A DNA stretch of 64,000 nucleotides from a virus (taxonomy: Duplodnaviria > Caudoviricetes). The stretch lies in IMG/VR virus record IMGVR_UViG_3300021185_003947; one strand, written 5' to 3'. Within the stretch, counting starts at the first letter, position 1, and each line of letters begins with the position of its first letter. A model generated the notes under the pieces. The model did no database searches and had not been told where the DNA came from. It saw only the letters and a list, made by a program, of their open reading frames with translations. Of the stretch, positions 1 to 64,000 are shown in pieces. Made by a program: the position numbers and the translations under genes.

Positions 1-152
1 TCGCCCATGACCATATATTTCATACCAGCTTCTTTGCTATTATGCACAGCCATAATGTCATGGTTAAGACCAACTGAAATGTGAACGTGATGCCCATCTT
101 TATTTTCATTAAGTGTGCGCAATAGCTTTGTGTATCTTTTATCCATTTTCAT
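1..152 (-). CDS. Hypothetical protein, runs off the window edge
   Basis: My translation from ATG at 152 (MKMDKRYTKLLRTLNENKDGHHVH...) is open to position 1. It overlaps the stop of the upstream ORF (ATGA). Confidence 0.6.
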   Translation of the reverse strand, partial: MKMDKRYTKLLRTLNENKDGHHVHISVGLNHDIMAVHNSKEAGMKYMVMG

Positions 153-1375
153 CTTCCTGGTTTATCCCATCCTTTTAAAATATCTGGCGAAAAGTTGTTG
201 TATGAAAATTCTAATCTGTCAACAATCTTTACCGCATCACCACCTAATTTGTCTATAGCAACATATCCTTCTTCGCCAGTGACCTTAAATCCATTAGGTG
301 TCTTAACGAAAGTATCAATGCTCTTTAGCTTATTAAGTATATTTATAAGTTTTAATTTTACAACAATTATTAACTTCTGAAGATCAAAAATCTTTTTAAG
401 ATTCTCTTTATTTTTTTGTGAAAAGAATTTTAAAAATTCATCACGTTTTATCATCTGGGCATTTTTACCTTTTTCAGTTTTACGCTTATCAATTTCTTTT
501 TGATAGCGGGCAGTGACCCATTTAATTAATGCATTTACATGCTTTGCTGTATCTTTAATTTGCTCACCTTTGCGAACAAATGTGTTATTAAATGTCTCAA
601 TTGTTTGAGCTAAATCTCTATTATTTTCAAGAGTTTTTAATGTAGATGCACCAATTTGATTAAACAAAAAGCCTATTTCAGATAATTTTTTATTTACATC
701 TTCTGTTTCTTTAGCTGACATAGTAACTCTTGTTAAATCTCTTAGCATAGCATCTTGTGACCATACATCTGCACTTTTTCTTAGTTTTGAAACATCTACT
801 CCATATGATGCTTTCATTGTTTCAAAAGAATTGCCAGTATATGTAGTATGCCATACAATACCCATTTTAGCTCTTTTTACTGCAGTTGCTGCAACAGTTC
901 CAGCTGGTATAGCATATGCAATAGTGTTTGGATGAAATACTACGTACTTCTGTCCACCAATTGATTGAGTAGTAAGTTCTGATTTTGAATATAAAAAGTC
1001 TCCTTGGATCACACCTTTAATTCCAAGGGCAGGCAGATACTTTAAAGCTTCTTTTAATTTAGTATTTAGATCGCCTTTAGTATCAGCATCAATATCAGCA
1101 TCGGTTTTATAAACCATAGGATTTTTATTAAAAATGCCTTTTTTAGCTACAAAAAACTTTCCATCATTTGGATCAATGCCAGCAAAAACGGCAGGAGCTC
1201 CATCCCACTTAACGCTTACTCTACCTTCTTTTTTACCGCCTAGCATATCCCTTAAATCTCTTAAAGCGAATATTGCCTGTCGAGTTCCATTCACACCACC
1301 ATAAAGAACACGATCCTCAATATGAGTCATGTGAGTGTTCTTTTGTTCTGTTAAATAATTTCCAAATCTAAGCAT
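149..1375 (-). CDS. Conserved T4-like phage protein (DUF6267-like) with RNA-ligase/nucleotidyltransferase motifs; putative internal head protein
   Basis: KWDG (motif I), QGD, EEGYV (motif IV) and VKIVDR (motif V). N-terminus MLRFGNYLTE resembles a capsid-targeting sequence. Confidence 0.6.
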   Translation of the reverse strand: MLRFGNYLTEQKNTHMTHIEDRVLYGGVNGTRQAIFALRDLRDMLGGKKEGRVSVKWDGAPAVFAGIDPNDGKFFVAKKGIFNKNPMVYKTDADIDADTKGDLNTKLKEALKYLPALGIKGVIQGDFLYSKSELTTQSIGGQKYVVFHPNTIAYAIPAGTVAATAVKRAKMGIVWHTTYTGNSFETMKASYGVDVSKLRKSADVWSQDAMLRDLTRVTMSAKETEDVNKKLSEIGFLFNQIGASTLKTLENNRDLAQTIETFNNTFVRKGEQIKDTAKHVNALIKWVTARYQKEIDKRKTEKGKNAQMIKRDEFLKFFSQKNKENLKKIFDLQKLIIVVKLKLINILNKLKSIDTFVKTPNGFKVTGEEGYVAIDKLGGDAVKIVDRLEFSYNNFSPDILKGWDKPGR

Positions 1376-1384
1376 AATAGTTTC

Positions 1385-1954
1385 CTAAACATTTTTCGGA
1401 ATGTATTCCTTAATTTTCTTTTCAATAGCCGAAATAATCTTGTTATGTGTTTGGCTTAAATAGCGATCTTTTCGTAATCTTTTAATAGCCAATACAGTTT
1501 GAGCTGCATATTTCTTTTGAAAGTCTGCTGGTCGAGTATCAATGTCTTGAACGTTTGCTAGTCTATCTGCTAACTTTACAACCAATGCCCAACTTGACAT
1601 TTTAGCCATCTTATTAGCAATGTATTCGCCTTTACCAATCGCATCAGATGCAGCTTTATCAGTTGTTAATTCCTGAACCATATCAGCAACAAGAGCACCA
1701 AACTGTTTAACTAAATCCTGATATGTAGTATCTGTATCTTCAAGTGTATCATGAAGATACGCTGCTTGAATCATAGCTGATAAGTTATTAGACTTTTTAA
1801 ATTGTTTTACGAATCGAGCAACTTCTTTTGGATGAGCAATATATTCTCCACCACTTTTTCTAAACTGACCTTTATGAGCTTTTGTTGCAACACGAAGAGC
1901 GGTCAAAGCACTTTCATTAAGAGGTTCATTCATATGTGATTTAAAATTAAGCAT
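1385..1954 (-). CDS. RelA/SpoT-type HD-domain (p)ppGpp hydrolase (small alarmone hydrolase/Mesh1-like)
   Basis: AHKGQFRKSGGEYIAHP, AAYLHDTLED and KLADRLAN motifs; no synthetase domain. Confidence 0.88.
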   Translation of the reverse strand: MLNFKSHMNEPLNESALTALRVATKAHKGQFRKSGGEYIAHPKEVARFVKQFKKSNNLSAMIQAAYLHDTLEDTDTTYQDLVKQFGALVADMVQELTTDKAASDAIGKGEYIANKMAKMSSWALVVKLADRLANVQDIDTRPADFQKKYAAQTVLAIKRLRKDRYLSQTHNKIISAIEKKIKEYIPKNV

Positions 1955-1963
1955 TGTATTTTC

Positions 1964-2806
1964 CTATATTACTTTACCGCCGCCGGCCGGAGCTTTAGCC
2001 AATCTAAAACTAGCCATAGCGTCTATTGATGCGTGTTTTTTCGGACTATTTAGTCCTCGAGGCTGAATACGAACTTCAAGCTTTGCTGATAAATTTTTTA
2101 AAGAATCTAATTTTGTTAATCCATGCTGTGCAGCAATTTCACTCAGATCACTTTTTGATAAAATGCCATTAGTATCTACTAGCCATATTTTATCTTTTAA
2201 CATCATAAATAATACACTTGCTGCCGATCCGGCTTTAAGATTTTTTACAAATTTAGTTTTGTAATGATCAATAATTTTTTGGCCAAGTACATCACCTGTA
2301 ATTTGAGCAATTTGATAATTATTTGTTTGATTAGCAAATTCTTGAGCTTTTGTTTTACGATTTTCTTTATCTTTTATAATAGTCATTGAACCAGAATATA
2401 ATTTTTTAACGTCTTTACTAAAGTAAGTTTTAAGATCTTTCAATAATCTTTTACCATTAGTAATAGCTTCAGGGGTATTATTCATTATATCAATTAGCTC
2501 TTTCTTAGATTCACTCTTTAAATCTGGCGTTGAAAACTTTCTGCCGTTAAAATGCCAGTCTCTCATTGATCCCATTTGCGCTTTATAATCAGCTTTATAT
2601 TCATAGTGTAAATCAATAGTCTTTCCATTTTTTAATTTAACTCTATAAGCAAAGTCTGGAAAACCAGCATCAAAGCCAGCTGGAGAAACTATAGCTTTCG
2701 ATCCAACTAATTTATTTCCAAGATCAGCAAAAGCCTTATTTTCTGCAGCTTGCGCTTTAGCGCTTACTCCTTTTGCTTCAGTTATATAACTCTTAAATGT
2801 AAGCAT
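1964..2806 (-). CDS. Putative PD-(D/E)xK nuclease-fold protein, putative internal head protein
   Basis: FPD...EYK signature; N-terminus MLTFKSYITE. Confidence 0.45.
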   Translation of the reverse strand: MLTFKSYITEAKGVSAKAQAAENKAFADLGNKLVGSKAIVSPAGFDAGFPDFAYRVKLKNGKTIDLHYEYKADYKAQMGSMRDWHFNGRKFSTPDLKSESKKELIDIMNNTPEAITNGKRLLKDLKTYFSKDVKKLYSGSMTIIKDKENRKTKAQEFANQTNNYQIAQITGDVLGQKIIDHYKTKFVKNLKAGSAASVLFMMLKDKIWLVDTNGILSKSDLSEIAAQHGLTKLDSLKNLSAKLEVRIQPRGLNSPKKHASIDAMASFRLAKAPAGGGKVI

Positions 2807-2836
2807 AAACTTTTCCTATAGTAGTTTAGTTTATAC

Positions 2837-2844
2837 TATTTATA
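2837..2844 (-). promoter_or_regulatory. T4-type late (gp55) promoter TATAAATA
   Basis: Exact TATAAATA about 30 nt upstream of the ATG at 2806. Confidence 0.8.
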
Positions 2845-2845
2845 C

Positions 2846-2884
2846 AAAAAAATAAGGGCAAACTTTCGCCGGCCCTTATTTTTA
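2846..2884. terminator. Intrinsic terminator hairpin
   Basis: AATAAGGGC (2851-59) / GCCCTTATT (2872-80) flanked by A and T runs. Confidence 0.7.
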
Positions 2885-2915
2885 TTAATTGGATATAATC
2901 GGATATAATTGGATA

Positions 2916-3215
2916 TTAATATGGATTTCTTTTATAGATGTATGCATCTGCATGAGCAGCATCTTCTAAACGAATACATTGCCAATGACCACAGTAGTTT
3001 CCACCATATATACTATTTTCACCAGCTTTATATTTCCAGGCGTTTGGATTATCTTTACCAAGACGTCCCTGAAGCTTAATATAATATTGATGATTAAGAC
3101 CTTCTTGCTTAAGCATCTTATTCATGTATTTTACAAATTTACGAAGGTCTTTGATTCGCGCAGAATCTTTTGAATCATTAGTAAATGTACCAATATATGC
3201 GTCAGTGCGTTTCAT
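2916..3215 (-). CDS. Hypothetical protein
   Basis: 99-aa ORF co-oriented with its neighbours; no motif recognised. Confidence 0.6.
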   Translation of the reverse strand: MKRTDAYIGTFTNDSKDSARIKDLRKFVKYMNKMLKQEGLNHQYYIKLQGRLGKDNPNAWKYKAGENSIYGGNYCGHWQCIRLEDAAHADAYIYKRNPY

Positions 3216-3364
3216 TTGTCATTCCTTATATCATTTATCATTGCTGCAACACTCCAACCAACACCAATAATAATAAATCCCAAACCCACTGCTGGAGCAC
3301 CAGTAGTAATTAAAACTAAGCCAGCAATAGCAACAACTGCTGAATATATAAACATTACTGGCAT
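3212..3364 (-). CDS. Small membrane protein (50 aa, not in ORF track)
   Basis: MPVMFIYSAVVAIAGLVLITTGAPAVGLGFIIIGVGWSVAAMINDIRNDK; two hydrophobic segments and an ATGA overlap with the next gene. Confidence 0.6.
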   Translation of the reverse strand: MPVMFIYSAVVAIAGLVLITTGAPAVGLGFIIIGVGWSVAAMINDIRNDK

Positions 3365-3573
3365 TCATCAAATCCTTTAAATTCTTGTGTTTTGATAAAG
3401 ATAACATTTTTAAGTGTTATTTCACCAGTTTCAACCATGCGGTTGAGTAAGCTATAGATGAAGTCAAGTGCTTGAAATTCAGTAACACCATGGCGAGATG
3501 TTTCAACAGTTTCAAAAAAACCATCAAGATTGCGAGTGTAACGAAGAGTTGCGATGTTCATATTTTTATCCAA
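3355..3573 (-). CDS. Hypothetical protein
   Basis: 72-aa ORF packed within the early operon. Confidence 0.5.
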   Translation of the reverse strand: MDKNMNIATLRYTRNLDGFFETVETSRHGVTEFQALDFIYSLLNRMVETGEITLKNVIFIKTQEFKGFDECQ

Positions 3574-3648
3574 AAATTAAGGTTAAGATTGAGAATACAA
3601 AAGCCACATTCAATATGGCTGATGTAAGATTTATAAAGAAGGATTTCA

Positions 3649-4002
3649 TTAGAAGATTTCTCCAGTGATAACATTTGCAATTGGTTGATTACCAAGTGCA
3701 TCCCGAGCCATCATTTGTTCTTCGGCAATTTGTTCTGGTGAACGATTAGCTTGAGCAATTCTATAGTCGTTAAGAAAGCTTGAAACTTGAGCTTTACGAT
3801 AACCATTTGAAGTATGAAGTACTTCATCAGAAATAAGACCGGCTTCAAAAAAATCAGTTAGCATATCTTCAAAAGGAACACGATCGTTTGAGCTCCAGAA
3901 AAATGTTTGGTTAAATGTATCAACATAACCTCTAGCAAAGGTTTCAACAATTTTTTCTGCAGTGTAACCGGTGAAAGTCTGGGTACGATTATCTCTTTTC
4001 AT
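3649..4002 (-). CDS. Hypothetical early protein (likely start MKRDNRTQ)
   Basis: AGGAG SD just upstream of this ATG; early promoter at 4027-4055. Confidence 0.6.
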   Translation of the reverse strand: MKRDNRTQTFTGYTAEKIVETFARGYVDTFNQTFFWSSNDRVPFEDMLTDFFEAGLISDEVLHTSNGYRKAQVSSFLNDYRIAQANRSPEQIAEEQMMARDALGNQPIANVITGEIF

Positions 4003-4026
4003 AGCATATCTCCTTTTGATATATTC

Positions 4027-4055
4027 TTTATAAACTAGTTTTGATGAATTGTAAA
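4027..4055 (-). promoter_or_regulatory. sigma70-type early promoter
   Basis: (G)TTTACA-N17-TATAAA. Confidence 0.7.
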
Positions 4056-4056
4056 C

Positions 4057-4086
4057 AAAAAAATGCACCCGAAGATGCATTTTTTA
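4057..4086 (-). terminator. Intrinsic terminator
   Basis: AAAAAATGCA-TCTTCGGG-TGCATTTTTTT on the minus strand, downstream of the aldolase gene. Confidence 0.7.
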
Positions 4087-4119
4087 AATATTAGATAAAA
4101 GTGTGATATAAATGTTACA

Positions 4120-4914
4120 CTATGATGAACTAGCTTCGTAAATCATTTTAATATTTTTTGAAATAGCTTTATTGAATTCTTCTTGACTCTGATTAAAAAA
4201 TAAATTTTCGCTTAGTCCTCGACTAAAACTTGCTCCCATATTCTTATTCTTTTTAAGCCTAGTACAGGCTTCATCAGTAGTGTATCCACCACTTAAACCT
4301 ACAACTTTATCTACTGACGGATGCTCAATTGAACTAGTATACAAATTAGCAGTTTCTGGTAATGTTAATTTAAGAATACATCTTCCTTTAAAATTTTGTA
4401 GACTGCGATATAATTCATCTTCAAGAATAACTTCTAGTTCTGCTTTTTGAGGATGATCAATTGGTACTTCAGGTTCAACAATAGGGACCAATCCTTCAGC
4501 GTATATTTTTTCTGCATATTCAAATTGCTGATCTAAAACAGTTTTTAATATTTGTTCTGTTTTAACAATACTTCTCATTTTTGTTCCGTAACAATTATGA
4601 GTTAATGCATACATAATCATTTCGCTTAAGTTAAAAACTTTAAGAGTACCATCATCTTCACATCCAGAATCAATTTTAAGAAATGCCTCAATTCCCTTTG
4701 CATTTAATTCTTTAACAGCTCCTCGATCCACAGAATCTTTATAAAGAATTGCTGCCCAAATATTTTCATGAATAAAATCAGGTGAGTTGATCATTCTCAG
4801 TCTCATATCATGAACTAGATCCATTTTATTGTCTTCAGTGTATTCTACATCATAGCGTTTTAATACGCCACCAGTGCTTCCTCCGCTATGATCCATTGCT
4901 GCAATAAACTTCAT
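4120..4914 (-). CDS. fda: Class I fructose-bisphosphate aldolase (bacterial Fda type)
   Basis: FIAAMDHSGGSTGGVL, FLKIDSG, GTKMRS, PIVEPEV and VGLSGGY...SFSRGL motifs. Start reassigned to MKFIAAM. Confidence 0.88.
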   Translation of the reverse strand: MKFIAAMDHSGGSTGGVLKRYDVEYTEDNKMDLVHDMRLRMINSPDFIHENIWAAILYKDSVDRGAVKELNAKGIEAFLKIDSGCEDDGTLKVFNLSEMIMYALTHNCYGTKMRSIVKTEQILKTVLDQQFEYAEKIYAEGLVPIVEPEVPIDHPQKAELEVILEDELYRSLQNFKGRCILKLTLPETANLYTSSIEHPSVDKVVGLSGGYTTDEACTRLKKNKNMGASFSRGLSENLFFNQSQEEFNKAISKNIKMIYEASSS

Positions 4915-4915
4915 C

Positions 4916-5158
4916 TCACTTCTCCCATTTTTTAAGTCTTTCTTCTTTTCCAAGTTCCCAAGCTTCTTCAAATCCATCAAATTGACTTGGATCACAATTA
5001 CACCATAATCGTTTAAGGTATCCTTGTAAAACACCATGAACATCTTTAGTCGAATATCCTATAGGTATTAACATTCCTTTAACACCCCACATGAAACGAT
5101 TAGCTTCTTTTATTTCTTCAAAAGTCATATCTTCTAAAGAAGCTTGATAATTTATCAT
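4916..5158 (-). CDS. Hypothetical protein
   Basis: 80-aa ORF overlapping its neighbours in operon fashion. Confidence 0.55.
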   Translation of the reverse strand: MINYQASLEDMTFEEIKEANRFMWGVKGMLIPIGYSTKDVHGVLQGYLKRLWCNCDPSQFDGFEEAWELGKEERLKKWEK

Positions 5159-5487
5159 TCATATGTCTCACCAGTTTCTCGAAAAAAGTTTTCAGACCAA
5201 AAGGCTTTATCATCAATCCAAATATCATAATGTTCTTTTTTACCAACACTTAATTCATGATATTTTGCACCCCACGCCATAAGTTGTCTTCTAGTAAGAG
5301 GTTCATAATCAACACCACTCACACAACCTCTTGCAGTCATATATTTTATAGTATGGCCAGCATCATATAATTTATTTACTCTTTCAATTCTGTTCATCAT
5401 AGGTTCATGCAATTCATAATTTTTTTTACCATCAGGTTCAAATACTTCATTACATATAGTGCCGTCAATATCAATCACATATTTCAT
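5155..5487 (-). CDS. Small HAD-superfamily phosphatase
   Basis: IDIDGTI, MTARG and WIDDK motifs. Confidence 0.8.
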   Translation of the reverse strand: MKYVIDIDGTICNEVFEPDGKKNYELHEPMMNRIERVNKLYDAGHTIKYMTARGCVSGVDYEPLTRRQLMAWGAKYHELSVGKKEHYDIWIDDKAFWSENFFRETGETYE

Positions 5488-6464
5488 CCTTTTTCTCCCT
5501 TAGCTATGCATAATTCAAATTCTCTCAATCTCTTCCAAACGCTTATAAGTTCTACAACTACCGCCCAAGATTTAACAACATATTGTAAACTACTTTCTAC
5601 TCGACCAAATGCTCTAATTGTCTGTTGTAATGCACCAAGTGTAATAGTACCGGCAAGAATAGTTGGTCCAAGTGCCAAATAAGGAACAAGAACCATGCCT
5701 TGAAAATAACTATATCTGGCTAAATTAAAATAAGCATAATGCATATACGATTTAAAGTGAATGTTTCTTACCCAATCAAATAGTTCAGCAAGAGTTTTTG
5801 GCTGACCAGCCTTTGGATCATCTTCAGCATGGACTAAAACTTTACGATATCCAGCTTCTCGTTTTTGAATATCATACTCAATGCCTGGCAATTTAATACC
5901 AACTGCGGCAAGTAACATTGTACCACCAAGAGCAGTTGCAAGTGCTACCCACATTAAAGAGTTTGATACTTCTCCAAGAATTGGAAGATGTGTAACGGCT
6001 GCTGATAGTCCTATTAGAATAGGAATAAAAGCAATAAGAGTCATAATAGAATCCATGAGTCCTACACCAAGATCTTCCATAATACGTGCAAACTTAATAG
6101 TATCTTCTTGAATTCGCTGAGATGCTCCTTCTAGTCCACGAGCATATTTAAATTTATCATGATAGAATTCTACCATACTTGTACGCCATCTAAATATCCA
6201 GTGAGATACAAAATATTTAGTTGCTACCATAATTATAATAAATTTAGCTGCAAGCCAGCCAAAACTTGCAAGGGATCCATAAAACTCTGCAGCTGAAAGT
6301 GAACCAGGTTCGGCAAGTGCTTTTTGAAGATTATCGTAAAAACCTCCGAACCATTCATTTATAGCAACATCAATTTGTACTTGATACCAAGTTGAAAATA
6401 GAATTATAAATGTCCCGAGTATTGACCAATGCATCCATTGCCGTTGAATAAAAAATTTAAACAT
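5484..6464 (-). CDS. sbmA: SbmA/BacA-family peptide transporter
   Basis: DVAINEWFGGFYDNLQKAL, FRWRT, EGASQRIQEDT and FGRVESSLQY; multi-TM, no ATPase domain. Confidence 0.85.
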   Translation of the reverse strand: MFKFFIQRQWMHWSILGTFIILFSTWYQVQIDVAINEWFGGFYDNLQKALAEPGSLSAAEFYGSLASFGWLAAKFIIIMVATKYFVSHWIFRWRTSMVEFYHDKFKYARGLEGASQRIQEDTIKFARIMEDLGVGLMDSIMTLIAFIPILIGLSAAVTHLPILGEVSNSLMWVALATALGGTMLLAAVGIKLPGIEYDIQKREAGYRKVLVHAEDDPKAGQPKTLAELFDWVRNIHFKSYMHYAYFNLARYSYFQGMVLVPYLALGPTILAGTITLGALQQTIRAFGRVESSLQYVVKSWAVVVELISVWKRLREFELCIAKGEKG

Positions 6465-7515
6465 GATATGGATCCATGTCTAAATATTTTCCCCATTCGC
6501 TATAGTAGTGACGCATACCAACTTCGTCATGTATTGTTGAGTTTTCATGTCTTCCATGTAAAATATGTCTGTCTTCTGTACCTTCTCTCATTGTTGTACC
6601 CTGTCCAGTTACACCTAATAGATCTTCATGTAAGTTGCGTCCAAATGGTCCCCAAATTGTATTGTGATGTTTGATGCGCGTTTGTCTTTCTTCTGGAGTG
6701 TCTTTGCGTAATCCATATCCTCTAAATTCTATTAGCACTTTATTAGGCCCTAGCGGAGTAACACTATCTGATCGATAAGCACTACCACGTAAGTTAAAGT
6801 TAAAGCCTGGAAATAAGTCTACCATGTACCATTGGTTTGGTGGCAAATTAGGAAAACTCAGTTCTCCTCTATCACCTTCTTTATCAAACTCAGTATAGTT
6901 AACTGTAAAGCTACTCACATTTACATGTCCATTATCAAATGCAATATTCTTTCTAGCAAAATATTCATCATTAAATCCTGTTACACGATTAAAGTAATGC
7001 ATGAAGTCATGATAGAATTCGCTATTAGTATCGTGCCATAGTTTATAGTTAGTAGGAATAACTGCTTTATGATAATGAAAAATTTCTAGTTCTTCTGTCT
7101 CAATAGCATCTGCAATACAATCAAATGCACCTGCTGTCCATTCTTCAACACTTTGAGTTGGATTTGGATCTAATGTTACCCATACCATTCCACCATGTTT
7201 AACTTCGCAATATAATAATCTTCCTTTATAAGGTGAAACATATTCTAATGTGCCACTTGGTCTTGTTTCACCTTTGTTTACATATGCTTTAACGCCATCC
7301 ACTTCATTAATTGCAATAACATTAATACCTGCTATTTGTGTTGTTCTAAAGTTACCTACGTTGTACATCTCTGAAATATGGCACATAGGAACCCAAACTT
7401 TTTTAAAAATTTGCTCTTGTTCTTGTTCGAATATTTCTGCATTATTATATGCTATGCTTGAAATTGATTCTACGTTTGGTTTCTTTAACCAATTTTTGTG
7501 ATTACGTGGTGGCAT
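6457..7515 (-). CDS. Ring-hydroxylating (Rieske-type) oxygenase alpha-subunit homologue lacking the [2Fe-2S] ligands
   Basis: IFKKVWVPMCHISE N-terminus and NYK...EFYHDFMH iron site present; CxH/CxxH absent (SPYKG in place of CPYHG). Confidence 0.8.
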   Translation of the reverse strand: MPPRNHKNWLKKPNVESISSIAYNNAEIFEQEQEQIFKKVWVPMCHISEMYNVGNFRTTQIAGINVIAINEVDGVKAYVNKGETRPSGTLEYVSPYKGRLLYCEVKHGGMVWVTLDPNPTQSVEEWTAGAFDCIADAIETEELEIFHYHKAVIPTNYKLWHDTNSEFYHDFMHYFNRVTGFNDEYFARKNIAFDNGHVNVSSFTVNYTEFDKEGDRGELSFPNLPPNQWYMVDLFPGFNFNLRGSAYRSDSVTPLGPNKVLIEFRGYGLRKDTPEERQTRIKHHNTIWGPFGRNLHEDLLGVTGQGTTMREGTEDRHILHGRHENSTIHDEVGMRHYYSEWGKYLDMDPYHV

Positions 7516-7529
7516 ACCGATGCTCTCCT

Positions 7530-7988
7530 TTATGGATCTATAGTTTTTATAAAAGCCTCTCCATCCAATTCACTTCTATCTGCAATGAATAGAGATGGAT
7601 AACTATTTGAATTACCTCCAGGTAAGAATTGACCAGATTGTGGTATTCCAGCTTGTGTTTTATTTTTTGCTTGTTGTAATTTTTTTGCTGTTTCTCTATC
7701 GTATTCTATTTTATATAATCTATTACCTTTTTCAGTATAGTTTGCCCAAATGTATATATTATCTCCACCATCCATTATTTCGTGATGGACATAATTCCAA
7801 TCATCTTTTGGAAATTGTTCTATAGGCGCACCTGCTTTTATAATCAATAAATAAATAAGTCCAACAAGAAAAATTGACATTCCGGGCAAACCAATTAATT
7901 TAAAAATAAATGAAGCATTCGAGTAATACATCAACACAGCTAAATATATGCATAGTAAAACAGCTAAAGCAATAACTAATTCAATCAT
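7530..7988 (-). CDS. Membrane protein, third gene of the MotA/MotB-like module
   Basis: Two N-terminal TM segments; overlaps the upstream gene. Confidence 0.65.
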   Translation of the reverse strand: MIELVIALAVLLCIYLAVLMYYSNASFIFKLIGLPGMSIFLVGLIYLLIIKAGAPIEQFPKDDWNYVHHEIMDGGDNIYIWANYTEKGNRLYKIEYDRETAKKLQQAKNKTQAGIPQSGQFLPGGNSNSYPSLFIADRSELDGEAFIKTIDP

Positions 7989-8665
7989 TCCTCACTCCCA
8001 CCATTGCTTGGCACTCTACGTAATGCCCTATTACCGTTTCCATCTATAAAATTAGACATTTCACCAGGTTTCTTTGGCCTAATTTTTACTTGTATCCTAT
8101 CATTAATATCACTAATCATTCCCTTTGAATCTACTACAAATGAAAATACTGATACTTCTTCTTTAAAATGTACAACTACTCTTTTAGACATCTTTATTCC
8201 ATATGGACGCATATCCATCAAATCGATAAAAACTGGTGTTGGATATTCTTCATTTTCATCTTCATAAGACGTATTGTAGTTATGAACTGAAACAAAATAC
8301 TCACCTGGAACAATTGCATTAATACTGAGACTTTCTAAATTTCGTTCAATAAGATATGATTCACCATTAAAAACATATCTATCATTATTATCACCTAGAT
8401 CGTCTCGTTCAAGAACCATATATCTACCATCTCTAGTTGGAAATCCAACAATAGTATCATCAGGTCCCTTTACCCAAAGATCCATATCAACACCAGAACT
8501 ATCATCCCAGTTCATTGTAATTAAAAATTCTACTTCGGGATCTATCTTACCTTCTTCTGCAATAGGATTAATAAGAAGAAATGCAATAAGAAGTAAGCTA
8601 GTAAAACCAATTAAAAGATTAAATAAAAGATCTGTAAAAGCTATATTTGAACTATATTTCCTCAT
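7985..8665 (-). CDS. MotB/ExbD-like single-TM protein with a periplasmic DUF2135/YfaP-like domain
   Basis: AFTDLLFNLLIGF (Asp-containing TM), DMDLWVKGPD and PGEYFVSVHNY. Confidence 0.6.
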   Translation of the reverse strand: MRKYSSNIAFTDLLFNLLIGFTSLLLIAFLLINPIAEEGKIDPEVEFLITMNWDDSSGVDMDLWVKGPDDTIVGFPTRDGRYMVLERDDLGDNNDRYVFNGESYLIERNLESLSINAIVPGEYFVSVHNYNTSYEDENEEYPTPVFIDLMDMRPYGIKMSKRVVVHFKEEVSVFSFVVDSKGMISDINDRIQVKIRPKKPGEMSNFIDGNGNRALRRVPSNGGSEE

Positions 8666-9125
8666 TTGAATTTTCCATCAGCACTAATTGCAATTTTAAA
8701 ATAATAGATGTTATAAGTCCCATCAATGAAGTCATAAGAGCAATTCCCATACCACTAGCAAGAGTACCAATTACTTCTTTCATTGCTGCAGCAGATGTTG
8801 TATCAATATCAGTAAATGTTGTTGTAAGAACTATAAGAAATCCAATAAGTGTTCCTACCATACCAATAGACATGACCACATCACTACTAAACCATAATAG
8901 ATCTTGTGGAGCTTTTTCAGCATAGATGTCAGGATCTCCAAATTGGCTTTTCCAACTTAAAAATCCAATACGTAATGTAGCTAATAAAAATATAGCTGCA
9001 ATAATCATAGTAATTTTTGTGGGATCATTTTCGTATACAAATCCCAATATATCAAGTTCATATTGTACATAGCCTAGTGATAAAATTAATACAACAATAC
9101 TTGTCCACCATTTCCAAAAAGGCAT
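8652..9125 (-). CDS. MotA/TolQ/ExbB proton-channel family protein
   Basis: IGMVGTLIGF...GMGIALMTSLMGL signature. Confidence 0.8.
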   Translation of the reverse strand: MPFWKWWTSIVVLILSLGYVQYELDILGFVYENDPTKITMIIAAIFLLATLRIGFLSWKSQFGDPDIYAEKAPQDLLWFSSDVVMSIGMVGTLIGFLIVLTTTFTDIDTTSAAAMKEVIGTLASGMGIALMTSLMGLITSIILKLQLVLMENSNEEI

Positions 9126-9159
9126 AAGATATTCTCCAATTTAACTAATTTTTATTATA

Positions 9160-9167
9160 TATAAATA
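9160..9167 (+). promoter_or_regulatory. Late promoter TATAAATA
   Basis: Exact motif 32 nt upstream of the + gene at 9199 (SD AGGAG). Confidence 0.75.
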
Positions 9168-9198
9168 ATCTTATGACAACTATAAAAGGAGTTATAAG

Positions 9199-9429
9199 AT
9201 GGAAGTTTTAGATAGAGTTCGTAATTGGTGTAAAGGTTTAGCTGAGCTTGGCGTAAGTGTTGCTGCTTTGTTAATTATTTTAGAAGTGCTGGGTGTTGGT
9301 ATGATACCATTTGTTCCAGCAACTAGTGTTGTTGCAAATGTTACAACTATCCTTGCCGGTCTTGGCTCTCAGGGATTGATTGGATTAGTGGCTATTTGGG
9401 TCCTATATGAGATCTGGTCAAAGAGATAA
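9199..9429 (+). CDS. Small late membrane protein (possible holin)
   Basis: 76 aa with two hydrophobic segments, late promoter and SD. The holin call is a guess. Confidence 0.55.
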   Translation: MEVLDRVRNWCKGLAELGVSVAALLIILEVLGVGMIPFVPATSVVANVTTILAGLGSQGLIGLVAIWVLYEIWSKR

Positions 9430-9438
9430 TAAAGAAAA

Positions 9439-9462
9439 GTAAGAGGGAGTATTTCCTCTTAC
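9439..9462. terminator. Hairpin between convergent genes
   Basis: GTAAGAGGGA / TTCCTCTTAC inverted repeat. Confidence 0.5.
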
Positions 9463-11993
9463 CCATCTAATTCTGCTGTTGGTGGTGTAAAGTTTGTGGT
9501 ATATCTTGCAAGACCTTTTGTGATTCGGAAGTCTTGGATGTAGCCGTTCCAATACCGATCTGTAGCAACTTGGTCTCTACCTATTTCAAAAGGCCAAGTG
9601 GCTGTGCTAACTGAAGAACTTTCTGTTCCTGACGCACTAGAATCAACAGTTCCATTAATATAAGTCGCCCAAGCACCTGATGAATGTGTGCGAGTAACTG
9701 CGATGTGATACCATGTATTAATCGAAAGGGTTGTTGAACTTGTAACATTAATTCGTTGAGTTCCACTAGAACTGCTAGTCAACCTTAGTGTATTTCCATC
9801 ACCACCCTCAAAAAATAGTCTTACATAATTATTATCATCGCTATAAAATTCCCATAAACATTGCTTGACGCTTGTCGAAGTCGTATAAAACCACCCCTCA
9901 ATGGTAATGTCAGACAAACTAACATCAAAGTCATTACTTGCGGAGATTCTAAGATAATCTTCTGTACCATCAAATGCAATTGATTTTGTTCCAGCAAATT
10001 TTACTTGAGTTGTAGATGTTGCAGCATCACCAAAACATTGTATTTCACTTTTCTGACTCAAATCTGAAATAGATAATGTTGGATTGAATAGGAATGTAGT
10101 ATTCGAATCTGAAACCGCCGGAGTAGTTGAAGGTGTAAATGCGGCAGTATAAACAGCAGTACTTTCAATTTTTAGATCACTCACATACGCATTACAGGTA
10201 CTTGAACCAGCTCTATTTGAACCTATAGTTATATCTGTAGATGTAAGGTCTTTACTTGTTCCAATAGCATCTGTTCCTTCTAGATTGCCATTGATATACA
10301 TTTTTAAGTTTCCAGAACTATCTCTAACTATTGCAAAATGATTCCATGCATTTTTTGGATAATTAGTAGTTCCTTGAATTGGTCCAAAATCATTACTTGC
10401 TGTCCCAATATAAAAATATCCAGCATTGTATTGTGCAAAGTAAAAACCAGTTGAGGCATCTGCTGCTATAGGTCTAGTGTCAAAAATAATATCTGGATTA
10501 TTACTTCCAGTTGTATATACCCAACCTGACACTGTAAAATCTCCAGTGCCCATTGCTGTTATTGGAGATGTTAGTCTATTCGAACCAGAACTTTCTATTT
10601 TAGCGCTTTTACCATGATCTGCTTCTGAATATGGAGCATTGTCACCAGTAGAAGTATTAAATGGTACTACTTTAACATCTCCTTGAAGGGTTAATGCCAC
10701 ACTATTTGAAGATAGATCACGGACTTGTAATTTACCGATTAGTAAATCAGTATTTGAATCAGTAGTAAGTGCATCAGCTGGGGTAAAGTTTGTTGTATAT
10801 CTTGCATTGTCACTAACCCGGATATCATGCATGTATCCAGTGAATTTTTCTGGATGTGATTGATTGCTACCACCTATTCCAGCTAATGATGTTCCTGCTT
10901 GCATACCATACCAAGTGCCAGTTGCTCCTAGAGTTCCATTAATGTATAATTTAATTTGTGCTCCAGTAACCACCATAGCCACATGTGTCCATGTTTTTAA
11001 TGCAACTGTTGCTGTAGTTTCTAGATTATGTTGTCCTGCTCCGCTATAGTGATGACCGTGTAAATGACCACTATCGTCTATGCCAAAATTAAAATACACC
11101 CATTTTGATATTATAGAAGCGGCATTACCATCGATTCCGTTATTTGATCCTCTAGCCTCTTGATATACCCAACTTTCAATTGTAAATGTAGATGTTGAAG
11201 CATTTGCTTCTGTATGACTGCCCAAAAATCCAGTTGAAATATCAATACGATCGTTTCCATCAAAATATGTTGCATATCCCCCATGACGATATGGACTAAA
11301 TGTATTTGCTATAACCGTTCCATTTTTAGTTATAGTATTATTTGAACTAGATGCATCATCAAATGCTATATTTGATCCAGTATTAGCAGCTTTAACAGAT
11401 AATGAAGTATATCTTGAATTTAGTACAGTAAAACTTAATTCGAATATACTATCTTTTATAACTGCGCCGTTAATTCCATCTGTTGCACTAAATCTAAGCG
11501 TAAAAGTTCCAGCGTGGGCGCTATTAGTTGAAGGTGTAATAGTAAATACGTTATCTGCTTGAGATACTGTAGCAGTACTACCTAATGATCCAGATTGCAC
11601 TACATAGGACCATGTCAAAGCAAGTCCTTCTGGGTCTGTTGATACAGCAGTAACTGTGGTTGCTGTACCGTCCGTTGCAAGTGCATATGATCCGTCAACC
11701 CCAGTAATAGCTGAAGGTGCGTCATTTACAACAGTAGCAATTATATACCAACCTGAACCATTCCAAAGATACAGTTTGTTATTACTGCTAACAAGTACCG
11801 TATCACCGCTGTTCATTCCTGAAAGAGCAATTAAGGCATTAATATTTGCAACCACTTGCTGTCCACTTGCGCCGGCCCCCATGGCATCAGAAGTTAATTT
11901 TCTATCAGACGCACTTAATGTTTTATCTGCAATAGGAGAGAAAGCTCCTCCTCCCCCAAATGCTTTTGCAATTAAACTTGCTTTTGATGCCAT
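9459..11993 (-). CDS. Virion structural protein with concanavalin A/LamG-like domains
   Basis: Repeated FTIExWxY, WxHxAxxR, LYINGT and ISDxARY..NFTPP LamG signatures; late promoter at 12027. Confidence 0.8.
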   Translation of the reverse strand: MASKASLIAKAFGGGGAFSPIADKTLSASDRKLTSDAMGAGASGQQVVANINALIALSGMNSGDTVLVSSNNKLYLWNGSGWYIIATVVNDAPSAITGVDGSYALATDGTATTVTAVSTDPEGLALTWSYVVQSGSLGSTATVSQADNVFTITPSTNSAHAGTFTLRFSATDGINGAVIKDSIFELSFTVLNSRYTSLSVKAANTGSNIAFDDASSSNNTITKNGTVIANTFSPYRHGGYATYFDGNDRIDISTGFLGSHTEANASTSTFTIESWVYQEARGSNNGIDGNAASIISKWVYFNFGIDDSGHLHGHHYSGAGQHNLETTATVALKTWTHVAMVVTGAQIKLYINGTLGATGTWYGMQAGTSLAGIGGSNQSHPEKFTGYMHDIRVSDNARYTTNFTPADALTTDSNTDLLIGKLQVRDLSSNSVALTLQGDVKVVPFNTSTGDNAPYSEADHGKSAKIESSGSNRLTSPITAMGTGDFTVSGWVYTTGSNNPDIIFDTRPIAADASTGFYFAQYNAGYFYIGTASNDFGPIQGTTNYPKNAWNHFAIVRDSSGNLKMYINGNLEGTDAIGTSKDLTSTDITIGSNRAGSSTCNAYVSDLKIESTAVYTAAFTPSTTPAVSDSNTTFLFNPTLSISDLSQKSEIQCFGDAATSTTQVKFAGTKSIAFDGTEDYLRISASNDFDVSLSDITIEGWFYTTSTSVKQCLWEFYSDDNNYVRLFFEGGDGNTLRLTSSSSGTQRINVTSSTTLSINTWYHIAVTRTHSSGAWATYINGTVDSSASGTESSSVSTATWPFEIGRDQVATDRYWNGYIQDFRITKGLARYTTNFTPPTAELDG

Positions 11994-12026
11994 AAGTAAA
12001 ACCTCTTTAAATAGTAGCTTTAACTG

Positions 12027-12034
12027 TATTTATA
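12027..12034 (-). promoter_or_regulatory. Late promoter TATAAATA
   Basis: Exact motif 34 nt upstream of 11993. Confidence 0.75.
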
Positions 12035-12511
12035 TCAAAATCTAGCTAGATATTTAGCAATATGTCCAACAAACGGTAATAACATAACAGCCATCAATAA
12101 ATTCATTCCAGTGTGCGCCATTGCTATTCGTAATGTATCACCTTTTGGCATGCCATCAGATACAAAGAAACCAGCTAGCCATATCGTTCCTGTCGTTCCG
12201 ATATTAGCTCCAAGTACACATGCGATAGCGGCCGGTAACGGTAGCGCTCCACTTGCAACTAATGCAATAATAGCCGTAGTGGATAATGACGATGATTGCC
12301 ACAATAAAGTCATAGCAATTCCACCAATAAACATATAGATTGGATTACCTAAGAAAAACTGTAGATGATCCATATTTCCCATGGATTTCATACCACCAGA
12401 AAATGTCTTAAGTCCTATATAAAATATAATAAGACCAACGAGAGTCGTAATTAAAGGGTTTCCGAGTTCCATTTTTGTGACTTTCTTTGTAAGTTTTTTG
12501 ATATTATCCAT
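12035..12511 (-). CDS. Na+/phosphate symporter (SLC34/NptA family), single-repeat half transporter
   Basis: LLWQSSSLSTT and GANIGTT motifs; 158 aa. Confidence 0.85.
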   Translation of the reverse strand: MDNIKKLTKKVTKMELGNPLITTLVGLIIFYIGLKTFSGGMKSMGNMDHLQFFLGNPIYMFIGGIAMTLLWQSSSLSTTAIIALVASGALPLPAAIACVLGANIGTTGTIWLAGFFVSDGMPKGDTLRIAMAHTGMNLLMAVMLLPFVGHIAKYLARF

Positions 12512-12610
12512 ACAATTATTCCATTGTAATTAAAAAAATAGCAAGCCATATAGACTTGCTATTATATATTAGGGTTTGTAGCTATAACTATGTAACAGAT
12601 TTATTATATT

Positions 12611-12847
12611 TTAAGGTCGAAAACCTGCTTTGAACTTACGTCGAACACTACGTCTTGTAGTTGTTGTTGACACCTGTTTACGCTTTGTATTTAGCTGAGG
12701 TTGAACTACGTCAGGAGTCAATCGCTCAACTTCTGATTGGACAATATCATCCATTTTTTTATCGAGTGAAATAGTTTCAGCCATTTCACCAATGATTTCA
12801 TTTACAGGAGCATCCATAATGTCCTGCACTACATTCTTAATATTCAT
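12611..12847 (-). CDS. Hypothetical protein with basic C-terminus
   Basis: 78-aa ORF with SD. Confidence 0.5.
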   Translation of the reverse strand: MNIKNVVQDIMDAPVNEIIGEMAETISLDKKMDDIVQSEVERLTPDVVQPQLNTKRKQVSTTTTRRSVRRKFKAGFRP

Positions 12848-12893
12848 TACATATTCCCTTTAAAGTTGGGGGAGCCAAAGCTCCCCTTTTTGA

Positions 12894-13895
12894 TTAAGCG
12901 GCATTTGCCAATTCAACTGCACGCTCTGCAGCTTTTACTTTACGAACCTGATTACCACCAAACCATTGGCTATGTAAACGATTTTCTGCATTACGACCTT
13001 GAACGTGATCAGTAATATAAGTTACTGAATTTAAAGCCTGCCACCAAGAACCTTCGGCATATTGAGCTCCAGGCTGAGTTTCTAATGCATCATAGCAAAG
13101 TTTAGCATTACGAGAAAGATCATCGTATGATGATACTGGAGAATCAATCTTATCTTCTTTGCGTGAAGTGTTTGGATAGACATCATTGTAGTACTGAATA
13201 AGAGACTCTGCAGTAACTTTCCGGCTACCAAGAAATTCAGCCATGTCTTTGTATTTAGCAAATTTCTGAGATGCAATACCCAGTGTAGTTTTAACTGCTT
13301 CTGGATCAAATACATTACGGTGACCAACGCTCACTGAACGTTCAGCTTTTGCACCAAGTGACCATTCTAATGTATTAGCGCAAACAACCCGAACAGGAGT
13401 AAAACGAATATTAATTCCTTTACCATATTGATGTGGATTTGAAAAAAGCATATATGCTTCTACAGTATCTTCGCCAAAGACATCAAATGACTCTTTGATT
13501 TTAGCAAGGGCCCAAACATTTTGACCACCGCGAAGAGATCCAGCAGTATGCATCTCCATATCACCAGCCATTACATATTCTGAAAAGAATTCAAATGCTG
13601 TTTCGTTTTGAACAGGGTTCCAATCTGGACCAACGTTAGTCAAGATTTTATTATCTGAAGAACGAACTAAAGCTGATTGACCAGTTTTAATAGTTTGAGT
13701 AGCGCCACTTGCGTGAGGTACATTAATTACTGCATCGTATTTTTCAACAGTCCAATCTAACCCAGCTTTTTGCATCATTTGCTGAGGAGTTAAGTCATTA
13801 GAAACTTCAGTTCCAAGACCATGCCAAGGAACGTCACCGGCATAAGCCATTTGAGCAATTCCATCGATCATTTCTACTTCATGTGCCATTTGCAA
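12894..13895 (-). CDS. DUF932 / phage-plasmid-like protein (TIGR03299)
   Basis: PWHGLG, AGLDWTV, TAGSLRGG and TPVRVVCANTL motifs. Confidence 0.85.
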   Translation of the reverse strand: MQMAHEVEMIDGIAQMAYAGDVPWHGLGTEVSNDLTPQQMMQKAGLDWTVEKYDAVINVPHASGATQTIKTGQSALVRSSDNKILTNVGPDWNPVQNETAFEFFSEYVMAGDMEMHTAGSLRGGQNVWALAKIKESFDVFGEDTVEAYMLFSNPHQYGKGINIRFTPVRVVCANTLEWSLGAKAERSVSVGHRNVFDPEAVKTTLGIASQKFAKYKDMAEFLGSRKVTAESLIQYYNDVYPNTSRKEDKIDSPVSSYDDLSRNAKLCYDALETQPGAQYAEGSWWQALNSVTYITDHVQGRNAENRLHSQWFGGNQVRKVKAAERAVELANAA

Positions 13896-13923
13896 ATTCC
13901 TTTGTTTTGCTTTTGATATGTAT

Positions 13924-13952
13924 ATTCTAACATAATACTAGTAAATTGTAAA
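13924..13952 (-). promoter_or_regulatory. sigma70-type early promoter
   Basis: GTTTACA-N17-TAGAAT. Confidence 0.7.
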
Positions 13953-13983
13953 CCCCTAAAATGCATTTAATTTGCATTTATTT

Positions 13984-14116
13984 AAACTTTTTTTCAGGAT
14001 CCAGGAGGAGTTGAACCTCTATCTTATACCTATTTGCAGATAGGAGAGCCTAAGCTGCAACTCAAGCTCGAAGATACACCGCAGTCGCCAAACCACTGGA
14101 ACCAGAAAAAAAGTTT
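13984..14116 (-). ncRNA. tRNA-like structured element (non-canonical)
   Basis: Acceptor-like stem GGTTCCAG/CTGGATCC, T-arm GAGG-TTCAACT-CCTC and stem CCTAT-CTGCAA-ATAGG; oversized D region; no CCA. Confidence 0.4.
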
Positions 14117-14117
14117 A

Positions 14118-14309
14118 TATACTTCTTAAGAAGATGTAACTCGCAACTTATGTTTCCAACATCTGAACAATACATATTATCCCATCTCTACAATCATCTT
14201 TCTGGTCCGTATCATCAAAAACCAGGGCTATGATTGAAGCGATTTGAGCAGGATAGCAGAGGCTCATTTCTCTGTTGTACAAACGATTTACATCTACTTA
14301 AGAAGTATA
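14118..14309 (-). ncRNA. Putative 192-nt structured ncRNA closed by a 26-bp stem
   Basis: Inverted repeat 14118-14143 / 14284-14309 (24 of 26 match) with internal stems; no ORF. Strand inferred from context. Confidence 0.45.
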
Positions 14310-14342
14310 GTTAGGACTTACAGGATTATTCCATGCCTTTTA

Positions 14343-14780
14343 TTATGCGGCCAGATCAAACCATTCTGGATTTGTTTCCAGCCAGCGATCTAGCGTTTTG
14401 CGGTCCACATTTAAGCCTGCGGCTAGATCGTTCATTTGCTGATCCTCAGCAGACTTGAAAGCGGCTTCAGCTTCAGCCTCGGCCTGAATTTGTTCACATG
14501 CATTTTTAATGCATGCTTCTAGTTCATCATCTGACATAGATGAGAAATCAAAGCTACGGCTATAGCTTTTGCTATAAGCTTCAGCTATCGTGTAGTAAGC
14601 ATCCTCTTCTAGTTGGATACGGCTGAACTCAGCCAAAGTGCCGGTTGGTACACGATCTGCCCAATAAGCAGTCTGCTCAGGACCTGGAAGGCGGCCCATC
14701 CAGTTACCAGGTGCTTCAGCCTCAAAGGCATCAGCTTCGGCATGTTGAGCCAGGATGTAATCTACCAGTTGCTTTTCCAT
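14343..14780 (-). CDS. Hypothetical early protein (acidic)
   Basis: SD GGAG; early promoter at 14804-14832. Confidence 0.7.
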   Translation of the reverse strand: MEKQLVDYILAQHAEADAFEAEAPGNWMGRLPGPEQTAYWADRVPTGTLAEFSRIQLEEDAYYTIAEAYSKSYSRSFDFSSMSDDELEACIKNACEQIQAEAEAEAAFKSAEDQQMNDLAAGLNVDRKTLDRWLETNPEWFDLAA

Positions 14781-14803
14781 AGTATTTCTCCTTTGTTTGT
14801 ATC

Positions 14804-14832
14804 ATTATAATACATTTTAGAGTGATTGTAAA
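14804..14832 (-). promoter_or_regulatory. sigma70-type early promoter
   Basis: GTTTACA-N17-TATAAT. Confidence 0.8.
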
Positions 14833-14840
14833 CAGTTAAT

Positions 14841-15083
14841 TTAAACGATATGTAAATTTTCCATATCTAATTCATGTTGGATACGATCTAGTACATCAGC
14901 GAAGTATTCCATTTTTTCTGCATAAACACCGCGGTGAGCAACACCGTCAATTGTGAGAGTGTATATGCCACCCCAGCCTTGCTCTTGGTTTTTGGTGTAC
15001 TGTGCAACAACTGGTTTAGAGAATTTGTCAGATACCATAACATCATGTACAGCTTCGGTGAAGAGAGACTCAAGAGTGTTCAT
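14841..15083 (-). CDS. Hypothetical early protein
   Basis: 80 aa, downstream of the promoter at 15118-15146. Confidence 0.6.
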   Translation of the reverse strand: MNTLESLFTEAVHDVMVSDKFSKPVVAQYTKNQEQGWGGIYTLTIDGVAHRGVYAEKMEYFADVLDRIQHELDMENLHIV

Positions 15084-15117
15084 TTTAAGATCCTTATCAA
15101 TTTTATTTCTTGATACC

Positions 15118-15146
15118 TTTATAATACATTTTAGAGCATATGTAAA
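15118..15146 (-). promoter_or_regulatory. sigma70-type early promoter
   Basis: TTTACA-N17-TATAAA; spacer nearly identical to that of the 14804 promoter (CTCTAAAATGTAT). Confidence 0.75.
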
Positions 15147-15220
15147 GGAGTATTTTCAATGTTTTTCATTTTATTTGTATATTCCACATAACTGTTACAT
15201 TTTTATTACAGCTATTTATG

Positions 15221-15228
15221 TATAAATA
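15221..15228 (+). promoter_or_regulatory. Late promoter TATAAATA
   Basis: Exact motif upstream of the + gene at 15293. Confidence 0.7.
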
Positions 15229-15292
15229 GATAGGTGAAATACATAACATTTTTGATTTTTAGTATGCTGATAATAATTAAGAAAGAAAAGTT

Positions 15293-15781
15293 ATGATCGA
15301 TCCAATCACTGCTATTGCCGCGGCGTCAGCCGCATACAAAGGATTAAATGCCATTGTAAGTGCAGGTCAGGAATTAGAAAACTGTACTAGTCAATTAGGT
15401 AAATGGTTTGGCGCTCTTAATGATATTAATAGAGCTGAAGAGCAAAGAAAAAGACCACCACTTCATGCAAAGTTAATGGGCTCTGGCTCTATCGAAGAAG
15501 AAGCATTTGCTATTCTTACTCATAAGAAGAAAATGAAAGAGCAAGAAAAAGAAATAGCTTTTATGTTGAACATGAGATTCGGTCCTAATACTTGGGATGA
15601 AATGTTAGAATTAAGAAGATCTATTAAAAAAGAACGTGAAGAAACAATTTATGCGGCTGAAGAATTTAAACATGCCATCATTGATGGAGCCATCATGGTA
15701 GCACTTTCGCTTGGAATATTGGGTTCAGTTTTTTTAGGTGTCTATCTTATCGGTTCTGTACAAACTCCTCCATGGTGGTAA
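15293..15781 (+). CDS. Hypothetical protein with C-terminal TM anchor
   Basis: MIDPITAIAAA... helical protein with a hydrophobic C-terminus. Confidence 0.7.
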   Translation: MIDPITAIAAASAAYKGLNAIVSAGQELENCTSQLGKWFGALNDINRAEEQRKRPPLHAKLMGSGSIEEEAFAILTHKKKMKEQEKEIAFMLNMRFGPNTWDEMLELRRSIKKEREETIYAAEEFKHAIIDGAIMVALSLGILGSVFLGVYLIGSVQTPPWW

Positions 15782-15782
15782 A

Positions 15783-16001
15783 ATGATACAAGTATTCATG
15801 TTAGTATTAATTATGGGAATAGGTGAAGATAGAAAACCTATTGAAGAAACATTATATTTTAAATCAATTATTACATGCAATTTGACTGCAAAAGAATTGT
15901 CAAAAAGATGGGGACACTGGTCACACATGGATCAAGTAACTGTGTATTGTGTGCCAGCGTCAGTTGATTCTAAAACTAAACTAATAGATGTTATCGACTA
16001 G
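15783..16001 (+). CDS. Small exported protein (likely start MIQVFMLVL)
   Basis: Hydrophobic N-terminus, Cys pair; starts 2 nt after the previous stop. Confidence 0.55.
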   Translation: MIQVFMLVLIMGIGEDRKPIEETLYFKSIITCNLTAKELSKRWGHWSHMDQVTVYCVPASVDSKTKLIDVID

Positions 16002-16590
16002 CAAGTGGATTATCTAAAGCCTTTGTAATCAGATTATTTAAATCAGTTTCAATACGATTAATTTCTTTATCTACACCAGATTCCATTGACGTAATTTTAG
16101 CTTCAACCTTACTTACCATTGCATCTACTTTATCATCAAATCTATCTGAAGCAGCATCTACTGATTTACGAGAGTCATCTTTACCCTTATCAATCATTCC
16201 CTCGACTTTATCAATAGTTCCATTGACTTTAATTTCAAGTCGAGTAATCATACTTTCAGTTCTCATGATTGAACTTCTAAGTGACCCAGTTGTTTGACTA
16301 ATATTTTCTTGAGTTTGAGTTACACTATCTCGAATTGTTTTAATTTGACTTTGAAATGATTCTACAATTGCTCTTGTAGATTCAAGCTCTTCACGAGTAA
16401 CCGCTAATTCTTCTGTAATAGCACTTAGATCAGGAGCAACATATTCTTGAATCTGTTCTTTCATATTACGGTAATCATTGTAAAATTCAAATCCGCCCCA
16501 TGCGGCTCCGCCTAATGTACTCAATGCTGTTAATAGCACAAACATCTTTCCACCTGTAAACTTTAATCCACCAAATTCTACCTCTGCCAT
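15991..16590 (-). CDS. N-terminally anchored coiled-coil membrane protein
   Basis: One TM (MFVLLTALSTLGGAAWGGF) followed by a long heptad-rich region. Confidence 0.65.
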   Translation of the reverse strand: MAEVEFGGLKFTGGKMFVLLTALSTLGGAAWGGFEFYNDYRNMKEQIQEYVAPDLSAITEELAVTREELESTRAIVESFQSQIKTIRDSVTQTQENISQTTGSLRSSIMRTESMITRLEIKVNGTIDKVEGMIDKGKDDSRKSVDAASDRFDDKVDAMVSKVEAKITSMESGVDKEINRIETDLNNLITKALDNPLASR

Positions 16591-16602
16591 TATTTTATTC
16601 CT

Positions 16603-16917
16603 TTAAAATTTAATTTCTTTTCCAACTACTATTCCTATTTTTTTATTTTCAATACTCGGCATTATAAAAAATGTTTTATATTTTAATCTTATGAGTGGTA
16701 ATATATCTTTATAGTATCCACTTACAATTCCAACCTCTGCACTTAAATTATCACTAAAATCAATATCAGAAGAAACAAAATAACTCATATGTTTTTCACT
16801 ATTATAAAATGCTCCAATATTATAGTCTTGATAACTAAATCTTCCATAAGGATGAAATTCATTATAGTCTTGATTCATATTTAAATGAAGAGTTAAAGCT
16901 AATCCTAATTCTAACAT
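16603..16917 (-). CDS. Small protein with outer-membrane beta-strand character
   Basis: Aromatic/Gly-rich alternating strands and C-terminal Phe (GIVVGKEIKF). Confidence 0.5.
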   Translation of the reverse strand: MLELGLALTLHLNMNQDYNEFHPYGRFSYQDYNIGAFYNSEKHMSYFVSSDIDFSDNLSAEVGIVSGYYKDILPLIRLKYKTFFIMPSIENKKIGIVVGKEIKF

Positions 16918-16921
16918 GCCA

Positions 16922-18952
16922 TTACCTTAAATTCGGATATTGCAAATCTTCCATTGCACCAAATGTTGGATCATTTACAAACCATCTTGAAAATTCATGA
17001 TCAACTGTTGGCTTAGGTGGATAGAAATATATGTCCGGTACTTCCATTTCACCGTAATCAAAATCAGGTACAAACGCAATCAATGCTAACAATTGTGCTT
17101 GAATTATCATTTGCTCCTCAATTGTATCTGCGTTGTCTATTTTCTTTCTCAATCCTTCAATTTTAGCTGCAACCAATGCCTTAATCTTTTCTGTTCTACT
17201 ATCCTTTTTTTCTTTTTCACTGGGCTCTGGCTTTTCTTCTTTTTTCACAGGTTGAGTAGCATCTTCTTCAGATTCAATGGTTTCGTCGGCATCTTTATCC
17301 TCATCTACTTCTTTATCATTTCCATCACCATCTTCAGAGCTAGTATCTTCCCCAGTGTCTTTTTCTTCTCCGTCATCACTCTCGGACTCGCTCGATTCAT
17401 CATCGGATGATTCCTTACTTTTTCCATCAGTATCGGATCCAGATCCGTCATTCTTTTCTGGCTCGGCTGGTTTTTCTTGCGACTCCGACTTTGGCTCGGA
17501 TCCAGACTCTCCTTTTCCTGAATCTCCTCCTCCATCTCCTTCGCTTGAGTCGGAGGTATTTGATTCAATAATTTCTGTTTCAGTTCGTCCATTTGATGAA
17601 TCCTCCACTTGTAATTCTATTTGAGCTATTTCTTGTTCTATAGATTCTGTACTAATATCACTTACAGCCGGAATTTCTTCTACAATTATTGGTTGAGGAA
17701 TTATAACTGGTTGAATAATAGGAATATCTGGCACTACAGTAACATTTAGTTCAGCAATAGGTTGAGATGTAATATTAGTTTCTGCTAATATTTCTTCTAT
17801 TGACTCTGGAGCTGTTACTGCTACATCACTTTCTGTGCTAGGAGCAATATAATTCGGACAACCCAGATCATATTGACTATCTAATTCACATTGTTGATTA
17901 TAATAAGCAACCTGATATAAAGGACAAGATGGTGAATATAATTGATCTATATTACATTGTTGATTAAGATATGCTGTATCATATCCTGGACAACCAGAAT
18001 CATATAAAGTATCAGCCTCACAGGCTTTATTATAAAGATATGCTACATATGCTTCTGCATAACCCGGACACGTAGGATTATATAAAGTGTCTAAATCGCA
18101 TGGATTATTTCTATATGTAAACCACATAGATCCATCTTTTACTACAGGACCATAATACCCGTTCCATTGTCCATTGTCTTGTGCAGTTGTAACAAATGTA
18201 ATATCACCTAATTGTGCTGGCGTATAAATTGTTCCAGATCCTGTAAGGTGATTAAATATTTCCATATAGTCTTGTTCTACTTGCCATACAGATCCACCTT
18301 CTACTTCTTCATTTGAACTATGAGCGTTTTCCTCATACCAACTATACCATGTATCATAATTATAGGTTTTAGTTTTTACCACATTTCCTGCAGCATCTGT
18401 TAAAGTAACAACAATATTTAATGTATCTAGCTGGTCAGCATATTCACCAGTAGCTTTCATATTCTCATCAAGTCGACTTGAAATATTAGTATCACAATAT
18501 ATTGTAGTACCATCTGATTTAGTTACGTTAAAACACCCATTAATATATTTCCAGCTATAGTGTATTTTATCTAAACTTATTCCAGTACCAGCATCTGAAA
18601 GAGCTTCATTTATAGCCATTCCTAATGCAAAACTATCGGCGCATGGTCCCCATTGTAAGGCATTTCCACCCCATGTATTACTAGTTGAAGGTATTAAATT
18701 TAAGTGTGTTGATCCACCTACACATGAACCCATTGTCATAGTGCCATCAGTAAGATCACCGATTTCTGGACTAGTTGTTATTGATCCATCATTATTTGTC
18801 ACGTACGTAGGTGCACCACCAGAAGAGGTCGGTGTACTTGCAGATTCTAAAACTAAATCTTGAGAGCTAGCCGGCCGCGGCAAGCAAAAGAAGCATAAGA
18901 AGAGCACCGCCAATAGCACTTTTGCCAGTATCCCATTGCCTTTTCTGAACAT
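16922..18952 (-). CDS. Exported protein with four Cys repeats (CxxDxxYxxxCPxY) and a long acidic linker
   Basis: Signal-like N-terminus; repeats such as CDLDTLYNPTCPGY and CEADTLYDSGCPGY; D/E/S/K-rich region. Confidence 0.7.
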   Translation of the reverse strand: MFRKGNGILAKVLLAVLFLCFFCLPRPASSQDLVLESASTPTSSGGAPTYVTNNDGSITTSPEIGDLTDGTMTMGSCVGGSTHLNLIPSTSNTWGGNALQWGPCADSFALGMAINEALSDAGTGISLDKIHYSWKYINGCFNVTKSDGTTIYCDTNISSRLDENMKATGEYADQLDTLNIVVTLTDAAGNVVKTKTYNYDTWYSWYEENAHSSNEEVEGGSVWQVEQDYMEIFNHLTGSGTIYTPAQLGDITFVTTAQDNGQWNGYYGPVVKDGSMWFTYRNNPCDLDTLYNPTCPGYAEAYVAYLYNKACEADTLYDSGCPGYDTAYLNQQCNIDQLYSPSCPLYQVAYYNQQCELDSQYDLGCPNYIAPSTESDVAVTAPESIEEILAETNITSQPIAELNVTVVPDIPIIQPVIIPQPIIVEEIPAVSDISTESIEQEIAQIELQVEDSSNGRTETEIIESNTSDSSEGDGGGDSGKGESGSEPKSESQEKPAEPEKNDGSGSDTDGKSKESSDDESSESESDDGEEKDTGEDTSSEDGDGNDKEVDEDKDADETIESEEDATQPVKKEEKPEPSEKEKKDSRTEKIKALVAAKIEGLRKKIDNADTIEEQMIIQAQLLALIAFVPDFDYGEMEVPDIYFYPPKPTVDHEFSRWFVNDPTFGAMEDLQYPNLR

Positions 18953-19448
18953 CTGCTTTTGTCTCCGGAATAATTATTGCAGGAATTTTCTTTTTGCCTG
19001 ATGGCTTTTTCCATTCAACCTTTGCGTCTTCACCAATTTTACCATAAATTGGACAAGGTGTTCCTGCCATTCCCATAGCATCGTATACTCTACGGTCTTG
19101 ACATAAGACCGATACTGCCGCAACTTTCATTCCAAAGTCATATAATGTTTTTGATATTTTAAGTCTTTCACAATTCTGATCGGTAACAGTTTCTCCGGTT
19201 GATATACCTAAAATTTGTGTCTGCACTGCTCCCGATATACCAACAGTACACAAGTCTTGAGAACTACCTCCAGCACTTGGAGAAATAGCACTTGGTGGTG
19301 GAGAAATTACAATTGTTCTACCTTTAGAGTCGGTTTTGCTTTTACTATCAGTTGTGGAGTCTATTACAGTTTGTGCATACAAAACAATAGGCTTTGATGC
19401 ACATGCTGCTAGTGTTAATAATATCAATATCAATAGTTGTTTACTCAT
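18867..19448 (-). CDS. Putative lipoprotein/membrane protein, Cys-rich
   Basis: Lipobox-like LAAC after a hydrophobic N-terminus; PPPSAISP; C-terminal hydrophobic tail. Confidence 0.65.
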   Translation of the reverse strand: MSKQLLILILLTLAACASKPIVLYAQTVIDSTTDSKSKTDSKGRTIVISPPPSAISPSAGGSSQDLCTVGISGAVQTQILGISTGETVTDQNCERLKISKTLYDFGMKVAAVSVLCQDRRVYDAMGMAGTPCPIYGKIGEDAKVEWKKPSGKKKIPAIIIPETKADVQKRQWDTGKSAIGGALLMLLLLAAAG

Positions 19449-19472
19449 AGTTAAACTCCTGTCTATCGATAC

Positions 19473-19480
19473 TATTTATA
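19473..19480 (-). promoter_or_regulatory. Late promoter TATAAATA
   Basis: Exact motif 25 nt upstream of 19448. Confidence 0.8.
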
Positions 19481-19481
19481 C

Positions 19482-19512
19482 AAAAAAAGAGAGCCGGAAG
19501 ACTCTCTTTTTT
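19482..19512. terminator. Bidirectional terminator downstream of tmRNA
   Basis: AAAAAAAGAGAG-CCGGAAGA-CTCTCTTTTTT. Confidence 0.75.
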
Positions 19513-19514
19513 AT

Positions 19515-19890
19515 CAAAAATAAGTACGACTTTTCTGTTGCTAGGTAAGTCGCCAACCCCCTGTGTTAGGCTGCTATTGCAACGTAACCAGATGGAGCAC
19601 AATTATTGTTTGCACTTGTAAAGTTCTTCGCGTTAACCCAGCTTAGATCGGGATAGTCTCCATGTTTCCGTCAACACCTGTCGATCCTATTTCAGCCCCA
19701 TCAAAAAGACACGAATAAGTAATGGTCCAATACGATAATTTTTATATGGATTACCGCTATTGTATCTAAAATCTCCCCATTGAAAAGGTTCTCCTTTAGT
19801 CCAACTTATCCAATGAAAGTCCATTCTTTAGTGTCCTTATGGTGGAGCTGCGCGGTACTGCCCCGCGGTCCAGTATGCATCTAGTTAATA
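19515..19890 (-). ncRNA. ssrA: Circularly permuted (two-piece) tmRNA; tag ANNNCAPSGYVAIAA
   Basis: Acceptor piece ends GCGGGGCAGTACCGCGCAGCTCCACCA at 19840. Coding piece starts GGGGCTGAAATAGGATCGAC at 19699. G3.U70 pair present; tag at 19566-19613. Outer ends are approximate. Confidence 0.92.
19687..19824 (-). CDS. 45-aa ORF in the tmRNA intervening segment
   Basis: MDFHWISWTKGEPFQWGDFRYNSGNPYKNYRIGPLLIRVFLMGLK; TAAGGA SD; the stop lies inside the tmRNA 5' end. Confidence 0.45.
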   Translation of the reverse strand: MDFHWISWTKGEPFQWGDFRYNSGNPYKNYRIGPLLIRVFLMGLK

Positions 19891-19918
19891 TCATCAACTA
19901 CATAGTATATATAATAGT

Positions 19919-21034
19919 TTAAACATATACAGAATTAAATTGTTGAGTACATCGAATAAATGTAGTACACTTACTTAATTGTTTAAGGTTAGAAGCGCCG
20001 GCATACGTGCAAGTACTACGTATTCCACCAAGAATATCTTGAATAGTATTTTTTATTTCGCCACGATACGGTATCAAAACAGTTCTACCTTCACTCGATC
20101 TGTAATTTTTAAGACCTCCAAAGTGTTTATTATTTGCAGTATCCGAACTCATTCCATAGAATTGTACGAATTGTTTCTCTTCAATCTTTGGCGCATTAGG
20201 TTCTTCAAATACTTCATTTGTAAAATAATGTTTGGTAATTACTTCACCGCCGCCTTCATCGTGTCCAGCTAACATCCCACCAAGCATAACGAAGTCGGCT
20301 CCTGCAGCGAATGCTTTAGCCACATCTCCAGGGCATGTACATCCACCATCAGCAATGATATGGCCTCCAAGACCATGCGCGGCATCAGCGCACTCAATAA
20401 CAGAAGACAACTGAGGATAACCAACACCCGTTTGAATCCGAGTAGTGCAAACACTCCCAGGACCAATGCCCACTTTAACAATATCGGCTCCATTTAAAAT
20501 TAACTCCTGTGTTTGATCTGCTGTAACTACGTTTCCAGCAATGATTACAATTCTGGGATAAAGACTTCTAAATTCTTTTATAAAATTACTAAATCTTACA
20601 GTATATCCATTAGCAACATCAATACATACATATTTTAATTGATCATCAACTTGCTCGTAAACTGTTCTAAACTTTTCATGATCTCGATCACTAATACCAA
20701 TACTCATTGCAGTATATTCAGTACGCAAATTATTATCACTATCAAAATAATCTACAAGATCATTAACGCTATAAGTTTTTACTAAACACGTGAAAGCAGA
20801 TTCAAGTGATAGTTTATCTGCCATTTCAAATGTACCAACACCATCCATGTTAGCTGCCATAATAGGAATACCCTCGTAATTATATGGTGCAGTACTATTT
20901 GGATAATCTGGACTATAATTTAAAAAAGTAAATTTACGTTCTAAATCAACTTCTTTTCTTGATTCAAGCGTGCTTCTTTTAGGACGAATAAGCACATCTT
21001 TATAGTCAAGCTTCATATCATCATCAATGCGCAT
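19919..21034 (-). CDS. guaC: GMP reductase
   Basis: LDYKDVLIRPKRS, CIDVANGY, KVGIGPGSVCTTR and FYGMSS. Confidence 0.95.
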   Translation of the reverse strand: MRIDDDMKLDYKDVLIRPKRSTLESRKEVDLERKFTFLNYSPDYPNSTAPYNYEGIPIMAANMDGVGTFEMADKLSLESAFTCLVKTYSVNDLVDYFDSDNNLRTEYTAMSIGISDRDHEKFRTVYEQVDDQLKYVCIDVANGYTVRFSNFIKEFRSLYPRIVIIAGNVVTADQTQELILNGADIVKVGIGPGSVCTTRIQTGVGYPQLSSVIECADAAHGLGGHIIADGGCTCPGDVAKAFAAGADFVMLGGMLAGHDEGGGEVITKHYFTNEVFEEPNAPKIEEKQFVQFYGMSSDTANNKHFGGLKNYRSSEGRTVLIPYRGEIKNTIQDILGGIRSTCTYAGASNLKQLSKCTTFIRCTQQFNSVYV

Positions 21035-21315
21035 TATAATTCCTCGTCATGTATATGCAATTGAATAAGAGCATAATGAAGAATTTTCATTAAGTCTTTA
21101 CGAGCATCATCTCGAGTACCTTTATTTCCATATCGATTAGCATACTTATCGACGTTACCCATACAGAATCCTGTGCCATGTCCTCGGTCAATAATTACTT
21201 CAGTTGATTGAAATTTATTAGTAGAATAATGAGCTCCATATGTACTATCAATATATTTTTGAAACTCTTCAATATATTGATTTTCGTTAAATTTATAATC
21301 AATAATGTTTTTCAT
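21034..21315 (-). CDS. DUF3310-like conserved phage protein
   Basis: HY...GFCMGNVDKYANRYGNK...DLMKILHY pattern. Confidence 0.6.
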   Translation of the reverse strand: MKNIIDYKFNENQYIEEFQKYIDSTYGAHYSTNKFQSTEVIIDRGHGTGFCMGNVDKYANRYGNKGTRDDARKDLMKILHYALIQLHIHDEEL

Positions 21316-21539
21316 TCAATTTCCTCTAATTCATAATATTCCATTACTTCATTTGTTTGAGATTTTGCTATTGCTTCTGCTTTATCCCAATCAGCTTTAT
21401 CTAATTCAAACTCTATTATTTTATCTATTCTAACATTTTCAACATCTGGCCAACCAAGACTTTTAAGTGCATATGTTACGGTTTGACCTGCATTATCCAA
21501 AATACCTCTACGAATACATATCATAGCTTTATATCTCAT
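21312..21539 (-). CDS. purS: Phosphoribosylformylglycinamidine synthase subunit PurS
   Basis: GILDNAGQTVTYALKSLG..VENVRIDK matches the PurS pattern; 75 aa. Confidence 0.7.
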   Translation of the reverse strand: MRYKAMICIRRGILDNAGQTVTYALKSLGWPDVENVRIDKIIEFELDKADWDKAEAIAKSQTNEVMEYYELEEIE

Positions 21540-21910
21540 GGCATTGTAAATAAGGCTCTTACACCACTGTCTTTATCTGTAGGTTGTCTAGCAAACACTA
21601 CCCATTTATATGCAAACATTGTTTCTTTTGTAGTACAAAATTCTTTGAAAGATGTGCCTGTTGTATATACATCATCAACTACTAGCCATGGATGTTTTGG
21701 TTCCCATTTAGAATATTTTTGAAGAGCATTTTGTAATTTAACACCACCTCTAGGAATACCAACAACCTTTGAAAATGGTTCCTTTTGATAGTCCATAATC
21801 ATTGATGCTAAACAATCCCATTCTTTATCAGATACAGCATCCATTTCTATTTTCCATTCCATAGGAATGCCTGCGTGGGAAGTAAATTTTTGTTTTTGAA
21901 ATAAATCCAT
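21536..21910 (-). CDS. Minimal type I phosphoribosyltransferase
   Basis: GIPRGG and PRPP-binding LVVDDVYTTGTS. Confidence 0.8.
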   Translation of the reverse strand: MDLFQKQKFTSHAGIPMEWKIEMDAVSDKEWDCLASMIMDYQKEPFSKVVGIPRGGVKLQNALQKYSKWEPKHPWLVVDDVYTTGTSFKEFCTTKETMFAYKWVVFARQPTDKDSGVRALFTMP

Positions 21911-21913
21911 TTT

Positions 21914-22153
21914 TTATCCACTTATATAAGGCGTGTCGCCTACTTTTGCTCTTCGCCATTCTTTTTGGTTAAACATTTTTCCTTGAAGTTCTGTTATGTG
22001 ACTTATCTCATTATCTATATTATCTTTACTACTTTGCTTTTTTACAGTAAGTCTTTTCATTGTCAATCTTTGTAACCTATATGCAAGAGCACTTTCAATC
22101 CAATGAATATCTTCTAAATTTAATTTCCAGCTATCGAGATTAGGCTTTACCAT
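21914..22153 (-). CDS. Hypothetical protein
   Basis: 79 aa in operon. Confidence 0.55.
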   Translation of the reverse strand: MVKPNLDSWKLNLEDIHWIESALAYRLQRLTMKRLTVKKQSSKDNIDNEISHITELQGKMFNQKEWRRAKVGDTPYISG

Positions 22154-22353
22154 TACTTGCTCATTCCTTGAGGATCATATTGTTCACCATTATATGCCGG
22201 ATACTGATCATCCTCAACTCCAGAATTACAGCCGACTACTACTATCGCTAAAAATATACAAGAGATAATAGTGCCTTTTTTCATCCAATACATAAAGCCA
22301 TCGAATGCTTGTTCAGCTTGTTGTTGTGCTGCATCTTTTATTTCTTTACTCAT
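22153..22353 (-). CDS. Small membrane protein
   Basis: One TM segment. Confidence 0.55.
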   Translation of the reverse strand: MSKEIKDAAQQQAEQAFDGFMYWMKKGTIISCIFLAIVVVGCNSGVEDDQYPAYNGEQYDPQGMSK

Positions 22354-22545
22354 TTAGTGACCACCTTCTGAGTATATTACAGGTATTGCAAGAAAAATCA
22401 TACCAAATATCATTGCAATCAACATAATGACCGGCATCTGCGATAACAAAGGTTTGTGAAAATCAAATAGCCTGATATATTCGTGAACTCTGTATGCTAT
22501 TACTTTATTTTTTAGTTTTTTCATATTGTATCTATCTCCTCCCAT
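22354..22545 (-). CDS. Small membrane protein
   Basis: C-terminal TM segment. Confidence 0.45.
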   Translation of the reverse strand: MGGDRYNMKKLKNKVIAYRVHEYIRLFDFHKPLLSQMPVIMLIAMIFGMIFLAIPVIYSEGGH

Positions 22546-22715
22546 GTTCTAATAAAAAAACTACTACCTAGTTTATCAATCTCCGTCTGAGGATAACCCT
22601 CAGAAACTAACCAACGTTTCATATCAAAATCATCTTTTAATAAATAATATTTTTCATGCACAGGCTTGGGAAATCCATACTTCCAACCGCTTGGCGGATC
22701 AACCATCAGTGTCAT
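22521..22715 (-). CDS. Hypothetical protein
   Basis: VDPPSGWKYGFPK motif, 64 aa. Confidence 0.55.
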   Translation of the reverse strand: MTLMVDPPSGWKYGFPKPVHEKYYLLKDDFDMKRWLVSEGYPQTEIDKLGSSFFIRTWEEIDTI

Positions 22716-22885
22716 TCTTTTAATCCAAAACAGGGTAATATATTCATATTACAATACATTGCGTAATCTTCAAGTCCTACCATTAACATCAGCATAATGA
22801 CAGGTAATCCTACTATCATAAAAGCAAGAATGAGAAATGCCCAGCCTAAACCCTTTGTAGTACAATAGTTATGTTCTTCACTCAT
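22712..22885 (-). CDS. Small membrane protein (57 aa, not in ORF track)
   Basis: MSEEHNYCTTKGLGWAFLILAFMIVGLPVIMLMLMVGLEDYAMYCNMNILPCFGLKE fills the gap exactly, with overlaps at both ends. Confidence 0.6.
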   Translation of the reverse strand: MSEEHNYCTTKGLGWAFLILAFMIVGLPVIMLMLMVGLEDYAMYCNMNILPCFGLKE

Positions 22886-23484
22886 TAATCTTCCTGTCTA
22901 TAAAAAATATGGGCTCCCATTTGAGCAATCTTTGTAAAAGCCTTTGCCCAGCTAGGATTTACATATGTTGCGTGATAATGAGTCGATCCTTCAGTAATAC
23001 CTCTCCATTGATTAGTCACATACATTGTAACAGCATGATTAATAGAGCGTTCCCATGCTTCAGCATTTTGTGGCTCATCTGCTTTACCGTCACAATACCA
23101 GCTAAATTGGCATTTATTTAGTAAAGGTTCACCCTTATCATTTAAATAAGATTGGTGCACAACTTCACATGGAGTGTCTGGATATTTTTTGTGTTTAACT
23201 CTATTTAATACAACATCAGTAACAGCCATGGCATCTATTAGAGATGACGCCATGGTTTCATAGTATATATTTGTGGCTAAGCATTGTACCTGCTTAGCTT
23301 CCTCTTCTTGTGCTACTCGAATAGCTTCTTGTTCAATAGCTAATTCATTAGCCATTTCTTCTGCAAGTAATTGTACTTCCTCTTTTTTCTCAGTAGCTAC
23401 TTTTGTACCTTCATAAGCAGCATAACCGACAGCACCGCAAACTACGGCATTACCTAACATTATTGCTATATGTTTAAGTTTCAT
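22885..23484 (-). CDS. SleB-like cell wall hydrolase (Hydrolase_2)
   Basis: CLATNIYYE, VVLNRV...YPDTPCEVV, CQFSWYCDG and THYHATYVNPSW. Confidence 0.9.
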   Translation of the reverse strand: MKLKHIAIMLGNAVVCGAVGYAAYEGTKVATEKKEEVQLLAEEMANELAIEQEAIRVAQEEEAKQVQCLATNIYYETMASSLIDAMAVTDVVLNRVKHKKYPDTPCEVVHQSYLNDKGEPLLNKCQFSWYCDGKADEPQNAEAWERSINHAVTMYVTNQWRGITEGSTHYHATYVNPSWAKAFTKIAQMGAHIFYRQED

Positions 23485-23513
23485 TTAGTTTCCTGATTTA
23501 TTGTTATATACGT

Positions 23514-23542
23514 ATTATACTATATTTTAAACAAAAAGTAAA
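23514..23542 (-). promoter_or_regulatory. sigma70-type early promoter
   Basis: GTTTACT-N17-TATAAT. Confidence 0.7.
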
Positions 23543-23545
23543 CCT

Positions 23546-23746
23546 TTATTTTACAAAAGGCCATTCTTTTTTACCATTAAGATTTTCAATCCTCTGTTTT
23601 AAAAAACTAATAGTAGTATGAATATGTCCGCAGTCATGTGGTTCAAGGAGAGTTTCATAATAATAAATTTCTTCTTGTAACATTTGTATTCGAACATTTT
23701 CAGAATTTTTCATATTTAATTCATCATAATACGATTCTAATCCCAT
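23546..23746 (-). CDS. Hypothetical protein
   Basis: 66 aa in operon. Confidence 0.55.
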   Translation of the reverse strand: MGLESYYDELNMKNSENVRIQMLQEEIYYYETLLEPHDCGHIHTTISFLKQRIENLNGKKEWPFVK

Positions 23747-23997
23747 TAGGATACCTCTTTAAATTTAAGAGTGTATTGTTGATTAGGTAATCCAGATATG
23801 TCTTTATGTCCAAGGGCCCAATTTTCTGCAGCGTCTTCTACGTAGCGAAGAGAATTATTGGGAAAACTTTCTTCAAAATATTTAATTCCATCATCTGTAA
23901 AATATTTAATGTAGGCATGTTCTTCTTTATAACTAAAATGTATTTCGCAATAGTCGTTTCCATTATCGGAATAATAAGTCGAAAGTTTTTTACCCAT
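23746..23997 (-). CDS. Hypothetical protein
   Basis: 83 aa in operon. Confidence 0.6.
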   Translation of the reverse strand: MGKKLSTYYSDNGNDYCEIHFSYKEEHAYIKYFTDDGIKYFEESFPNNSLRYVEDAAENWALGHKDISGLPNQQYTLKFKEVS

Positions 23998-23999
23998 TT

Positions 24000-24665
24000 T
24001 TATTCTCCCTGAATTAAATCCTCTGCAAGAGGAAAGATTTTACTAATAGCCTTACCACACTCTCGAGCAAGTTCCATATGCTCTTTTTGAGTACCATTAC
24101 CACTTCTCAATTCAATATAATGAATCCATGATCTAAGAGTTCCGTTAGCATATAAGCGAGATAAAGTTAAACCTTCGGGTAAAACCTTACGAGCCTGTTC
24201 TTTTGCAATGCCATTATCGATTGCCCAATCATAAGCCATCTTAGATGTTTCTATGACAGCCATTTGCTTATTCCACCATTCATTTTGCAGGCTATCATCT
24301 TCAGTCTCAATACTGTTTTGTCTATTTTTAGTGTCTTGAAGTCTTGCTTCAGACAATACAAAAGTTTCATCCATGTCACTTGGGTTAGCATACCGTTGAC
24401 TAAATTCTTGGAATGAAAATGATCTATGTCTCAAAAGCTGTCTAGCAATGTCTCGAGTAGTTTCAATTTCCATAGTGGCTGAAGCCATTTCAAGAGGAGA
24501 CCAATGTTTATGCTTAATCAGATATTTAATAAGCTTTTCACTGGTTGCACTATTAATTTGATTTGTAGGATTTGACACTCTTGCACAAAAAGCAATAAGA
24601 TCTTGAACATCACCAATTTCTGGCATATCATAAACTTGTGTGTATCCTATCAATTTGGCTTTCAT
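24000..24665 (-). CDS. thyX: Flavin-dependent thymidylate synthase
   Basis: HWSPLE, RHRSFSFQEFSQRY and AQ.E/QKEH motifs. Confidence 0.95.
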   Translation of the reverse strand: MKAKLIGYTQVYDMPEIGDVQDLIAFCARVSNPTNQINSATSEKLIKYLIKHKHWSPLEMASATMEIETTRDIARQLLRHRSFSFQEFSQRYANPSDMDETFVLSEARLQDTKNRQNSIETEDDSLQNEWWNKQMAVIETSKMAYDWAIDNGIAKEQARKVLPEGLTLSRLYANGTLRSWIHYIELRSGNGTQKEHMELARECGKAISKIFPLAEDLIQGE

Positions 24666-24862
24666 TACTTATATTCTCCAGTATCATATTCAACAAAATC
24701 TTCTTCGTACATTTCTTCCCAATCTGTTGGGATCATAATATTATGATTAATTCGTTTAATAGCTTTTGTTAGTTTTTTACTTTGAGGCATATCTTCTTCG
24801 ATTTGCATAAGAGTCCTATGAACTAGCGCAAATGCTTCGTCATCACTAATTTCAATTTTCAT
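24665..24862 (-). CDS. Hypothetical protein
   Basis: 65 aa in operon. Confidence 0.5.
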   Translation of the reverse strand: MKIEISDDEAFALVHRTLMQIEEDMPQSKKLTKAIKRINHNIMIPTDWEEMYEEDFVEYDTGEYK

Positions 24863-25119
24863 TATTGTGCGTCCTTCATTATAAAAGTTCCTTTTCGTGA
24901 ATTCAAGTAGTTTTTACCAGACACCTTTTGTCTAATAAAACGCTTATTTGTTTCTTCTTTATTTGGATTTTCAACTGTAAATACTACATCTTTACCTTGT
25001 GCTAAAGCTTTCATTTGATTCATAAACCTATCTCCTGAAGACATATAGTCTCTCCTCATGGCTTTACGAATTGATTTACTCACAGTACTGTGAATACCCT
25101 GTGATGTTTCTTTACCCAT
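24862..25119 (-). CDS. Hypothetical basic protein
   Basis: 85 aa in operon. Confidence 0.55.
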   Translation of the reverse strand: MGKETSQGIHSTVSKSIRKAMRRDYMSSGDRFMNQMKALAQGKDVVFTVENPNKEETNKRFIRQKVSGKNYLNSRKGTFIMKDAQ

Positions 25120-25376
25120 TATTTATCTCCAATTAAGTTGCTATATTTTTTTAGTTTTTCTCTTTTGGCTGTAGATGCTTCTAAAATGTTATCACTAGAA
25201 ATATTAAAATAATCACCTAATAAATCTAACATACATTGAACATCACCCATTTCATTTATAAGATTTTTTTTATGCTCGTCACTCATACCAAACCGTAAAA
25301 TTTTCATACATTCTTTAGTTAGTTCAGCGCATTCTTCACTTGCTACAACAAGACATTCTGCTTCTGTTTGTTTCAT
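25119..25376 (-). CDS. MazG-like nucleotide pyrophosphohydrolase
   Basis: EECAEL...EMGDV motif. Confidence 0.7.
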   Translation of the reverse strand: MKQTEAECLVVASEECAELTKECMKILRFGMSDEHKKNLINEMGDVQCMLDLLGDYFNISSDNILEASTAKREKLKKYSNLIGDK

Positions 25377-26755
25377 AATTTAAATCCAGCAAAATTAGTA
25401 TTGGCTAATCTTTCACCAGTTGCTGTTTTATCAAAGACTGGGGTATCATCAATTAAATTTTGCTGAGAGTCTTCAGCGTCATATAGTCTCATTTTAGATC
25501 GATCAACGCCAATAACAAACCGCTTTTTGTATGTTGGATCGTTGTATCTATTCTTTAATTGTTTCAAAGCAATTTGACCCATTTGCTCAAGTTCTTCAGT
25601 AGATATAAGAGCAAACATTAAATCTGCCGTAGCGGGTAATCCAAAAGACTCGGACGTATCTTCAAGCCCAACATCTGAGTTACCATAACCACTACGCGTC
25701 GTTTGCGTTGCAGATACGATCGGGACATTGAATTCAACTGCCAATCCACGAAACTCTTCTGCAATTGCTTTAATATAATTATATGAATTGATAGCACCAC
25801 CCATACCTTTCATTCTAGCTGAAGCACAAATATTTAAATAATCAATGTAGATAATATCTGGTATAAATGACTTTTTAAGTTTTAGTTCACTTAGCAGCGC
25901 CCTCATATGACCGACATTAGCTGAACCAGTTGGATATTCTTTTACAATTAGTTTACCATTAGTTTTTGTTGAAAGATTATAAACCTTTTCAGCAAACATA
26001 GATTTGCTTAAATCGGTTAATTGATCAATCTGAATGTTAAGAAGATTTGCATCAATACGTTCAGCAATTCTTTCTTCAGCCATTTCTGCAGTAATATATA
26101 AAACATTCCTACCATCAGTAAGATTAGCAGCAGCAAAGTGACACATTGCCAATGACTTACCAACACCAGTTCCAGCTAAAATAATATTTAGTGTTTTACG
26201 AGGTAAGCCACCCTTTGTAATATCATTAAGTAATTCAATATCAAAGGGAACACGTTCTTCATCACGATGATAAAACTCGTAACGTTCTTCAAATGCTTCA
26301 AGATAATCATGGCCCACATTAGTATCAAATGATACACCAAGTGCTTTAGTTAGAATATCAGGAAGAGCATTTTTAGATAGCGTTTGATGTTTACCATCAA
26401 TAATACTAATTGATTCCATGACAGCATTAAATAAGGCTCGATCTTGACACCATTTTTCAGTAGCATCAAGTAGCCATTCTTCATCACTTTGCTCTTTTGT
26501 AAATAGTTCAGGAATAATTTCTATTGCTTGGCGATAATTATCATCACTAAAATTATCGGCTGAATCAATCTCAATTTTAAATGATTCAGCAGAAGGCAAT
26601 TTATTATACTTAGCAACAAATTTTCCAGATTGTTTAAAAAGCTCTTTGTAAATGCCTTCAAAATATTCTGCCTTAATAAAAGGCAGAACTTTTCTCATAT
26701 ATATTTCATTAGTTAGAATATTTTTAAGAACAACTTGTTCTATATTTGTATTCAC
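25373..26755 (-). CDS. 41: Replicative DNA helicase (T4 gp41)
   Basis: AGTGVGKS, ITAEMAEE, IDYLNIC and SATQTTRSG. Confidence 0.96.
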   Translation of the reverse strand: MNTNIEQVVLKNILTNEIYMRKVLPFIKAEYFEGIYKELFKQSGKFVAKYNKLPSAESFKIEIDSADNFSDDNYRQAIEIIPELFTKEQSDEEWLLDATEKWCQDRALFNAVMESISIIDGKHQTLSKNALPDILTKALGVSFDTNVGHDYLEAFEERYEFYHRDEERVPFDIELLNDITKGGLPRKTLNIILAGTGVGKSLAMCHFAAANLTDGRNVLYITAEMAEERIAERIDANLLNIQIDQLTDLSKSMFAEKVYNLSTKTNGKLIVKEYPTGSANVGHMRALLSELKLKKSFIPDIIYIDYLNICASARMKGMGGAINSYNYIKAIAEEFRGLAVEFNVPIVSATQTTRSGYGNSDVGLEDTSESFGLPATADLMFALISTEELEQMGQIALKQLKNRYNDPTYKKRFVIGVDRSKMRLYDAEDSQQNLIDDTPVFDKTATGERLANTNFAGFKL

Positions 26756-27045
26756 TATTTTACCTCATTAATATGTAGATCGCTGGCTTTATTTTCTATA
26801 GCATCTTCAATAATAGAAATCAAAACATCGCCGGCATGTTTTTGTAATTCTTCATTTTCTGAATTTAATGTTTCATCTGGACTAGTTTCAACATGAAAGT
26901 CAAACGTCATTTGTTCACCATCTTCCATGCGAATAGTGCCATATTGTATAACACTTTCTATAAAATCTCCAGTTAAAAATCTAATTTGCCAATCATCGTT
27001 ATCTCCTGGAATAAATTCATAATCTTTATTTTCTATATATTGCAT
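26755..27045 (-). CDS. Conserved hypothetical protein at the T4 gp40 position
   Basis: Acidic 96 aa between uvsX and 41; synteny only. Confidence 0.5.
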   Translation of the reverse strand: MQYIENKDYEFIPGDNDDWQIRFLTGDFIESVIQYGTIRMEDGEQMTFDFHVETSPDETLNSENEELQKHAGDVLISIIEDAIENKASDLHINEVK

Positions 27046-28100
27046 TACGACTCCATTTCTAGAATTTCATCCATATCAATTTCTGATTTATATCCAATTG
27101 TAAATTGATTTTTTACAAATTCTTTAAAGTTAGTATTAGCAAAAATAGGATCCCAAAATTCTTTTTCAAGAGTACCAGATTGTCTAACCTTTTTATCAGA
27201 AATTTCGCCAGTATCCATATTAACCGATGCATACCAACCATTAGATGGTTTAACTACATAGCCACCCGCCATGGCAACATCCAATAGACCAGAATATGTT
27301 TCAACACCACCTTCCCATGATACTGAAATAGGAATTTTAGACTTTTCTTTTACAAATCTAGATTTTTCAACATTAATAACAAAATCATAACCCGTAACTT
27401 CAGTTCCAGTTTTATTTTGCCTACGACCAAGAATCCAAATATTATTAGCACTATAATAGATACCAGTACCACCAGAAACTATTGCTTTTGGAAACAATCC
27501 GATTTCTTGATATGTGTGATTGACCGCTAACATGATAATATTTTTCATAGCTAGATATGGAGTAGTCATACGAAATAACGATTTAAGTTGTTTGGCTCTT
27601 GACATATCTGCTACAGACTTTTCGTTTTGAGCATCTTCAAGTTCTTTCTTTGATGCAAGGTTACCAATTGAATCAATAACAACAATAACATCATCTTTAG
27701 CATCAAGGCCTTCAAGTTGATTGACAAGATCAAATTTAAGTTCTTCTACATTTGTAATTGGTGTATGAAGAACACGTGATGGATCAATGCCAAATTGTTC
27801 AAAGTATGCTTGAGGTGAACCAAACTCACTGTCATAAAATAGCATGACAGCATCTTTCTTTTCTCGCAAATATGCACCGGCCATCAAAAGCGCAAAAGAA
27901 GTTTTAAAATGTTTAGATGGGCCAGCTAATACAGTAAGGCCAGGTGACATACCGCCATCAACTGAACCAGATAAAGCAACATTAACCATTGGTACATCAG
28001 TAGCAATAAGTTCTTTTGTATTAAAAAATTTAGACTCAGAAAGAACTTCTGTTGCTTTAAGTTTAGAATTCTTTTTAAGTTTATCCATAATGGACGCCAT
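27045..28100 (-). CDS. uvsX: RecA-like recombinase UvsX
   Basis: AGPSKHFKT, YDSEFG and DSIGNLAS. Confidence 0.96.
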   Translation of the reverse strand: MASIMDKLKKNSKLKATEVLSESKFFNTKELIATDVPMVNVALSGSVDGGMSPGLTVLAGPSKHFKTSFALLMAGAYLREKKDAVMLFYDSEFGSPQAYFEQFGIDPSRVLHTPITNVEELKFDLVNQLEGLDAKDDVIVVIDSIGNLASKKELEDAQNEKSVADMSRAKQLKSLFRMTTPYLAMKNIIMLAVNHTYQEIGLFPKAIVSGGTGIYYSANNIWILGRRQNKTGTEVTGYDFVINVEKSRFVKEKSKIPISVSWEGGVETYSGLLDVAMAGGYVVKPSNGWYASVNMDTGEISDKKVRQSGTLEKEFWDPIFANTNFKEFVKNQFTIGYKSEIDMDEILEMES

Positions 28101-28125
28101 GTATATCTCCTTTGATTATTAGATT

Positions 28126-28154
28126 ATTATATCATATAATGTTGATAAAGTAAA
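28126..28154 (-). promoter_or_regulatory. sigma70-type early promoter
   Basis: TTTACT-N17-TATAAT. Confidence 0.7.
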
Positions 28155-28158
28155 TAAG

Positions 28159-28977
28159 TTATTTGTTAAATGAGATATTTTGTTCAAGCTCCCTTTTATC
28201 TTTTGTATATTCAGATCTAATTTTATTATTTGATTTAATTACTTCATCTAATAAAGAAAACGATATTGCATAATCTAAAAACGCTGAAGTGTCTTTTGGA
28301 AAACAAGCTCCACCAAAACCCATTTTGCCATCAAATCCTGGAACACTCGTATGAGAGTTACCAATCCTTGGATCTGATCTCATTGCATAAGTAATCTCAT
28401 CAAAATTACAATCATGTTTTTGTATTATATCATAGAATTGATTGAACCATAATACCTTTGTAGCAAGAAAACAATTAATTCCATATTTAATAAAACTTGC
28501 TTCTTTTAATGTCACATGGTGGCATGGGCAAGGTTTACATTTACTATATTTTTTATATATTTTCTCAATATTATTTGTATCTTTAATATGCCCTCCAAAT
28601 ATATGCATTGGTGGATTAATAAAATCTTTATCTGCAGATTTTTCATTTAAAAATTCAGGATTATAAACTACTCTATCACCAGAAAGTTTATCTATAATGT
28701 CAGGTGTAACTGTTGATTTTATTACAATATGTCCAGCTCTATTAAGCTTTAACCATTTGACAGTTTCAATTACTAGTTCAGCATTAATTGATCCGTCATT
28801 ATTCATAGGTGTTGGTAAACATATAAAAAAGATATCATCAAATGGATTAGTATCTTCTACTGTAGTATTATATTTAATATCGATTGGTGTAATATCACAC
28901 AGTTTTTTATTAAAACCATTAATAATAGCTTTGCCTACAAATCCACATCCAATAACAGATATTTTTAATTTTAGCAT
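28159..28977 (-). CDS. ugd: UDP-glucose/GDP-mannose dehydrogenase family (short form)
   Basis: IGCGFVG, CLPTP, KST, NPEFL and GFGGACFPKD. Confidence 0.88.
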   Translation of the reverse strand: MLKLKISVIGCGFVGKAIINGFNKKLCDITPIDIKYNTTVEDTNPFDDIFFICLPTPMNNDGSINAELVIETVKWLKLNRAGHIVIKSTVTPDIIDKLSGDRVVYNPEFLNEKSADKDFINPPMHIFGGHIKDTNNIEKIYKKYSKCKPCPCHHVTLKEASFIKYGINCFLATKVLWFNQFYDIIQKHDCNFDEITYAMRSDPRIGNSHTSVPGFDGKMGFGGACFPKDTSAFLDYAISFSLLDEVIKSNNKIRSEYTKDKRELEQNISFNK

Positions 28978-30176
28978 ATAAATTCCTCTAATGTGTTACT
29001 CACCTTATCATAATTTATAGTTTGTTTTTTATTACATTGAATAGCAAATTTTGCATCAATCATTTGGTTATCAAGTCTGCCGTGTACAAAAGATTGAACT
29101 TGTTCAGCCATATCCTGTGCAGTAGTCACAGGAACATTTTGACAAATCATATTAAGATTTTTTATTCCACCTTGTAACATAAAATCACCTGGAAGTTTCA
29201 TAATAGAAAGACATTCTCGAATAGTCAAATAACGATCTTCATCTGGATGAGTAAGTGATCCTGGCATATGACCTACAAACGCTCCAATATAATCTTTAGG
29301 TATTTCAGTAGTCTTACGCATAATATTACCGCCACTTTTTAGCTTATGATACATACGATTACATTTACCAGCTTCGTTTTCAAATCCTTTTTCTTTCATC
29401 CACTCACCTACTTGATCATATTTAATTCCAGATTTTTCAATTTCATCAAGTGGATTAGTACTCTTTATAATTATATCTTGAAATTTAGAATGACAAATGC
29501 CATTATTAAGTTCTTCAAGTACATATTTATAAAACGGATTTTTACTTGGTATATTTTTATTAACAATTATATTCATAGGATCATCTTCATGTAGATCTAC
29601 ATTACGAATAGTATCTTCAATTTTTTCATGTTTGCGTTCAATATAACTTAACATTGGTATCTTATCACCTTGCCAGAAAAAATAAAAAGTACGATCACGT
29701 ACTTGGCTTAGTCCATGAAGTATAGATTTTGTTTTATAGATACTAAATGTATATCCATTTTGACTAGCAATTCGTTTTAACTGTTCAACAACAGGTTCGC
29801 CCATTTTGCTAGCCAGTCTTGGAGCATTTTCACCCCAAAATACTTTAGGTTTTAGTGTGCCTAAAACATGCCGAGCAGTACTTAACATCCAATCATTATT
29901 AGCATTAGTCGACGATGCAGATGGGCTAAGACTTGATAATCCAGCACATGGGCAAACAGTATTAATAACATCAACACTTGGTATGTTATAAGGAGTATCA
30001 CCATCTAAATGATGATAGGGTACTTTGTTTTTATAGTATTCAACTAACTGTCTATCATTAGCTTCAAACGCAGAATAGCTTAAAATATATTCAGGTTTTG
30101 TACCAAAAACATTTTCTTGGGCGATTGTTTCACCACCAATAAGTGGCACAATAGATGCGTGTTTATATGTCATCAA
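28971..30176 (-). CDS. C5-cytosine methyltransferase-like protein with atypical motif I
   Basis: PCAG (IV), ENAP (VI), QVRDR (VIII), RYLTIRE (IX) and QNVP (X); FxGxG replaced by PLIGG. Confidence 0.7.
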   Translation of the reverse strand: MMTYKHASIVPLIGGETIAQENVFGTKPEYILSYSAFEANDRQLVEYYKNKVPYHHLDGDTPYNIPSVDVINTVCPCAGLSSLSPSASSTNANNDWMLSTARHVLGTLKPKVFWGENAPRLASKMGEPVVEQLKRIASQNGYTFSIYKTKSILHGLSQVRDRTFYFFWQGDKIPMLSYIERKHEKIEDTIRNVDLHEDDPMNIIVNKNIPSKNPFYKYVLEELNNGICHSKFQDIIIKSTNPLDEIEKSGIKYDQVGEWMKEKGFENEAGKCNRMYHKLKSGGNIMRKTTEIPKDYIGAFVGHMPGSLTHPDEDRYLTIRECLSIMKLPGDFMLQGGIKNLNMICQNVPVTTAQDMAEQVQSFVHGRLDNQMIDAKFAIQCNKKQTINYDKVSNTLEEFIC

Positions 30177-31201
30177 AAAAAGTCCTCTAGTGTATTACTA
30201 ATTTCTTCACCAGTCCAATGTGGATAATATTGTCTTGATAAATGTATTGATTGAGGCTTTTCCATATAATCAAAATCTAACTCTCCTTCTCTATTTGTGA
30301 GTTTATTGACCCATCGAATTATTTTAGCTCTTTTAGCTTTTGTTTCTAAAATTTCTCTAAATTTTAATCTGGCCTCATTGCGCTGTTCCCAAGTACCCCA
30401 GAAGGGTTGGTCTTTATAATAACCAGACTTTGGTAATTTGCGACTAGTATGCTCAATAGGCAAAAGTTCATATATAGAAACATTTTCAATAGGTAATGCC
30501 TCAACTGCAGTTATATATCTTTCTGCTAAGTTAATAGTATTTTCTAAAAAATCTCCATCAAGCCGACAAACGTGATGGCGAATGTCAATATTACCAAAAT
30601 AACATTCAAGCTCTTTGATATTTTCAAAATCACTTATATATGTTTGAAGACCATCATTTAATGCGCCATTTAGTGTTTTAAATGGTACACTATTTACGGT
30701 CCAGCTTGGACGATACATACAAATAGAATGACTATCACCAATTACAAGCTTATTAGTTATTAAAGGATACTTAATAGTTTGAGCAGTTTCATACATTCTT
30801 TTAAGATTATCAATATCAACTTCAAGCCATTCAGATTGAATATCATTACCCTTTGCTTTTGCTTTATCAATTCTTTCTTGAATCATTTCATGATAAGGTG
30901 GAAAGTCAATTGCTAATGAATATACTTTACCTTTGAATTTTGAAAAGTTACGAGTGTTAGCAGCATAGGGAAATCCCTTTACACCACCAAACACATTCAT
31001 TGATCCAGACCAATCATTGCCATGATAAACATACATTTCGTCGTAGTCATTATGATCTTCAATTTTACCAGAATAGTTGATAGTAATATCAACTCCGGTT
31101 TGTTTGATCATATCAGCATAGATTGCACCTTGAGCACCTCTATGAGATGCCATACGAGTAGCAACTGGAATAAATGGAGCATTTAATATAGCTTTTATCA
31201 T
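30173..31201 (-). CDS. Putative DNA-modifying protein: beta-glucosyltransferase-like N-domain fused to an SGNH-like domain
   Basis: N-half KAILN / NDYDEMYV / MNVFGG / KFKGKVYSL resembles T4 BGT as I recall it. C-half has IGDSH, GNID and SIHLS. Confidence 0.45.
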   Translation of the reverse strand: MIKAILNAPFIPVATRMASHRGAQGAIYADMIKQTGVDITINYSGKIEDHNDYDEMYVYHGNDWSGSMNVFGGVKGFPYAANTRNFSKFKGKVYSLAIDFPPYHEMIQERIDKAKAKGNDIQSEWLEVDIDNLKRMYETAQTIKYPLITNKLVIGDSHSICMYRPSWTVNSVPFKTLNGALNDGLQTYISDFENIKELECYFGNIDIRHHVCRLDGDFLENTINLAERYITAVEALPIENVSIYELLPIEHTSRKLPKSGYYKDQPFWGTWEQRNEARLKFREILETKAKRAKIIRWVNKLTNREGELDFDYMEKPQSIHLSRQYYPHWTGEEISNTLEDFF

Positions 31202-31207
31202 TATAGT

Positions 31208-31236
31208 AATATATCACACTTTCTTATAAATGTAAA
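31208..31236 (-). promoter_or_regulatory. sigma70-type early promoter
   Basis: TTTACA-N17-TATATT. Confidence 0.6.
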
Positions 31237-31239
31237 GGT

Positions 31240-32337
31240 CTAAACCATAAAAGATTCTAATGGTGATGGTTCAAGTTTTTTCTTTAAATTTTCAGCAATA
31301 TCAACAAACGAATCAAACGTTAATGGTAACATTCTTTTAGTTTGAGCCTTTGAATTATCTTTGATTCCAAGAAAACAATTAAATTGACAAAAAGTAATTT
31401 CAGTACCAAAGGTTGTGAGATTACCATTTCGTTCAAGATTTTCTTTATAGAACATTGCAGAAGTGTTATCCATTTCAAAAAACTCATGTTGATGATCTCT
31501 AACTGCTATTATATATGCTTCCATAATTTCATTATTTTTAAATTTAACTTCTGGAAATACATACTCAAGACCACGTTTAGCACCAGGGCCAACTAAACAA
31601 TAATTATCATCCTCATCAATATTAGGTAAATCATTACATCTAGAAAAATTGCAGGGTGGGTGATATGAAAAATATGGTCCAATACCACGATGAGTAGAGA
31701 ACCAATCACAAACATCACCTAGTTTATTATTTTTATCTTGTACAACCTTACTCATACCAAGATCATCTAAATGAGCCATCCATCTAATCATGTGAGATAA
31801 AGCAAACTTTTCGTTTGGATCTTCATCTTCTTCTCTACAAAAATTACGAGCAGATGTTTGAAGACTAGTTTGAAGTTGAGTTGCACCCCAAACTTTCATT
31901 TTGTTTTTATTAGTATTTAGATTGTTATTAATCCAATGATAATAATCTTTTTTTAGTTTATATTCATCAAAATCAATAATTTTACTATAGTCAGTAGAGT
32001 CTGAAGCAACCAAAGTAAGTGTTGGCATACCTACAAACTTTACTGCCATAGCATTGAGAATTTTATTTCTCATTGAAGTATCTTGGTTAAATACAAAATT
32101 CTCTAACCAATATACCTCGGCATGTTTAGAACGATTTGGGTTCCAATATGAAACTTCTTGTCTCATTGCAGGGCCAAAATCTTCAGAGTATTCGTATTCG
32201 TTAATTTGACCCCTTTCTCTTAAAGTTTCTCTTTTAAAAAAATCAAGAACCCACTTATTAAAATAATTAAAATTATTTGGATCACGGGTCTGTTTTAACG
32301 TTTTAAGCGAAATCATGCCGCACATTTTCCTTTTCAA
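31240..32337 (-). CDS. aGPT-Pplase / amino-acid:DNA transferase-like protein (HhH-glycosylase fold)
   Basis: RGIGPYFSY...D...VGPGAKRGL..VFP...EITFCQF pattern. True start may be internal. Confidence 0.6.
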   Translation of the reverse strand: MKRKMCGMISLKTLKQTRDPNNFNYFNKWVLDFFKRETLRERGQINEYEYSEDFGPAMRQEVSYWNPNRSKHAEVYWLENFVFNQDTSMRNKILNAMAVKFVGMPTLTLVASDSTDYSKIIDFDEYKLKKDYYHWINNNLNTNKNKMKVWGATQLQTSLQTSARNFCREEDEDPNEKFALSHMIRWMAHLDDLGMSKVVQDKNNKLGDVCDWFSTHRGIGPYFSYHPPCNFSRCNDLPNIDEDDNYCLVGPGAKRGLEYVFPEVKFKNNEIMEAYIIAVRDHQHEFFEMDNTSAMFYKENLERNGNLTTFGTEITFCQFNCFLGIKDNSKAQTKRMLPLTFDSFVDIAENLKKKLEPSPLESFMV

Positions 32338-32737
32338 CTAAATCGTGTTGTAGCAATACCACATTAATGTGGGGCATCATTTTTCTAATGATTTCTGCTT
32401 GAATTGGATCATCTTCATAATGTATTCCAAATCTATATCCAAGTGTTTCAAGATGAAAAAGTGTCCGGCCTTTATGGCGGCCGGAGTCTTCTCTTGATTT
32501 TGATTCAAATGGTGTTGGATTTAAATACAATTCATTGGTTATATTTTTAGATTTAAGCATTGCTTCAGTTTCAGATCTTTCTTCATTAGATCGACCTGTA
32601 ATGATAACATCTCTATCACCTGGATAAACACCATCATATTTATCCATAAAAATAACACCATCAATATCAAAAGAATTAATTATTTTATCTGGAACAGCAT
32701 TTTGCTCTACATAATTATTCATAATCAGTTTTTCCAT
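32303..32737 (-). CDS. HAD-superfamily phosphatase
   Basis: FDIDGV, ITGRS, K and YEDD; directly downstream of the MIPS gene. Confidence 0.8.
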   Translation of the reverse strand: MEKLIMNNYVEQNAVPDKIINSFDIDGVIFMDKYDGVYPGDRDVIITGRSNEERSETEAMLKSKNITNELYLNPTPFESKSREDSGRHKGRTLFHLETLGYRFGIHYEDDPIQAEIIRKMMPHINVVLLQHDLVEKENVRHDFA

Positions 32738-34010
32738 CTTGGTATGTATATGGCAAATCTTTAGCTTTAGGATTAGATTTAGCTAATTGTGGCCGAGTCA
32801 TATTAGTAAGCTCTCGACGAGCAAGGGCATCACATTCAAACTTTGCATCAGATGTTGTAAGCTGAACAGGTGGAGTTTTTTGTGTATAAGCACTTGGCCC
32901 ACGAAGAATGCCAACAATTCCCATTTCAGCAGCTACTCGACAGAAACGAATTGCTGATATAACAACACCACCTGAGTTTGGTGAGTCTTGACATGATAGT
33001 CTAGCTTGAAGAGTATAACGAGCTCCACCAAATCCAAATGCTACAATATCAAGATCTGCAATCTTATTATCAGATCCAACATAATCACCACCTGGTTTTT
33101 GCATAACAGTTAGAGATGGGCCGGCATATAGTGTATCACCGGCATAGTCAACACCACGGACAGTATTCTGTCCTTTTAAAACATTTTCTTTTGAGATATG
33201 TTTATTATGTAAACGCTCTTTTTCAGCCATATTAATAAAGTCAGTGTTTGATGTAACACCATTACGAATATGTTCACGGCCTTGGGTTGCTCCACCAATT
33301 CGATTGGTTTGAGTATGATATGTAACATGTAAACCACCATCAATCATTGCACCCTGCAATACCTCAGATAAACGAGATGCTCCCCAAGCTGAACGCATAT
33401 CAGATCCAACAAAAGTAAGACCTGCATTAATAAATTTTTGTTCGATTTCTTGAGTTTCTTTTGTTTCAATCAATGTTGGAATACAATTAACAAAATGTAC
33501 TTCAGCAGCAAGAGCAACGTCTAAATAAAAGCGAGTAGCTTTTTCAGATCCAACTGGCAGATAATTAATAAGAACTTCGACACCAGATGATTTGATAAGA
33601 CTAACAATATCATCAAATGACTTAGCTGATTCAGCACCAACTCTAAATGATACTTCTTCAGGGTAATATTCCATCCATTCTGCAACACCATCAAGTGTTG
33701 GGCTTGAATACACTTGAGCGCCTTTGGCTACAGCTCCAGGTGAATTGTTTCCAGATTCTAATATTTCTTGAACATGATTCATTGCGCAATTTGGTTTTGC
33801 TCGTAAAGCTTCAATAAGAGGACGATTAACTTTACGACGGTCTACGTCAAAGCCAATTACAAATTCAACAGAGCTTGTATCGTATCCACCAATATCTGGA
33901 TACATAAGACCTACAGTATCATTTGGATTTTCATTATAATATTGCATGCCTTCAACAAGCGACTGTGCGCAGTTTCCTACACCAATAATACCAACTTTAA
34001 TTTTCTTCAT
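32715..34010 (-). CDS. ino1: myo-inositol-1-phosphate synthase homologue (Ino1 type)
   Basis: IGVGNCAQSLVEG, FDVDRRKV, YLPVGSE, VNCIP, TDFINM, ISK and DSPNS. Confidence 0.88.
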   Translation of the reverse strand: MKKIKVGIIGVGNCAQSLVEGMQYYNENPNDTVGLMYPDIGGYDTSSVEFVIGFDVDRRKVNRPLIEALRAKPNCAMNHVQEILESGNNSPGAVAKGAQVYSSPTLDGVAEWMEYYPEEVSFRVGAESAKSFDDIVSLIKSSGVEVLINYLPVGSEKATRFYLDVALAAEVHFVNCIPTLIETKETQEIEQKFINAGLTFVGSDMRSAWGASRLSEVLQGAMIDGGLHVTYHTQTNRIGGATQGREHIRNGVTSNTDFINMAEKERLHNKHISKENVLKGQNTVRGVDYAGDTLYAGPSLTVMQKPGGDYVGSDNKIADLDIVAFGFGGARYTLQARLSCQDSPNSGGVVISAIRFCRVAAEMGIVGILRGPSAYTQKTPPVQLTTSDAKFECDALARRELTNMTRPQLAKSNPKAKDLPYTYQDGKTDYE

Positions 34011-34137
34011 TTTTACTTCCTTTATTTCAGTTTTTTAAAGTGAGATTGGCTGCATAAGCAGAGTAGCTCACGTTATAGTTATAATAGTTTTAGTGATTAT
34101 ATTATATTACATTTTTAATAAAATGTAAACTAAAAGT

Positions 34138-34671
34138 TTACAAATTAACCCATCTATATTTAAGACCAGCTTCTTTGTAATATGACTTAGATCTTTGCCA
34201 TGAGTCATGCCATTTTTCATCAATCTTTTGCCGTGGCATGACTAGTTCAGCAACTCCTACTTGAATAAGTCCTTTTGCGCAATCAGAACAAGTAGGAAGA
34301 CCTGATACGTAAACAGTTGATTTATTTAAACACACACCATTAAAAGATGCATTATAAATCATGTTCATTTCAGCATGAACAATTCTAACATATTTCTCTT
34401 TTCGATTACTATATAGGTTAGGACTATCAAGCATTCCTCGAGGAAATCCATTATATCCTTGAGCTAAGACTTGCCCTTTTGAACCTACAGCAATGGCTCC
34501 AATTTGGCTTGAAGGATCTTTAGACCATCCAGCAATAGTTTTAGCTAGCTCTAAATATCTTAGATCCCACTTATGTTGTCGGGCAAGAAAAGCTTTATCA
34601 TTTTTTTTATGAGCATTCTCTCTATCTTTCATATCATTATAATTATTTGACAAGATTAAAATGCCTTTCAT
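34138..34671 (-). CDS. cd: dCMP deaminase
   Basis: SKDPSSQIGA, GYNGFPRG, HAEMN and PTCSDC. Confidence 0.93.
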   Translation of the reverse strand: MKGILILSNNYNDMKDRENAHKKNDKAFLARQHKWDLRYLELAKTIAGWSKDPSSQIGAIAVGSKGQVLAQGYNGFPRGMLDSPNLYSNRKEKYVRIVHAEMNMIYNASFNGVCLNKSTVYVSGLPTCSDCAKGLIQVGVAELVMPRQKIDEKWHDSWQRSKSYYKEAGLKYRWVNL

Positions 34672-35332
34672 ATACGTGAAGATTTTGTACCTGCCAGATC
34701 ATCATACCAGCGCTAACTGGATCTTTAACTATACAGATATTATTTAAATCATCTACTAATTTATTTTGTACATGTCGTTGCCAAGCATAATCGTTCTTAT
34801 AACCAAACACCACATCATTAGACCGCATTTGGACTACACAATGAAGTAAATTATCACGAATATAGTAAGTGACAGCGTTAGTACAAATGAAATCAGATTT
34901 TCCATTTTCGTTAAACTCCACCCAAATAGAAGGCCGATTGTAGATCATAGAAGCACGTCTACCATCGGGATTTTTGTCTAGTTCAGCCAATACGTTTTGA
35001 TATTGATCATAGTATTTATTCGAATAAATTAGATGACCATAGTTTGAATTAATTTCACCATGTGTATTAGCAGCATATTTCCAAGCAGCTGGAGCATCTT
35101 CGCCAGACTCTTTATTAATATCAAAGATATTAGTTGATTGGCTATCATACCAATCCAATTCTTTTTGAATATATGAAAGAGACGGTTTACCAAATATAGA
35201 TGGCTCATCAGCAATAAATGATGCACCAATCATTTCAATAGTGCGTGCGCCAGTTTTATCAATAGTAAATGCTTCATCATTTAATTCATCAATAAAGAAT
35301 TGACGAACATCTTTTACAGAATTCATTTTCAT
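34643..35332 (-). CDS. 42: dCMP hydroxymethyltransferase (T4 gp42-like)
   Basis: DKTGARTIEMIGASFIADEP, GEINSNYG, DFICT and MRSNDVVFGYKNDYAWQ, with the cytosine-specifying Asp as in T4 gp42. Confidence 0.88.
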   Translation of the reverse strand: MKMNSVKDVRQFFIDELNDEAFTIDKTGARTIEMIGASFIADEPSIFGKPSLSYIQKELDWYDSQSTNIFDINKESGEDAPAAWKYAANTHGEINSNYGHLIYSNKYYDQYQNVLAELDKNPDGRRASMIYNRPSIWVEFNENGKSDFICTNAVTYYIRDNLLHCVVQMRSNDVVFGYKNDYAWQRHVQNKLVDDLNNICIVKDPVSAGMMIWQVQNLHVYERHFNLVK

Positions 35333-35736
35333 TGCTCACATACTCTCTTTCTTAGATCGCTTGTTGAAAAGCGATGATCACGTTTATTAAAATAAAGATC
35401 TATACCACGTTGTCGACATTCATCTTTACCAGTAAAATCTTTACTCCTATATTCTTCACCAAGTATCCTAACATCAATTGGATACATGTTTATTATATCA
35501 CATAAATCGCTTTCTGTACAATAAATAATCACTTCATCTACATATTTTATTGCATTGAGCTGTACCTGTCTTTCCACAATATTTTGAATTGGAGCATTCT
35601 TTTCTTTACGATCGATGGTAGGATCTACTTGCAGACCGCAGATCAAATAGTCACACTGTGACTTTGCTTCTCTGAGCATAGATACATGTCCAGCATGAAG
35701 TAAATCAAAAGTACTACAAGTAAATCCCACTTTCAT
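35329..35736 (-). CDS. Cytidylyltransferase (TagD/HIGH family)
   Basis: TFDLLHAGH, GLQVDPT and RDHRFSTS. Confidence 0.88.
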   Translation of the reverse strand: MKVGFTCSTFDLLHAGHVSMLREAKSQCDYLICGLQVDPTIDRKEKNAPIQNIVERQVQLNAIKYVDEVIIYCTESDLCDIINMYPIDVRILGEEYRSKDFTGKDECRQRGIDLYFNKRDHRFSTSDLRKRVCEQ

Positions 35737-36041
35737 TAGTCGTGTTCTCCATTATTTCTACGACCGTTATATCCATCAATTCTATCAAAAAGCTTAGGAT
35801 TGCGCTTTGCAGTATCAAATGTGCCGACTGTAATCACAATTGCTGCTAATAGCAATGTATGAACGATTGCGTTAATACCCCAAAACATAATGCTTCCTAA
35901 ATACATAGAGCATACAGATACCCACATCCAAGCAAGTATCTGCATAATCAAATGTCTAACTTGAAGATTTGGTATATTTCTTAAAGGATTAATATCTGCA
36001 TCCATGACACTATTCCAAGCATCATTAATAAATTCTCTCAT
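35736..36041 (-). CDS. Small membrane protein
   Basis: Two TM segments; NPLRNIP. Confidence 0.65.
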   Translation of the reverse strand: MREFINDAWNSVMDADINPLRNIPNLQVRHLIMQILAWMWVSVCSMYLGSIMFWGINAIVHTLLLAAIVITVGTFDTAKRNPKLFDRIDGYNGRRNNGEHD

Positions 36042-36384
36042 TGTCCGATCTCCCTACAGTTTCTCTTATGATATCGTTGTGGTTAAACTCAGCCCAGTAT
36101 AACTCAAAAGCTACACCAGGTTCAATACATTCAAATTGATGATAAACTCCTGGTTTCACTTTAGTATATTCACCAGCTTGTAAAATAGTTTCATCGATTA
36201 AATCGTAATCATTTTGCCATACGCGTACAAGCATTATTCCTGACTCGATATAGAAACCATTCCATTTGTACTCATGCAGATGTTTTGAGCATACTCCTGT
36301 AGCTTCCATTTCAATACGATGAAATTCTAAAGTGCCATTAGCTTCAATGAGTTCAGTCATTCCCCAGACTTTACCAGCTTTCAA
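36025..36384 (-). CDS. Cupin-domain protein (sugar isomerase-like)
   Basis: GKVWG, SKHLHE.K.NGF and PGVYHQF. Confidence 0.75.
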   Translation of the reverse strand: MKAGKVWGMTELIEANGTLEFHRIEMEATGVCSKHLHEYKWNGFYIESGIMLVRVWQNDYDLIDETILQAGEYTKVKPGVYHQFECIEPGVAFELYWAEFNHNDIIRETVGRSDNERIY

Positions 36385-36860
36385 TTATTTACTCCTTCAT
36401 AGTTAGCAAGAAATTCTCTATCAATTTCTAAAGACCAATCTTTAGTAACATATGTTTTACCATTCCATTTGTATGTACCAGCAAAAACATAATCACGAGT
36501 TTTTTTATCATTTAAATATATGATAACCCAATCAGGCTGATATAAGTTAGGATACTTTTTACGCTTTTCTTTCAAACGATATAATACATTAGGAATGTAA
36601 TTAAAAACTTTTGTTACTTTTACTTCAACATCAATACCTTCTGGAGATATTACATCCTGATATGGTAAAGGATTATCAGTAAAATTACATTTTTCAATAA
36701 GAAACTGTTCAGCCGCCAGACCGTACATACTAGTAACAGTAATATCATCAAGAGTTCTACCCTTTCGAGTAGACTCTTTATCAAAAATAAGTTGACTCTC
36801 AGCCTTTGCCTTGGCCAAGAGTTCTATCAAATTTATATCTTTAAGACTGAACGTTCTCAT
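36381..36860 (-). CDS. Hypothetical protein, possible PD-(D/E)xK fold
   Basis: AAE...QDVI....VEVK. Confidence 0.5.
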   Translation of the reverse strand: MRTFSLKDINLIELLAKAKAESQLIFDKESTRKGRTLDDITVTSMYGLAAEQFLIEKCNFTDNPLPYQDVISPEGIDVEVKVTKVFNYIPNVLYRLKEKRKKYPNLYQPDWVIIYLNDKKTRDYVFAGTYKWNGKTYVTKDWSLEIDREFLANYEGVNN

Positions 36861-37212
36861 TTGGTTTTCCTTTAGGCACTATAGGACGATTTAGAAAATC
36901 ACGATCATCTGTCTGGCCATCAATGGCACCATTCATATAAGCAGCAAAGAATGACGCATAATTAGTAAGATCAACACATGAGTCTTCAAGGGACTCGAAA
37001 TTTGGTTCATAGTTTGGATCTAGTTCCATAGCCTCAAGAACAGATTGTAACCGCAAAACTTTTGCAGCCATAGTATCAAGAAGACTAGCGCAGCCTCGAG
37101 GATAATAATGAGCTTGTTTTACTCGAGAATTTGGATTTTGATAATCATTACTTTTTTTGATTTGTACTTCTGCACATTTTTGCAGAAATCTAATTGAATA
37201 TTTGTCTTTCAT
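36841..37212 (-). CDS. Nucleotide-modification-associated domain 1 (DUF1599-like)
   Basis: KKSNDY...K..RL...ESLEDSCVDLTNY; start reassigned to MKDKY. Confidence 0.65.
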   Translation of the reverse strand: MKDKYSIRFLQKCAEVQIKKSNDYQNPNSRVKQAHYYPRGCASLLDTMAAKVLRLQSVLEAMELDPNYEPNFESLEDSCVDLTNYASFFAAYMNGAIDGQTDDRDFLNRPIVPKGKPNENVQS

Positions 37213-37213
37213 T

Positions 37214-37402
37214 TTATAATCCTTTTTCTGTTGAAACATAGGCATTGTTTGCCTTTGCTTTTGATAAAGATCTTCTATTAAGATAATAATTTGGTTTCTC
37301 CAAATTAGTATGTTTTTTGATCCTGGATGTTGGAATTTTTTGAATTCTACCACCATTATCAAGATAAGCTTTTACTAAATTATTAATTTCAGCTTTATGC
37401 AT
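37214..37402 (-). CDS. Hypothetical protein
   Basis: YLDNGGRIQKIP motif, 62 aa. Confidence 0.55.
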   Translation of the reverse strand: MHKAEINNLVKAYLDNGGRIQKIPTSRIKKHTNLEKPNYYLNRRSLSKAKANNAYVSTEKGL

Positions 37403-37583
37403 CTGGCAATTCCTTTCTGTCTCGTTGAAAGATGATTTCTTCGATTTCTTCTAGAGTCTCTCTGCATGTAGCTAGAAGAGGAGAGTCTGATGCAAGGATA
37501 AGTCTCTTAGCAGCGAAGATTTGATCGTAACGATCTAGACCTGTAGGGATTTGATTAGCGATTGTTTGAGTAAATAGGTTCAT
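37395..37583 (-). CDS. Hypothetical early protein
   Basis: SD AGGAG; promoter at 37607-37635. Confidence 0.6.
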   Translation of the reverse strand: MNLFTQTIANQIPTGLDRYDQIFAAKRLILASDSPLLATCRETLEEIEEIIFQRDRKELPDA

Positions 37584-37606
37584 TGGTAACTCCTTTTGTT
37601 ATATTC

Positions 37607-37635
37607 TTTATATAACACTTTTAAGCAAATGTAAA
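37607..37635 (-). promoter_or_regulatory. sigma70-type early promoter
   Basis: TTTACA-N17-TATA(A/T)A-type -10. Confidence 0.6.
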
Positions 37636-37650
37636 GGATTATTTTCAATA

Positions 37651-38586
37651 TTATGCATTTTTATATGCATATTCTATAGCTCTATCAGCTTCAATATTTA
37701 ATGGTCGTTTTTCATATCTACGGCTTGTTTCATTATCCAATTCTCTTACTAATTGTTCAATTTCATATGACGATATTGGATATTCTTTTTTAATAGCACT
37801 TATTGCTGTTGATACCATGATCTTATATATCATAGCGTATCTACCAGAATTATCAATACCAGATATAGCAAACCATTCTTTAATATGATTCTTATTAATA
37901 AATGGACAGTCTCTATATCCAGACCAATTAAAATTAGTATTTTCCATTTTATTTTTACGATGTTCTATAACCTGAGCTTGCATTTCAGGTGTAAGCCTAT
38001 CCATAAATGATGACCCTCGTTTTTCAGTATATGGATGTTTGGATATTAACTGCTCAGGATCAATATACACACCACTATTACTGAATATAAAATTGTTAGC
38101 GCCAGCATACGTTGCAGGGATGTAATACATTCGAGATAAATCTTTAGTTTGTCCATCTCCAATTTCGCCGAGTTCTTTATTGAGGGCGAACCAAAAATGT
38201 CTAATTTTATCAGATTTAATCTTTGCTTTAATTGGAAAGACAAGTCTAAACTTTGGATGATTATCGGAACTACTAGCAGTACTATAGCAAACATAATGAA
38301 AACTGCCGAAACGATTATATAATTCATCCTTTAGGTTTCCTTTAAACTCATGATCATCAACATCAACAGCAGTCCAACCTGACCAATCCAAAACATTTTT
38401 GTTTGCCCGAGTCGTATCATCAACATAACTAGCTGGTGATATAAGTTCAGCATCTTTTTTTCCTTTCCGAGGTATCTCAGACAATTTATACAACAGCTTC
38501 TCAAATTGAGAGAAGCTTTTAAATTTCATGTTACGATTAGTTTTGTTATCGTATATAGATTTAAAGAATGTCGCTGAGACTTCCAT
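37651..38586 (-). CDS. Archaeo-eukaryotic-type (AEP) primase
   Basis: AVDVDD, YSTASS, KFRLVFP and DLSRMYYIP; start reassigned to MEVSATF. Confidence 0.7.
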   Translation of the reverse strand: MEVSATFFKSIYDNKTNRNMKFKSFSQFEKLLYKLSEIPRKGKKDAELISPASYVDDTTRANKNVLDWSGWTAVDVDDHEFKGNLKDELYNRFGSFHYVCYSTASSSDNHPKFRLVFPIKAKIKSDKIRHFWFALNKELGEIGDGQTKDLSRMYYIPATYAGANNFIFSNSGVYIDPEQLISKHPYTEKRGSSFMDRLTPEMQAQVIEHRKNKMENTNFNWSGYRDCPFINKNHIKEWFAISGIDNSGRYAMIYKIMVSTAISAIKKEYPISSYEIEQLVRELDNETSRRYEKRPLNIEADRAIEYAYKNA

Positions 38587-38974
38587 GATTACCTCTATGA
38601 GTTGGTGCAGTCCATCCTTCAGGCTTAAGCAAATCAGGCAATCCAAATGGATTAGGACGACCAGGCTTTACGCCAGGAGATTTAGTCATATTAGCATCAA
38701 ATACTTTTGTCCAAGCCTCATTACCATTTACACCTAAAACTTCAAGTGTACCAATAGCAAATACACACATATCAATTAAACCATCAACTACTTCTTCAGC
38801 ATCTTTTGCTTCAATAGCATCCATAGTCTCGTCATATTCTTCTTTAATCATTGACATACGAAATGCAAGATATTTTGCCATCAATTCCTTATTATCTTTA
38901 TTAGCTTCAAACCAATCATTTACTCCGAATTTTTTATGCATTTGCTCGATGTCATTAAACCATACTTTAGTCAT
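38561..38974 (-). CDS. All-alpha NTP pyrophosphohydrolase (MazG/PRA-PH-like; possible dCTPase/dUTPase)
   Basis: EEYDE...EEVVDGLID...ANMTK...KPEGW. Confidence 0.75.
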   Translation of the reverse strand: MTKVWFNDIEQMHKKFGVNDWFEANKDNKELMAKYLAFRMSMIKEEYDETMDAIEAKDAEEVVDGLIDMCVFAIGTLEVLGVNGNEAWTKVFDANMTKSPGVKPGRPNPFGLPDLLKPEGWTAPTHRGNHGSLSDIL

Positions 38975-39000
38975 TTAGTTCTCCATTATTATATAAAGTA

Positions 39001-39717
39001 TTATAACATATTTTTAACAGCTTGTAAATAAGAAAATGTATCTTCCCAACTATTCACTTGATATGTACTATTTTCTCCTCCACGATCATGTACAGCTAAT
39101 GCGATTTCATGATCATTTCCACCTTTATCACATTTGTCTCCAAAGAAATAGATAACATCTGAAGAATCAAAATCATCAAGAATTTGTGATTTATTATTTC
39201 CTTTAGCAGTAATATCTATACCGGTTTCGCCAGCGACTTGAAATTCAAACAATGGAAATCGCTCTCGTAGCTTAGCAGCAATATTATTTCTTTCATTAGT
39301 ATAATTGTCATATGCTACGTATTGAATTCGAGTACGATTACCTATATTTCTTCCTGGAATAGACAAGTTATATAGACCCGGACGTTCCTCAATATGCTGT
39401 CCGTTTTTAACTGGAAATGAACTGTCAGTAATTGCTTTGTTTAAATAGCCCCACATTTCATCTGGTAACTTTAAAGTAGAAGTACGAACATTCTTACCGC
39501 GTTCCCACACGTCATTTCCACAACATTGATAATTGCGCTTAGTCATTCCCCAAATAACTTCTCCAACTTGCTCTCGTGTTTTTTGAATATCGCTACCTGT
39601 TACTAAATACACTTTATTTAAAGTACAAAAATCAAAGAAAAACTTTGAAAACTCTTCATCCATTTTACCTCTGCTTGGAGTAAGAGTTCCATCAACATCA
39701 AAAATAAAATTAATCAT
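39001..39717 (-). CDS. HAD IIB phosphomannomutase (eukaryotic PMM type)
   Basis: FDVDGTLTPSR, VTGSD, IEER and FFGDK...GGNDHEI. Confidence 0.85.
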   Translation of the reverse strand: MINFIFDVDGTLTPSRGKMDEEFSKFFFDFCTLNKVYLVTGSDIQKTREQVGEVIWGMTKRNYQCCGNDVWERGKNVRTSTLKLPDEMWGYLNKAITDSSFPVKNGQHIEERPGLYNLSIPGRNIGNRTRIQYVAYDNYTNERNNIAAKLRERFPLFEFQVAGETGIDITAKGNNKSQILDDFDSSDVIYFFGDKCDKGGNDHEIALAVHDRGGENSTYQVNSWEDTFSYLQAVKNML

Positions 39718-40942
39718 TTATTAAGCTTTCTAGAATGTTTAACACACTTTCACTATCGTCATGAGTACCACGTCTAATAGCTCCCTTGACACAATTTCTA
39801 GTAAAGTCCAATGGATATCGCTTGCCTTCTTTATCCATTCCCGTATTGATTAAATATACATTGCATTTATTATCATTAATTTTACTCATTAGTAAATCAC
39901 TATAAACATGTATCGGTCTTGGCATAAAAGGTGAGCCATAGCATGGACTAAAGAGTGGCTTGATTTCTGTTGCTCCCTGCTCAGTTCCGGGCATTTGGCT
40001 TGTGTATCCAGTTTCAAAGAAACGTCGTACAGTCTCATCAGAAATTTTAGATACCGGAGGAAACACGCCTTTCGCATCCATAGTAAGAAAAAAGATATTA
40101 GTTGGATGATTAAATTGTTGAGGTTTATGATATGCGTTTTCAACACAAGTAATTGGATAACTTAATCTTGCATTTGGTACACCTGGATTTTCTACAACTA
40201 AGCAATCTTCTGATCTTGCTTTTTCTACTGCATCAAATATAGTCTTATGTGTCTCTGGTGTTAATCCTTCACTTTTTGCGTAACAACCAGTTTCTATCAT
40301 TTCAATTCCATCGTGATTCCAAGATACTTCGTCATCACTAATTAATCTATAATCCGGATCGCTACTAAGAGTAGTTTTACCAGTACCACTTAATCCAAAC
40401 ATTAAATTAGTTGTATCATTATATGTAAAGGCACTACAATGCATTGGTAAAATATCATATCTTGGTAGTTCAAAACTAACTATACCAAATATACCTTTTT
40501 TGATTTCACCTAAAAATGTTGTTCCAGCAATTAACATAGTTTTAGTATCAAGATTTACATAGATTTTTGGTTCATCGACCTTTAATTCTGTGTTATGCCA
40601 AATCGTCCAATCAGAATCATGTGCGCTATGTGGATAAACTTGAGGATCAAACCCATCAGGCAATACATCAAACATATTCTTAACAAATTGCTCATGTCTC
40701 GCATCATTAGTAATTATTTTAAATCTGATATTACATGTCTCAAGGCATAAAGGTTCTTTATAAATCAATTGAGATATTAACCTAGGCATCATCAAATCTG
40801 CAAGTTGAAGAAAGTCTTCCATCTCTCCAACTTTATAATACTTTGGTCGAGTCTTATCTAAACACTTTGTTTTTTCTCCAAAAAAGTATTTATTTTCTGG
40901 GCTTCGGCCAGTTGGATTTGTTGTAATATTAATATTTGTCAT
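39710..40942 (-). CDS. pckA: Phosphoenolpyruvate carboxykinase (ATP), compact form
   Basis: [42 protein letters not shown] and NTG. Confidence 0.9.
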
Positions 40943-43530
40943 CCAAAGAAATCCTCTAATGTTGCTCTATCTTCAACTGACCAGCCAACAGCATCAAGAA
41001 TTGGCGTGAGCGGTTCAATAAAAGTTTTATTAAATTGTATATCATAGTTTATATATTTATGAAGATTAAGCTCAGGTGGTAAGTATTCAGGAAAGGATAT
41101 GACATTTTCTTTAATAGGATTAGGCATCTTAAGATAAGTAAATTTAATCTTTTCACCATTTTGTATCATATCATATTTCTTATTAAGAGCTTTGTCTTTA
41201 ATTTCATGATTATATAAAAGAGAACCACGAACATGAATTGGTGTACCCTTTTTATAAATTAAATTTCTATCTTGCCATTTGGATACTTCTGAAACGCCAC
41301 GAGGAAATGATACTTTTTCAGGAGGTAATGATTTAAATTCTTGTCTAAAGTTATCTATAAACTTACGAGTTGCAAGTTCAGATCCAGTAACGATTATTTT
41401 AAAAGCTTCTTTAAATTTATCACGAACTACTTCGGGAGTACTTGATTTAATAGCTTCAATCCCCATGATTTTAAGTTTTGGTTCAGCGTATTGTACACCT
41501 TCATTATTATGTACATTGAGAATATATCTTTTCTTTGCTGTCCATATGCCACGATCAGCTATAACTTCTCTACCCATTTCCATACGAGGAGTATAAGCAT
41601 TTAATCTATGAAATAATTTATCATATGACTTAGCAATTATGGGTTCGAAGTGTGTCTTACAAATTTTGTCCAATGCTTTAACAGAGTCCTTTGGCGCCAG
41701 TTGAGCAATAAGAGGACCAAAATTAATGTAGACTGAGTCAGTGTCAATAGCAATAACATAATCTTTTCCTTTAGTTTTAAGTATTTTATTCATTTCAACA
41801 TTGATAGCTCTTTCAGCCCACTTTATTGAAAGTTGACCAGTAAGAGTTACACTTTCGGCAAGAGCATTATCAAAATATTTAAAATACTTATTTGCCATTG
41901 CGCCATACAAAGAATTAAGTAGAATCTTAATAGCCATTTGATTATTTTCTAGCTGATTAATTTCTGACTCAAGAGCTGTATTTTTTGTTTGCTCATACTC
42001 TTGTTTTACTTTAAGCATTTTTTGTTTAATTACACTACGTTCAGCATAGTATTCAACAATTAATTCAGGAATAATACCTTGCTTATTTTTACTAAATGGA
42101 ACACCACTTGCACATATAGAATACTCATCAGAAGCAGCCTGACCATCAATAAAATAGTGATCAACACCTTGGGTATATTCACCAAATGATTTATCTTTTA
42201 CAAGAGTTTCAGGAGATATATTAGATTGAACAATTATGTTTGGATATAGAGAATTTAAATCAAATGATACGACCCAATCATGTGAACCAACATGTGGATC
42301 TTTAACATAACCTCCAGCAATTGCGTGAGATTTTTGTGGTTCACGGGTACGATCTAAATTACCAGCTGGGTTTTTCTTTGAAGTTTCAGTAGCTCCATGA
42401 ACAGCATACATACATGGTTTAATCTGTTCAATTGGTGATATTACATTATTTTTAAGAAGTCTTCGATAAATGATTGATTCCCATATTGAAGTTGTACCCA
42501 TTGTATCACCAAGATTAACACCACCTTTATATGCCATAGTCAATCCAAGATTAATAAGACCCATCTTTTGATCAATACGGTCTACAAGTTGAACATCTTT
42601 AATATTATAGTCAATAAACTTTTGATGGTCAGCTTTATATAAACTGTGAAGATTACCATGTTCTTCATAAGATAATTTTTTTTCATTGAGGACTGTATAA
42701 GCAATATGGTCAAGCTTATAAGATTCTTGAGCGCCATATGAATAACCAAACTTTTTGAATAATTCAATATAGTCTGCGGTTTGAATACCAACTAATTCAT
42801 AACTATACTGAGTACGACCCATCTTAGTTATTTGTCTATCATTAACTAGCTTCCATGGAGAAAGTTTATTGGCTGCTTCTTCAGTACCAATATTTTTGAT
42901 ACGATTTACAAGATAAGGAATATCAAAGAAACGAATATGCCAACCTGTAATAACATCTGGATAATTGTTTACCCAATAGTGTAAAAAGGAAGCTAACATA
43001 GCTTTTTCAGTATCAAATTTATGATACTTGATTAGATCACCATTCATTTCTAATTCTGTTTTATTTGTATCGTATTCACCTAAACCCCACACTTCGTAAA
43101 TAGAAGATTTACTAGATTTAAGAGCAATTGATATAATAGGATATGCTGCTTCTTCTGGAATAGGAAAACCATCATCAGATGCTACTTCAATATCAAAATT
43201 AACAACGTTAATGTGATTTTGATTAAAATTTATATTATCTGGAAATTTATCTGTAATAAATTGTTGGATATAGTTTCGAGTGCCATAGACTTTAACGCCT
43301 TCCATTTCTTTATAAGTTTCAAGAAAATCTTTTGACTCACTCATTTTTTGAAATTTAATAGCATTTAGATATCCACCATCGAAAGAACGAAATTTTGTGG
43401 GTTCTTTCGATGGCAAATATTGTGTTGGACCGAATTTAATACGATCTTCTATTCGAGTACCATTTTCAGTATAGCCTCTATATAAAATAGTATTACCATA
43501 CCGATTAACTGATGTGTAAAAATTATTCAA
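40939..43530 (-). CDS. 43: Family B DNA polymerase (T4 gp43)
   Basis: [23 protein letters not shown] and DTDS; single uninterrupted ORF. Confidence 0.97.
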
Positions 43531-43553
43531 AACATTCCTCCGTCATTGGAGTA

Positions 43554-43582
43554 ATTATAACATAATATAGAAGTAATGTAAA
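43554..43582 (-). promoter_or_regulatory. sigma70-type early promoter for gene 43
   Basis: GTTTACA-N17-TATAAT. Confidence 0.8.
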
Positions 43583-43585
43583 CCT

Positions 43586-43807
43586 TTAATCTTTCTTCGA
43601 GACAAAAGAATACATTTCTTTGGCCTTTGCCATCATGTCTTCAACTGAATACATTTTGTAAGCATCCTGCAATTCTACCATATTTTTTTGACCTTGATCA
43701 TACATATCAGTTGCAAGTTGAATATTCATTTTATATTGCTGATCCATATAGTCTTTAGCCATTTGAAGCATTTCAGCTCTAATTTCAAAGGGGTTTTTCT
43801 GTGTCAT
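43586..43807 (-). CDS. Conserved hypothetical protein
   Basis: NPFEIRAEMLQMAKDY motif. Confidence 0.65.
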   Translation of the reverse strand: MTQKNPFEIRAEMLQMAKDYMDQQYKMNIQLATDMYDQGQKNMVELQDAYKMYSVEDMMAKAKEMYSFVSKKD

Positions 43808-43841
43808 GTGTGTGTTCCTTTTATATTTGTGTTAAAAAGTT

Positions 43842-43866
43842 AAAAAGGGCATTTCTGCCCTTTTTT
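43842..43866. terminator. Intrinsic terminator
   Basis: AAAAAGGGC-ATTTCT-GCCCTTTTTT. Confidence 0.7.
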
Positions 43867-43867
43867 G

Positions 43868-44050
43868 TTAGCTACGCAATTTTTGTATTTCCATCATACA
43901 TTTTCTCGATTCCTCGTAATATCCCATTCGTGCGAGTTCCGCCGCTGCCTTGGAATATCCCATTGTCAAGTTGAAGCGTTCTAATGCAGACCAAAATCCC
44001 GACAATGGCGAAAATATAGTAGATGCTATACTTGTTGCCATTAGCTCCAT
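43868..44050 (-). CDS. Hypothetical protein
   Basis: 60 aa overlapping the DUF1127 gene. Confidence 0.55.
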   Translation of the reverse strand: MELMATSIASTIFSPLSGFWSALERFNLTMGYSKAAAELARMGYYEESRKCMMEIQKLRS

Positions 44051-44319
44051 CCTTTTAAATTAGGATTGGATGATGGTTCGGAATAACGATGGTTTGCTCT
44101 TCGAACAAATTCCCAGTCACCTCGTGCAATTGCTTCAATATCACCTCTTGTGATACCAATATCACGCAATTCTTTATCATTTAATGATTTAAGTTCATTA
44201 CGTGTTTCTCTAACACCGTTTCTAAATTTTAGATGCTTCCAAAATGAAGATAGTGATTCAATAATTAGTTCAATTGCTTTCGTTGAGTAGTTGTGTGCTA
44301 TTAATATTACTTGTGTCAT
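44041..44319 (-). CDS. DUF1127 (YjiS-like) small protein
   Basis: ELKSLNDKELRDIGITRGDI; start reassigned to MTQVIL. Confidence 0.85.
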   Translation of the reverse strand: MTQVILIAHNYSTKAIELIIESLSSFWKHLKFRNGVRETRNELKSLNDKELRDIGITRGDIEAIARGDWEFVRRANHRYSEPSSNPNLKGWS

Positions 44320-44740
44320 TTGTTTTCCTCGTTTGACCAATATTGATTTTACGAGGACGCATTTCTTCTGGTATTTCATACTTCAATTCTACTGCAAGTA
44401 TGCCATCCTGAATATCTGCTCCGTTTACTTGAACGTGTTCAGACAATCGAAAAGTACGTTTAAACTTCTTGGTACTAATACCACGATGAATAAAGTCTCT
44501 TCCTTTGCTTACGTGTTCTCCTGTTATCATTAAAGTTCTATCTTTAACTTCAATTGATAATTCATCTTTTGAAAAACCAGCAACTGCAAGTTCAATAAGA
44601 TACTCGTGTTCAGATGCTCTAATAATATTATGGGGTGGATAATGATCAGCTGCGTGACGAACGGTATGTTCCATTTCATTAAACAGATGATCGAATCCTA
44701 CAAAAGATGATCGCGGAAATAGTGTTTGTATGCCTGTCAT
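44270..44740 (-). CDS. hsp20: Small heat-shock protein Hsp20 (IbpA-like)
   Basis: VGFDHLF, YPPHNI, LAVAGF, HRGISTKKFKRTF and DGIL; start reassigned to MTGIQ. Confidence 0.93.
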   Translation of the reverse strand: MTGIQTLFPRSSFVGFDHLFNEMEHTVRHAADHYPPHNIIRASEHEYLIELAVAGFSKDELSIEVKDRTLMITGEHVSKGRDFIHRGISTKKFKRTFRLSEHVQVNGADIQDGILAVELKYEIPEEMRPRKINIGQTRKTNDTSNINSTQLLNESN

Positions 44741-44805
44741 TTTGGTGTTCTCCTCTTCCAAGCAAGAATGTTCTGGGACCAGATTATTCTGCATCCCTCC
44801 GTCTT
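44741..44805 (-). promoter_or_regulatory. ROSE-like RNA thermometer in the hsp20 5' UTR
   Basis: UCUUGCUU-GG-AAGAGGAG pairs the SD with a bulged G; upstream hairpin GGGA..CAGA-AUAA-UCUG..UCCC. Confidence 0.65.
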
Positions 44806-44886
44806 TGGACAATTCCTACGAATTGCCTCTATAGTATATATAGTACTTTATTTAAAAAAGTAAATAGGTTATATCAAAAAAAAATA

Positions 44887-45300
44887 TTATTTTCGACCAA
44901 TATTATACTTTGGACATAATTCCCATTGGCCTTTATCTTTAAAAGAAATTATTTTAATTTGTCTTAAAGGTGCAACTGGTAAAGCTTTTTGAGGATTATC
45001 TATCGTAATCAACCCCCAGTCGGAAATTAATGTAGCAATTGTATTTCTTCTAGATATATCACTTTCTTCAAGAGTCGATTTTTTACCATCAAGTAAAAAC
45101 AATTCTTTAAAATGGACAACAAAATATCTACCTTGTTTATGTAATATATGACAAGATTGAAATAATTTTTTTTCTTTTCGAGATGCAACGCCAATGCGTG
45201 TAAGAGTTTCTCTAACTTTTAGAAAATCATCTGGATCGTTAAGAGTAATCTCCAACATAGATTCAGGAGACCAGTCTACTAAAGTAGCTTCTTCATTCAT
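44887..45300 (-). CDS. regA: Translational repressor RegA
   Basis: DDFLKVRETLTRIGVAS and CHILHKQGRYFVVHFKELF. Confidence 0.96.
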   Translation of the reverse strand: MNEEATLVDWSPESMLEITLNDPDDFLKVRETLTRIGVASRKEKKLFQSCHILHKQGRYFVVHFKELFLLDGKKSTLEESDISRRNTIATLISDWGLITIDNPQKALPVAPLRQIKIISFKDKGQWELCPKYNIGRK

Positions 45301-45355
45301 TTTTTCAACTCACTTTTAATATATTCTATTCACGATAATGTACTCATGATAGATA

Positions 45356-45363
45356 TATTTATA
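45356..45363 (-). promoter_or_regulatory. Late promoter TATAAATA upstream of regA
   Basis: Exact motif. Confidence 0.6.
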
Positions 45364-45375
45364 CTAATTAAATTT

Positions 45376-45756
45376 TTAGCGGGTTTTACCACCTTTACTA
45401 ATTAATGAATGAATTTTTTCTAGGTGATCCTTCGTCATCAATGGAAGAACTTGATACGCTTTTGCTTTTGAATATCCATAATATTCTTTAATAGCATCAA
45501 TATCTTTTGACTTATCTTCTTTAGTCCATTTAGAAAACCTTTTTCTTTTACGAACAATTTCAAGATAAAAGTCATACTGTAATCTACTATCAATATGAGC
45601 ATTTAAATTCATCTCATTTGCCATTAACACAGTATCATTAAAATAAGATAAACTACGATTTATCATAAAAGCTGGATAATTTTTTTCATCTAAATCATCA
45701 TTCATAATATCTTGTTTAGTTGTATTAATACTATTAAGATAATCAAAAGGACTCAT
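45376..45756 (-). CDS. 62: Clamp loader small subunit (gp62)
   Basis: PFDYLNSIN, INRSLS, ANEMN and RKRFSKW. Confidence 0.93.
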   Translation of the reverse strand: MSPFDYLNSINTTKQDIMNDDLDEKNYPAFMINRSLSYFNDTVLMANEMNLNAHIDSRLQYDFYLEIVRKRKRFSKWTKEDKSKDIDAIKEYYGYSKAKAYQVLPLMTKDHLEKIHSLISKGGKTR

Positions 45757-46337
45757 AATGCTTGCGCCAATGCTTGAATTCTCATGACATCTACAGAAAT
45801 ATCATGTTTTGGATCATGATGAATAAATTTATCTGCTACATCAGCTGGCATAAATTTATTATTTAAATTAGATCCCCATGCCATGCCATCAATAAGAGAC
45901 CGTGTATCTCTTATGGTCCACCAAGGATATGGTGTAACTTGATCAGTGTCTTTCATTAAAAAATCAAAAAAGATTGGATCAAATGTATTACCTCGAGTAT
46001 AAACTTTTTTAAGTTCATCTGGTCTATTTTCAACAAAGAAATCATATAGTTCAGTAATAGATACATCTTCAGTAGATGGTTTTAACTGATATTGAGCTTC
46101 TTTCGGTTGGTTTTTCCACCAATCAATAGTGCTTTGCTGAACAGATCGACCATATTCTTTAACCTGTTCATCAACATTAAATTTAATCATGTGACAATTC
46201 TTTAACAGTTCTTCATACAAATATGGTTTACTAATAAATCGAGATTCATCAAATGAAAGCATAGCAAATGAAATTACTACACCTTTAACTGGATCTTGTG
46301 ATAAGGTTTCAAAATCGTATACAACTGCATTATCCAT
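45753..46337 (-). CDS. dexA: 3'-5' exonuclease (DexA-like, DEDDh)
   Basis: YDFETL, RGNTFD, RDTRS and HDPKHD. Confidence 0.8.
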   Translation of the reverse strand: MDNAVVYDFETLSQDPVKGVVISFAMLSFDESRFISKPYLYEELLKNCHMIKFNVDEQVKEYGRSVQQSTIDWWKNQPKEAQYQLKPSTEDVSITELYDFFVENRPDELKKVYTRGNTFDPIFFDFLMKDTDQVTPYPWWTIRDTRSLIDGMAWGSNLNNKFMPADVADKFIHHDPKHDISVDVMRIQALAQAL

Positions 46338-47281
46338 TATTGGAACTCCACATTAGCCATTAGCTCTGTCATACATGCTACCACATTTAATTCATGGTCA
46401 GCAACAAAAGCATGTTTGTATTGATAGTCTGCAAGAATAAGAACAACCTGTGGTACAGAAGCTGGTTTCATATGGTTATTCATACGATCGTAAATTCCAC
46501 GAAAAATAGCTGAAGCATCGGTGTCAATATTATTAACAACCCAGCTTCTCATTTTCTTAAAATCTTTTTCTTTAATATATTTTAAGAGTAAGTCAATTTC
46601 AGTAACAGAAGAACTAGAAGAACCACTACTACTAAAACTACCACCCACTGATCGTCTTTGAAGTTCATTTAAAACTCTCCTCCAATCTGGAGCATGTTTC
46701 ATAATAATATTAACAAGATCTTTTTGGTCATATGTAATATTTTCTTGTTCAAGAATATTACGAGCATGTTTAAAAAAATCTTTAGCTAATTCGCTTAGAT
46801 CTTTCTTTGAAGTATTAAATTCATATACACCACATCGAGAATGAAGTGGTTCAATGATACGATTCTTAAAATTACAGGTTAAGATAAACCGACAATTGTT
46901 AGAAAACTCTTCAATAAAAGCTCTTAAAGCCGGTTGAGTTGATTGAGCGTTTAAGTAATCAGCTTCATCAAGGATGACTACTTTGTAGCCACCCTGTAAA
47001 GATAATGATGAAGCAAATTGTTTTATTTTACCACGAAGGGTATCAATGTTACCTTCTTCAGAACCATTCACTAAAATGTAATCTAAGTCAAGAGAATTAC
47101 ATAACGCTTTTGCAACAGTAGTTTTGCCAAGACCAGCACTTCCTGTAAATAACATGTTTGGAAGTTCACCGGTCTTAACAATTTCTAAAAATGTTGATTT
47201 TAGTTCAGAAGGTAGGATAGTTCGTTCAATAGTTTGTGGGCGATATTTTTCGACCCACAGAAATTCATTATCAAGATTCAT
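46337..47281 (-). CDS. 44: Clamp loader large subunit (gp44)
   Basis: LWVEKYRP, GSAGLGKTT and DEAD. Confidence 0.96.
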   Translation of the reverse strand: MNLDNEFLWVEKYRPQTIERTILPSELKSTFLEIVKTGELPNMLFTGSAGLGKTTVAKALCNSLDLDYILVNGSEEGNIDTLRGKIKQFASSLSLQGGYKVVILDEADYLNAQSTQPALRAFIEEFSNNCRFILTCNFKNRIIEPLHSRCGVYEFNTSKKDLSELAKDFFKHARNILEQENITYDQKDLVNIIMKHAPDWRRVLNELQRRSVGGSFSSSGSSSSSVTEIDLLLKYIKEKDFKKMRSWVVNNIDTDASAIFRGIYDRMNNHMKPASVPQVVLILADYQYKHAFVADHELNVVACMTELMANVEFQ

Positions 47282-47305
47282 TATATAGTCTATCCTTATT
47301 GGAGT

Positions 47306-47500
47306 TTACTCTTCTTCAGCTTCTTCTTGTTTAAACGATTCGACTACTTGTACTGCTTGAGCACATTGATCACGTAGTTGACCAATTGTGGAAAGCTCTT
47401 CGCCTCGAAATCCACCACGCTGAGTAATAGTATCAATAATAGCAATAGAAGATCGAGAGATCTGATTCATTAGATCATAAGATTTTTTGTGGTCGGCCAT
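47306..47500 (-). CDS. Conserved hypothetical protein
   Basis: IDTITQRGGFRGEELSTIGQLRD; lies between genes 45 and 44. Confidence 0.65.
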   Translation of the reverse strand: MADHKKSYDLMNQISRSSIAIIDTITQRGGFRGEELSTIGQLRDQCAQAVQVVESFKQEEAEEE

Positions 47501-47503
47501 AGT

Positions 47504-48187
47504 TTATTGTTCTCCATAAGTTGATGTTTTTTCAAGTGCAATCCAATAATTCATTGAATTTGCTGAGTTAGTAAATTTAGAAATTAGTTTTGATGAAATT
47601 TCAACGTCGTAATCTCCGGCTAAAACTTTAATATTAGATATATTAAATACAAGTTTATATATACTCTCGTTAGACTCAACTGGTACTGAAATAGAATAAG
47701 TATTTGCTGTTTTATTTTCTACAGTAGTTACAGTTAAACTTGCTAGACCATCGCCATCTGGCTCAATAACTAGTTCATTATGGCCGAGTGCAGCTGCAGC
47801 TCGTTTAATTCTACCTAGTGTAGTATTATCAAGTGTGAAGCTAATATCATGAGCTGGCATTTTGACATCTTTGGTAACAGTAGTAAGCATATCGACATCG
47901 GCATATCTATATTTAATTTTAGATCTACCACTTGAATCAGCAATCGATACATATTCTTCATGAAATTCTAGTTGAGGTGAATCAACTAAGTTGAGTACGC
48001 CAAGGAATTCACTTAAGTCGTAAATGCCAAAGCCTTTTGGAAAGTTTTCTACAACTTCAGCTTTTGCTAAAAGATTTTTAGCTTCTGCAATTGTCTGTAA
48101 AGTATAACCTTCGTTGATAACAATATTCGAATTAATTGCTGAAAAATTCTTAAGAATTTGTAGAGTATTTTCAGTTAGTTCCATCAT
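47504..48187 (-). CDS. 45: Sliding clamp (gp45)
   Basis: LKNFSAINSNI, FGIYDLSEFL and YWIALE. Confidence 0.95.
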   Translation of the reverse strand: MMELTENTLQILKNFSAINSNIVINEGYTLQTIAEAKNLLAKAEVVENFPKGFGIYDLSEFLGVLNLVDSPQLEFHEEYVSIADSSGRSKIKYRYADVDMLTTVTKDVKMPAHDISFTLDNTTLGRIKRAAAALGHNELVIEPDGDGLASLTVTTVENKTANTYSISVPVESNESIYKLVFNISNIKVLAGDYDVEISSKLISKFTNSANSMNYWIALEKTSTYGEQ

Positions 48188-48212
48188 ATATTCTCCATTT
48201 TGATATTAGACT

Positions 48213-48241
48213 ATTATATCATATTTTAGTAATAATGTAAA
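48213..48241 (-). promoter_or_regulatory. sigma70-type early promoter for gene 45
   Basis: GTTTACA-N17-TATAAT. Confidence 0.8.
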
Positions 48242-48245
48242 CAAT

Positions 48246-49961
48246 TTATTTGACTTTACTAAAATTTTTATCTTTATAAAATTCAAGTTTTTCTTTAAAC
48301 TTGCCGTCAAGAATTTCTCCTTTATGTGATATTACAAAAACATTAGTATCATCATCAAGTGTATGAAGTATTTTCATTAGATTGTCTACACCATCATGAT
48401 CAAGAGAGCTATCGAATGTTTCATCAAGTATTAGAAGATTTGTTGCAACTGAGTTTTTCATCTTAGCAATTTGACGCCAAGTAAAGAGAAGTGCCAAATC
48501 AATTCGTTGTTTTTCTCCTTCTGAAAATGAATCATATGAGAAGGCATCACGATGACGAGAGCGAATTGTTTCTTGGAAACTTTCATCTAGATTAAAATGA
48601 ACAAAGAAATCTAGAACCTGAAGATACTGATTAACCAGTTTGTTGATAACAGGAATATATTGTTTGATGACCTTCGTCTTAATTCCAGTATCTTTAAGCA
48701 TTTCACTCATAACACTATTGTAAGAATGTTGCTCATTTAATTCAAATCTTGATTCCATATATCCTTCCATTTTAGTTCGCATATCAAGTAGATCAGAATT
48801 AGCAGTAGAAAGATCACCTTCTCTTGATGTCAGTCTAGAAATATCATTATTATATTCACTAATTTGGTTTTGGTATATTTCTATATTTTGATTATTAGAA
48901 TGTAATGTTGATTGTTTTTCTCTTATTTCTTCGTGTACTTTTGTCCATTTATCTAAATTTTCTGTTATCTCTTCGGCATGTACCTGTAATTGATCCATCT
49001 TCTTTTTAATGTCAACCGCTTCGGTTTTGAGGCTATCAATTTTCCCTTGCTTAAAATTCGGTTCAATCGCCTGTGTACAGGTAGGACAGTTGTCATTCTC
49101 TTTGTAAAATTTTGAATTGATAACGATGTTCTTAATGGAAGATGATGCTGTAGCCTTATCTGACAAAATGATCTGTTTTTTATCATTTGCTGTTTTGAGG
49201 GCCGTGGAACATTTTTCGGCATACTCTTGAATAAAAGATGAAAGTTCGGAATTAGATAATTGTAGGTCTTTGATGATCTCTTGTACTTCTTTAATTTTTT
49301 CTTCTTTATCATTGATCTCATCCGTGTTAATTTGAGTTATATCTCTAATATATTTTTTTTGAGATTCTATTTTATTTTTTACAATGTCCAATTTATAATT
49401 TAATTCTTTAAGATTTTCTTTTAATATAGCATTTTTTTCTTTAATAAGAATATTCATTTTTGAAAATATATTAATATCAAGTAAATCTTCAATCACATCT
49501 CTTCGATGTTGAGCTGGCAACTGCATGAATGGAATAAATGAACTGCTACCAAGAACAACAATTTGATGAAATGATTTATGATTTAATTTAAGAAGATTTT
49601 GTTCAAGTATTTTTTGATATTCTTTAGCATGTGATGATTGATTTAATAATTGATCATTACGCCAAATTTCAAATATTCCAGGTTTAATTCCTCGTACAAC
49701 TTTATATTCGTATTTACCAATTGTAAAGTTAACTTCAACAATACAATCTTTATTATTAATAGAGTTTACCAATTGAGGTTTATTAATATTACGATGAGGT
49801 TTTCCAAACAACGCAAAGGACAAAGCATCTAGCATAGTTGATTTGCCAGACCCATTATGACCAACAATTAATGTTGAAGATATTTTATTTAAGTTTATTT
49901 CTGTCCACTTATTACCAGTTGATAAAAAGTTTTTCCATCTAAGATTTTTAAATACTATCAT
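48246..49961 (-). CDS. 46: Recombination endonuclease ATPase subunit (gp46, Rad50/SbcC-like)
   Basis: KNFLSTGN, GHNGSGKST, CPTC, FSEGEK and LDETFD. Confidence 0.96.
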   Translation of the reverse strand: MIVFKNLRWKNFLSTGNKWTEINLNKISSTLIVGHNGSGKSTMLDALSFALFGKPHRNINKPQLVNSINNKDCIVEVNFTIGKYEYKVVRGIKPGIFEIWRNDQLLNQSSHAKEYQKILEQNLLKLNHKSFHQIVVLGSSSFIPFMQLPAQHRRDVIEDLLDINIFSKMNILIKEKNAILKENLKELNYKLDIVKNKIESQKKYIRDITQINTDEINDKEEKIKEVQEIIKDLQLSNSELSSFIQEYAEKCSTALKTANDKKQIILSDKATASSSIKNIVINSKFYKENDNCPTCTQAIEPNFKQGKIDSLKTEAVDIKKKMDQLQVHAEEITENLDKWTKVHEEIREKQSTLHSNNQNIEIYQNQISEYNNDISRLTSREGDLSTANSDLLDMRTKMEGYMESRFELNEQHSYNSVMSEMLKDTGIKTKVIKQYIPVINKLVNQYLQVLDFFVHFNLDESFQETIRSRHRDAFSYDSFSEGEKQRIDLALLFTWRQIAKMKNSVATNLLILDETFDSSLDHDGVDNLMKILHTLDDDTNVFVISHKGEILDGKFKEKLEFYKDKNFSKVK

Positions 49962-51034
49962 ACTACTTCAAGCGCCTGTGCTTCTGTTAAAAGTTTTCTC
50001 ATATCAATCTTAATTCTGTCTTTATCTAATTCAGTGTCAACTGATTCAACATAACTATCTAACAATGTTGAAGTATCTTCAAGTGATATACCTTCATCTT
50101 CAACATTTTCTCCAATAAACTCTTCAAAGTTTTCGGCAATTTTTAGTTCATGTATCTTCCTATTCTGTATTCTATCAACAAATCGATCAAATGTAAATAG
50201 GTCTTGTTTATTTTTTACAACTATTTTTACAAATTTATAATCTAAATGATCTAGTTTCATATCTAAATAATTATAATTCGAATCATCATATATAATTCGC
50301 TCATACAAAGTATGAGGATTACGAATGGCTTCAATGTTTCGAGTTTCAGTATCAATGACATGAAAGTACTTGTTATCATGAGCATCATTCCAAAAAAATT
50401 CCATTTGCGAACCAAGATACATTACGTTGTCTCGTTGTGATTTTGTATGAAAATGACCAGATAATACTTTTTCAAATCTATTAAAAATATTATGATCCAT
50501 GCCATGTTGGTTAACAATACCAGCCATCAGATTAAAACCAGATAATTCTAAATGACCGCCTAGCCAATCAGCTTTACAGTTTTTAATAAAGTTCATAGAC
50601 TCATCATGATTTTCTGGAGTAATCCATGGCAACATTGCAAACTTAAATGAATCATATTCCATTACTGTTGGTTTCATCACAATGTGAATTTCATTCATAA
50701 AGTGACCAAGTAGTTCTTTAAGAGAATTCAGATCATTTGTATTTTTATAATAAGTATCATGATTACCTGGCATAATGTCCATAGCAATACCAAGATCTCT
50801 TAATCGATTAAGAAAATGTTTTCTATTTGAATTAAGAGCTTTAAAATTAACAAACTTACGATGATCATAGTAATCACCAAGGTGAATTATTTGTTTAATA
50901 TTATGTTCTTTACAATATGGAAAAAATATTTTGTCATAAAAAGTATTTGCATTATCTAAGAATATGTCTGAGCTATTTCTAATACCACAATGAGTATCAT
51001 TCAGTACGGCTATTTTCATGCTTTTACGTCCCAA
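49958..51034 (-). CDS. 47: Recombination nuclease subunit (gp47, Mre11/SbcD-like)
   Basis: DTHCG, LGDYYD, GNHD and SGHFH; likely start MKIAVL at 51019. Confidence 0.95.
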   Translation of the reverse strand: MGRKSMKIAVLNDTHCGIRNSSDIFLDNANTFYDKIFFPYCKEHNIKQIIHLGDYYDHRKFVNFKALNSNRKHFLNRLRDLGIAMDIMPGNHDTYYKNTNDLNSLKELLGHFMNEIHIVMKPTVMEYDSFKFAMLPWITPENHDESMNFIKNCKADWLGGHLELSGFNLMAGIVNQHGMDHNIFNRFEKVLSGHFHTKSQRDNVMYLGSQMEFFWNDAHDNKYFHVIDTETRNIEAIRNPHTLYERIIYDDSNYNYLDMKLDHLDYKFVKIVVKNKQDLFTFDRFVDRIQNRKIHELKIAENFEEFIGENVEDEGISLEDTSTLLDSYVESVDTELDKDRIKIDMRKLLTEAQALEVV

Positions 51035-51237
51035 TCTGCTTTTTCTTCAAGAGTCCATTGTACTGCTTGATAATAGTCTTTGTCTTCGTCGTTCATATGT
51101 GCAGCAAATAAACTAACTTTCGCCATTTGATTTAGTAGGTCAGTTTTACCTTCTATTAAATGATCCTGTCCAGGTGATTCCATAATAGCTTGAATAGCAT
51201 CCATATGAAGCTTAATTCTTTCTTGTATTTTACTCAC
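51016..51237 (-). CDS. Conserved hypothetical protein
   Basis: 73 aa between genes 55 and 47. Confidence 0.6.
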   Translation of the reverse strand: MSKIQERIKLHMDAIQAIMESPGQDHLIEGKTDLLNQMAKVSLFAAHMNDEDKDYYQAVQWTLEEKADWDVKA

Positions 51238-51824
51238 TCTAAGAAATCCTGTAAGTCTGAGTCAACTGTACGAGCTCTTTTCTTTGGTGTCTTATTAGCT
51301 TTAGCAAAAGTTTTAAGCTCGGTATCATATTCTTTTACTTTACTAATTCTATCTTTTAAAGTATCAACAAAGTGCGTAGCTACCTGAGTCGATTCTTCAC
51401 TACTAGAAGAAGTGATAAACGCTTCAACTCCAGATTGCAACATATACTTTTCTTTAATCTCTTGCTGTTTCTTTTCCTTTGTAATTCTACGAAGAAAAGC
51501 AAACCAAATAATTTGAGTAAAATAAGCAAATGCGTTTGGTTTGCCTGAACGAGTTTTAGCATCAATATTATAGTTTTCAACAGCTTTTAGACAATTTTCA
51601 ACTGCATCCATAACCATTTCTTCACGATAAGTATATCGTATAAAATTAGACTTATGTGAAAGATTTTCAGCAATTTTTAAAAAAGATATAGCAATATCAT
51701 CAGGAACAATTGGTAAAACATCGTTATTTTCTTTAGCTTCAGAAACAGTTTTTACATAGTTGACTACTGATAATGAGAATTCAGCATTATTTACATAATG
51801 TACATTTTTAGTTTTTTTGGGCAT
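51234..51824 (-). CDS. 55: Late sigma factor (gp55)
   Basis: HYVNNAEF, YTYREEMVMDAVENCL and NAFAYFTQI. Confidence 0.95.
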   Translation of the reverse strand: MPKKTKNVHYVNNAEFSLSVVNYVKTVSEAKENNDVLPIVPDDIAISFLKIAENLSHKSNFIRYTYREEMVMDAVENCLKAVENYNIDAKTRSGKPNAFAYFTQIIWFAFLRRITKEKKQQEIKEKYMLQSGVEAFITSSSSEESTQVATHFVDTLKDRISKVKEYDTELKTFAKANKTPKKRARTVDSDLQDFLE

Positions 51825-51855
51825 AATGTTTATATCTCCACATAATATATTAGTA

Positions 51856-51884
51856 ATTATAAACTATTTTTTGTTGTTTGTAAA
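51856..51884 (-). promoter_or_regulatory. sigma70-type promoter for gene 55
   Basis: TTTACA-N17-TATAAT. Confidence 0.8.
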
Positions 51885-51916
51885 TAAATTTATTTTTAAA
51901 ATATTGAAAATAACTG

Positions 51917-51945
51917 TTTACATACCGCAAAAAATGTGGTATAAT
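51917..51945 (+). promoter_or_regulatory. Consensus sigma70-type promoter pointing antisense into the uvsW operon
   Basis: GTTTACA-N17-TATAAT with an extended -10 TG. Confidence 0.65.
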
Positions 51946-51975
51946 AAAGAGTATTCTTTAAAGGGAAGGTAGTAT

Positions 51976-52404
51976 CTAATGAAGTTTATTCTTCGAAATC
52001 TTATTAAATGATAAGGTTACTACGTTTTTATTCTGATGATCAGATTCTCCGATAAGATCTAATTGAACTAAATCTTTTTCTCTAATTTCTTCATTTGCCA
52101 TATCTACTATTCTAGATAGAGCTAATTCATATTGTTTAAGTAATTCAGTATGCGGATTAGACAACGCCATACAATGATACGCATTAATAGTAATTACTTC
52201 ATCTTTATGTTCAACATATGTCATCCAAGGTTTAAGAACATATAAAGTTGTAGTGTATTGTTCTGTATCATTACTTTGAGCTCTAAACTTATCAATTAAT
52301 AAACAGTATCTTACAACTAAATCATCTTCAAGTTCTTCTAAAATTTCACAAATAATTTCGTCGCCGTTTACCATTTTGATTTGTTTAACGTTATCTACAA
52401 TCAT
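51976..52404 (-). CDS. Conserved T4-like hypothetical protein
   Basis: KQIKMVNGDEII...LKPWM; typical position between uvsW and 55. Confidence 0.7.
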   Translation of the reverse strand: MIVDNVKQIKMVNGDEIICEILEELEDDLVVRYCLLIDKFRAQSNDTEQYTTTLYVLKPWMTYVEHKDEVITINAYHCMALSNPHTELLKQYELALSRIVDMANEEIREKDLVQLDLIGESDHQNKNVVTLSFNKISKNKLH

Positions 52405-52408
52405 TACT

Positions 52409-53911
52409 CTAAACCTTTATTTTATATATTTTGAAATTAAATTGCTCTCTTTTATATATTTTGATTCTTTCTTCGGAATGTAACAGCGTATAATTTTTCT
52501 TCGATTTATGTTGTATATCGTCTGATATATCATATAGTTTAGTAGTTACTCCATTGTCGCTTTTTCTGAGTCCTCGTCCAATGCTTTGGAGGACTTTGAT
52601 TTGTGATTTTGATGGGCTCGCAAAAATGATATTATGAAGATTACGTATGTTAATCCCTGTACTAAAAGTCCCGAGACTAGCCACGATAATCGCATCTTTT
52701 TGTTTCTCCGTTATTTTTCTTATAGCTTCTCTATCAGTAGCTTCAGTTGCACCACTAACAAAGAACACCTTTCTATTTATATCAGCTTTAGATTGTATTA
52801 ATTCATATAAAATTTTACCATGTTTTTCCACAAATTGAAATAATACTAATGAATTACCTTTTTGATCAAGAGCAAGATTTCTTATAAAATGATTTCGTTT
52901 TTCATTTCCAATTATAAAGTTTATTTCTTGTTGGTAAGTACTTCCACTAATTAATTGTCTTACATCATCAGCATGTTCTAATCTTAAAATAAAAATATCA
53001 AGAGCAGCTAATGTCTCTTTATCCTGTAATGCTTTAGTTGTAGTAACTTTCATTACCTTTCCAAACAATCCTTCAAGTACTAATTTATGTGTTTGTGTAC
53101 CATCAAGTGTTCCAGTTGTACCAAATCTATAAACTGTTGTTTTAGCTTTGTTCATAATATTAGATAACGATTTTGATTTGAATCCATGAACCTCATCACC
53201 AAATATAACGCCAAATTGACTAAACCATGTCATAGGTAATTTATATATTGATTGCCATGTACTAATAAAAACGTTTTCAGATATATTCATTTTAGCTTGA
53301 CCAGAAAAAATTGCATGACAATCATCTTTAGAAAAGCTATCATCATGAGATGAATAATCATCAAAGTCTGATAACATTTGTTGAACAAGCGAAGTTGTTG
53401 GTACGATTACTAAAACCTTTTCATCGTGATTGGCCATGTACCATCTCATCAAAACATAAATTATTAATGATTTTCCAGATCCAGTTGGTGATAGTAAAAT
53501 TGCTCGTTTTTTTCTAATGCTTTCACAAATAGCATTAAACTGATAATCTCTTACTTCAATTTGATTACCTTTACTATGAATATTAAGAGATTTAATAAAA
53601 TCCATTATATCTTTAACATCAATTTTATTAAATGATTCTGGAGGACCAAATGGACCGTCTTCATATTCAACAGCATAATCACGTTTTTCAGCAAACTCTT
53701 TTACATATGGCAATAAACCAACTGGCAATTCATAATTTGCGGGATTAAATAATCTTACCTTACCATCCCAGACTTTATTACGATATAAAGGCATGTACTT
53801 ATAACCTGGAACAAAAAACGAAAAGTACTCACTTAATTCCATTGCAATACCATTATCACAACCAATAAGTAACATAGCTTCATTTTTCTTTTGTAGTAAA
53901 ATTCTATCCAC
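52409..53911 (-). CDS. uvsW: DNA helicase UvsW
   Basis: RDYQ, SPTGSGKS, DEVH, GTTGT and QSIGRGLR. Confidence 0.96.
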   Translation of the reverse strand: MDRILLQKKNEAMLLIGCDNGIAMELSEYFSFFVPGYKYMPLYRNKVWDGKVRLFNPANYELPVGLLPYVKEFAEKRDYAVEYEDGPFGPPESFNKIDVKDIMDFIKSLNIHSKGNQIEVRDYQFNAICESIRKKRAILLSPTGSGKSLIIYVLMRWYMANHDEKVLVIVPTTSLVQQMLSDFDDYSSHDDSFSKDDCHAIFSGQAKMNISENVFISTWQSIYKLPMTWFSQFGVIFGDEVHGFKSKSLSNIMNKAKTTVYRFGTTGTLDGTQTHKLVLEGLFGKVMKVTTTKALQDKETLAALDIFILRLEHADDVRQLISGSTYQQEINFIIGNEKRNHFIRNLALDQKGNSLVLFQFVEKHGKILYELIQSKADINRKVFFVSGATEATDREAIRKITEKQKDAIIVASLGTFSTGINIRNLHNIIFASPSKSQIKVLQSIGRGLRKSDNGVTTKLYDISDDIQHKSKKNYTLLHSEERIKIYKREQFNFKIYKIKV

Positions 53912-54350
53912 CGGCTTGAAACATCTTCCATTTTATAATATTGCTAATTGTTTGGTGCTTCCAACGTAATGTATCTACTATTTCTGTAAGTGTTTCCACT
54001 GTTGTTTTAAAATAAATTACTTTTTCTTCACTCTGTTGTATATCTATATCTGAATCATAATAGCGATTCATATCACCTTTCATGATTTTCATTCCACGAA
54101 ATGGATCAAATTCCCATCCTTTTTCGATAAGTTCATCTTCAGTCATCTTTCCATTATAATAAAGCCATTTTTCTTTAAGCAATATTTTTTGGTTAAGTTC
54201 TGTCTTTTTTAGCTTGAGTTTTGTAATAGATAACATTTCAAGATATTTTGCGTGCAACTTAGCTATTTCAATTGAACTTTTATCTAAATTGTTTTCATCT
54301 ATTTCGCAGTCGGTCTGCCATTCTTCAAGTATATTTTCAAGTGTTAACAA
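53904..54350 (-). CDS. uvsY: Recombination mediator UvsY (TTG start)
   Basis: LHAKYL...KWLYYNGK...MNRYYDSD; synteny with uvsW; GGAGA SD. Confidence 0.85.
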   Translation of the reverse strand: MLTLENILEEWQTDCEIDENNLDKSSIEIAKLHAKYLEMLSITKLKLKKTELNQKILLKEKWLYYNGKMTEDELIEKGWEFDPFRGMKIMKGDMNRYYDSDIDIQQSEEKVIYFKTTVETLTEIVDTLRWKHQTISNIIKWKMFQAGG

Positions 54351-54383
54351 ATCATTTCTCCATAATATAAAAATATATATACA

Positions 54384-54902
54384 TCAAGTTATAGTAAAAT
54401 ACTCATTTCTAAATGAGGCTTGAAATGTAACCTGTGATGGTTCACCTACTGTTGCAGCAAAATTTAATGAGCTTAGTGACGTTGGAACACAATCAATATA
54501 TTTTATTGTTTTAACAACTTTGTTCGAATTTGTTAATAGTAAAACAGTGATGTCTGCTTCATGTGTGTCTGTTGGAGATGGTATGTCACGATATAAAGGA
54601 TTATCACCAAGAATTCCTCTTCTATCTTCTGTTTGAGATTTTGCCCAATTATACATCTCGATGTAAGAATTCATATTTTCATCTACTATTACTTCAAAAC
54701 CTAATTCATCAATGGTTAAAGTGTCACCAGGCAAACCAACTGTAGAAATTCTTTTATACGCCATTGGAGCAGAAGTAACCGTAACACCAGGATGCTGAAA
54801 TGATTGAGCAAAAAATTCTAAATTGCCGAATTTTTTTCTATCAATTATTACTTTAAACTGCGTACTTTGTAGAAAATTAATGTTAGTTGTTAATTCTGCC
54901 AT
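54384..54902 (-). CDS. 3: Tail tube terminator / tail completion protein (gp3-like)
   Basis: NFLQSTQFK, PGDTLTIDEL..VDENMNSYIEMYNW; synteny and late promoter. Confidence 0.75.
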   Translation of the reverse strand: MAELTTNINFLQSTQFKVIIDRKKFGNLEFFAQSFQHPGVTVTSAPMAYKRISTVGLPGDTLTIDELGFEVIVDENMNSYIEMYNWAKSQTEDRRGILGDNPLYRDIPSPTDTHEADITVLLLTNSNKVVKTIKYIDCVPTSLSSLNFAATVGEPSQVTFQASFRNEYFTIT

Positions 54903-54924
54903 ATTAAACTCCTTTAACTACTAC

Positions 54925-54950
54925 TATTTATATTTTTCTACATATAAATA
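54925..54950. promoter_or_regulatory. Back-to-back late promoters (minus 54925-54932, plus 54943-54950)
   Basis: Two exact TATAAATA motifs in divergent orientation. Confidence 0.8.
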
Positions 54951-54988
54951 CACATATAATATAAAATTTAAGTAATGGTATAATTTTA

Positions 54989-56638
54989 ATGGCTAGACGC
55001 ATAACTGTAAACTTAAGTGACACTATCAACACTTGGAGAATAAAGACAAATGCTCTCAGTCTTTTGATAGGTGATTTAGATGATTTATCTTCTGAATTTA
55101 CTGGTCATGATTCTGATTTTGTAGAAGCTATGAATTTTGCATTTGATAAAAAAGGCCTCTACTCAGCAGGTCTTGGAATAACCAAATCAACTAGTGGAGA
55201 TTCTTCAGGTGTATTTAATGTTTTAGCTGGAACTGGATTAACACAGGATTCAAATGGTTTAAGTATAGGCCCTGCTCCGGGAAATACAATTAAAGTTAGA
55301 GATGCAAATTCTGCCGGAGCTTTGTCTGATAAAGAAATAATTAATGAACAAATTTTAATTGGTAATGGCAATGGTTTTACATCTGCTGCTTTATCTCAAG
55401 ATGTTCTTATGACAAATGCTGGTGTTGTTACAATTCAACCTGATGTTGTTACGTATTCTAAAATGCAAAATGTTGTAGGCGCAAACAAAGTTCTTGGAAG
55501 TTCAACCGCAAATGGAATTATAACAGAGACTCAAGTGCAAACTGGAATGATTGCAGATGACGCTGTTACTACTGTTAAAATTCTAGATGATAATGTTACA
55601 TATGCTAAAATTCAAGATGCAGGCGCCAATTCAATTCTAGTTAGAGACGGAGCTGCAGCTGGAGATATATCAGCAAAAACTTTAACAGATACTCAAATCT
55701 TAATTAATAATGGAGCAGGATTTACTGCTGCAGCATTATCTGGTGATATTACAATGAATAATGCTGGAGTAGTAACAGTTGATCCGTCAGTAATCGGGAG
55801 TGTAGGCATTACTATCGGTGGAAACGCCCCAACTTCACCTGCAAATGGAACAGCCTGGTTTGACGATGTAACAGCCGGCGAAATGTTTGTATATAGCGAT
55901 AGCGCATCAAATTGGATACAGGTCACAGGGTCTATCACTTCTTTTTCAGCTATAAGTGGAACACCACCGGCGGCACCTTTAGATGGTACTTTTTGGTTTG
56001 ATGATGTAACAGACGGAGAACTGTTCATTTATAGTGATAGTGCATCAAATTGGATACAGGTTACTGGATCAATCACTTCTTTTTCAACAATAGGCGCATC
56101 GCCTCCAGCTGCACCTTTAAATGGTACTTTTTGGTTTGATGACAGCGCAACTGGAGAACTGTTTATTTATAGTAATGATGCATCAAATTGGATACAGGTT
56201 ACTGGCGTAGTCGCTAATGTAGCATTCTCCGATTTAACAAGTACTCCAACTACTTTAGCTGGCTACGGAATTACAGATGCACCGTCGGTATTAACTGACC
56301 TAAGTATTACTGATGGAACAAGCGGACAAGTACTAACAACAGACGGTAGTGCTGGATTTACATTTACATCTGCATCAAGTAGTACAACCTTTAATGCCAT
56401 TGGAACTTATTGTTTGGGGTTCTATACTGGTCTTGGCATTCACAATGGAGGTGCTACTTTCTCAGGAAGTTCAATTGCTACTGCTAATACTTATGCCGGT
56501 ACTAGTGGCTGGAGTGGATCTAGTACTTCTACTTTATCAGGAACTTGGCGCCTTATGGGAAACATAGGCTATTATAATCAAGGTACCACTGCAAGTAACG
56601 CAAACGTATCCGGCAGTTTATTTGTGAGGATTTCATAA
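54989..56638 (+). CDS. Tail fibre / baseplate-associated fibre protein
   Basis: DTINTWRIKTN N-terminus, internal repeats, C-terminal GTWRLMG...FVRIS module; late promoter. Confidence 0.75.
   Translation: MARRITVNLSDTINTWRIKTNALSLLIGDLDDLSSEFTGHDSDFVEAMNFAFDKKGLYSAGLGITKSTSGDSSGVFNVLAGTGLTQDSNGLSIGPAPGNTIKVRDANSAGALSDKEIINEQILIGNGNGFTSAALSQDVLMTNAGVVTIQPDVVTYSKMQNVVGANKVLGSSTANGIITETQVQTGMIADDAVTTVKILDDNVTYAKIQDAGANSILVRDGAAAGDISAKTLTDTQILINNGAGFTAAALSGDITMNNAGVVTVDPSVIGSVGITIGGNAPTSPANGTAWFDDVTAGEMFVYSDSASNWIQVTGSITSFSAISGTPPAAPLDGTFWFDDVTDGELFIYSDSASNWIQVTGSITSFSTIGASPPAAPLNGTFWFDDSATGELFIYSNDASNWIQVTGVVANVAFSDLTSTPTTLAGYGITDAPSVLTDLSITDGTSGQVLTTDGSAGFTFTSASSSTTFNAIGTYCLGFYTGLGIHNGGATFSGSSIATANTYAGTSGWSGSSTSTLSGTWRLMGNIGYYNQGTTASNANVSGSLFVRIS
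55820..56210 (+). repeat. Three tandem ~44-aa repeats (P.AP..GT.WFDD...GE.F.YS..ASNWIQVTG)
   Basis: Visible at both protein and DNA level. Confidence 0.85.
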
Positions 56639-56744
56639 TGACTATTGGAGTAGTTCTGAAGCAAATAGCGGTTCAAAGGGGTATACTGGTGGTACAGAAA
56701 CCCGGCCAAGAAACATTGCATTTCTAGCTTGTATTAAATATTAA
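56638..56744 (+). pseudogene. Orphan 3' end of a tail-collar fibre gene
   Basis: Reads ...GGTETRPRNIAFLACIKY* out of frame with the ATG at 56638. Confidence 0.7.
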
Positions 56745-56756
56745 GGAGACATTGGT

Positions 56757-57152
56757 ATGAACGTATATCAGACAGATTTAAATGGTGTTTATGTAGGCAC
56801 TACAACAGCAGATCAAGACCCTTTAGATGACACTAACTGGCTTATTCCAGCGGGTTGCGTACAGACTGCACCACCAACAATAACTGACAGCCAACTTGCT
56901 AAGTGGGATGGTTCAGGATGGGTTGTAGAGAATATACCCATTGTAGAACCTGATCCAGAACCTGAGTCTATTGCACCAGAAGTTTTAGCCCGTGGAAAGC
57001 GTGACGGACTATTGATAACTTCAGATTGGACACAGGTTGATGACTCTCCTGTAGATAAGTCTGCTTGGGCAACATACAGACAACTTTTACGGGACGTACC
57101 AACTCAAGCAGGATTTCCAAACACAATAACATGGCCCACTTCACCCGAATAG
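56757..57152 (+). CDS. Tail fibre assembly chaperone
   Basis: KRDGLLITSDWTQ...WATYRQLLRDVP...FP...WPTSP. Confidence 0.85.
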   Translation: MNVYQTDLNGVYVGTTTADQDPLDDTNWLIPAGCVQTAPPTITDSQLAKWDGSGWVVENIPIVEPDPEPESIAPEVLARGKRDGLLITSDWTQVDDSPVDKSAWATYRQLLRDVPTQAGFPNTITWPTSPE

Positions 57153-57178
57153 AGTATGCATAATTAGGAGAAAAAGGA

Positions 57179-57847
57179 ATGCCATATCCATTAAACCCGA
57201 CAACAGGTGATGAATATATTTTAGGATCAAAAACTTGGAAATACAATGGTTCGCGCTGGGTAAAATTAGGACTTTCACAAACTGTATCTGCAGATGTAGC
57301 ATTCTCAGATTTAACAAGTACTCCAACTACATTATCAGGCTATGGAATTACTGATGCTGCAAGTTCATCAAGTGCATCAGTTCCTGCCGGTACATTAATT
57401 TATCATGCAGCTAATACAGCCCCTACAGGCTTTATTAAGGCTAATGGTGCTGCTATATCAAGAACAACTTATGCTGATTTGTTTGCAGCAATAGGCACTA
57501 CGTATGGCGCTGGTGATGGATCTTCTACTTTTAATGTCCCCGACCTTCGTGGTGAGTTTATGCGTGGATGGGATGACGCGCGCGGAATTGATACCAGTCG
57601 TTCTTTTGGTTCTGCACAGGCTGATGAATTTAAGCTACACGGTCACCCTTCAAGGCGGGGCACTGAATTTAATGTTACCAACGATACTGGCGGCGGCGGT
57701 ATACTCATGGACAGTAATGGAGGTCAAGCAAACAGGTCAGCGTTTACAGGAACACCATCAAATACTGATGGGCAACATATTGGCGGCTCTGGAGGTTCAG
57801 AAACACGTCCAAGAAACATTGCATTTCTAGCTTGTATTAAATATTAA
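57179..57847 (+). CDS. Short tail fibre protein with phage tail collar domain
   Basis: APTGFIKANGAAISRTTYADLF...FNVPDLRGEFMRGWD...ETRPRNIA. Confidence 0.9.
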   Translation: MPYPLNPTTGDEYILGSKTWKYNGSRWVKLGLSQTVSADVAFSDLTSTPTTLSGYGITDAASSSSASVPAGTLIYHAANTAPTGFIKANGAAISRTTYADLFAAIGTTYGAGDGSSTFNVPDLRGEFMRGWDDARGIDTSRSFGSAQADEFKLHGHPSRRGTEFNVTNDTGGGGILMDSNGGQANRSAFTGTPSNTDGQHIGGSGGSETRPRNIAFLACIKY

Positions 57848-57859
57848 GGAGAAACAATA

Positions 57860-58276
57860 ATGTCTGTTACAATTACACAAGTGCGTAATGCACAATCACT
57901 TAACGTAGAGAATACTGCATATGATGTAGAAATTAATCATCCCGATTACGGTTGGATACCTTACACTTTGGACCCTAGCGACACTGATATGACTATCGAT
58001 AACAATGCTGTAATGTCTTTGATAAGCACAAACTTTACATCTTATGTAGCACCTACTCAGGCAGAGTTAGATGCAGAACTTGAAGCAAATCTAAGAAGTC
58101 AACGTGACCAGAAGTTAGTAGAAGAATTGGACCCTATAGTAACTAACCCTTTACGTTGGGCAGAACTTACATCTGATAAGCAAACAGAGTGGACACAATA
58201 TAGAACTGACTTATTAAATGTACCACAACAGTCAGGGTTTCCTACAAATGTAACTTGGCCAGATAAACCTGTATAA
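57860..58276 (+). CDS. Tail fibre assembly chaperone
   Basis: HPDYGWIPYT; RSQRD...WTQYRTDLLNVPQQSGFP..VTWP. Confidence 0.8.
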   Translation: MSVTITQVRNAQSLNVENTAYDVEINHPDYGWIPYTLDPSDTDMTIDNNAVMSLISTNFTSYVAPTQAELDAELEANLRSQRDQKLVEELDPIVTNPLRWAELTSDKQTEWTQYRTDLLNVPQQSGFPTNVTWPDKPV

Positions 58277-58279
58277 ATA
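58272..58279 (+). promoter_or_regulatory. Late promoter TATAAATA
   Basis: Exact motif 21 nt upstream of 58300. Confidence 0.75.
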
Positions 58280-58299
58280 TATAATCAGGAGAAACAGAA

Positions 58300-60072
58300 A
58301 TGGCATATCCAACAAATCCAACGACCGGTGACACCTATGTTTTAGGATCAAAAACTTGGACCTACAATGGCACGAACTGGGTAAATCAAGCAACGTTTGC
58401 ATCAGGTAGTAGTGCTAGTGTAGCATTCTCCGATTTAACAAGTACTCCAACTACATTAGCTGGCTACGGAATTACAGATGGTGGCAGTGGTAGCGGTGGC
58501 GGAGCAATGGAATTCATTGCTTCATCAGGGGCTTTAAGTAATGTGGCTGATGTTAGCTTTACACAGTTTGATGCAACTAAGTATGATCATTATGTCTTTG
58601 CGCTTCAAAATGTCATACCTGATACAAATGGTGCAAACTTATTTGCACGCTTAAGGCCAACTGGAAGTTCGACTTATTCTGCCACTAGTGGAAATTATGA
58701 AACGGCTGGTAGTGCTAGAACAGCGTTTGTATTAGCTGATAGTGTGGGGACTAATACACATGGCTATGGTGTAGGTGGTTTATTTAATTTATATGCGCTA
58801 CATTTAACTGATGAATACACGTTCGCAGATACCGTTAATTTGATATATACACGAAATAATGGAGTAACGACACAAACAATATCGTATGCTGGGGCTGGTA
58901 ATATTTACAAGCAAGCAACAGCGGTCGATGCGATTCGATTCTTTTTTTCGTCAGGGAACATCTTCTCGGGCGAAATAGTAATGTACGGAATTAGGAATTC
59001 AGCATCGGGTGGAGGAGGAGCCGGAGGCGGTAGTGTAGCATTCTCCGATTTAACAAGTACTCCAACTACCTTAGCCGGCTACGGAATTACAGATGGTGCA
59101 AGTGAATCAGCTGCAGTTGGTACAGTAATTTATCATTCAGCTAATACAGCCCCTACAGGCTTTATTAAGGCTAACGGCGCTGCTATATCAAGAACAACTT
59201 ACTCTGATTTGTTTACGGCAATTGGTACAACTTTTGGTAGTGGCGATGGATCTTCTACTTTTAATGTCCCCGACCTTCGCGGCGAGTTTCCTAGAGGTTG
59301 GGATGACGGCCGTGGAATTGATGCCAGCCGTTCTTTTGGTTCTGCACAGGCTGACCAAATGGAATCCCACAATCACAGCGTACCTTCTGCCGCTAACTTT
59401 GGTGGTAATCATGACCGAATAGTAGTTGGTACCGGAGTGTTTTCAAGCAACAATGCGTCTACAGATTTCACCGGTGGAACGTCTAATTCTTCTGAAAACC
59501 GCCCAAGAAACATAGCCCTACTTGCTTGTATTAAATATCAATCAACCTCTTCTGGTGGTGGTGGCGGTTCTCTCAGCAACATAGTTGAAGATACCACACC
59601 ACAGCTTGGTGGCAATCTGGACGCCCAAACATTTGATATCACTACCACAGGAAAGATACTATACGCGAATATGTATGCTACAGAAGGTGATTTGCCAAGT
59701 GCAACCACCTATCACGGTATGTTTGCACATGTTCACGGTACAGGAGCAGGTTACTTTGCTCATGGCGGTAATTGGATTAAACTAGCAAATCATGCAGACC
59801 TGAGTAGTGCATCAGGTAGTACAACAGCTGGAGGTGTTGGTACTTACTCACTACTTGGTAAAGCTGATGGTAGCACTACATCTCTTGGCACAGATGTATC
59901 GGGCAGTTCACTTCGGTATAGTAGCACTTATTCTTACAGTCCAAGTTACTATGGCATGTCAGGGTCTGCGCCTAGCGGCACATGGCGCTGCATGTCTGTC
60001 GGCGGGGCTTATAATTTATCAACAACTGCTGCGAATTCAACAACAGTTACTATATTTCTAAGGATTTCATAA
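58300..60072 (+). CDS. Modular tail fibre protein (collar domain, TYHGMFAHVH module, GTWRCMS C-terminal module)
   Basis: Shares modules with flanking fibre genes. Confidence 0.85.
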   Translation: MAYPTNPTTGDTYVLGSKTWTYNGTNWVNQATFASGSSASVAFSDLTSTPTTLAGYGITDGGSGSGGGAMEFIASSGALSNVADVSFTQFDATKYDHYVFALQNVIPDTNGANLFARLRPTGSSTYSATSGNYETAGSARTAFVLADSVGTNTHGYGVGGLFNLYALHLTDEYTFADTVNLIYTRNNGVTTQTISYAGAGNIYKQATAVDAIRFFFSSGNIFSGEIVMYGIRNSASGGGGAGGGSVAFSDLTSTPTTLAGYGITDGASESAAVGTVIYHSANTAPTGFIKANGAAISRTTYSDLFTAIGTTFGSGDGSSTFNVPDLRGEFPRGWDDGRGIDASRSFGSAQADQMESHNHSVPSAANFGGNHDRIVVGTGVFSSNNASTDFTGGTSNSSENRPRNIALLACIKYQSTSSGGGGGSLSNIVEDTTPQLGGNLDAQTFDITTTGKILYANMYATEGDLPSATTYHGMFAHVHGTGAGYFAHGGNWIKLANHADLSSASGSTTAGGVGTYSLLGKADGSTTSLGTDVSGSSLRYSSTYSYSPSYYGMSGSAPSGTWRCMSVGGAYNLSTTAANSTTVTIFLRIS

Positions 60073-62384
60073 TGTCATATCCAACAAATCCAACTACGGG
60101 CGATACGTATATTTTAAGTGGAAAAACTTGGAAATATGATGGTGCGAACTGGTTAAAATTAGGACTTTCACAAGCTGTATCTACTAATGTAGCATTTTCA
60201 GATTTAACAAGTACTCCAACTACTTTAGCTGGCTATGGAATTACAGATGGTGCAACAGGAACAGGTGAATCAGTTCCAGTTGGTACGGTAATTTATCATT
60301 CAGCCAACACACCCCCTACGAATTTCATAAAAGCCAATGGTGATGCTGTATCGAGGACAACTTACTCTGATTTGTTTACAGTTATTGGAACTACGTATGG
60401 CGCTGGTGATGGGTCCACTACATTTAACGTGCCTGACCTTCGTGGTGAGTTTATGCGTGGCTGGGATGATAGTCGTGGAATTGATAACGGTCGTTCCTTT
60501 GGCTCGGCTCAAGCGGATGAGCTAAAAGCACACACTCACAACTACACAGACGGGACAAACGGAACAAACCCAACAGGCACCGGGGCCGGAACAAATAATT
60601 CGTTTCCTGTGGTGAATGGACGAGCAACCAGCGAGACAGGCGGTACAGAAACCCGTCCAAGAAACATAGCCCTACTTGCTTGCATTAAATATCAATCAAC
60701 GTCTGGATCAGGTAGTAGTGCTGGTGTAGCATTCTCCGATTTAACAAGTACTCCAACTACCTTAGCCGGCTACGGAATTACAGATGGTGGCGGTGGTGGT
60801 TCATATGCAAATAGTGATGTTGATACACACTTGAACCAAGGTACTGCGACATCTAATCAAGTGTTAAGTTGGAATGGTACAGATTATGCATGGGTATCAA
60901 ATAGCATTGCAAATTCATCAGTTTCTGCCGGTACAGTAATTTATCATGCAGCTAATACTCCCCCTACAAATTTCATAAAAGCTAATGGTGCTGCTATATC
61001 GAGGACAACTTACTCTGATTTGTTTGCAGCAATTGGTACAACTTTTGGTAGTGGTGACGGCTCTTCCACGTTCAATGTTCCTGACCTTCGTGGTGAGTTT
61101 CCCAGAGGTTGGGATGACGGCCGTGGAATTGATACTAGTCGAGCTTTTGGTTCTGCACAGGCTGATGAGTTAAAAAGTCACACACACACTGTTTACAACG
61201 GTACAGCGGTTGATGACAACCGTGCCTACTCAGCGGCGGATTCTACACAACGATTATATTCAGGCTCTCCGAATAGGGAAACGGCAGCTACAGGTGGTAC
61301 AGAAACCCGCCCACGCAACATAGCCCTACTTGCTTGCATTAAATATCAATCAACCTCTTCTGGTGGTGGTGCTGGTGTAGCATTCTCAGATTTAACAAGT
61401 ACTCCAACTACATTATCAGGCTATGGAATTACAGGTGATATTGATGCCGGAGGCAACAAAGTATTATTTGCAAACATGTATGCTACAGAAGGTGATTTGC
61501 CAAGCGCGACCACCTATCATGGTATGTTTGCTCATGTTCATTCTACAGGCGCAGGCTACTTTGCTCACGCTGGTAACTGGGTTAAACTAGCAAATCATAC
61601 AGACCTAAGTAGTATATTAGCTTCTGATTACCCAGTAGAACCTAATTGGAATTCACACACAGAAGAAATTACTACATCAAGCACTTGGACTAAACCAGCC
61701 GCTTTAAGTGATGACGCTTGGGTCATTGCTTATGGTGTTGGTGGTGGAGGTGCCGGTGGACATACGTTTGCGAATAAGACTGGTTTTTCATCTATCCAAA
61801 AGGCGAGGGCTGGGGCAGGTGGTGGTGCTATGATCATTGCTTTGAAGGCTAGCACACTTAACGGCGCTTCATTTACAATTGGCAGTGGTGGTATTGGTTC
61901 TACTTCCAGTCAAGGACCGGCCGGTGGCAATACTACTATTACAACCATAGGAACTGGTAGTACAATATATACAGCTGCTGGCGGCGAAGGCGGAATAGCG
62001 GCTAACTCAGGTGCTTCTACTGGCGGCGGTGGACAGATAATTTGGTGGACAAGGCCAGGTGAAAATGATATATCCGCTAGTTGGGATGTAACTGGTGGTG
62101 GTTCAGGAGCTGGCGCAGATACAAGCTTTACTCCTGCTACTGAACAATTTGCAGGTGGTGCATCACAAGGCATGACAGGAAATGCCGGCGGTGGTGCCTT
62201 TGGTGTCTCAACTTACGCAGGTGATGGTGTAGCTGCATCTACTACAAATGTAGATGGTGTAAACGGTGGATTTCCAGGTGGTGGCGGCGGTGCTACACAC
62301 GTTAATTTCGGCGGTAGTACTACAACAACCGTAGTGACTGGTGATGGTGCAAACGGTTCAATTAGACTATACTATACAATATAA
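60072..62384 (+). CDS. Modular tail fibre protein with two collar domains and a glycine-rich C-terminal domain
   Basis: Two PDLRGEF.RGWD modules; GGGGAGG-rich tail. Confidence 0.85.
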   Translation: MSYPTNPTTGDTYILSGKTWKYDGANWLKLGLSQAVSTNVAFSDLTSTPTTLAGYGITDGATGTGESVPVGTVIYHSANTPPTNFIKANGDAVSRTTYSDLFTVIGTTYGAGDGSTTFNVPDLRGEFMRGWDDSRGIDNGRSFGSAQADELKAHTHNYTDGTNGTNPTGTGAGTNNSFPVVNGRATSETGGTETRPRNIALLACIKYQSTSGSGSSAGVAFSDLTSTPTTLAGYGITDGGGGGSYANSDVDTHLNQGTATSNQVLSWNGTDYAWVSNSIANSSVSAGTVIYHAANTPPTNFIKANGAAISRTTYSDLFAAIGTTFGSGDGSSTFNVPDLRGEFPRGWDDGRGIDTSRAFGSAQADELKSHTHTVYNGTAVDDNRAYSAADSTQRLYSGSPNRETAATGGTETRPRNIALLACIKYQSTSSGGGAGVAFSDLTSTPTTLSGYGITGDIDAGGNKVLFANMYATEGDLPSATTYHGMFAHVHSTGAGYFAHAGNWVKLANHTDLSSILASDYPVEPNWNSHTEEITTSSTWTKPAALSDDAWVIAYGVGGGGAGGHTFANKTGFSSIQKARAGAGGGAMIIALKASTLNGASFTIGSGGIGSTSSQGPAGGNTTITTIGTGSTIYTAAGGEGGIAANSGASTGGGGQIIWWTRPGENDISASWDVTGGGSGAGADTSFTPATEQFAGGASQGMTGNAGGGAFGVSTYAGDGVAASTTNVDGVNGGFPGGGGGATHVNFGGSTTTTVVTGDGANGSIRLYYTI

Positions 62385-62405
62385 TATACTAGTAAGGATA
62401 AACTA

Positions 62406-62681
62406 ATGTCTAAAATATTTTATAACAAAGAAACAGGTCTTGGTGCAGTATTTGATAATTCTGCAAACATAAGTGATTGGCCTGACTTTCAGGAAAGTGC
62501 TGTGGTAGCAAACGCAATACAAGTACGAGCGGATCGGGATGCATTACTAGTGGCAGCTGACTACATGGCTTTAGCTGACCGCATAACAGATGAGTGGCGC
62601 ACTTATCGACAAGCATTGAGAGACTTGCCTGCCCAAGAAGGGTTTCCCACAAATGTAACTTGGCCAGATAAACCTGAATAA
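62406..62681 (+). CDS. Tail fibre assembly chaperone
   Basis: RADRDALL..ADY...WRTYRQALRDLP..EGFP..VTWP. Confidence 0.8.
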   Translation: MSKIFYNKETGLGAVFDNSANISDWPDFQESAVVANAIQVRADRDALLVAADYMALADRITDEWRTYRQALRDLPAQEGFPTNVTWPDKPE

Positions 62682-62706
62682 TTAATTATGTAAATAAAGG
62701 TGATCA

Positions 62707-63402
62707 ATGACACATAATGATAAAGTATTTTATTCTCAAATACAAAATATTTCTGTTGCAAATACTGTTCTTGGAAGTTCAACTGCAAATGGAATTATAA
62801 CAGAGACTCAAGTTTTTAATGAAATGATTGCAGATGATGCAATAACAGCAGTCAAAATTCCAGATGATGAAATCACATATGCTAAAATTCAAGATATGGA
62901 TGCTAATTCAGTTTTAGTTAGAGATGACGCTGCAGATGGTGATGCATCATCTAAAATGCTATTAGATACTCAAATTTTAATTAATAACGGCGCAGGGTTT
63001 ACTGCAGCTTCTTTGTCTGGTGACGTTACAATGACTAATACAGGAGTAGTAACTGTATTAAAATTAAATAAAGCAATAATTAATATCGATAATAATAAAA
63101 AAAATATTGCTATTAATAAAAAAAATATTGCTACTAATACAGATAACATCAATAGCAATACTAAAGCAATTGAAAATATTAATCTTCCATCAGGAAGTAT
63201 TATGACTTTCTCAGTTGGAATAGAACCCAAAGGTTGGCTAGAATGCGATGGTTCAGGTATTGATAGAAAATTATATTCAAATCTATTTTCTGCAATTGAT
63301 ATTAAATATGGAATAGGTGATGGCACTAACTCCTTCAATGTTCCAGATTTTAGAGGTACTTATATAAATGATATTGAAGTAATGTACTGCATTAAAATAT
63401 AA
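62707..63402 (+). CDS. Chimeric/degenerate fibre-collar protein
   Basis: First half copies about 55450-55800; ends in a shortened collar (PKGWLECDG...PDFRG..YCIKI). Confidence 0.65.
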   Translation: MTHNDKVFYSQIQNISVANTVLGSSTANGIITETQVFNEMIADDAITAVKIPDDEITYAKIQDMDANSVLVRDDAADGDASSKMLLDTQILINNGAGFTAASLSGDVTMTNTGVVTVLKLNKAIINIDNNKKNIAINKKNIATNTDNINSNTKAIENINLPSGSIMTFSVGIEPKGWLECDGSGIDRKLYSNLFSAIDIKYGIGDGTNSFNVPDFRGTYINDIEVMYCIKI

Positions 63403-63412
63403 GGAATTAATT

Positions 63413-63826
63413 ATGACGTTAATATATAATTATGATAAAAAAACTAAAGTGTATACCAATACAACTACTGCAAAACCATGCCCTTTAGGAGGTAATGATC
63501 GCGTTCCAGCCCACGCAACTACAATTGCTATTCCAGATCTATCAGATAAGGAATGTGCGGTTTGGGATGGATCTGCTTGGACTATAGGACCTGATTTTAG
63601 AGGAACCGTATATTGGATAAATCATTATGAATCTAAAACTATAACAGAAGCTAATATTGACATTCCTTTTGACGCATACCTTACTCAGCCATTTGCACCA
63701 CCAGAAGAAGAATCGACTAAAGAAAAACTTGCTGCTTATGAATTGGCAATAGAAAAATCAATAGATGCAATAGATGATAGAAACGAACGAATTCGTTTAC
63801 ATTTACAATCTATATCTAATTCGTAG
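63413..63826 (+). CDS. Tail fibre assembly protein (Tfa/Caudo_TAP-like)
   Basis: IYNYD...PAHATTIAIP...WDGSAWTIGPDFRG..YW. Confidence 0.8.
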   Translation: MTLIYNYDKKTKVYTNTTTAKPCPLGGNDRVPAHATTIAIPDLSDKECAVWDGSAWTIGPDFRGTVYWINHYESKTITEANIDIPFDAYLTQPFAPPEEESTKEKLAAYELAIEKSIDAIDDRNERIRLHLQSISNS

Positions 63827-64000
63827 TTAATTAAATGCTACTTTAACAACATTACCATTTGGATCAAACATTGTACTAACTCTATTGACTTTACAATTAG
63901 TACTAGTTCTACATTTCCACCATTCTTCAGCTTCTTCTTGAGTTTTAACTGTTATTGCAGTCCACTCAAGAGGACCTTCAGTTCTAGGTTTTCCTGTAGT
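63827..64000 (-). CDS. 3' part of a hypothetical gene entering from beyond the window
   Basis: Open frame ...GPLEWTAITVKTQEEAEEWWKCR...VKVAFN*. Confidence 0.5.
   Translation of the reverse strand, partial: TTGKPRTEGPLEWTAITVKTQEEAEEWWKCRTSTNCKVNRVSTMFDPNGNVVKVAFN

What the first reader, a model, noticed from the sequence alone, without database searches (positions are those of the whole stretch)
30173..31201. Apparent fusion of a T4 beta-glucosyltransferase acceptor domain to an SGNH domain
The N-terminal ~110 aa align by eye with T4 BGT as I remember it (MKIAIIN~MIKAILN, DVNDYDRLIV~DHNDYDEMYV, SINFFGG~SMNVFGG, KYKSKIYYLFTD~KFKGKVYSLAID). The C-terminal half has SGNH blocks (IGDSH, GNID, SIHLS) rather than a UDP-glucose-binding domain. 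This would be a modified-base-recognising domain wired to a Ser-His acyltransferase/esterase, a DNA-modifying architecture I do not recognise from known systems.
Basis: inference. Interest (0 to 1): 0.75.

Follow-up and report, generated by a model that had tools for sequence, protein, structure and literature searches.

The report
BGT-like/SGNH phage DNA-modification enzyme
A marine T4-like phage encodes a two-domain protein, part T4 DNA glucosyltransferase and part Ser-His esterase/acyltransferase, that belongs to a large uncharacterised phage family always paired with DNA-base transferase-like proteins, and so is probably a new enzyme for decorating hydroxymethylated DNA bases.

Summary
ORF 30173-31201 (-), 342 aa, has two domains. 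Residues 1-147 are homologous to the N-terminal (DNA/acceptor) domain of T4 beta-glucosyltransferase: profile-profile 97.8%, E 1.2e-12, and BGT is the top hit of two independent fold searches. Residues 148-330 have an SGNH fold (Z 11-13.4), with invariant GDSH, GN-ID and a C-terminal His.

It is not a one-off fusion. It is a conserved family seen here only in phages and viral metagenomes (412 clusters at 50% identity), with no assigned function. BGT's catalytic Asp and its UDP-glucose domain are not kept, so it is not a glucosyltransferase.

The gene sits where b-gt sits in T4, between uvsX and gene 42, inside a conserved cassette: gp42, dCMP deaminase, inositol-P synthase, HAD, ORF2, this gene, C5-MTase-like. 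A related phage lacks the whole cassette.

In 83 of 88 loci it lies near an aGPT-Pplase/HMUDK_hel-type protein, and natural fusions to both partner types exist. No P-loop 5-hmdU DNA kinase is present.

Best reading (inferred, about 0.4): it derivatises the 5-CH2OH of hmC in DNA, most likely by O-acylation. That would take the activating role the kinase has in thymidine hypermodification.

First readers of this scan noted the same architecture in other genomes; those notes are unchecked.

The parts
30173..31201 (-). Whole gene (342 aa plus stop): two-domain BGT-N-like/SGNH protein, identical to protein P0001
   Evidence: ORF list. AF2 model pLDDT 96.6, pTM 0.93. Family of 412 clusters at 50% identity. 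phrog_13881 and phrog_17781, both of unknown function.
30761..31201 (-). N-terminal domain, residues 1-147: homologue of the T4 beta-glucosyltransferase N-terminal (acceptor/DNA) domain
   Evidence: hhalign 97.8%, E 1.2e-12. Foldseek ranks 1-3 are T4 BGT entries. VIA-align rank 1, Z 7.5. Coordinates checked.
30983..30997 (-). NVFGG (residues 69-73), the family's NxFGG signature, aligned to the BGT family's invariant N70, G73 and G74
   Evidence: N69 in 90/92, G72 in 78/92, G73 in 86/92. BGT invariants. Alignment.
31142..31147 (-). S19-H20, a nearly invariant Ser-His pair at the start of helix 1 of the N-domain; role unknown
   Evidence: S19 in 89/92, H20 in 90/92. Secondary structure.
30173..30760 (-). 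C-terminal domain (residues 148-342) with an SGNH hydrolase/acyltransferase fold
   Evidence: VIA-align Z 11-13.4 to GDSL esterases, PAF-AH, PatB, OatA and OafB. Foldseek PDB and AFDB.
30728..30739 (-). GDSH, SGNH block I: candidate nucleophile Ser157, with invariant His158
   Evidence: G155 in 91/92; D156, S157 and H158 in 92/92. Lies at the end of strand 151-155, before helix 157-162.
30584..30595 (-). GNID, SGNH block III-like: candidate oxyanion Asn204. Followed by the invariant basic run R208-H209-H210 and R213.
   Evidence: G203 in 90/92, N204 in 85/92, I205 and D206 in 92/92, R208 in 91, H209 in 89, H210 in 92, R213 in 90.
30236..30265 (-). MEKPQSIHLS, block V-like: candidate catalytic His320 and acid Glu314
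   Evidence: E314 and H320 in 92/92, M313 in 89, S318 in 86.
31240..32337 (-). ORF2 (365 aa), the upstream partner. It is a HMUDK_hel / aGPT-Pplase-superfamily helical protein with invariant E313...C317.
   Evidence: Pfam HMUDK_hel E 1.3e-9. Family HMM hits M6 gp55 at E 1.9e-5, and gp55 is M6's HMUDK_hel protein. Invariants. Fused to the target family in 44RR2.8t ORF233c/P0175 and in P0160.
28971..30176 (-). C5 cytosine methyltransferase-like gene, overlapping the target's stop; co-conserved downstream
   Evidence: Pfam DNA_methylase E 1.1e-18. Present in 68 of 80 related loci.
32303..34010 (-). HAD-type phosphatase (32303-32737) and inositol-3-phosphate synthase homologue (32715-34010), the likely source of the group attached
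   Evidence: NCBIfam TIGR03450 E 4e-58 and phrog_415. Found in 57 of 80 loci, always next to ORF2.
34643..35332 (-). gp42-type dCMP hydroxymethylase, which supplies hmC
   Evidence: 52% identity to T4 gp42, E 2e-81, with the RSND motif kept.

Best explanation
The gene encodes a DNA-hypermodification enzyme that descends from a BGT-like ancestor. Its N-domain keeps the T4 beta-glucosyltransferase acceptor-side scaffold and probably docks on DNA containing 5-hydroxymethylcytosine. The sugar-nucleotide domain has been replaced by an SGNH Ser-His catalytic domain (Ser157, His320, Glu314, Asn204).

It works with, and is sometimes fused to, a helical aGPT-Pplase/HMUDK_hel-superfamily protein (ORF2 here) that carries an invariant Cys. 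My proposal is that it derivatises the 5-CH2OH of hmC in DNA, most likely by transferring an acyl (acetyl-size) group through an acyl-Ser157 intermediate. The resulting ester would be a leaving group. This is the role the P-loop 5-hmdU DNA kinase plays in thymidine hypermodification.

The Cys-dependent partner (ORF2 and/or the C5-MTase-like protein) would then replace the ester with a nucleophile. In this cassette that is probably myo-inositol made by the MIPS and HAD pair. In the second module type it is probably an amino acid, later processed by a PLP enzyme.

Shown here: the domain homologies, the conserved residues, the synteny, the fusions and the absence of a kinase. Inferred: DNA binding, the acyl chemistry, the donor, the order of steps and the final product.
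For: N-domain homology to BGT:
- hhalign 97.8%, E 1.2e-12.
- BGT is rank 1 in Foldseek and in VIA-align.
- BGT-family invariants D60, N70, G73 and G74 align with family positions D54, N69, G72 and G73, conserved in 78-90 of 92 members.

SGNH C-domain:
- Fold Z 11-13.4.
- D156, S157, H158, D206, E314 and H320 invariant in 92 sequences down to 27% identity.
- The nearest structures are acetyl-esterases and O-acetyltransferases, including PatB, OatA and OafB.

Position and cassette:
- Same position as b-gt in T4: uvsX, b-gt, 42, against uvsX, C5MT, target, ORF2 ... gp42 here.
- The cassette is conserved across 80 IMG/VR loci.
- The related phage C48C1 lacks the whole block, gp42 included.
- gp42 is a true dCMP hydroxymethylase homologue.

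Partner:
- A partner is present in 83 of 88 loci. The other five are cut at a contig end.
- Natural fusions exist to ORF2-type partners (44RR2.8t ORF233c of 795 aa; P0160) and to partner-B (P0166, P0173, P0190, P0250, P0269).
- P0160 lies next to MIPS, HAD and a TS-like gene.

Parallel with the M6/ViI pathway:
- The second module type is target, partner-B and a PALP enzyme homologous to M6 gp52, the PLP decarboxylase. This mirrors kinase, AADT and PLP enzyme in M6 and ViI (PMC8989533).
- In M6 the P-loop kinase gp54 lies directly beside the HMUDK_hel protein gp55.
- M6 gp54 has no homologue in the window or in any fetched locus.
Against: - No biochemical data exist for any member.
- The SGNH assignment rests on fold and motifs. 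This protein has no Pfam SGNH/GDSL hit at E<=0.1, and only 9 of 92 members have weak ones.
- Block V is E-x5-H, not D-x-x-H.
- Cytoplasmic SGNH enzymes are mostly hydrolases, and no acyl donor is encoded in the cassette.
- The many invariant Arg and His residues (R208, H209, H210, R213, R254, R274) would also fit a phosphate-bearing donor, so the leaving group might not be a carboxylic ester.
- BGT's catalytic Asp is not conserved, so base recognition like BGT's is assumed, not shown.
- In M6 the HMUDK_hel paralogue gp55 was dispensable in lysate reactions (PMC8989533), so the partner's role is itself unclear.
- In the distant type II loci no hydroxymethylase was seen in the 16-17 kb available.
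- A kinase elsewhere in this genome cannot be excluded, because only 64 kb were seen.
Confidence: 0.4

Rival explanations
1. It is a hydrolase, not a transferase. The SGNH domain would remove an acyl or protecting group from a DNA-linked intermediate or from the small-molecule donor (for example an esterified cyclitol or amino acid). It would therefore act late in the same hypermodification pathway rather than as the activating step.
For: Most SGNH structures nearest to the model are acetyl-esterases (7tog, 7pzg, PAF-AH). The catalytic Ser, His and Asn are conserved. No acyl donor gene is in the cassette. The DNA-modification context is the same as for the best explanation.
Against: It leaves the pathway without any activating step for the 5-CH2OH, although no kinase is present. 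A pure trimming enzyme would not be expected to be the one constant, and fused, partner of both types of aGPT-Pplase-like protein.
Confidence: 0.2
2. It is the group transferase itself, built on GT-B logic: the N-domain holds hmC-DNA, and the SGNH-derived domain holds a phosphate-bearing donor (a nucleotide- or phospho-activated cyclitol or sugar, or ATP). The Ser-His pair and the invariant Arg/His cluster would then do phosphoryl or phospho-alcohol chemistry rather than acyl chemistry.
For: Two alpha/beta domains with a confident fixed arrangement (pTM 0.93). Foldseek aligns the whole model to BGT at E 1.6e-4, though at TM only 0.28. Invariant R208, H209, H210, R213, R254 and R274 lie beyond the SGNH core. 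The window also carries a cytidylyltransferase, a phosphomannomutase and a UGDH-like gene.
Against: I know of no SGNH-fold enzyme that uses such donors (my own knowledge). The cytidylyltransferase and phosphomannomutase were found in none of the 80 related loci, and the UGDH-like gene in only 5, so they are not part of the conserved system. The HAD phosphatase next to MIPS points to free inositol rather than an activated form.
Confidence: 0.15
3. It is not a DNA enzyme. It would be a carbohydrate or metabolite esterase (an auxiliary metabolic or host-envelope function) that merely lies in the early gene region, and the BGT-like domain is a generic Rossmann-like module.
For: The N-domain Z of 7.5 is only 1.4 above unrelated flavodoxin-like folds. 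The Pfam BGT hit is below its cutoff. Several nearest SGNH structures are carbohydrate esterases.
Against: Profile-profile E 1.2e-12 to BGT, with the shared invariant motif. Strict co-occurrence with, and fusion to, aGPT-Pplase/HMUDK_hel-type proteins. The cassette is gained or lost together with gp42. No signal peptide or structural-gene context is evident; it lies among replication genes.
Confidence: 0.08

Closest known systems
T4 beta-glucosyltransferase (b-gt; Pfam PF09198; PDB 1qkj, 1c3j)
   Same: The N-terminal domain is homologous (hhalign 97.8%, and the top hit of two structure searches). The YD...NxFGG signature is shared. The genomic position between uvsX and gene 42 of a T4-like phage is the same. 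It co-occurs with a gp42 dCMP hydroxymethylase.
   Different: There is no UDP-glucose-binding C-domain; an SGNH domain stands in its place. The catalytic Asp100 position is not conserved. Pfam score is below the family cutoff. It is therefore not a glucosyltransferase.
SGNH/GDSL esterases and O-acyltransferases (PbeAcXE 7tog, sialate esterase 7pzg, PAF-AH 1bwp, PatB 7tjb, OatA 6vjp, OafB 6se1)
   Same: Same fold at Z 9-13.4. GDS(H) sits at the end of strand 1, there is a GN-D block after strand 3, and a C-terminal His.
   Different: No significant sequence-profile match for this protein. Block V is E-x5-H. There are extra invariant Arg/His residues. It is cytoplasmic, fused to a BGT-like domain, and set in a DNA-modification cassette. 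In my literature searches I found no SGNH enzyme reported to act on DNA.
Thymidine hypermodification modules of phages M6, ViI, PaMx11 and PhiW-14: P-loop 5-hmdU DNA kinase, aGPT-Pplase/AADT, PLP decarboxylase (PMC8989533, PMC11472151)
   Same: The same partner superfamily is present (HMUDK_hel hit; ORF2 HMM hits M6 gp55; partner-B's nearest Atlas clusters carry HMUDK_hel or ADDT). The type II module has a PLP enzyme of the same type as M6 gp52. The logic is the same: a hydroxymethylpyrimidine made by a TS-like enzyme and then substituted.
   Different: There is no P-loop kinase; this protein stands where the kinase would be. The base is hmC (gp42 with the RSND motif kept) rather than hmU. The likely nucleophile is a cyclitol (MIPS plus HAD) rather than an amino acid. 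A C5-MTase-like gene is added.
Aeromonas phage 44RR2.8t ORF233c / phage 31 ORF233c (phrog_17781) and phrog_13881, annotated hypothetical
   Same: These are true family members (33% identity over 96% of the query, E about 1e-41). In 44RR2.8t the protein is a single 795-aa polypeptide that joins this domain pair to an ORF2-like domain. That phage also has a gp42 homologue.
   Different: Fused rather than split. It lies next to a sodium:solute symporter gene rather than MIPS and HAD. No function has been assigned to any of them.

Membership tests
T4 beta-glucosyltransferase (PF09198 / GT-B DNA glucosyltransferase) | N-terminal domain homologous in sequence profile | tested here: met
   hhalign of the family profile against the BGT alignment: 97.8%, E 1.2e-12, BGT 1-99; 97.0%, E 1e-10, BGT 1-118.
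T4 beta-glucosyltransferase (PF09198 / GT-B DNA glucosyltransferase) | Score above Pfam's curated cutoff | tested here: not met
   15.5 bits against a cutoff of 27, E 0.015. Only 7 of 92 members hit at all, best E 0.0033.
T4 beta-glucosyltransferase (PF09198 / GT-B DNA glucosyltransferase) | N-domain fold | tested here: met
   Foldseek ranks 1-3 are T4 BGT entries, E 2.4e-4, TMq 0.53. VIA-align rank 1, Z 7.5, rmsd 2.7 A, 107 residues.
T4 beta-glucosyltransferase (PF09198 / GT-B DNA glucosyltransferase) | Catalytic general base Asp100 conserved | tested here: not met
   Asp is invariant in 7 BGT homologues. The aligned column in this family reads P 31, D 21, E 14, K 10 of 92, although this particular protein has Asp99.
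T4 beta-glucosyltransferase (PF09198 / GT-B DNA glucosyltransferase) | C-terminal UDP-glucose-binding Rossmann domain | tested here: not met
   The hhalign match stops at BGT residue 118. Residues 148-330 match the SGNH fold at Z 11-13.4.
SGNH/GDSL hydrolase superfamily | Fold | tested here: met
   Z 13.4 to 7tog, 12.9 to 7pzg, 12.1 to 1bwp and dozens more. AFDB and Atlas hits are SGNH proteins.
SGNH/GDSL hydrolase superfamily | Block I GDS nucleophile Ser | tested here: met
   G155 in 91/92; D156, S157 and H158 in 92/92, at the strand-helix junction.
SGNH/GDSL hydrolase superfamily | Block II Gly and block III Asn (oxyanion hole) | tested here: inconclusive
   N204 in 85/92 within G-N-I-D, one residue longer than GxND. 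Candidate block II residues are T176 (92/92) and G179 (82/92). No coordinates were available to check the geometry.
SGNH/GDSL hydrolase superfamily | Block V DxxH | tested here: inconclusive
   H320 is invariant. The only invariant acid nearby is E314, with spacing 6 rather than 3.
SGNH/GDSL hydrolase superfamily | Significant sequence-profile match | tested here: not met
   No Pfam GDSL/SGNH hit for this protein at E<=0.1. Nine weak hits among the 92 members, best 2.1e-4. No PDB sequence hit.
SGNH/GDSL hydrolase superfamily | Esterase or acyltransferase activity | not testable with these tools
   Needs an enzyme assay.
5-hmdU DNA kinase (5-HMUDK), as functional analogue only | P-loop kinase domain | tested here: not met
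   M6 gp54 finds nothing in the window or in the roughly 90 loci. No window ORF at the target's coordinates appears in the Walker A scan.
5-hmdU DNA kinase (5-HMUDK), as functional analogue only | Adjacency or fusion to an HMUDK_hel / aGPT-Pplase-type protein in a hydroxymethylpyrimidine cluster | tested here: met
   83 of 88 loci have a partner. Fusions. In M6, gp54 lies beside gp55, its HMUDK_hel protein.

The most novel reading that the evidence does not exclude
This family is a new class of DNA-base O-acyltransferase. It would make 5-acyloxymethylcytosine in phage DNA as an activated intermediate, a kinase-independent route to hypermodified bases. In this abundant group of marine T4-like phages the ester would be displaced by myo-inositol, giving a cyclitol-decorated cytosine, a DNA base not yet described.
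Probability: 0.25. Interest if true: 0.9.

Novelty: new variant of a known kind. Interest (0 to 1): 0.72.

Why it matters
Phage DNA hypermodification defeats restriction and CRISPR defences. It has also supplied enzymes for epigenetic sequencing: T4 BGT itself is a standard hmC-labelling reagent.

The one kinase-dependent route worked out so far acts on hydroxymethyluracil. This family would add three things:
- a second, kinase-free activation chemistry;
- an enzyme directed at hmC in DNA, built on the BGT scaffold but with Ser-His chemistry, which could be used as a tool;
- an entry point to the unknown modified base of a large, globally distributed group of marine T4-like phages (Tara and IMG/VR contigs) and of the cultured Aeromonas phages 44RR2.8t, 31 and 25.

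It is also a clear case of domain replacement in a GT-B enzyme.

Tried and rejected
- Sequence searches of the protein and of the family profiles against PDB found neither BGT nor SGNH proteins. Only profile-profile and fold comparison did.
- The ORF2 profile against PDB found nothing, not even the AADT structure 8Z2M.
- hhalign of the ORF2 family against the partner-B family was not significant (E 0.095). Their kinship rests only on Atlas feature similarity and a shared E-x3-C motif.
- Complex prediction of the target with ORF2 gave no verdict (score 0.00, controls not run). This is no evidence either way.
- megablast of the cassette against phage records found nothing. The window's own assembly is not held, and the nearest held record is an 11-kb fragment without the gene.
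- A BGT profile search of the 44RR2.8t genome found nothing, but it was run without a positive control, so absence of a true BGT there is not established.
- Records behind the metagenomic type II loci could not be searched for a hydroxymethylase.
- Literature searches for SGNH plus hydroxymethylcytosine, for inositol-phosphate synthase plus phage DNA modification, and for 44RR2.8t DNA modification found nothing relevant. The Iyer et al. 2013 paper is not held.
- CDP-inositol as donor was considered and set aside, because the cytidylyltransferase was found in none of the 80 related loci.
Full report
**The gene.** The ORF at 30173-31201 on the minus strand encodes 342 aa. Its stop overlaps the start of the downstream C5-methyltransferase-like gene. 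A 38-nt spacer separates it from the upstream ORF2.

**The window.** It comes from a T4-like phage of about 33% GC, with gp41 helicase, UvsX, gp43 polymerase, a gp46-like ATPase, UvsW and tail-fibre genes. The closest record by UvsX is the Kyanoviridae phage C48C1, at 74.6% identity.

**The family.**
- The protein has 1333 relatives at 90% clustering and 412 clusters at 50% identity. Nearly all are about 320-370 aa and match over residues 3-330, so the two halves travel together.
- The Atlas clusters of this shape are 99-100% viral.
- In cultured phages the family occurs in T4-like Aeromonas phages (44RR2.8t, 31, 25, Aes508, phiAS4 and others), in Stenotrophomonas phage IME13 and in Tenacibaculum phages. 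All copies are annotated hypothetical. PHROGs lists the family as of unknown function.
- I found no paper on it.

**N-terminal half.**
- Pfam's BGT model hits weakly (E 0.015, below cutoff). HMMER against PDB finds nothing.
- Profile methods do find it. A 92-sequence family profile against T4 BGT alone gives 83-90%. Against a 7-member BGT alignment (29-61% identity to T4) it gives 97.8%, E 1.2e-12, and with the full-length profile 97.0%, E 1e-10, covering BGT 1-118.
- The AF2 model of residues 1-147 (pLDDT 95.6) has T4 BGT as its best PDB match by Foldseek (ranks 1-3, E 2.4e-4). It is also the best match by the independent all-against-representatives VIA-align search: Z 7.5, rmsd 2.7 A, 107 residues, model 2-145 on BGT 1-137, next hit Z 6.1.
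- The BGT-family invariants D60, N70, G73 and G74 align with family positions D54, N69, G72 and G73 (81, 90, 78 and 86 of 92).
- The column aligned with BGT's catalytic Asp100 is not conserved (Asp in 21 of 92).
- The family adds its own near-invariant S19-H20 pair.

**C-terminal half.**
- The full model is very confident (pLDDT 96.6, pTM 0.93).
- Residues 148-330 match SGNH/GDSL enzymes at Z 11-13.4. These include acetyl-esterases and the O-acetyltransferases PatB, OatA and OafB. Foldseek against PDB and AFDB agrees.
- The invariant or near-invariant residues sit where SGNH blocks I, III and V lie: G155-D156-S157-H158 after strand 1, G203-N204-I205-D206 after strand 3, and E314...H320 near the C-terminus.
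- Beyond the SGNH core the family keeps T176, R208, H209, H210, R213, E250, R254, G269 and R274. This suggests an anionic ligand, such as the DNA backbone or a phosphate-bearing cofactor.
- Among the 92 members scanned singly, the only recurrent Pfam families are T4-Gluco-transf (7 members) and GDSL/SGNH models (9 weak hits in total). All other hits are singletons.

**Genomic context.**
- T4 has 41, 40, uvsX, segA, b-gt, 42, imm, 43.
- This window has gp41, uvsX, UGDH-like, C5-MTase-like, the target, ORF2, HAD, inositol-3-phosphate synthase, dCMP deaminase, gp42, and further on gp43. The target therefore occupies the b-gt position.
- gp42 is 52% identical to T4 dCMP hydroxymethylase and keeps the RSND motif.
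- In 80 IMG/VR loci with 50-99% identical copies, the order gp42, deaminase, MIPS, HAD, ORF2, target, C5MT, uvsX, gp41 recurs. The cytidylyltransferase was found in none of these loci and the UGDH-like gene in only 5.
- C48C1, the closest complete relative, goes from gp43 to uvsX without gp42, MIPS, ORF2, the target or the C5-MTase-like gene. The block therefore behaves as one cassette.

**The partner.**
- ORF2 hits Pfam HMUDK_hel (E 1.3e-9). An HMM of its family hits M6 gp55, which is the HMUDK_hel protein of phage M6 and lies directly after the P-loop 5-hmdU DNA kinase gp54. The ORF2 family has invariant E313 and C317.
- A second partner family, here called partner-B (335-450 aa, invariant E304...C308), replaces ORF2 in other loci. 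It comes together with a PALP-fold PLP enzyme homologous to M6 gp52, the PLP decarboxylase.
- Partner-B's nearest Atlas clusters carry HMUDK_hel or ADDT domains (score 0.96; a lead only).
- Of 88 loci with the target, 83 hold one of the two partners. The other five are cut at the relevant contig end.
- Natural fusions exist with both partners. Target plus ORF2-like: 44RR2.8t ORF233c, 795 aa. FkbM methyltransferase plus ORF2-like plus target: P0160, next to MIPS, HAD and a TS-like gene. Target plus partner-B: P0166, P0173, P0190, P0250 and P0269.
- 44RR2.8t also has a gp42 homologue between gp41 and gp43.

**Comparison with the known pathway.**
- In phages M6, ViI and PaMx11 a P-loop kinase phosphorylates 5-hmdU in DNA. 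A Cys-dependent aGPT-Pplase clade-2 enzyme (AADT) then displaces the phosphate with an amino acid, and a PLP enzyme trims the product (PMC8989533; mechanism and Cys247 in PMC11472151).
- The modules found here have the same partner superfamily, and in type II the same PLP enzyme. They have no kinase: M6 gp54 finds nothing in the window or in any locus.
- The constant extra component is the BGT-N/SGNH protein. I therefore infer that it supplies the step acting on the 5-CH2OH. The Ser-His SGNH domain, whose nearest structures handle acetyl groups, points most simply to O-acylation that creates a leaving group.
- This inference is untested. A hydrolytic role, or a phosphate-type donor, fits parts of the evidence as well (see the rival explanations).

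**Verdict.** The architecture claim is confirmed. The protein is not a BGT, because the catalytic Asp and the donor domain are missing. By sequence it is not a curated SGNH family member, although it has the fold and the key residues. It represents an uncharacterised, widespread phage enzyme family tied to hydroxymethylpyrimidine DNA hypermodification. First-stage notes of this scan describe the same architecture in other genomes; those notes are unchecked.

Noticed in passing
window 35329-35736, 36025-36384, 39001-39717, 39710-40942, 28159-28977 (all minus strand): Around the cassette lie a TagD/RfaE-type cytidylyltransferase, a cupin, a phosphomannomutase, a 410-aa PEPCK_ATP-family protein (E 1e-91) and a truncated UDP-glucose dehydrogenase-like protein. 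The cytidylyltransferase, phosphomannomutase and PEPCK-like genes were found in none of 80 related loci. They may be a strain-specific sugar-nucleotide add-on or auxiliary metabolic genes.
   Followed up: partly
L001:4408-5931 (Aeromonas phage 44RR2.8t): A sodium:solute symporter gene (annotated as similar to sodium/glucose cotransporters) sits directly upstream of the 795-aa fused homologue. That phage lacks MIPS and HAD at this locus, so it may import the group it attaches to DNA.
   Followed up: no
L030:6696-7907, L087:9484-10491, L085:9520-10584; C-terminal parts of P0166, P0173, P0190, P0250, P0269: This is a second partner family ('partner-B', 335-450 aa, invariant E-x3-C and many Gly/Pro) with no Pfam or PHROG hit. 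By language-model features it lies nearest to HMUDK_hel/ADDT clusters. It probably forms a new clade of the aGPT-Pplase superfamily.
   Followed up: partly
L083:1331-4276 (P0160): A 981-aa triple fusion of FkbM-type methyltransferase, HMUDK_hel-like domain and the BGT-N/SGNH unit. It is flanked by MIPS, HAD and a thymidylate-synthase-like gene.
   Followed up: partly
L102 (phage C48C1, OQ984149.1): The closest complete relative by UvsX (74.6%) lacks the whole gp42-to-C5MT block. Between gp43 and uvsX it has a DNA methyltransferase, a primase, a nucleotide-sugar epimerase and a UGDH instead.
   Followed up: partly
window 31202-31239 (minus strand): The ORF2-target spacer contains TTTACA, 17 nt, then TATATT, ending 6 nt before the ATG, and shows no clear Shine-Dalgarno sequence. 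It may be an internal promoter or an unusual translation start.
   Followed up: no
window 9459-11993 (-) and 56000-62400 (+): An 844-aa protein has three ConA-like/Laminin_G_3 domains. The tail-collar-domain fibre genes lie in a stretch of 42-44% GC, against about 33% elsewhere in the window.
   Followed up: no
window 38561-38974 (-): A MazG/PRA-PH-type pyrophosphohydrolase is conserved near gp42 in 26 of 80 loci. It is a plausible stand-in for a dCTPase in an hmC phage.
   Followed up: no
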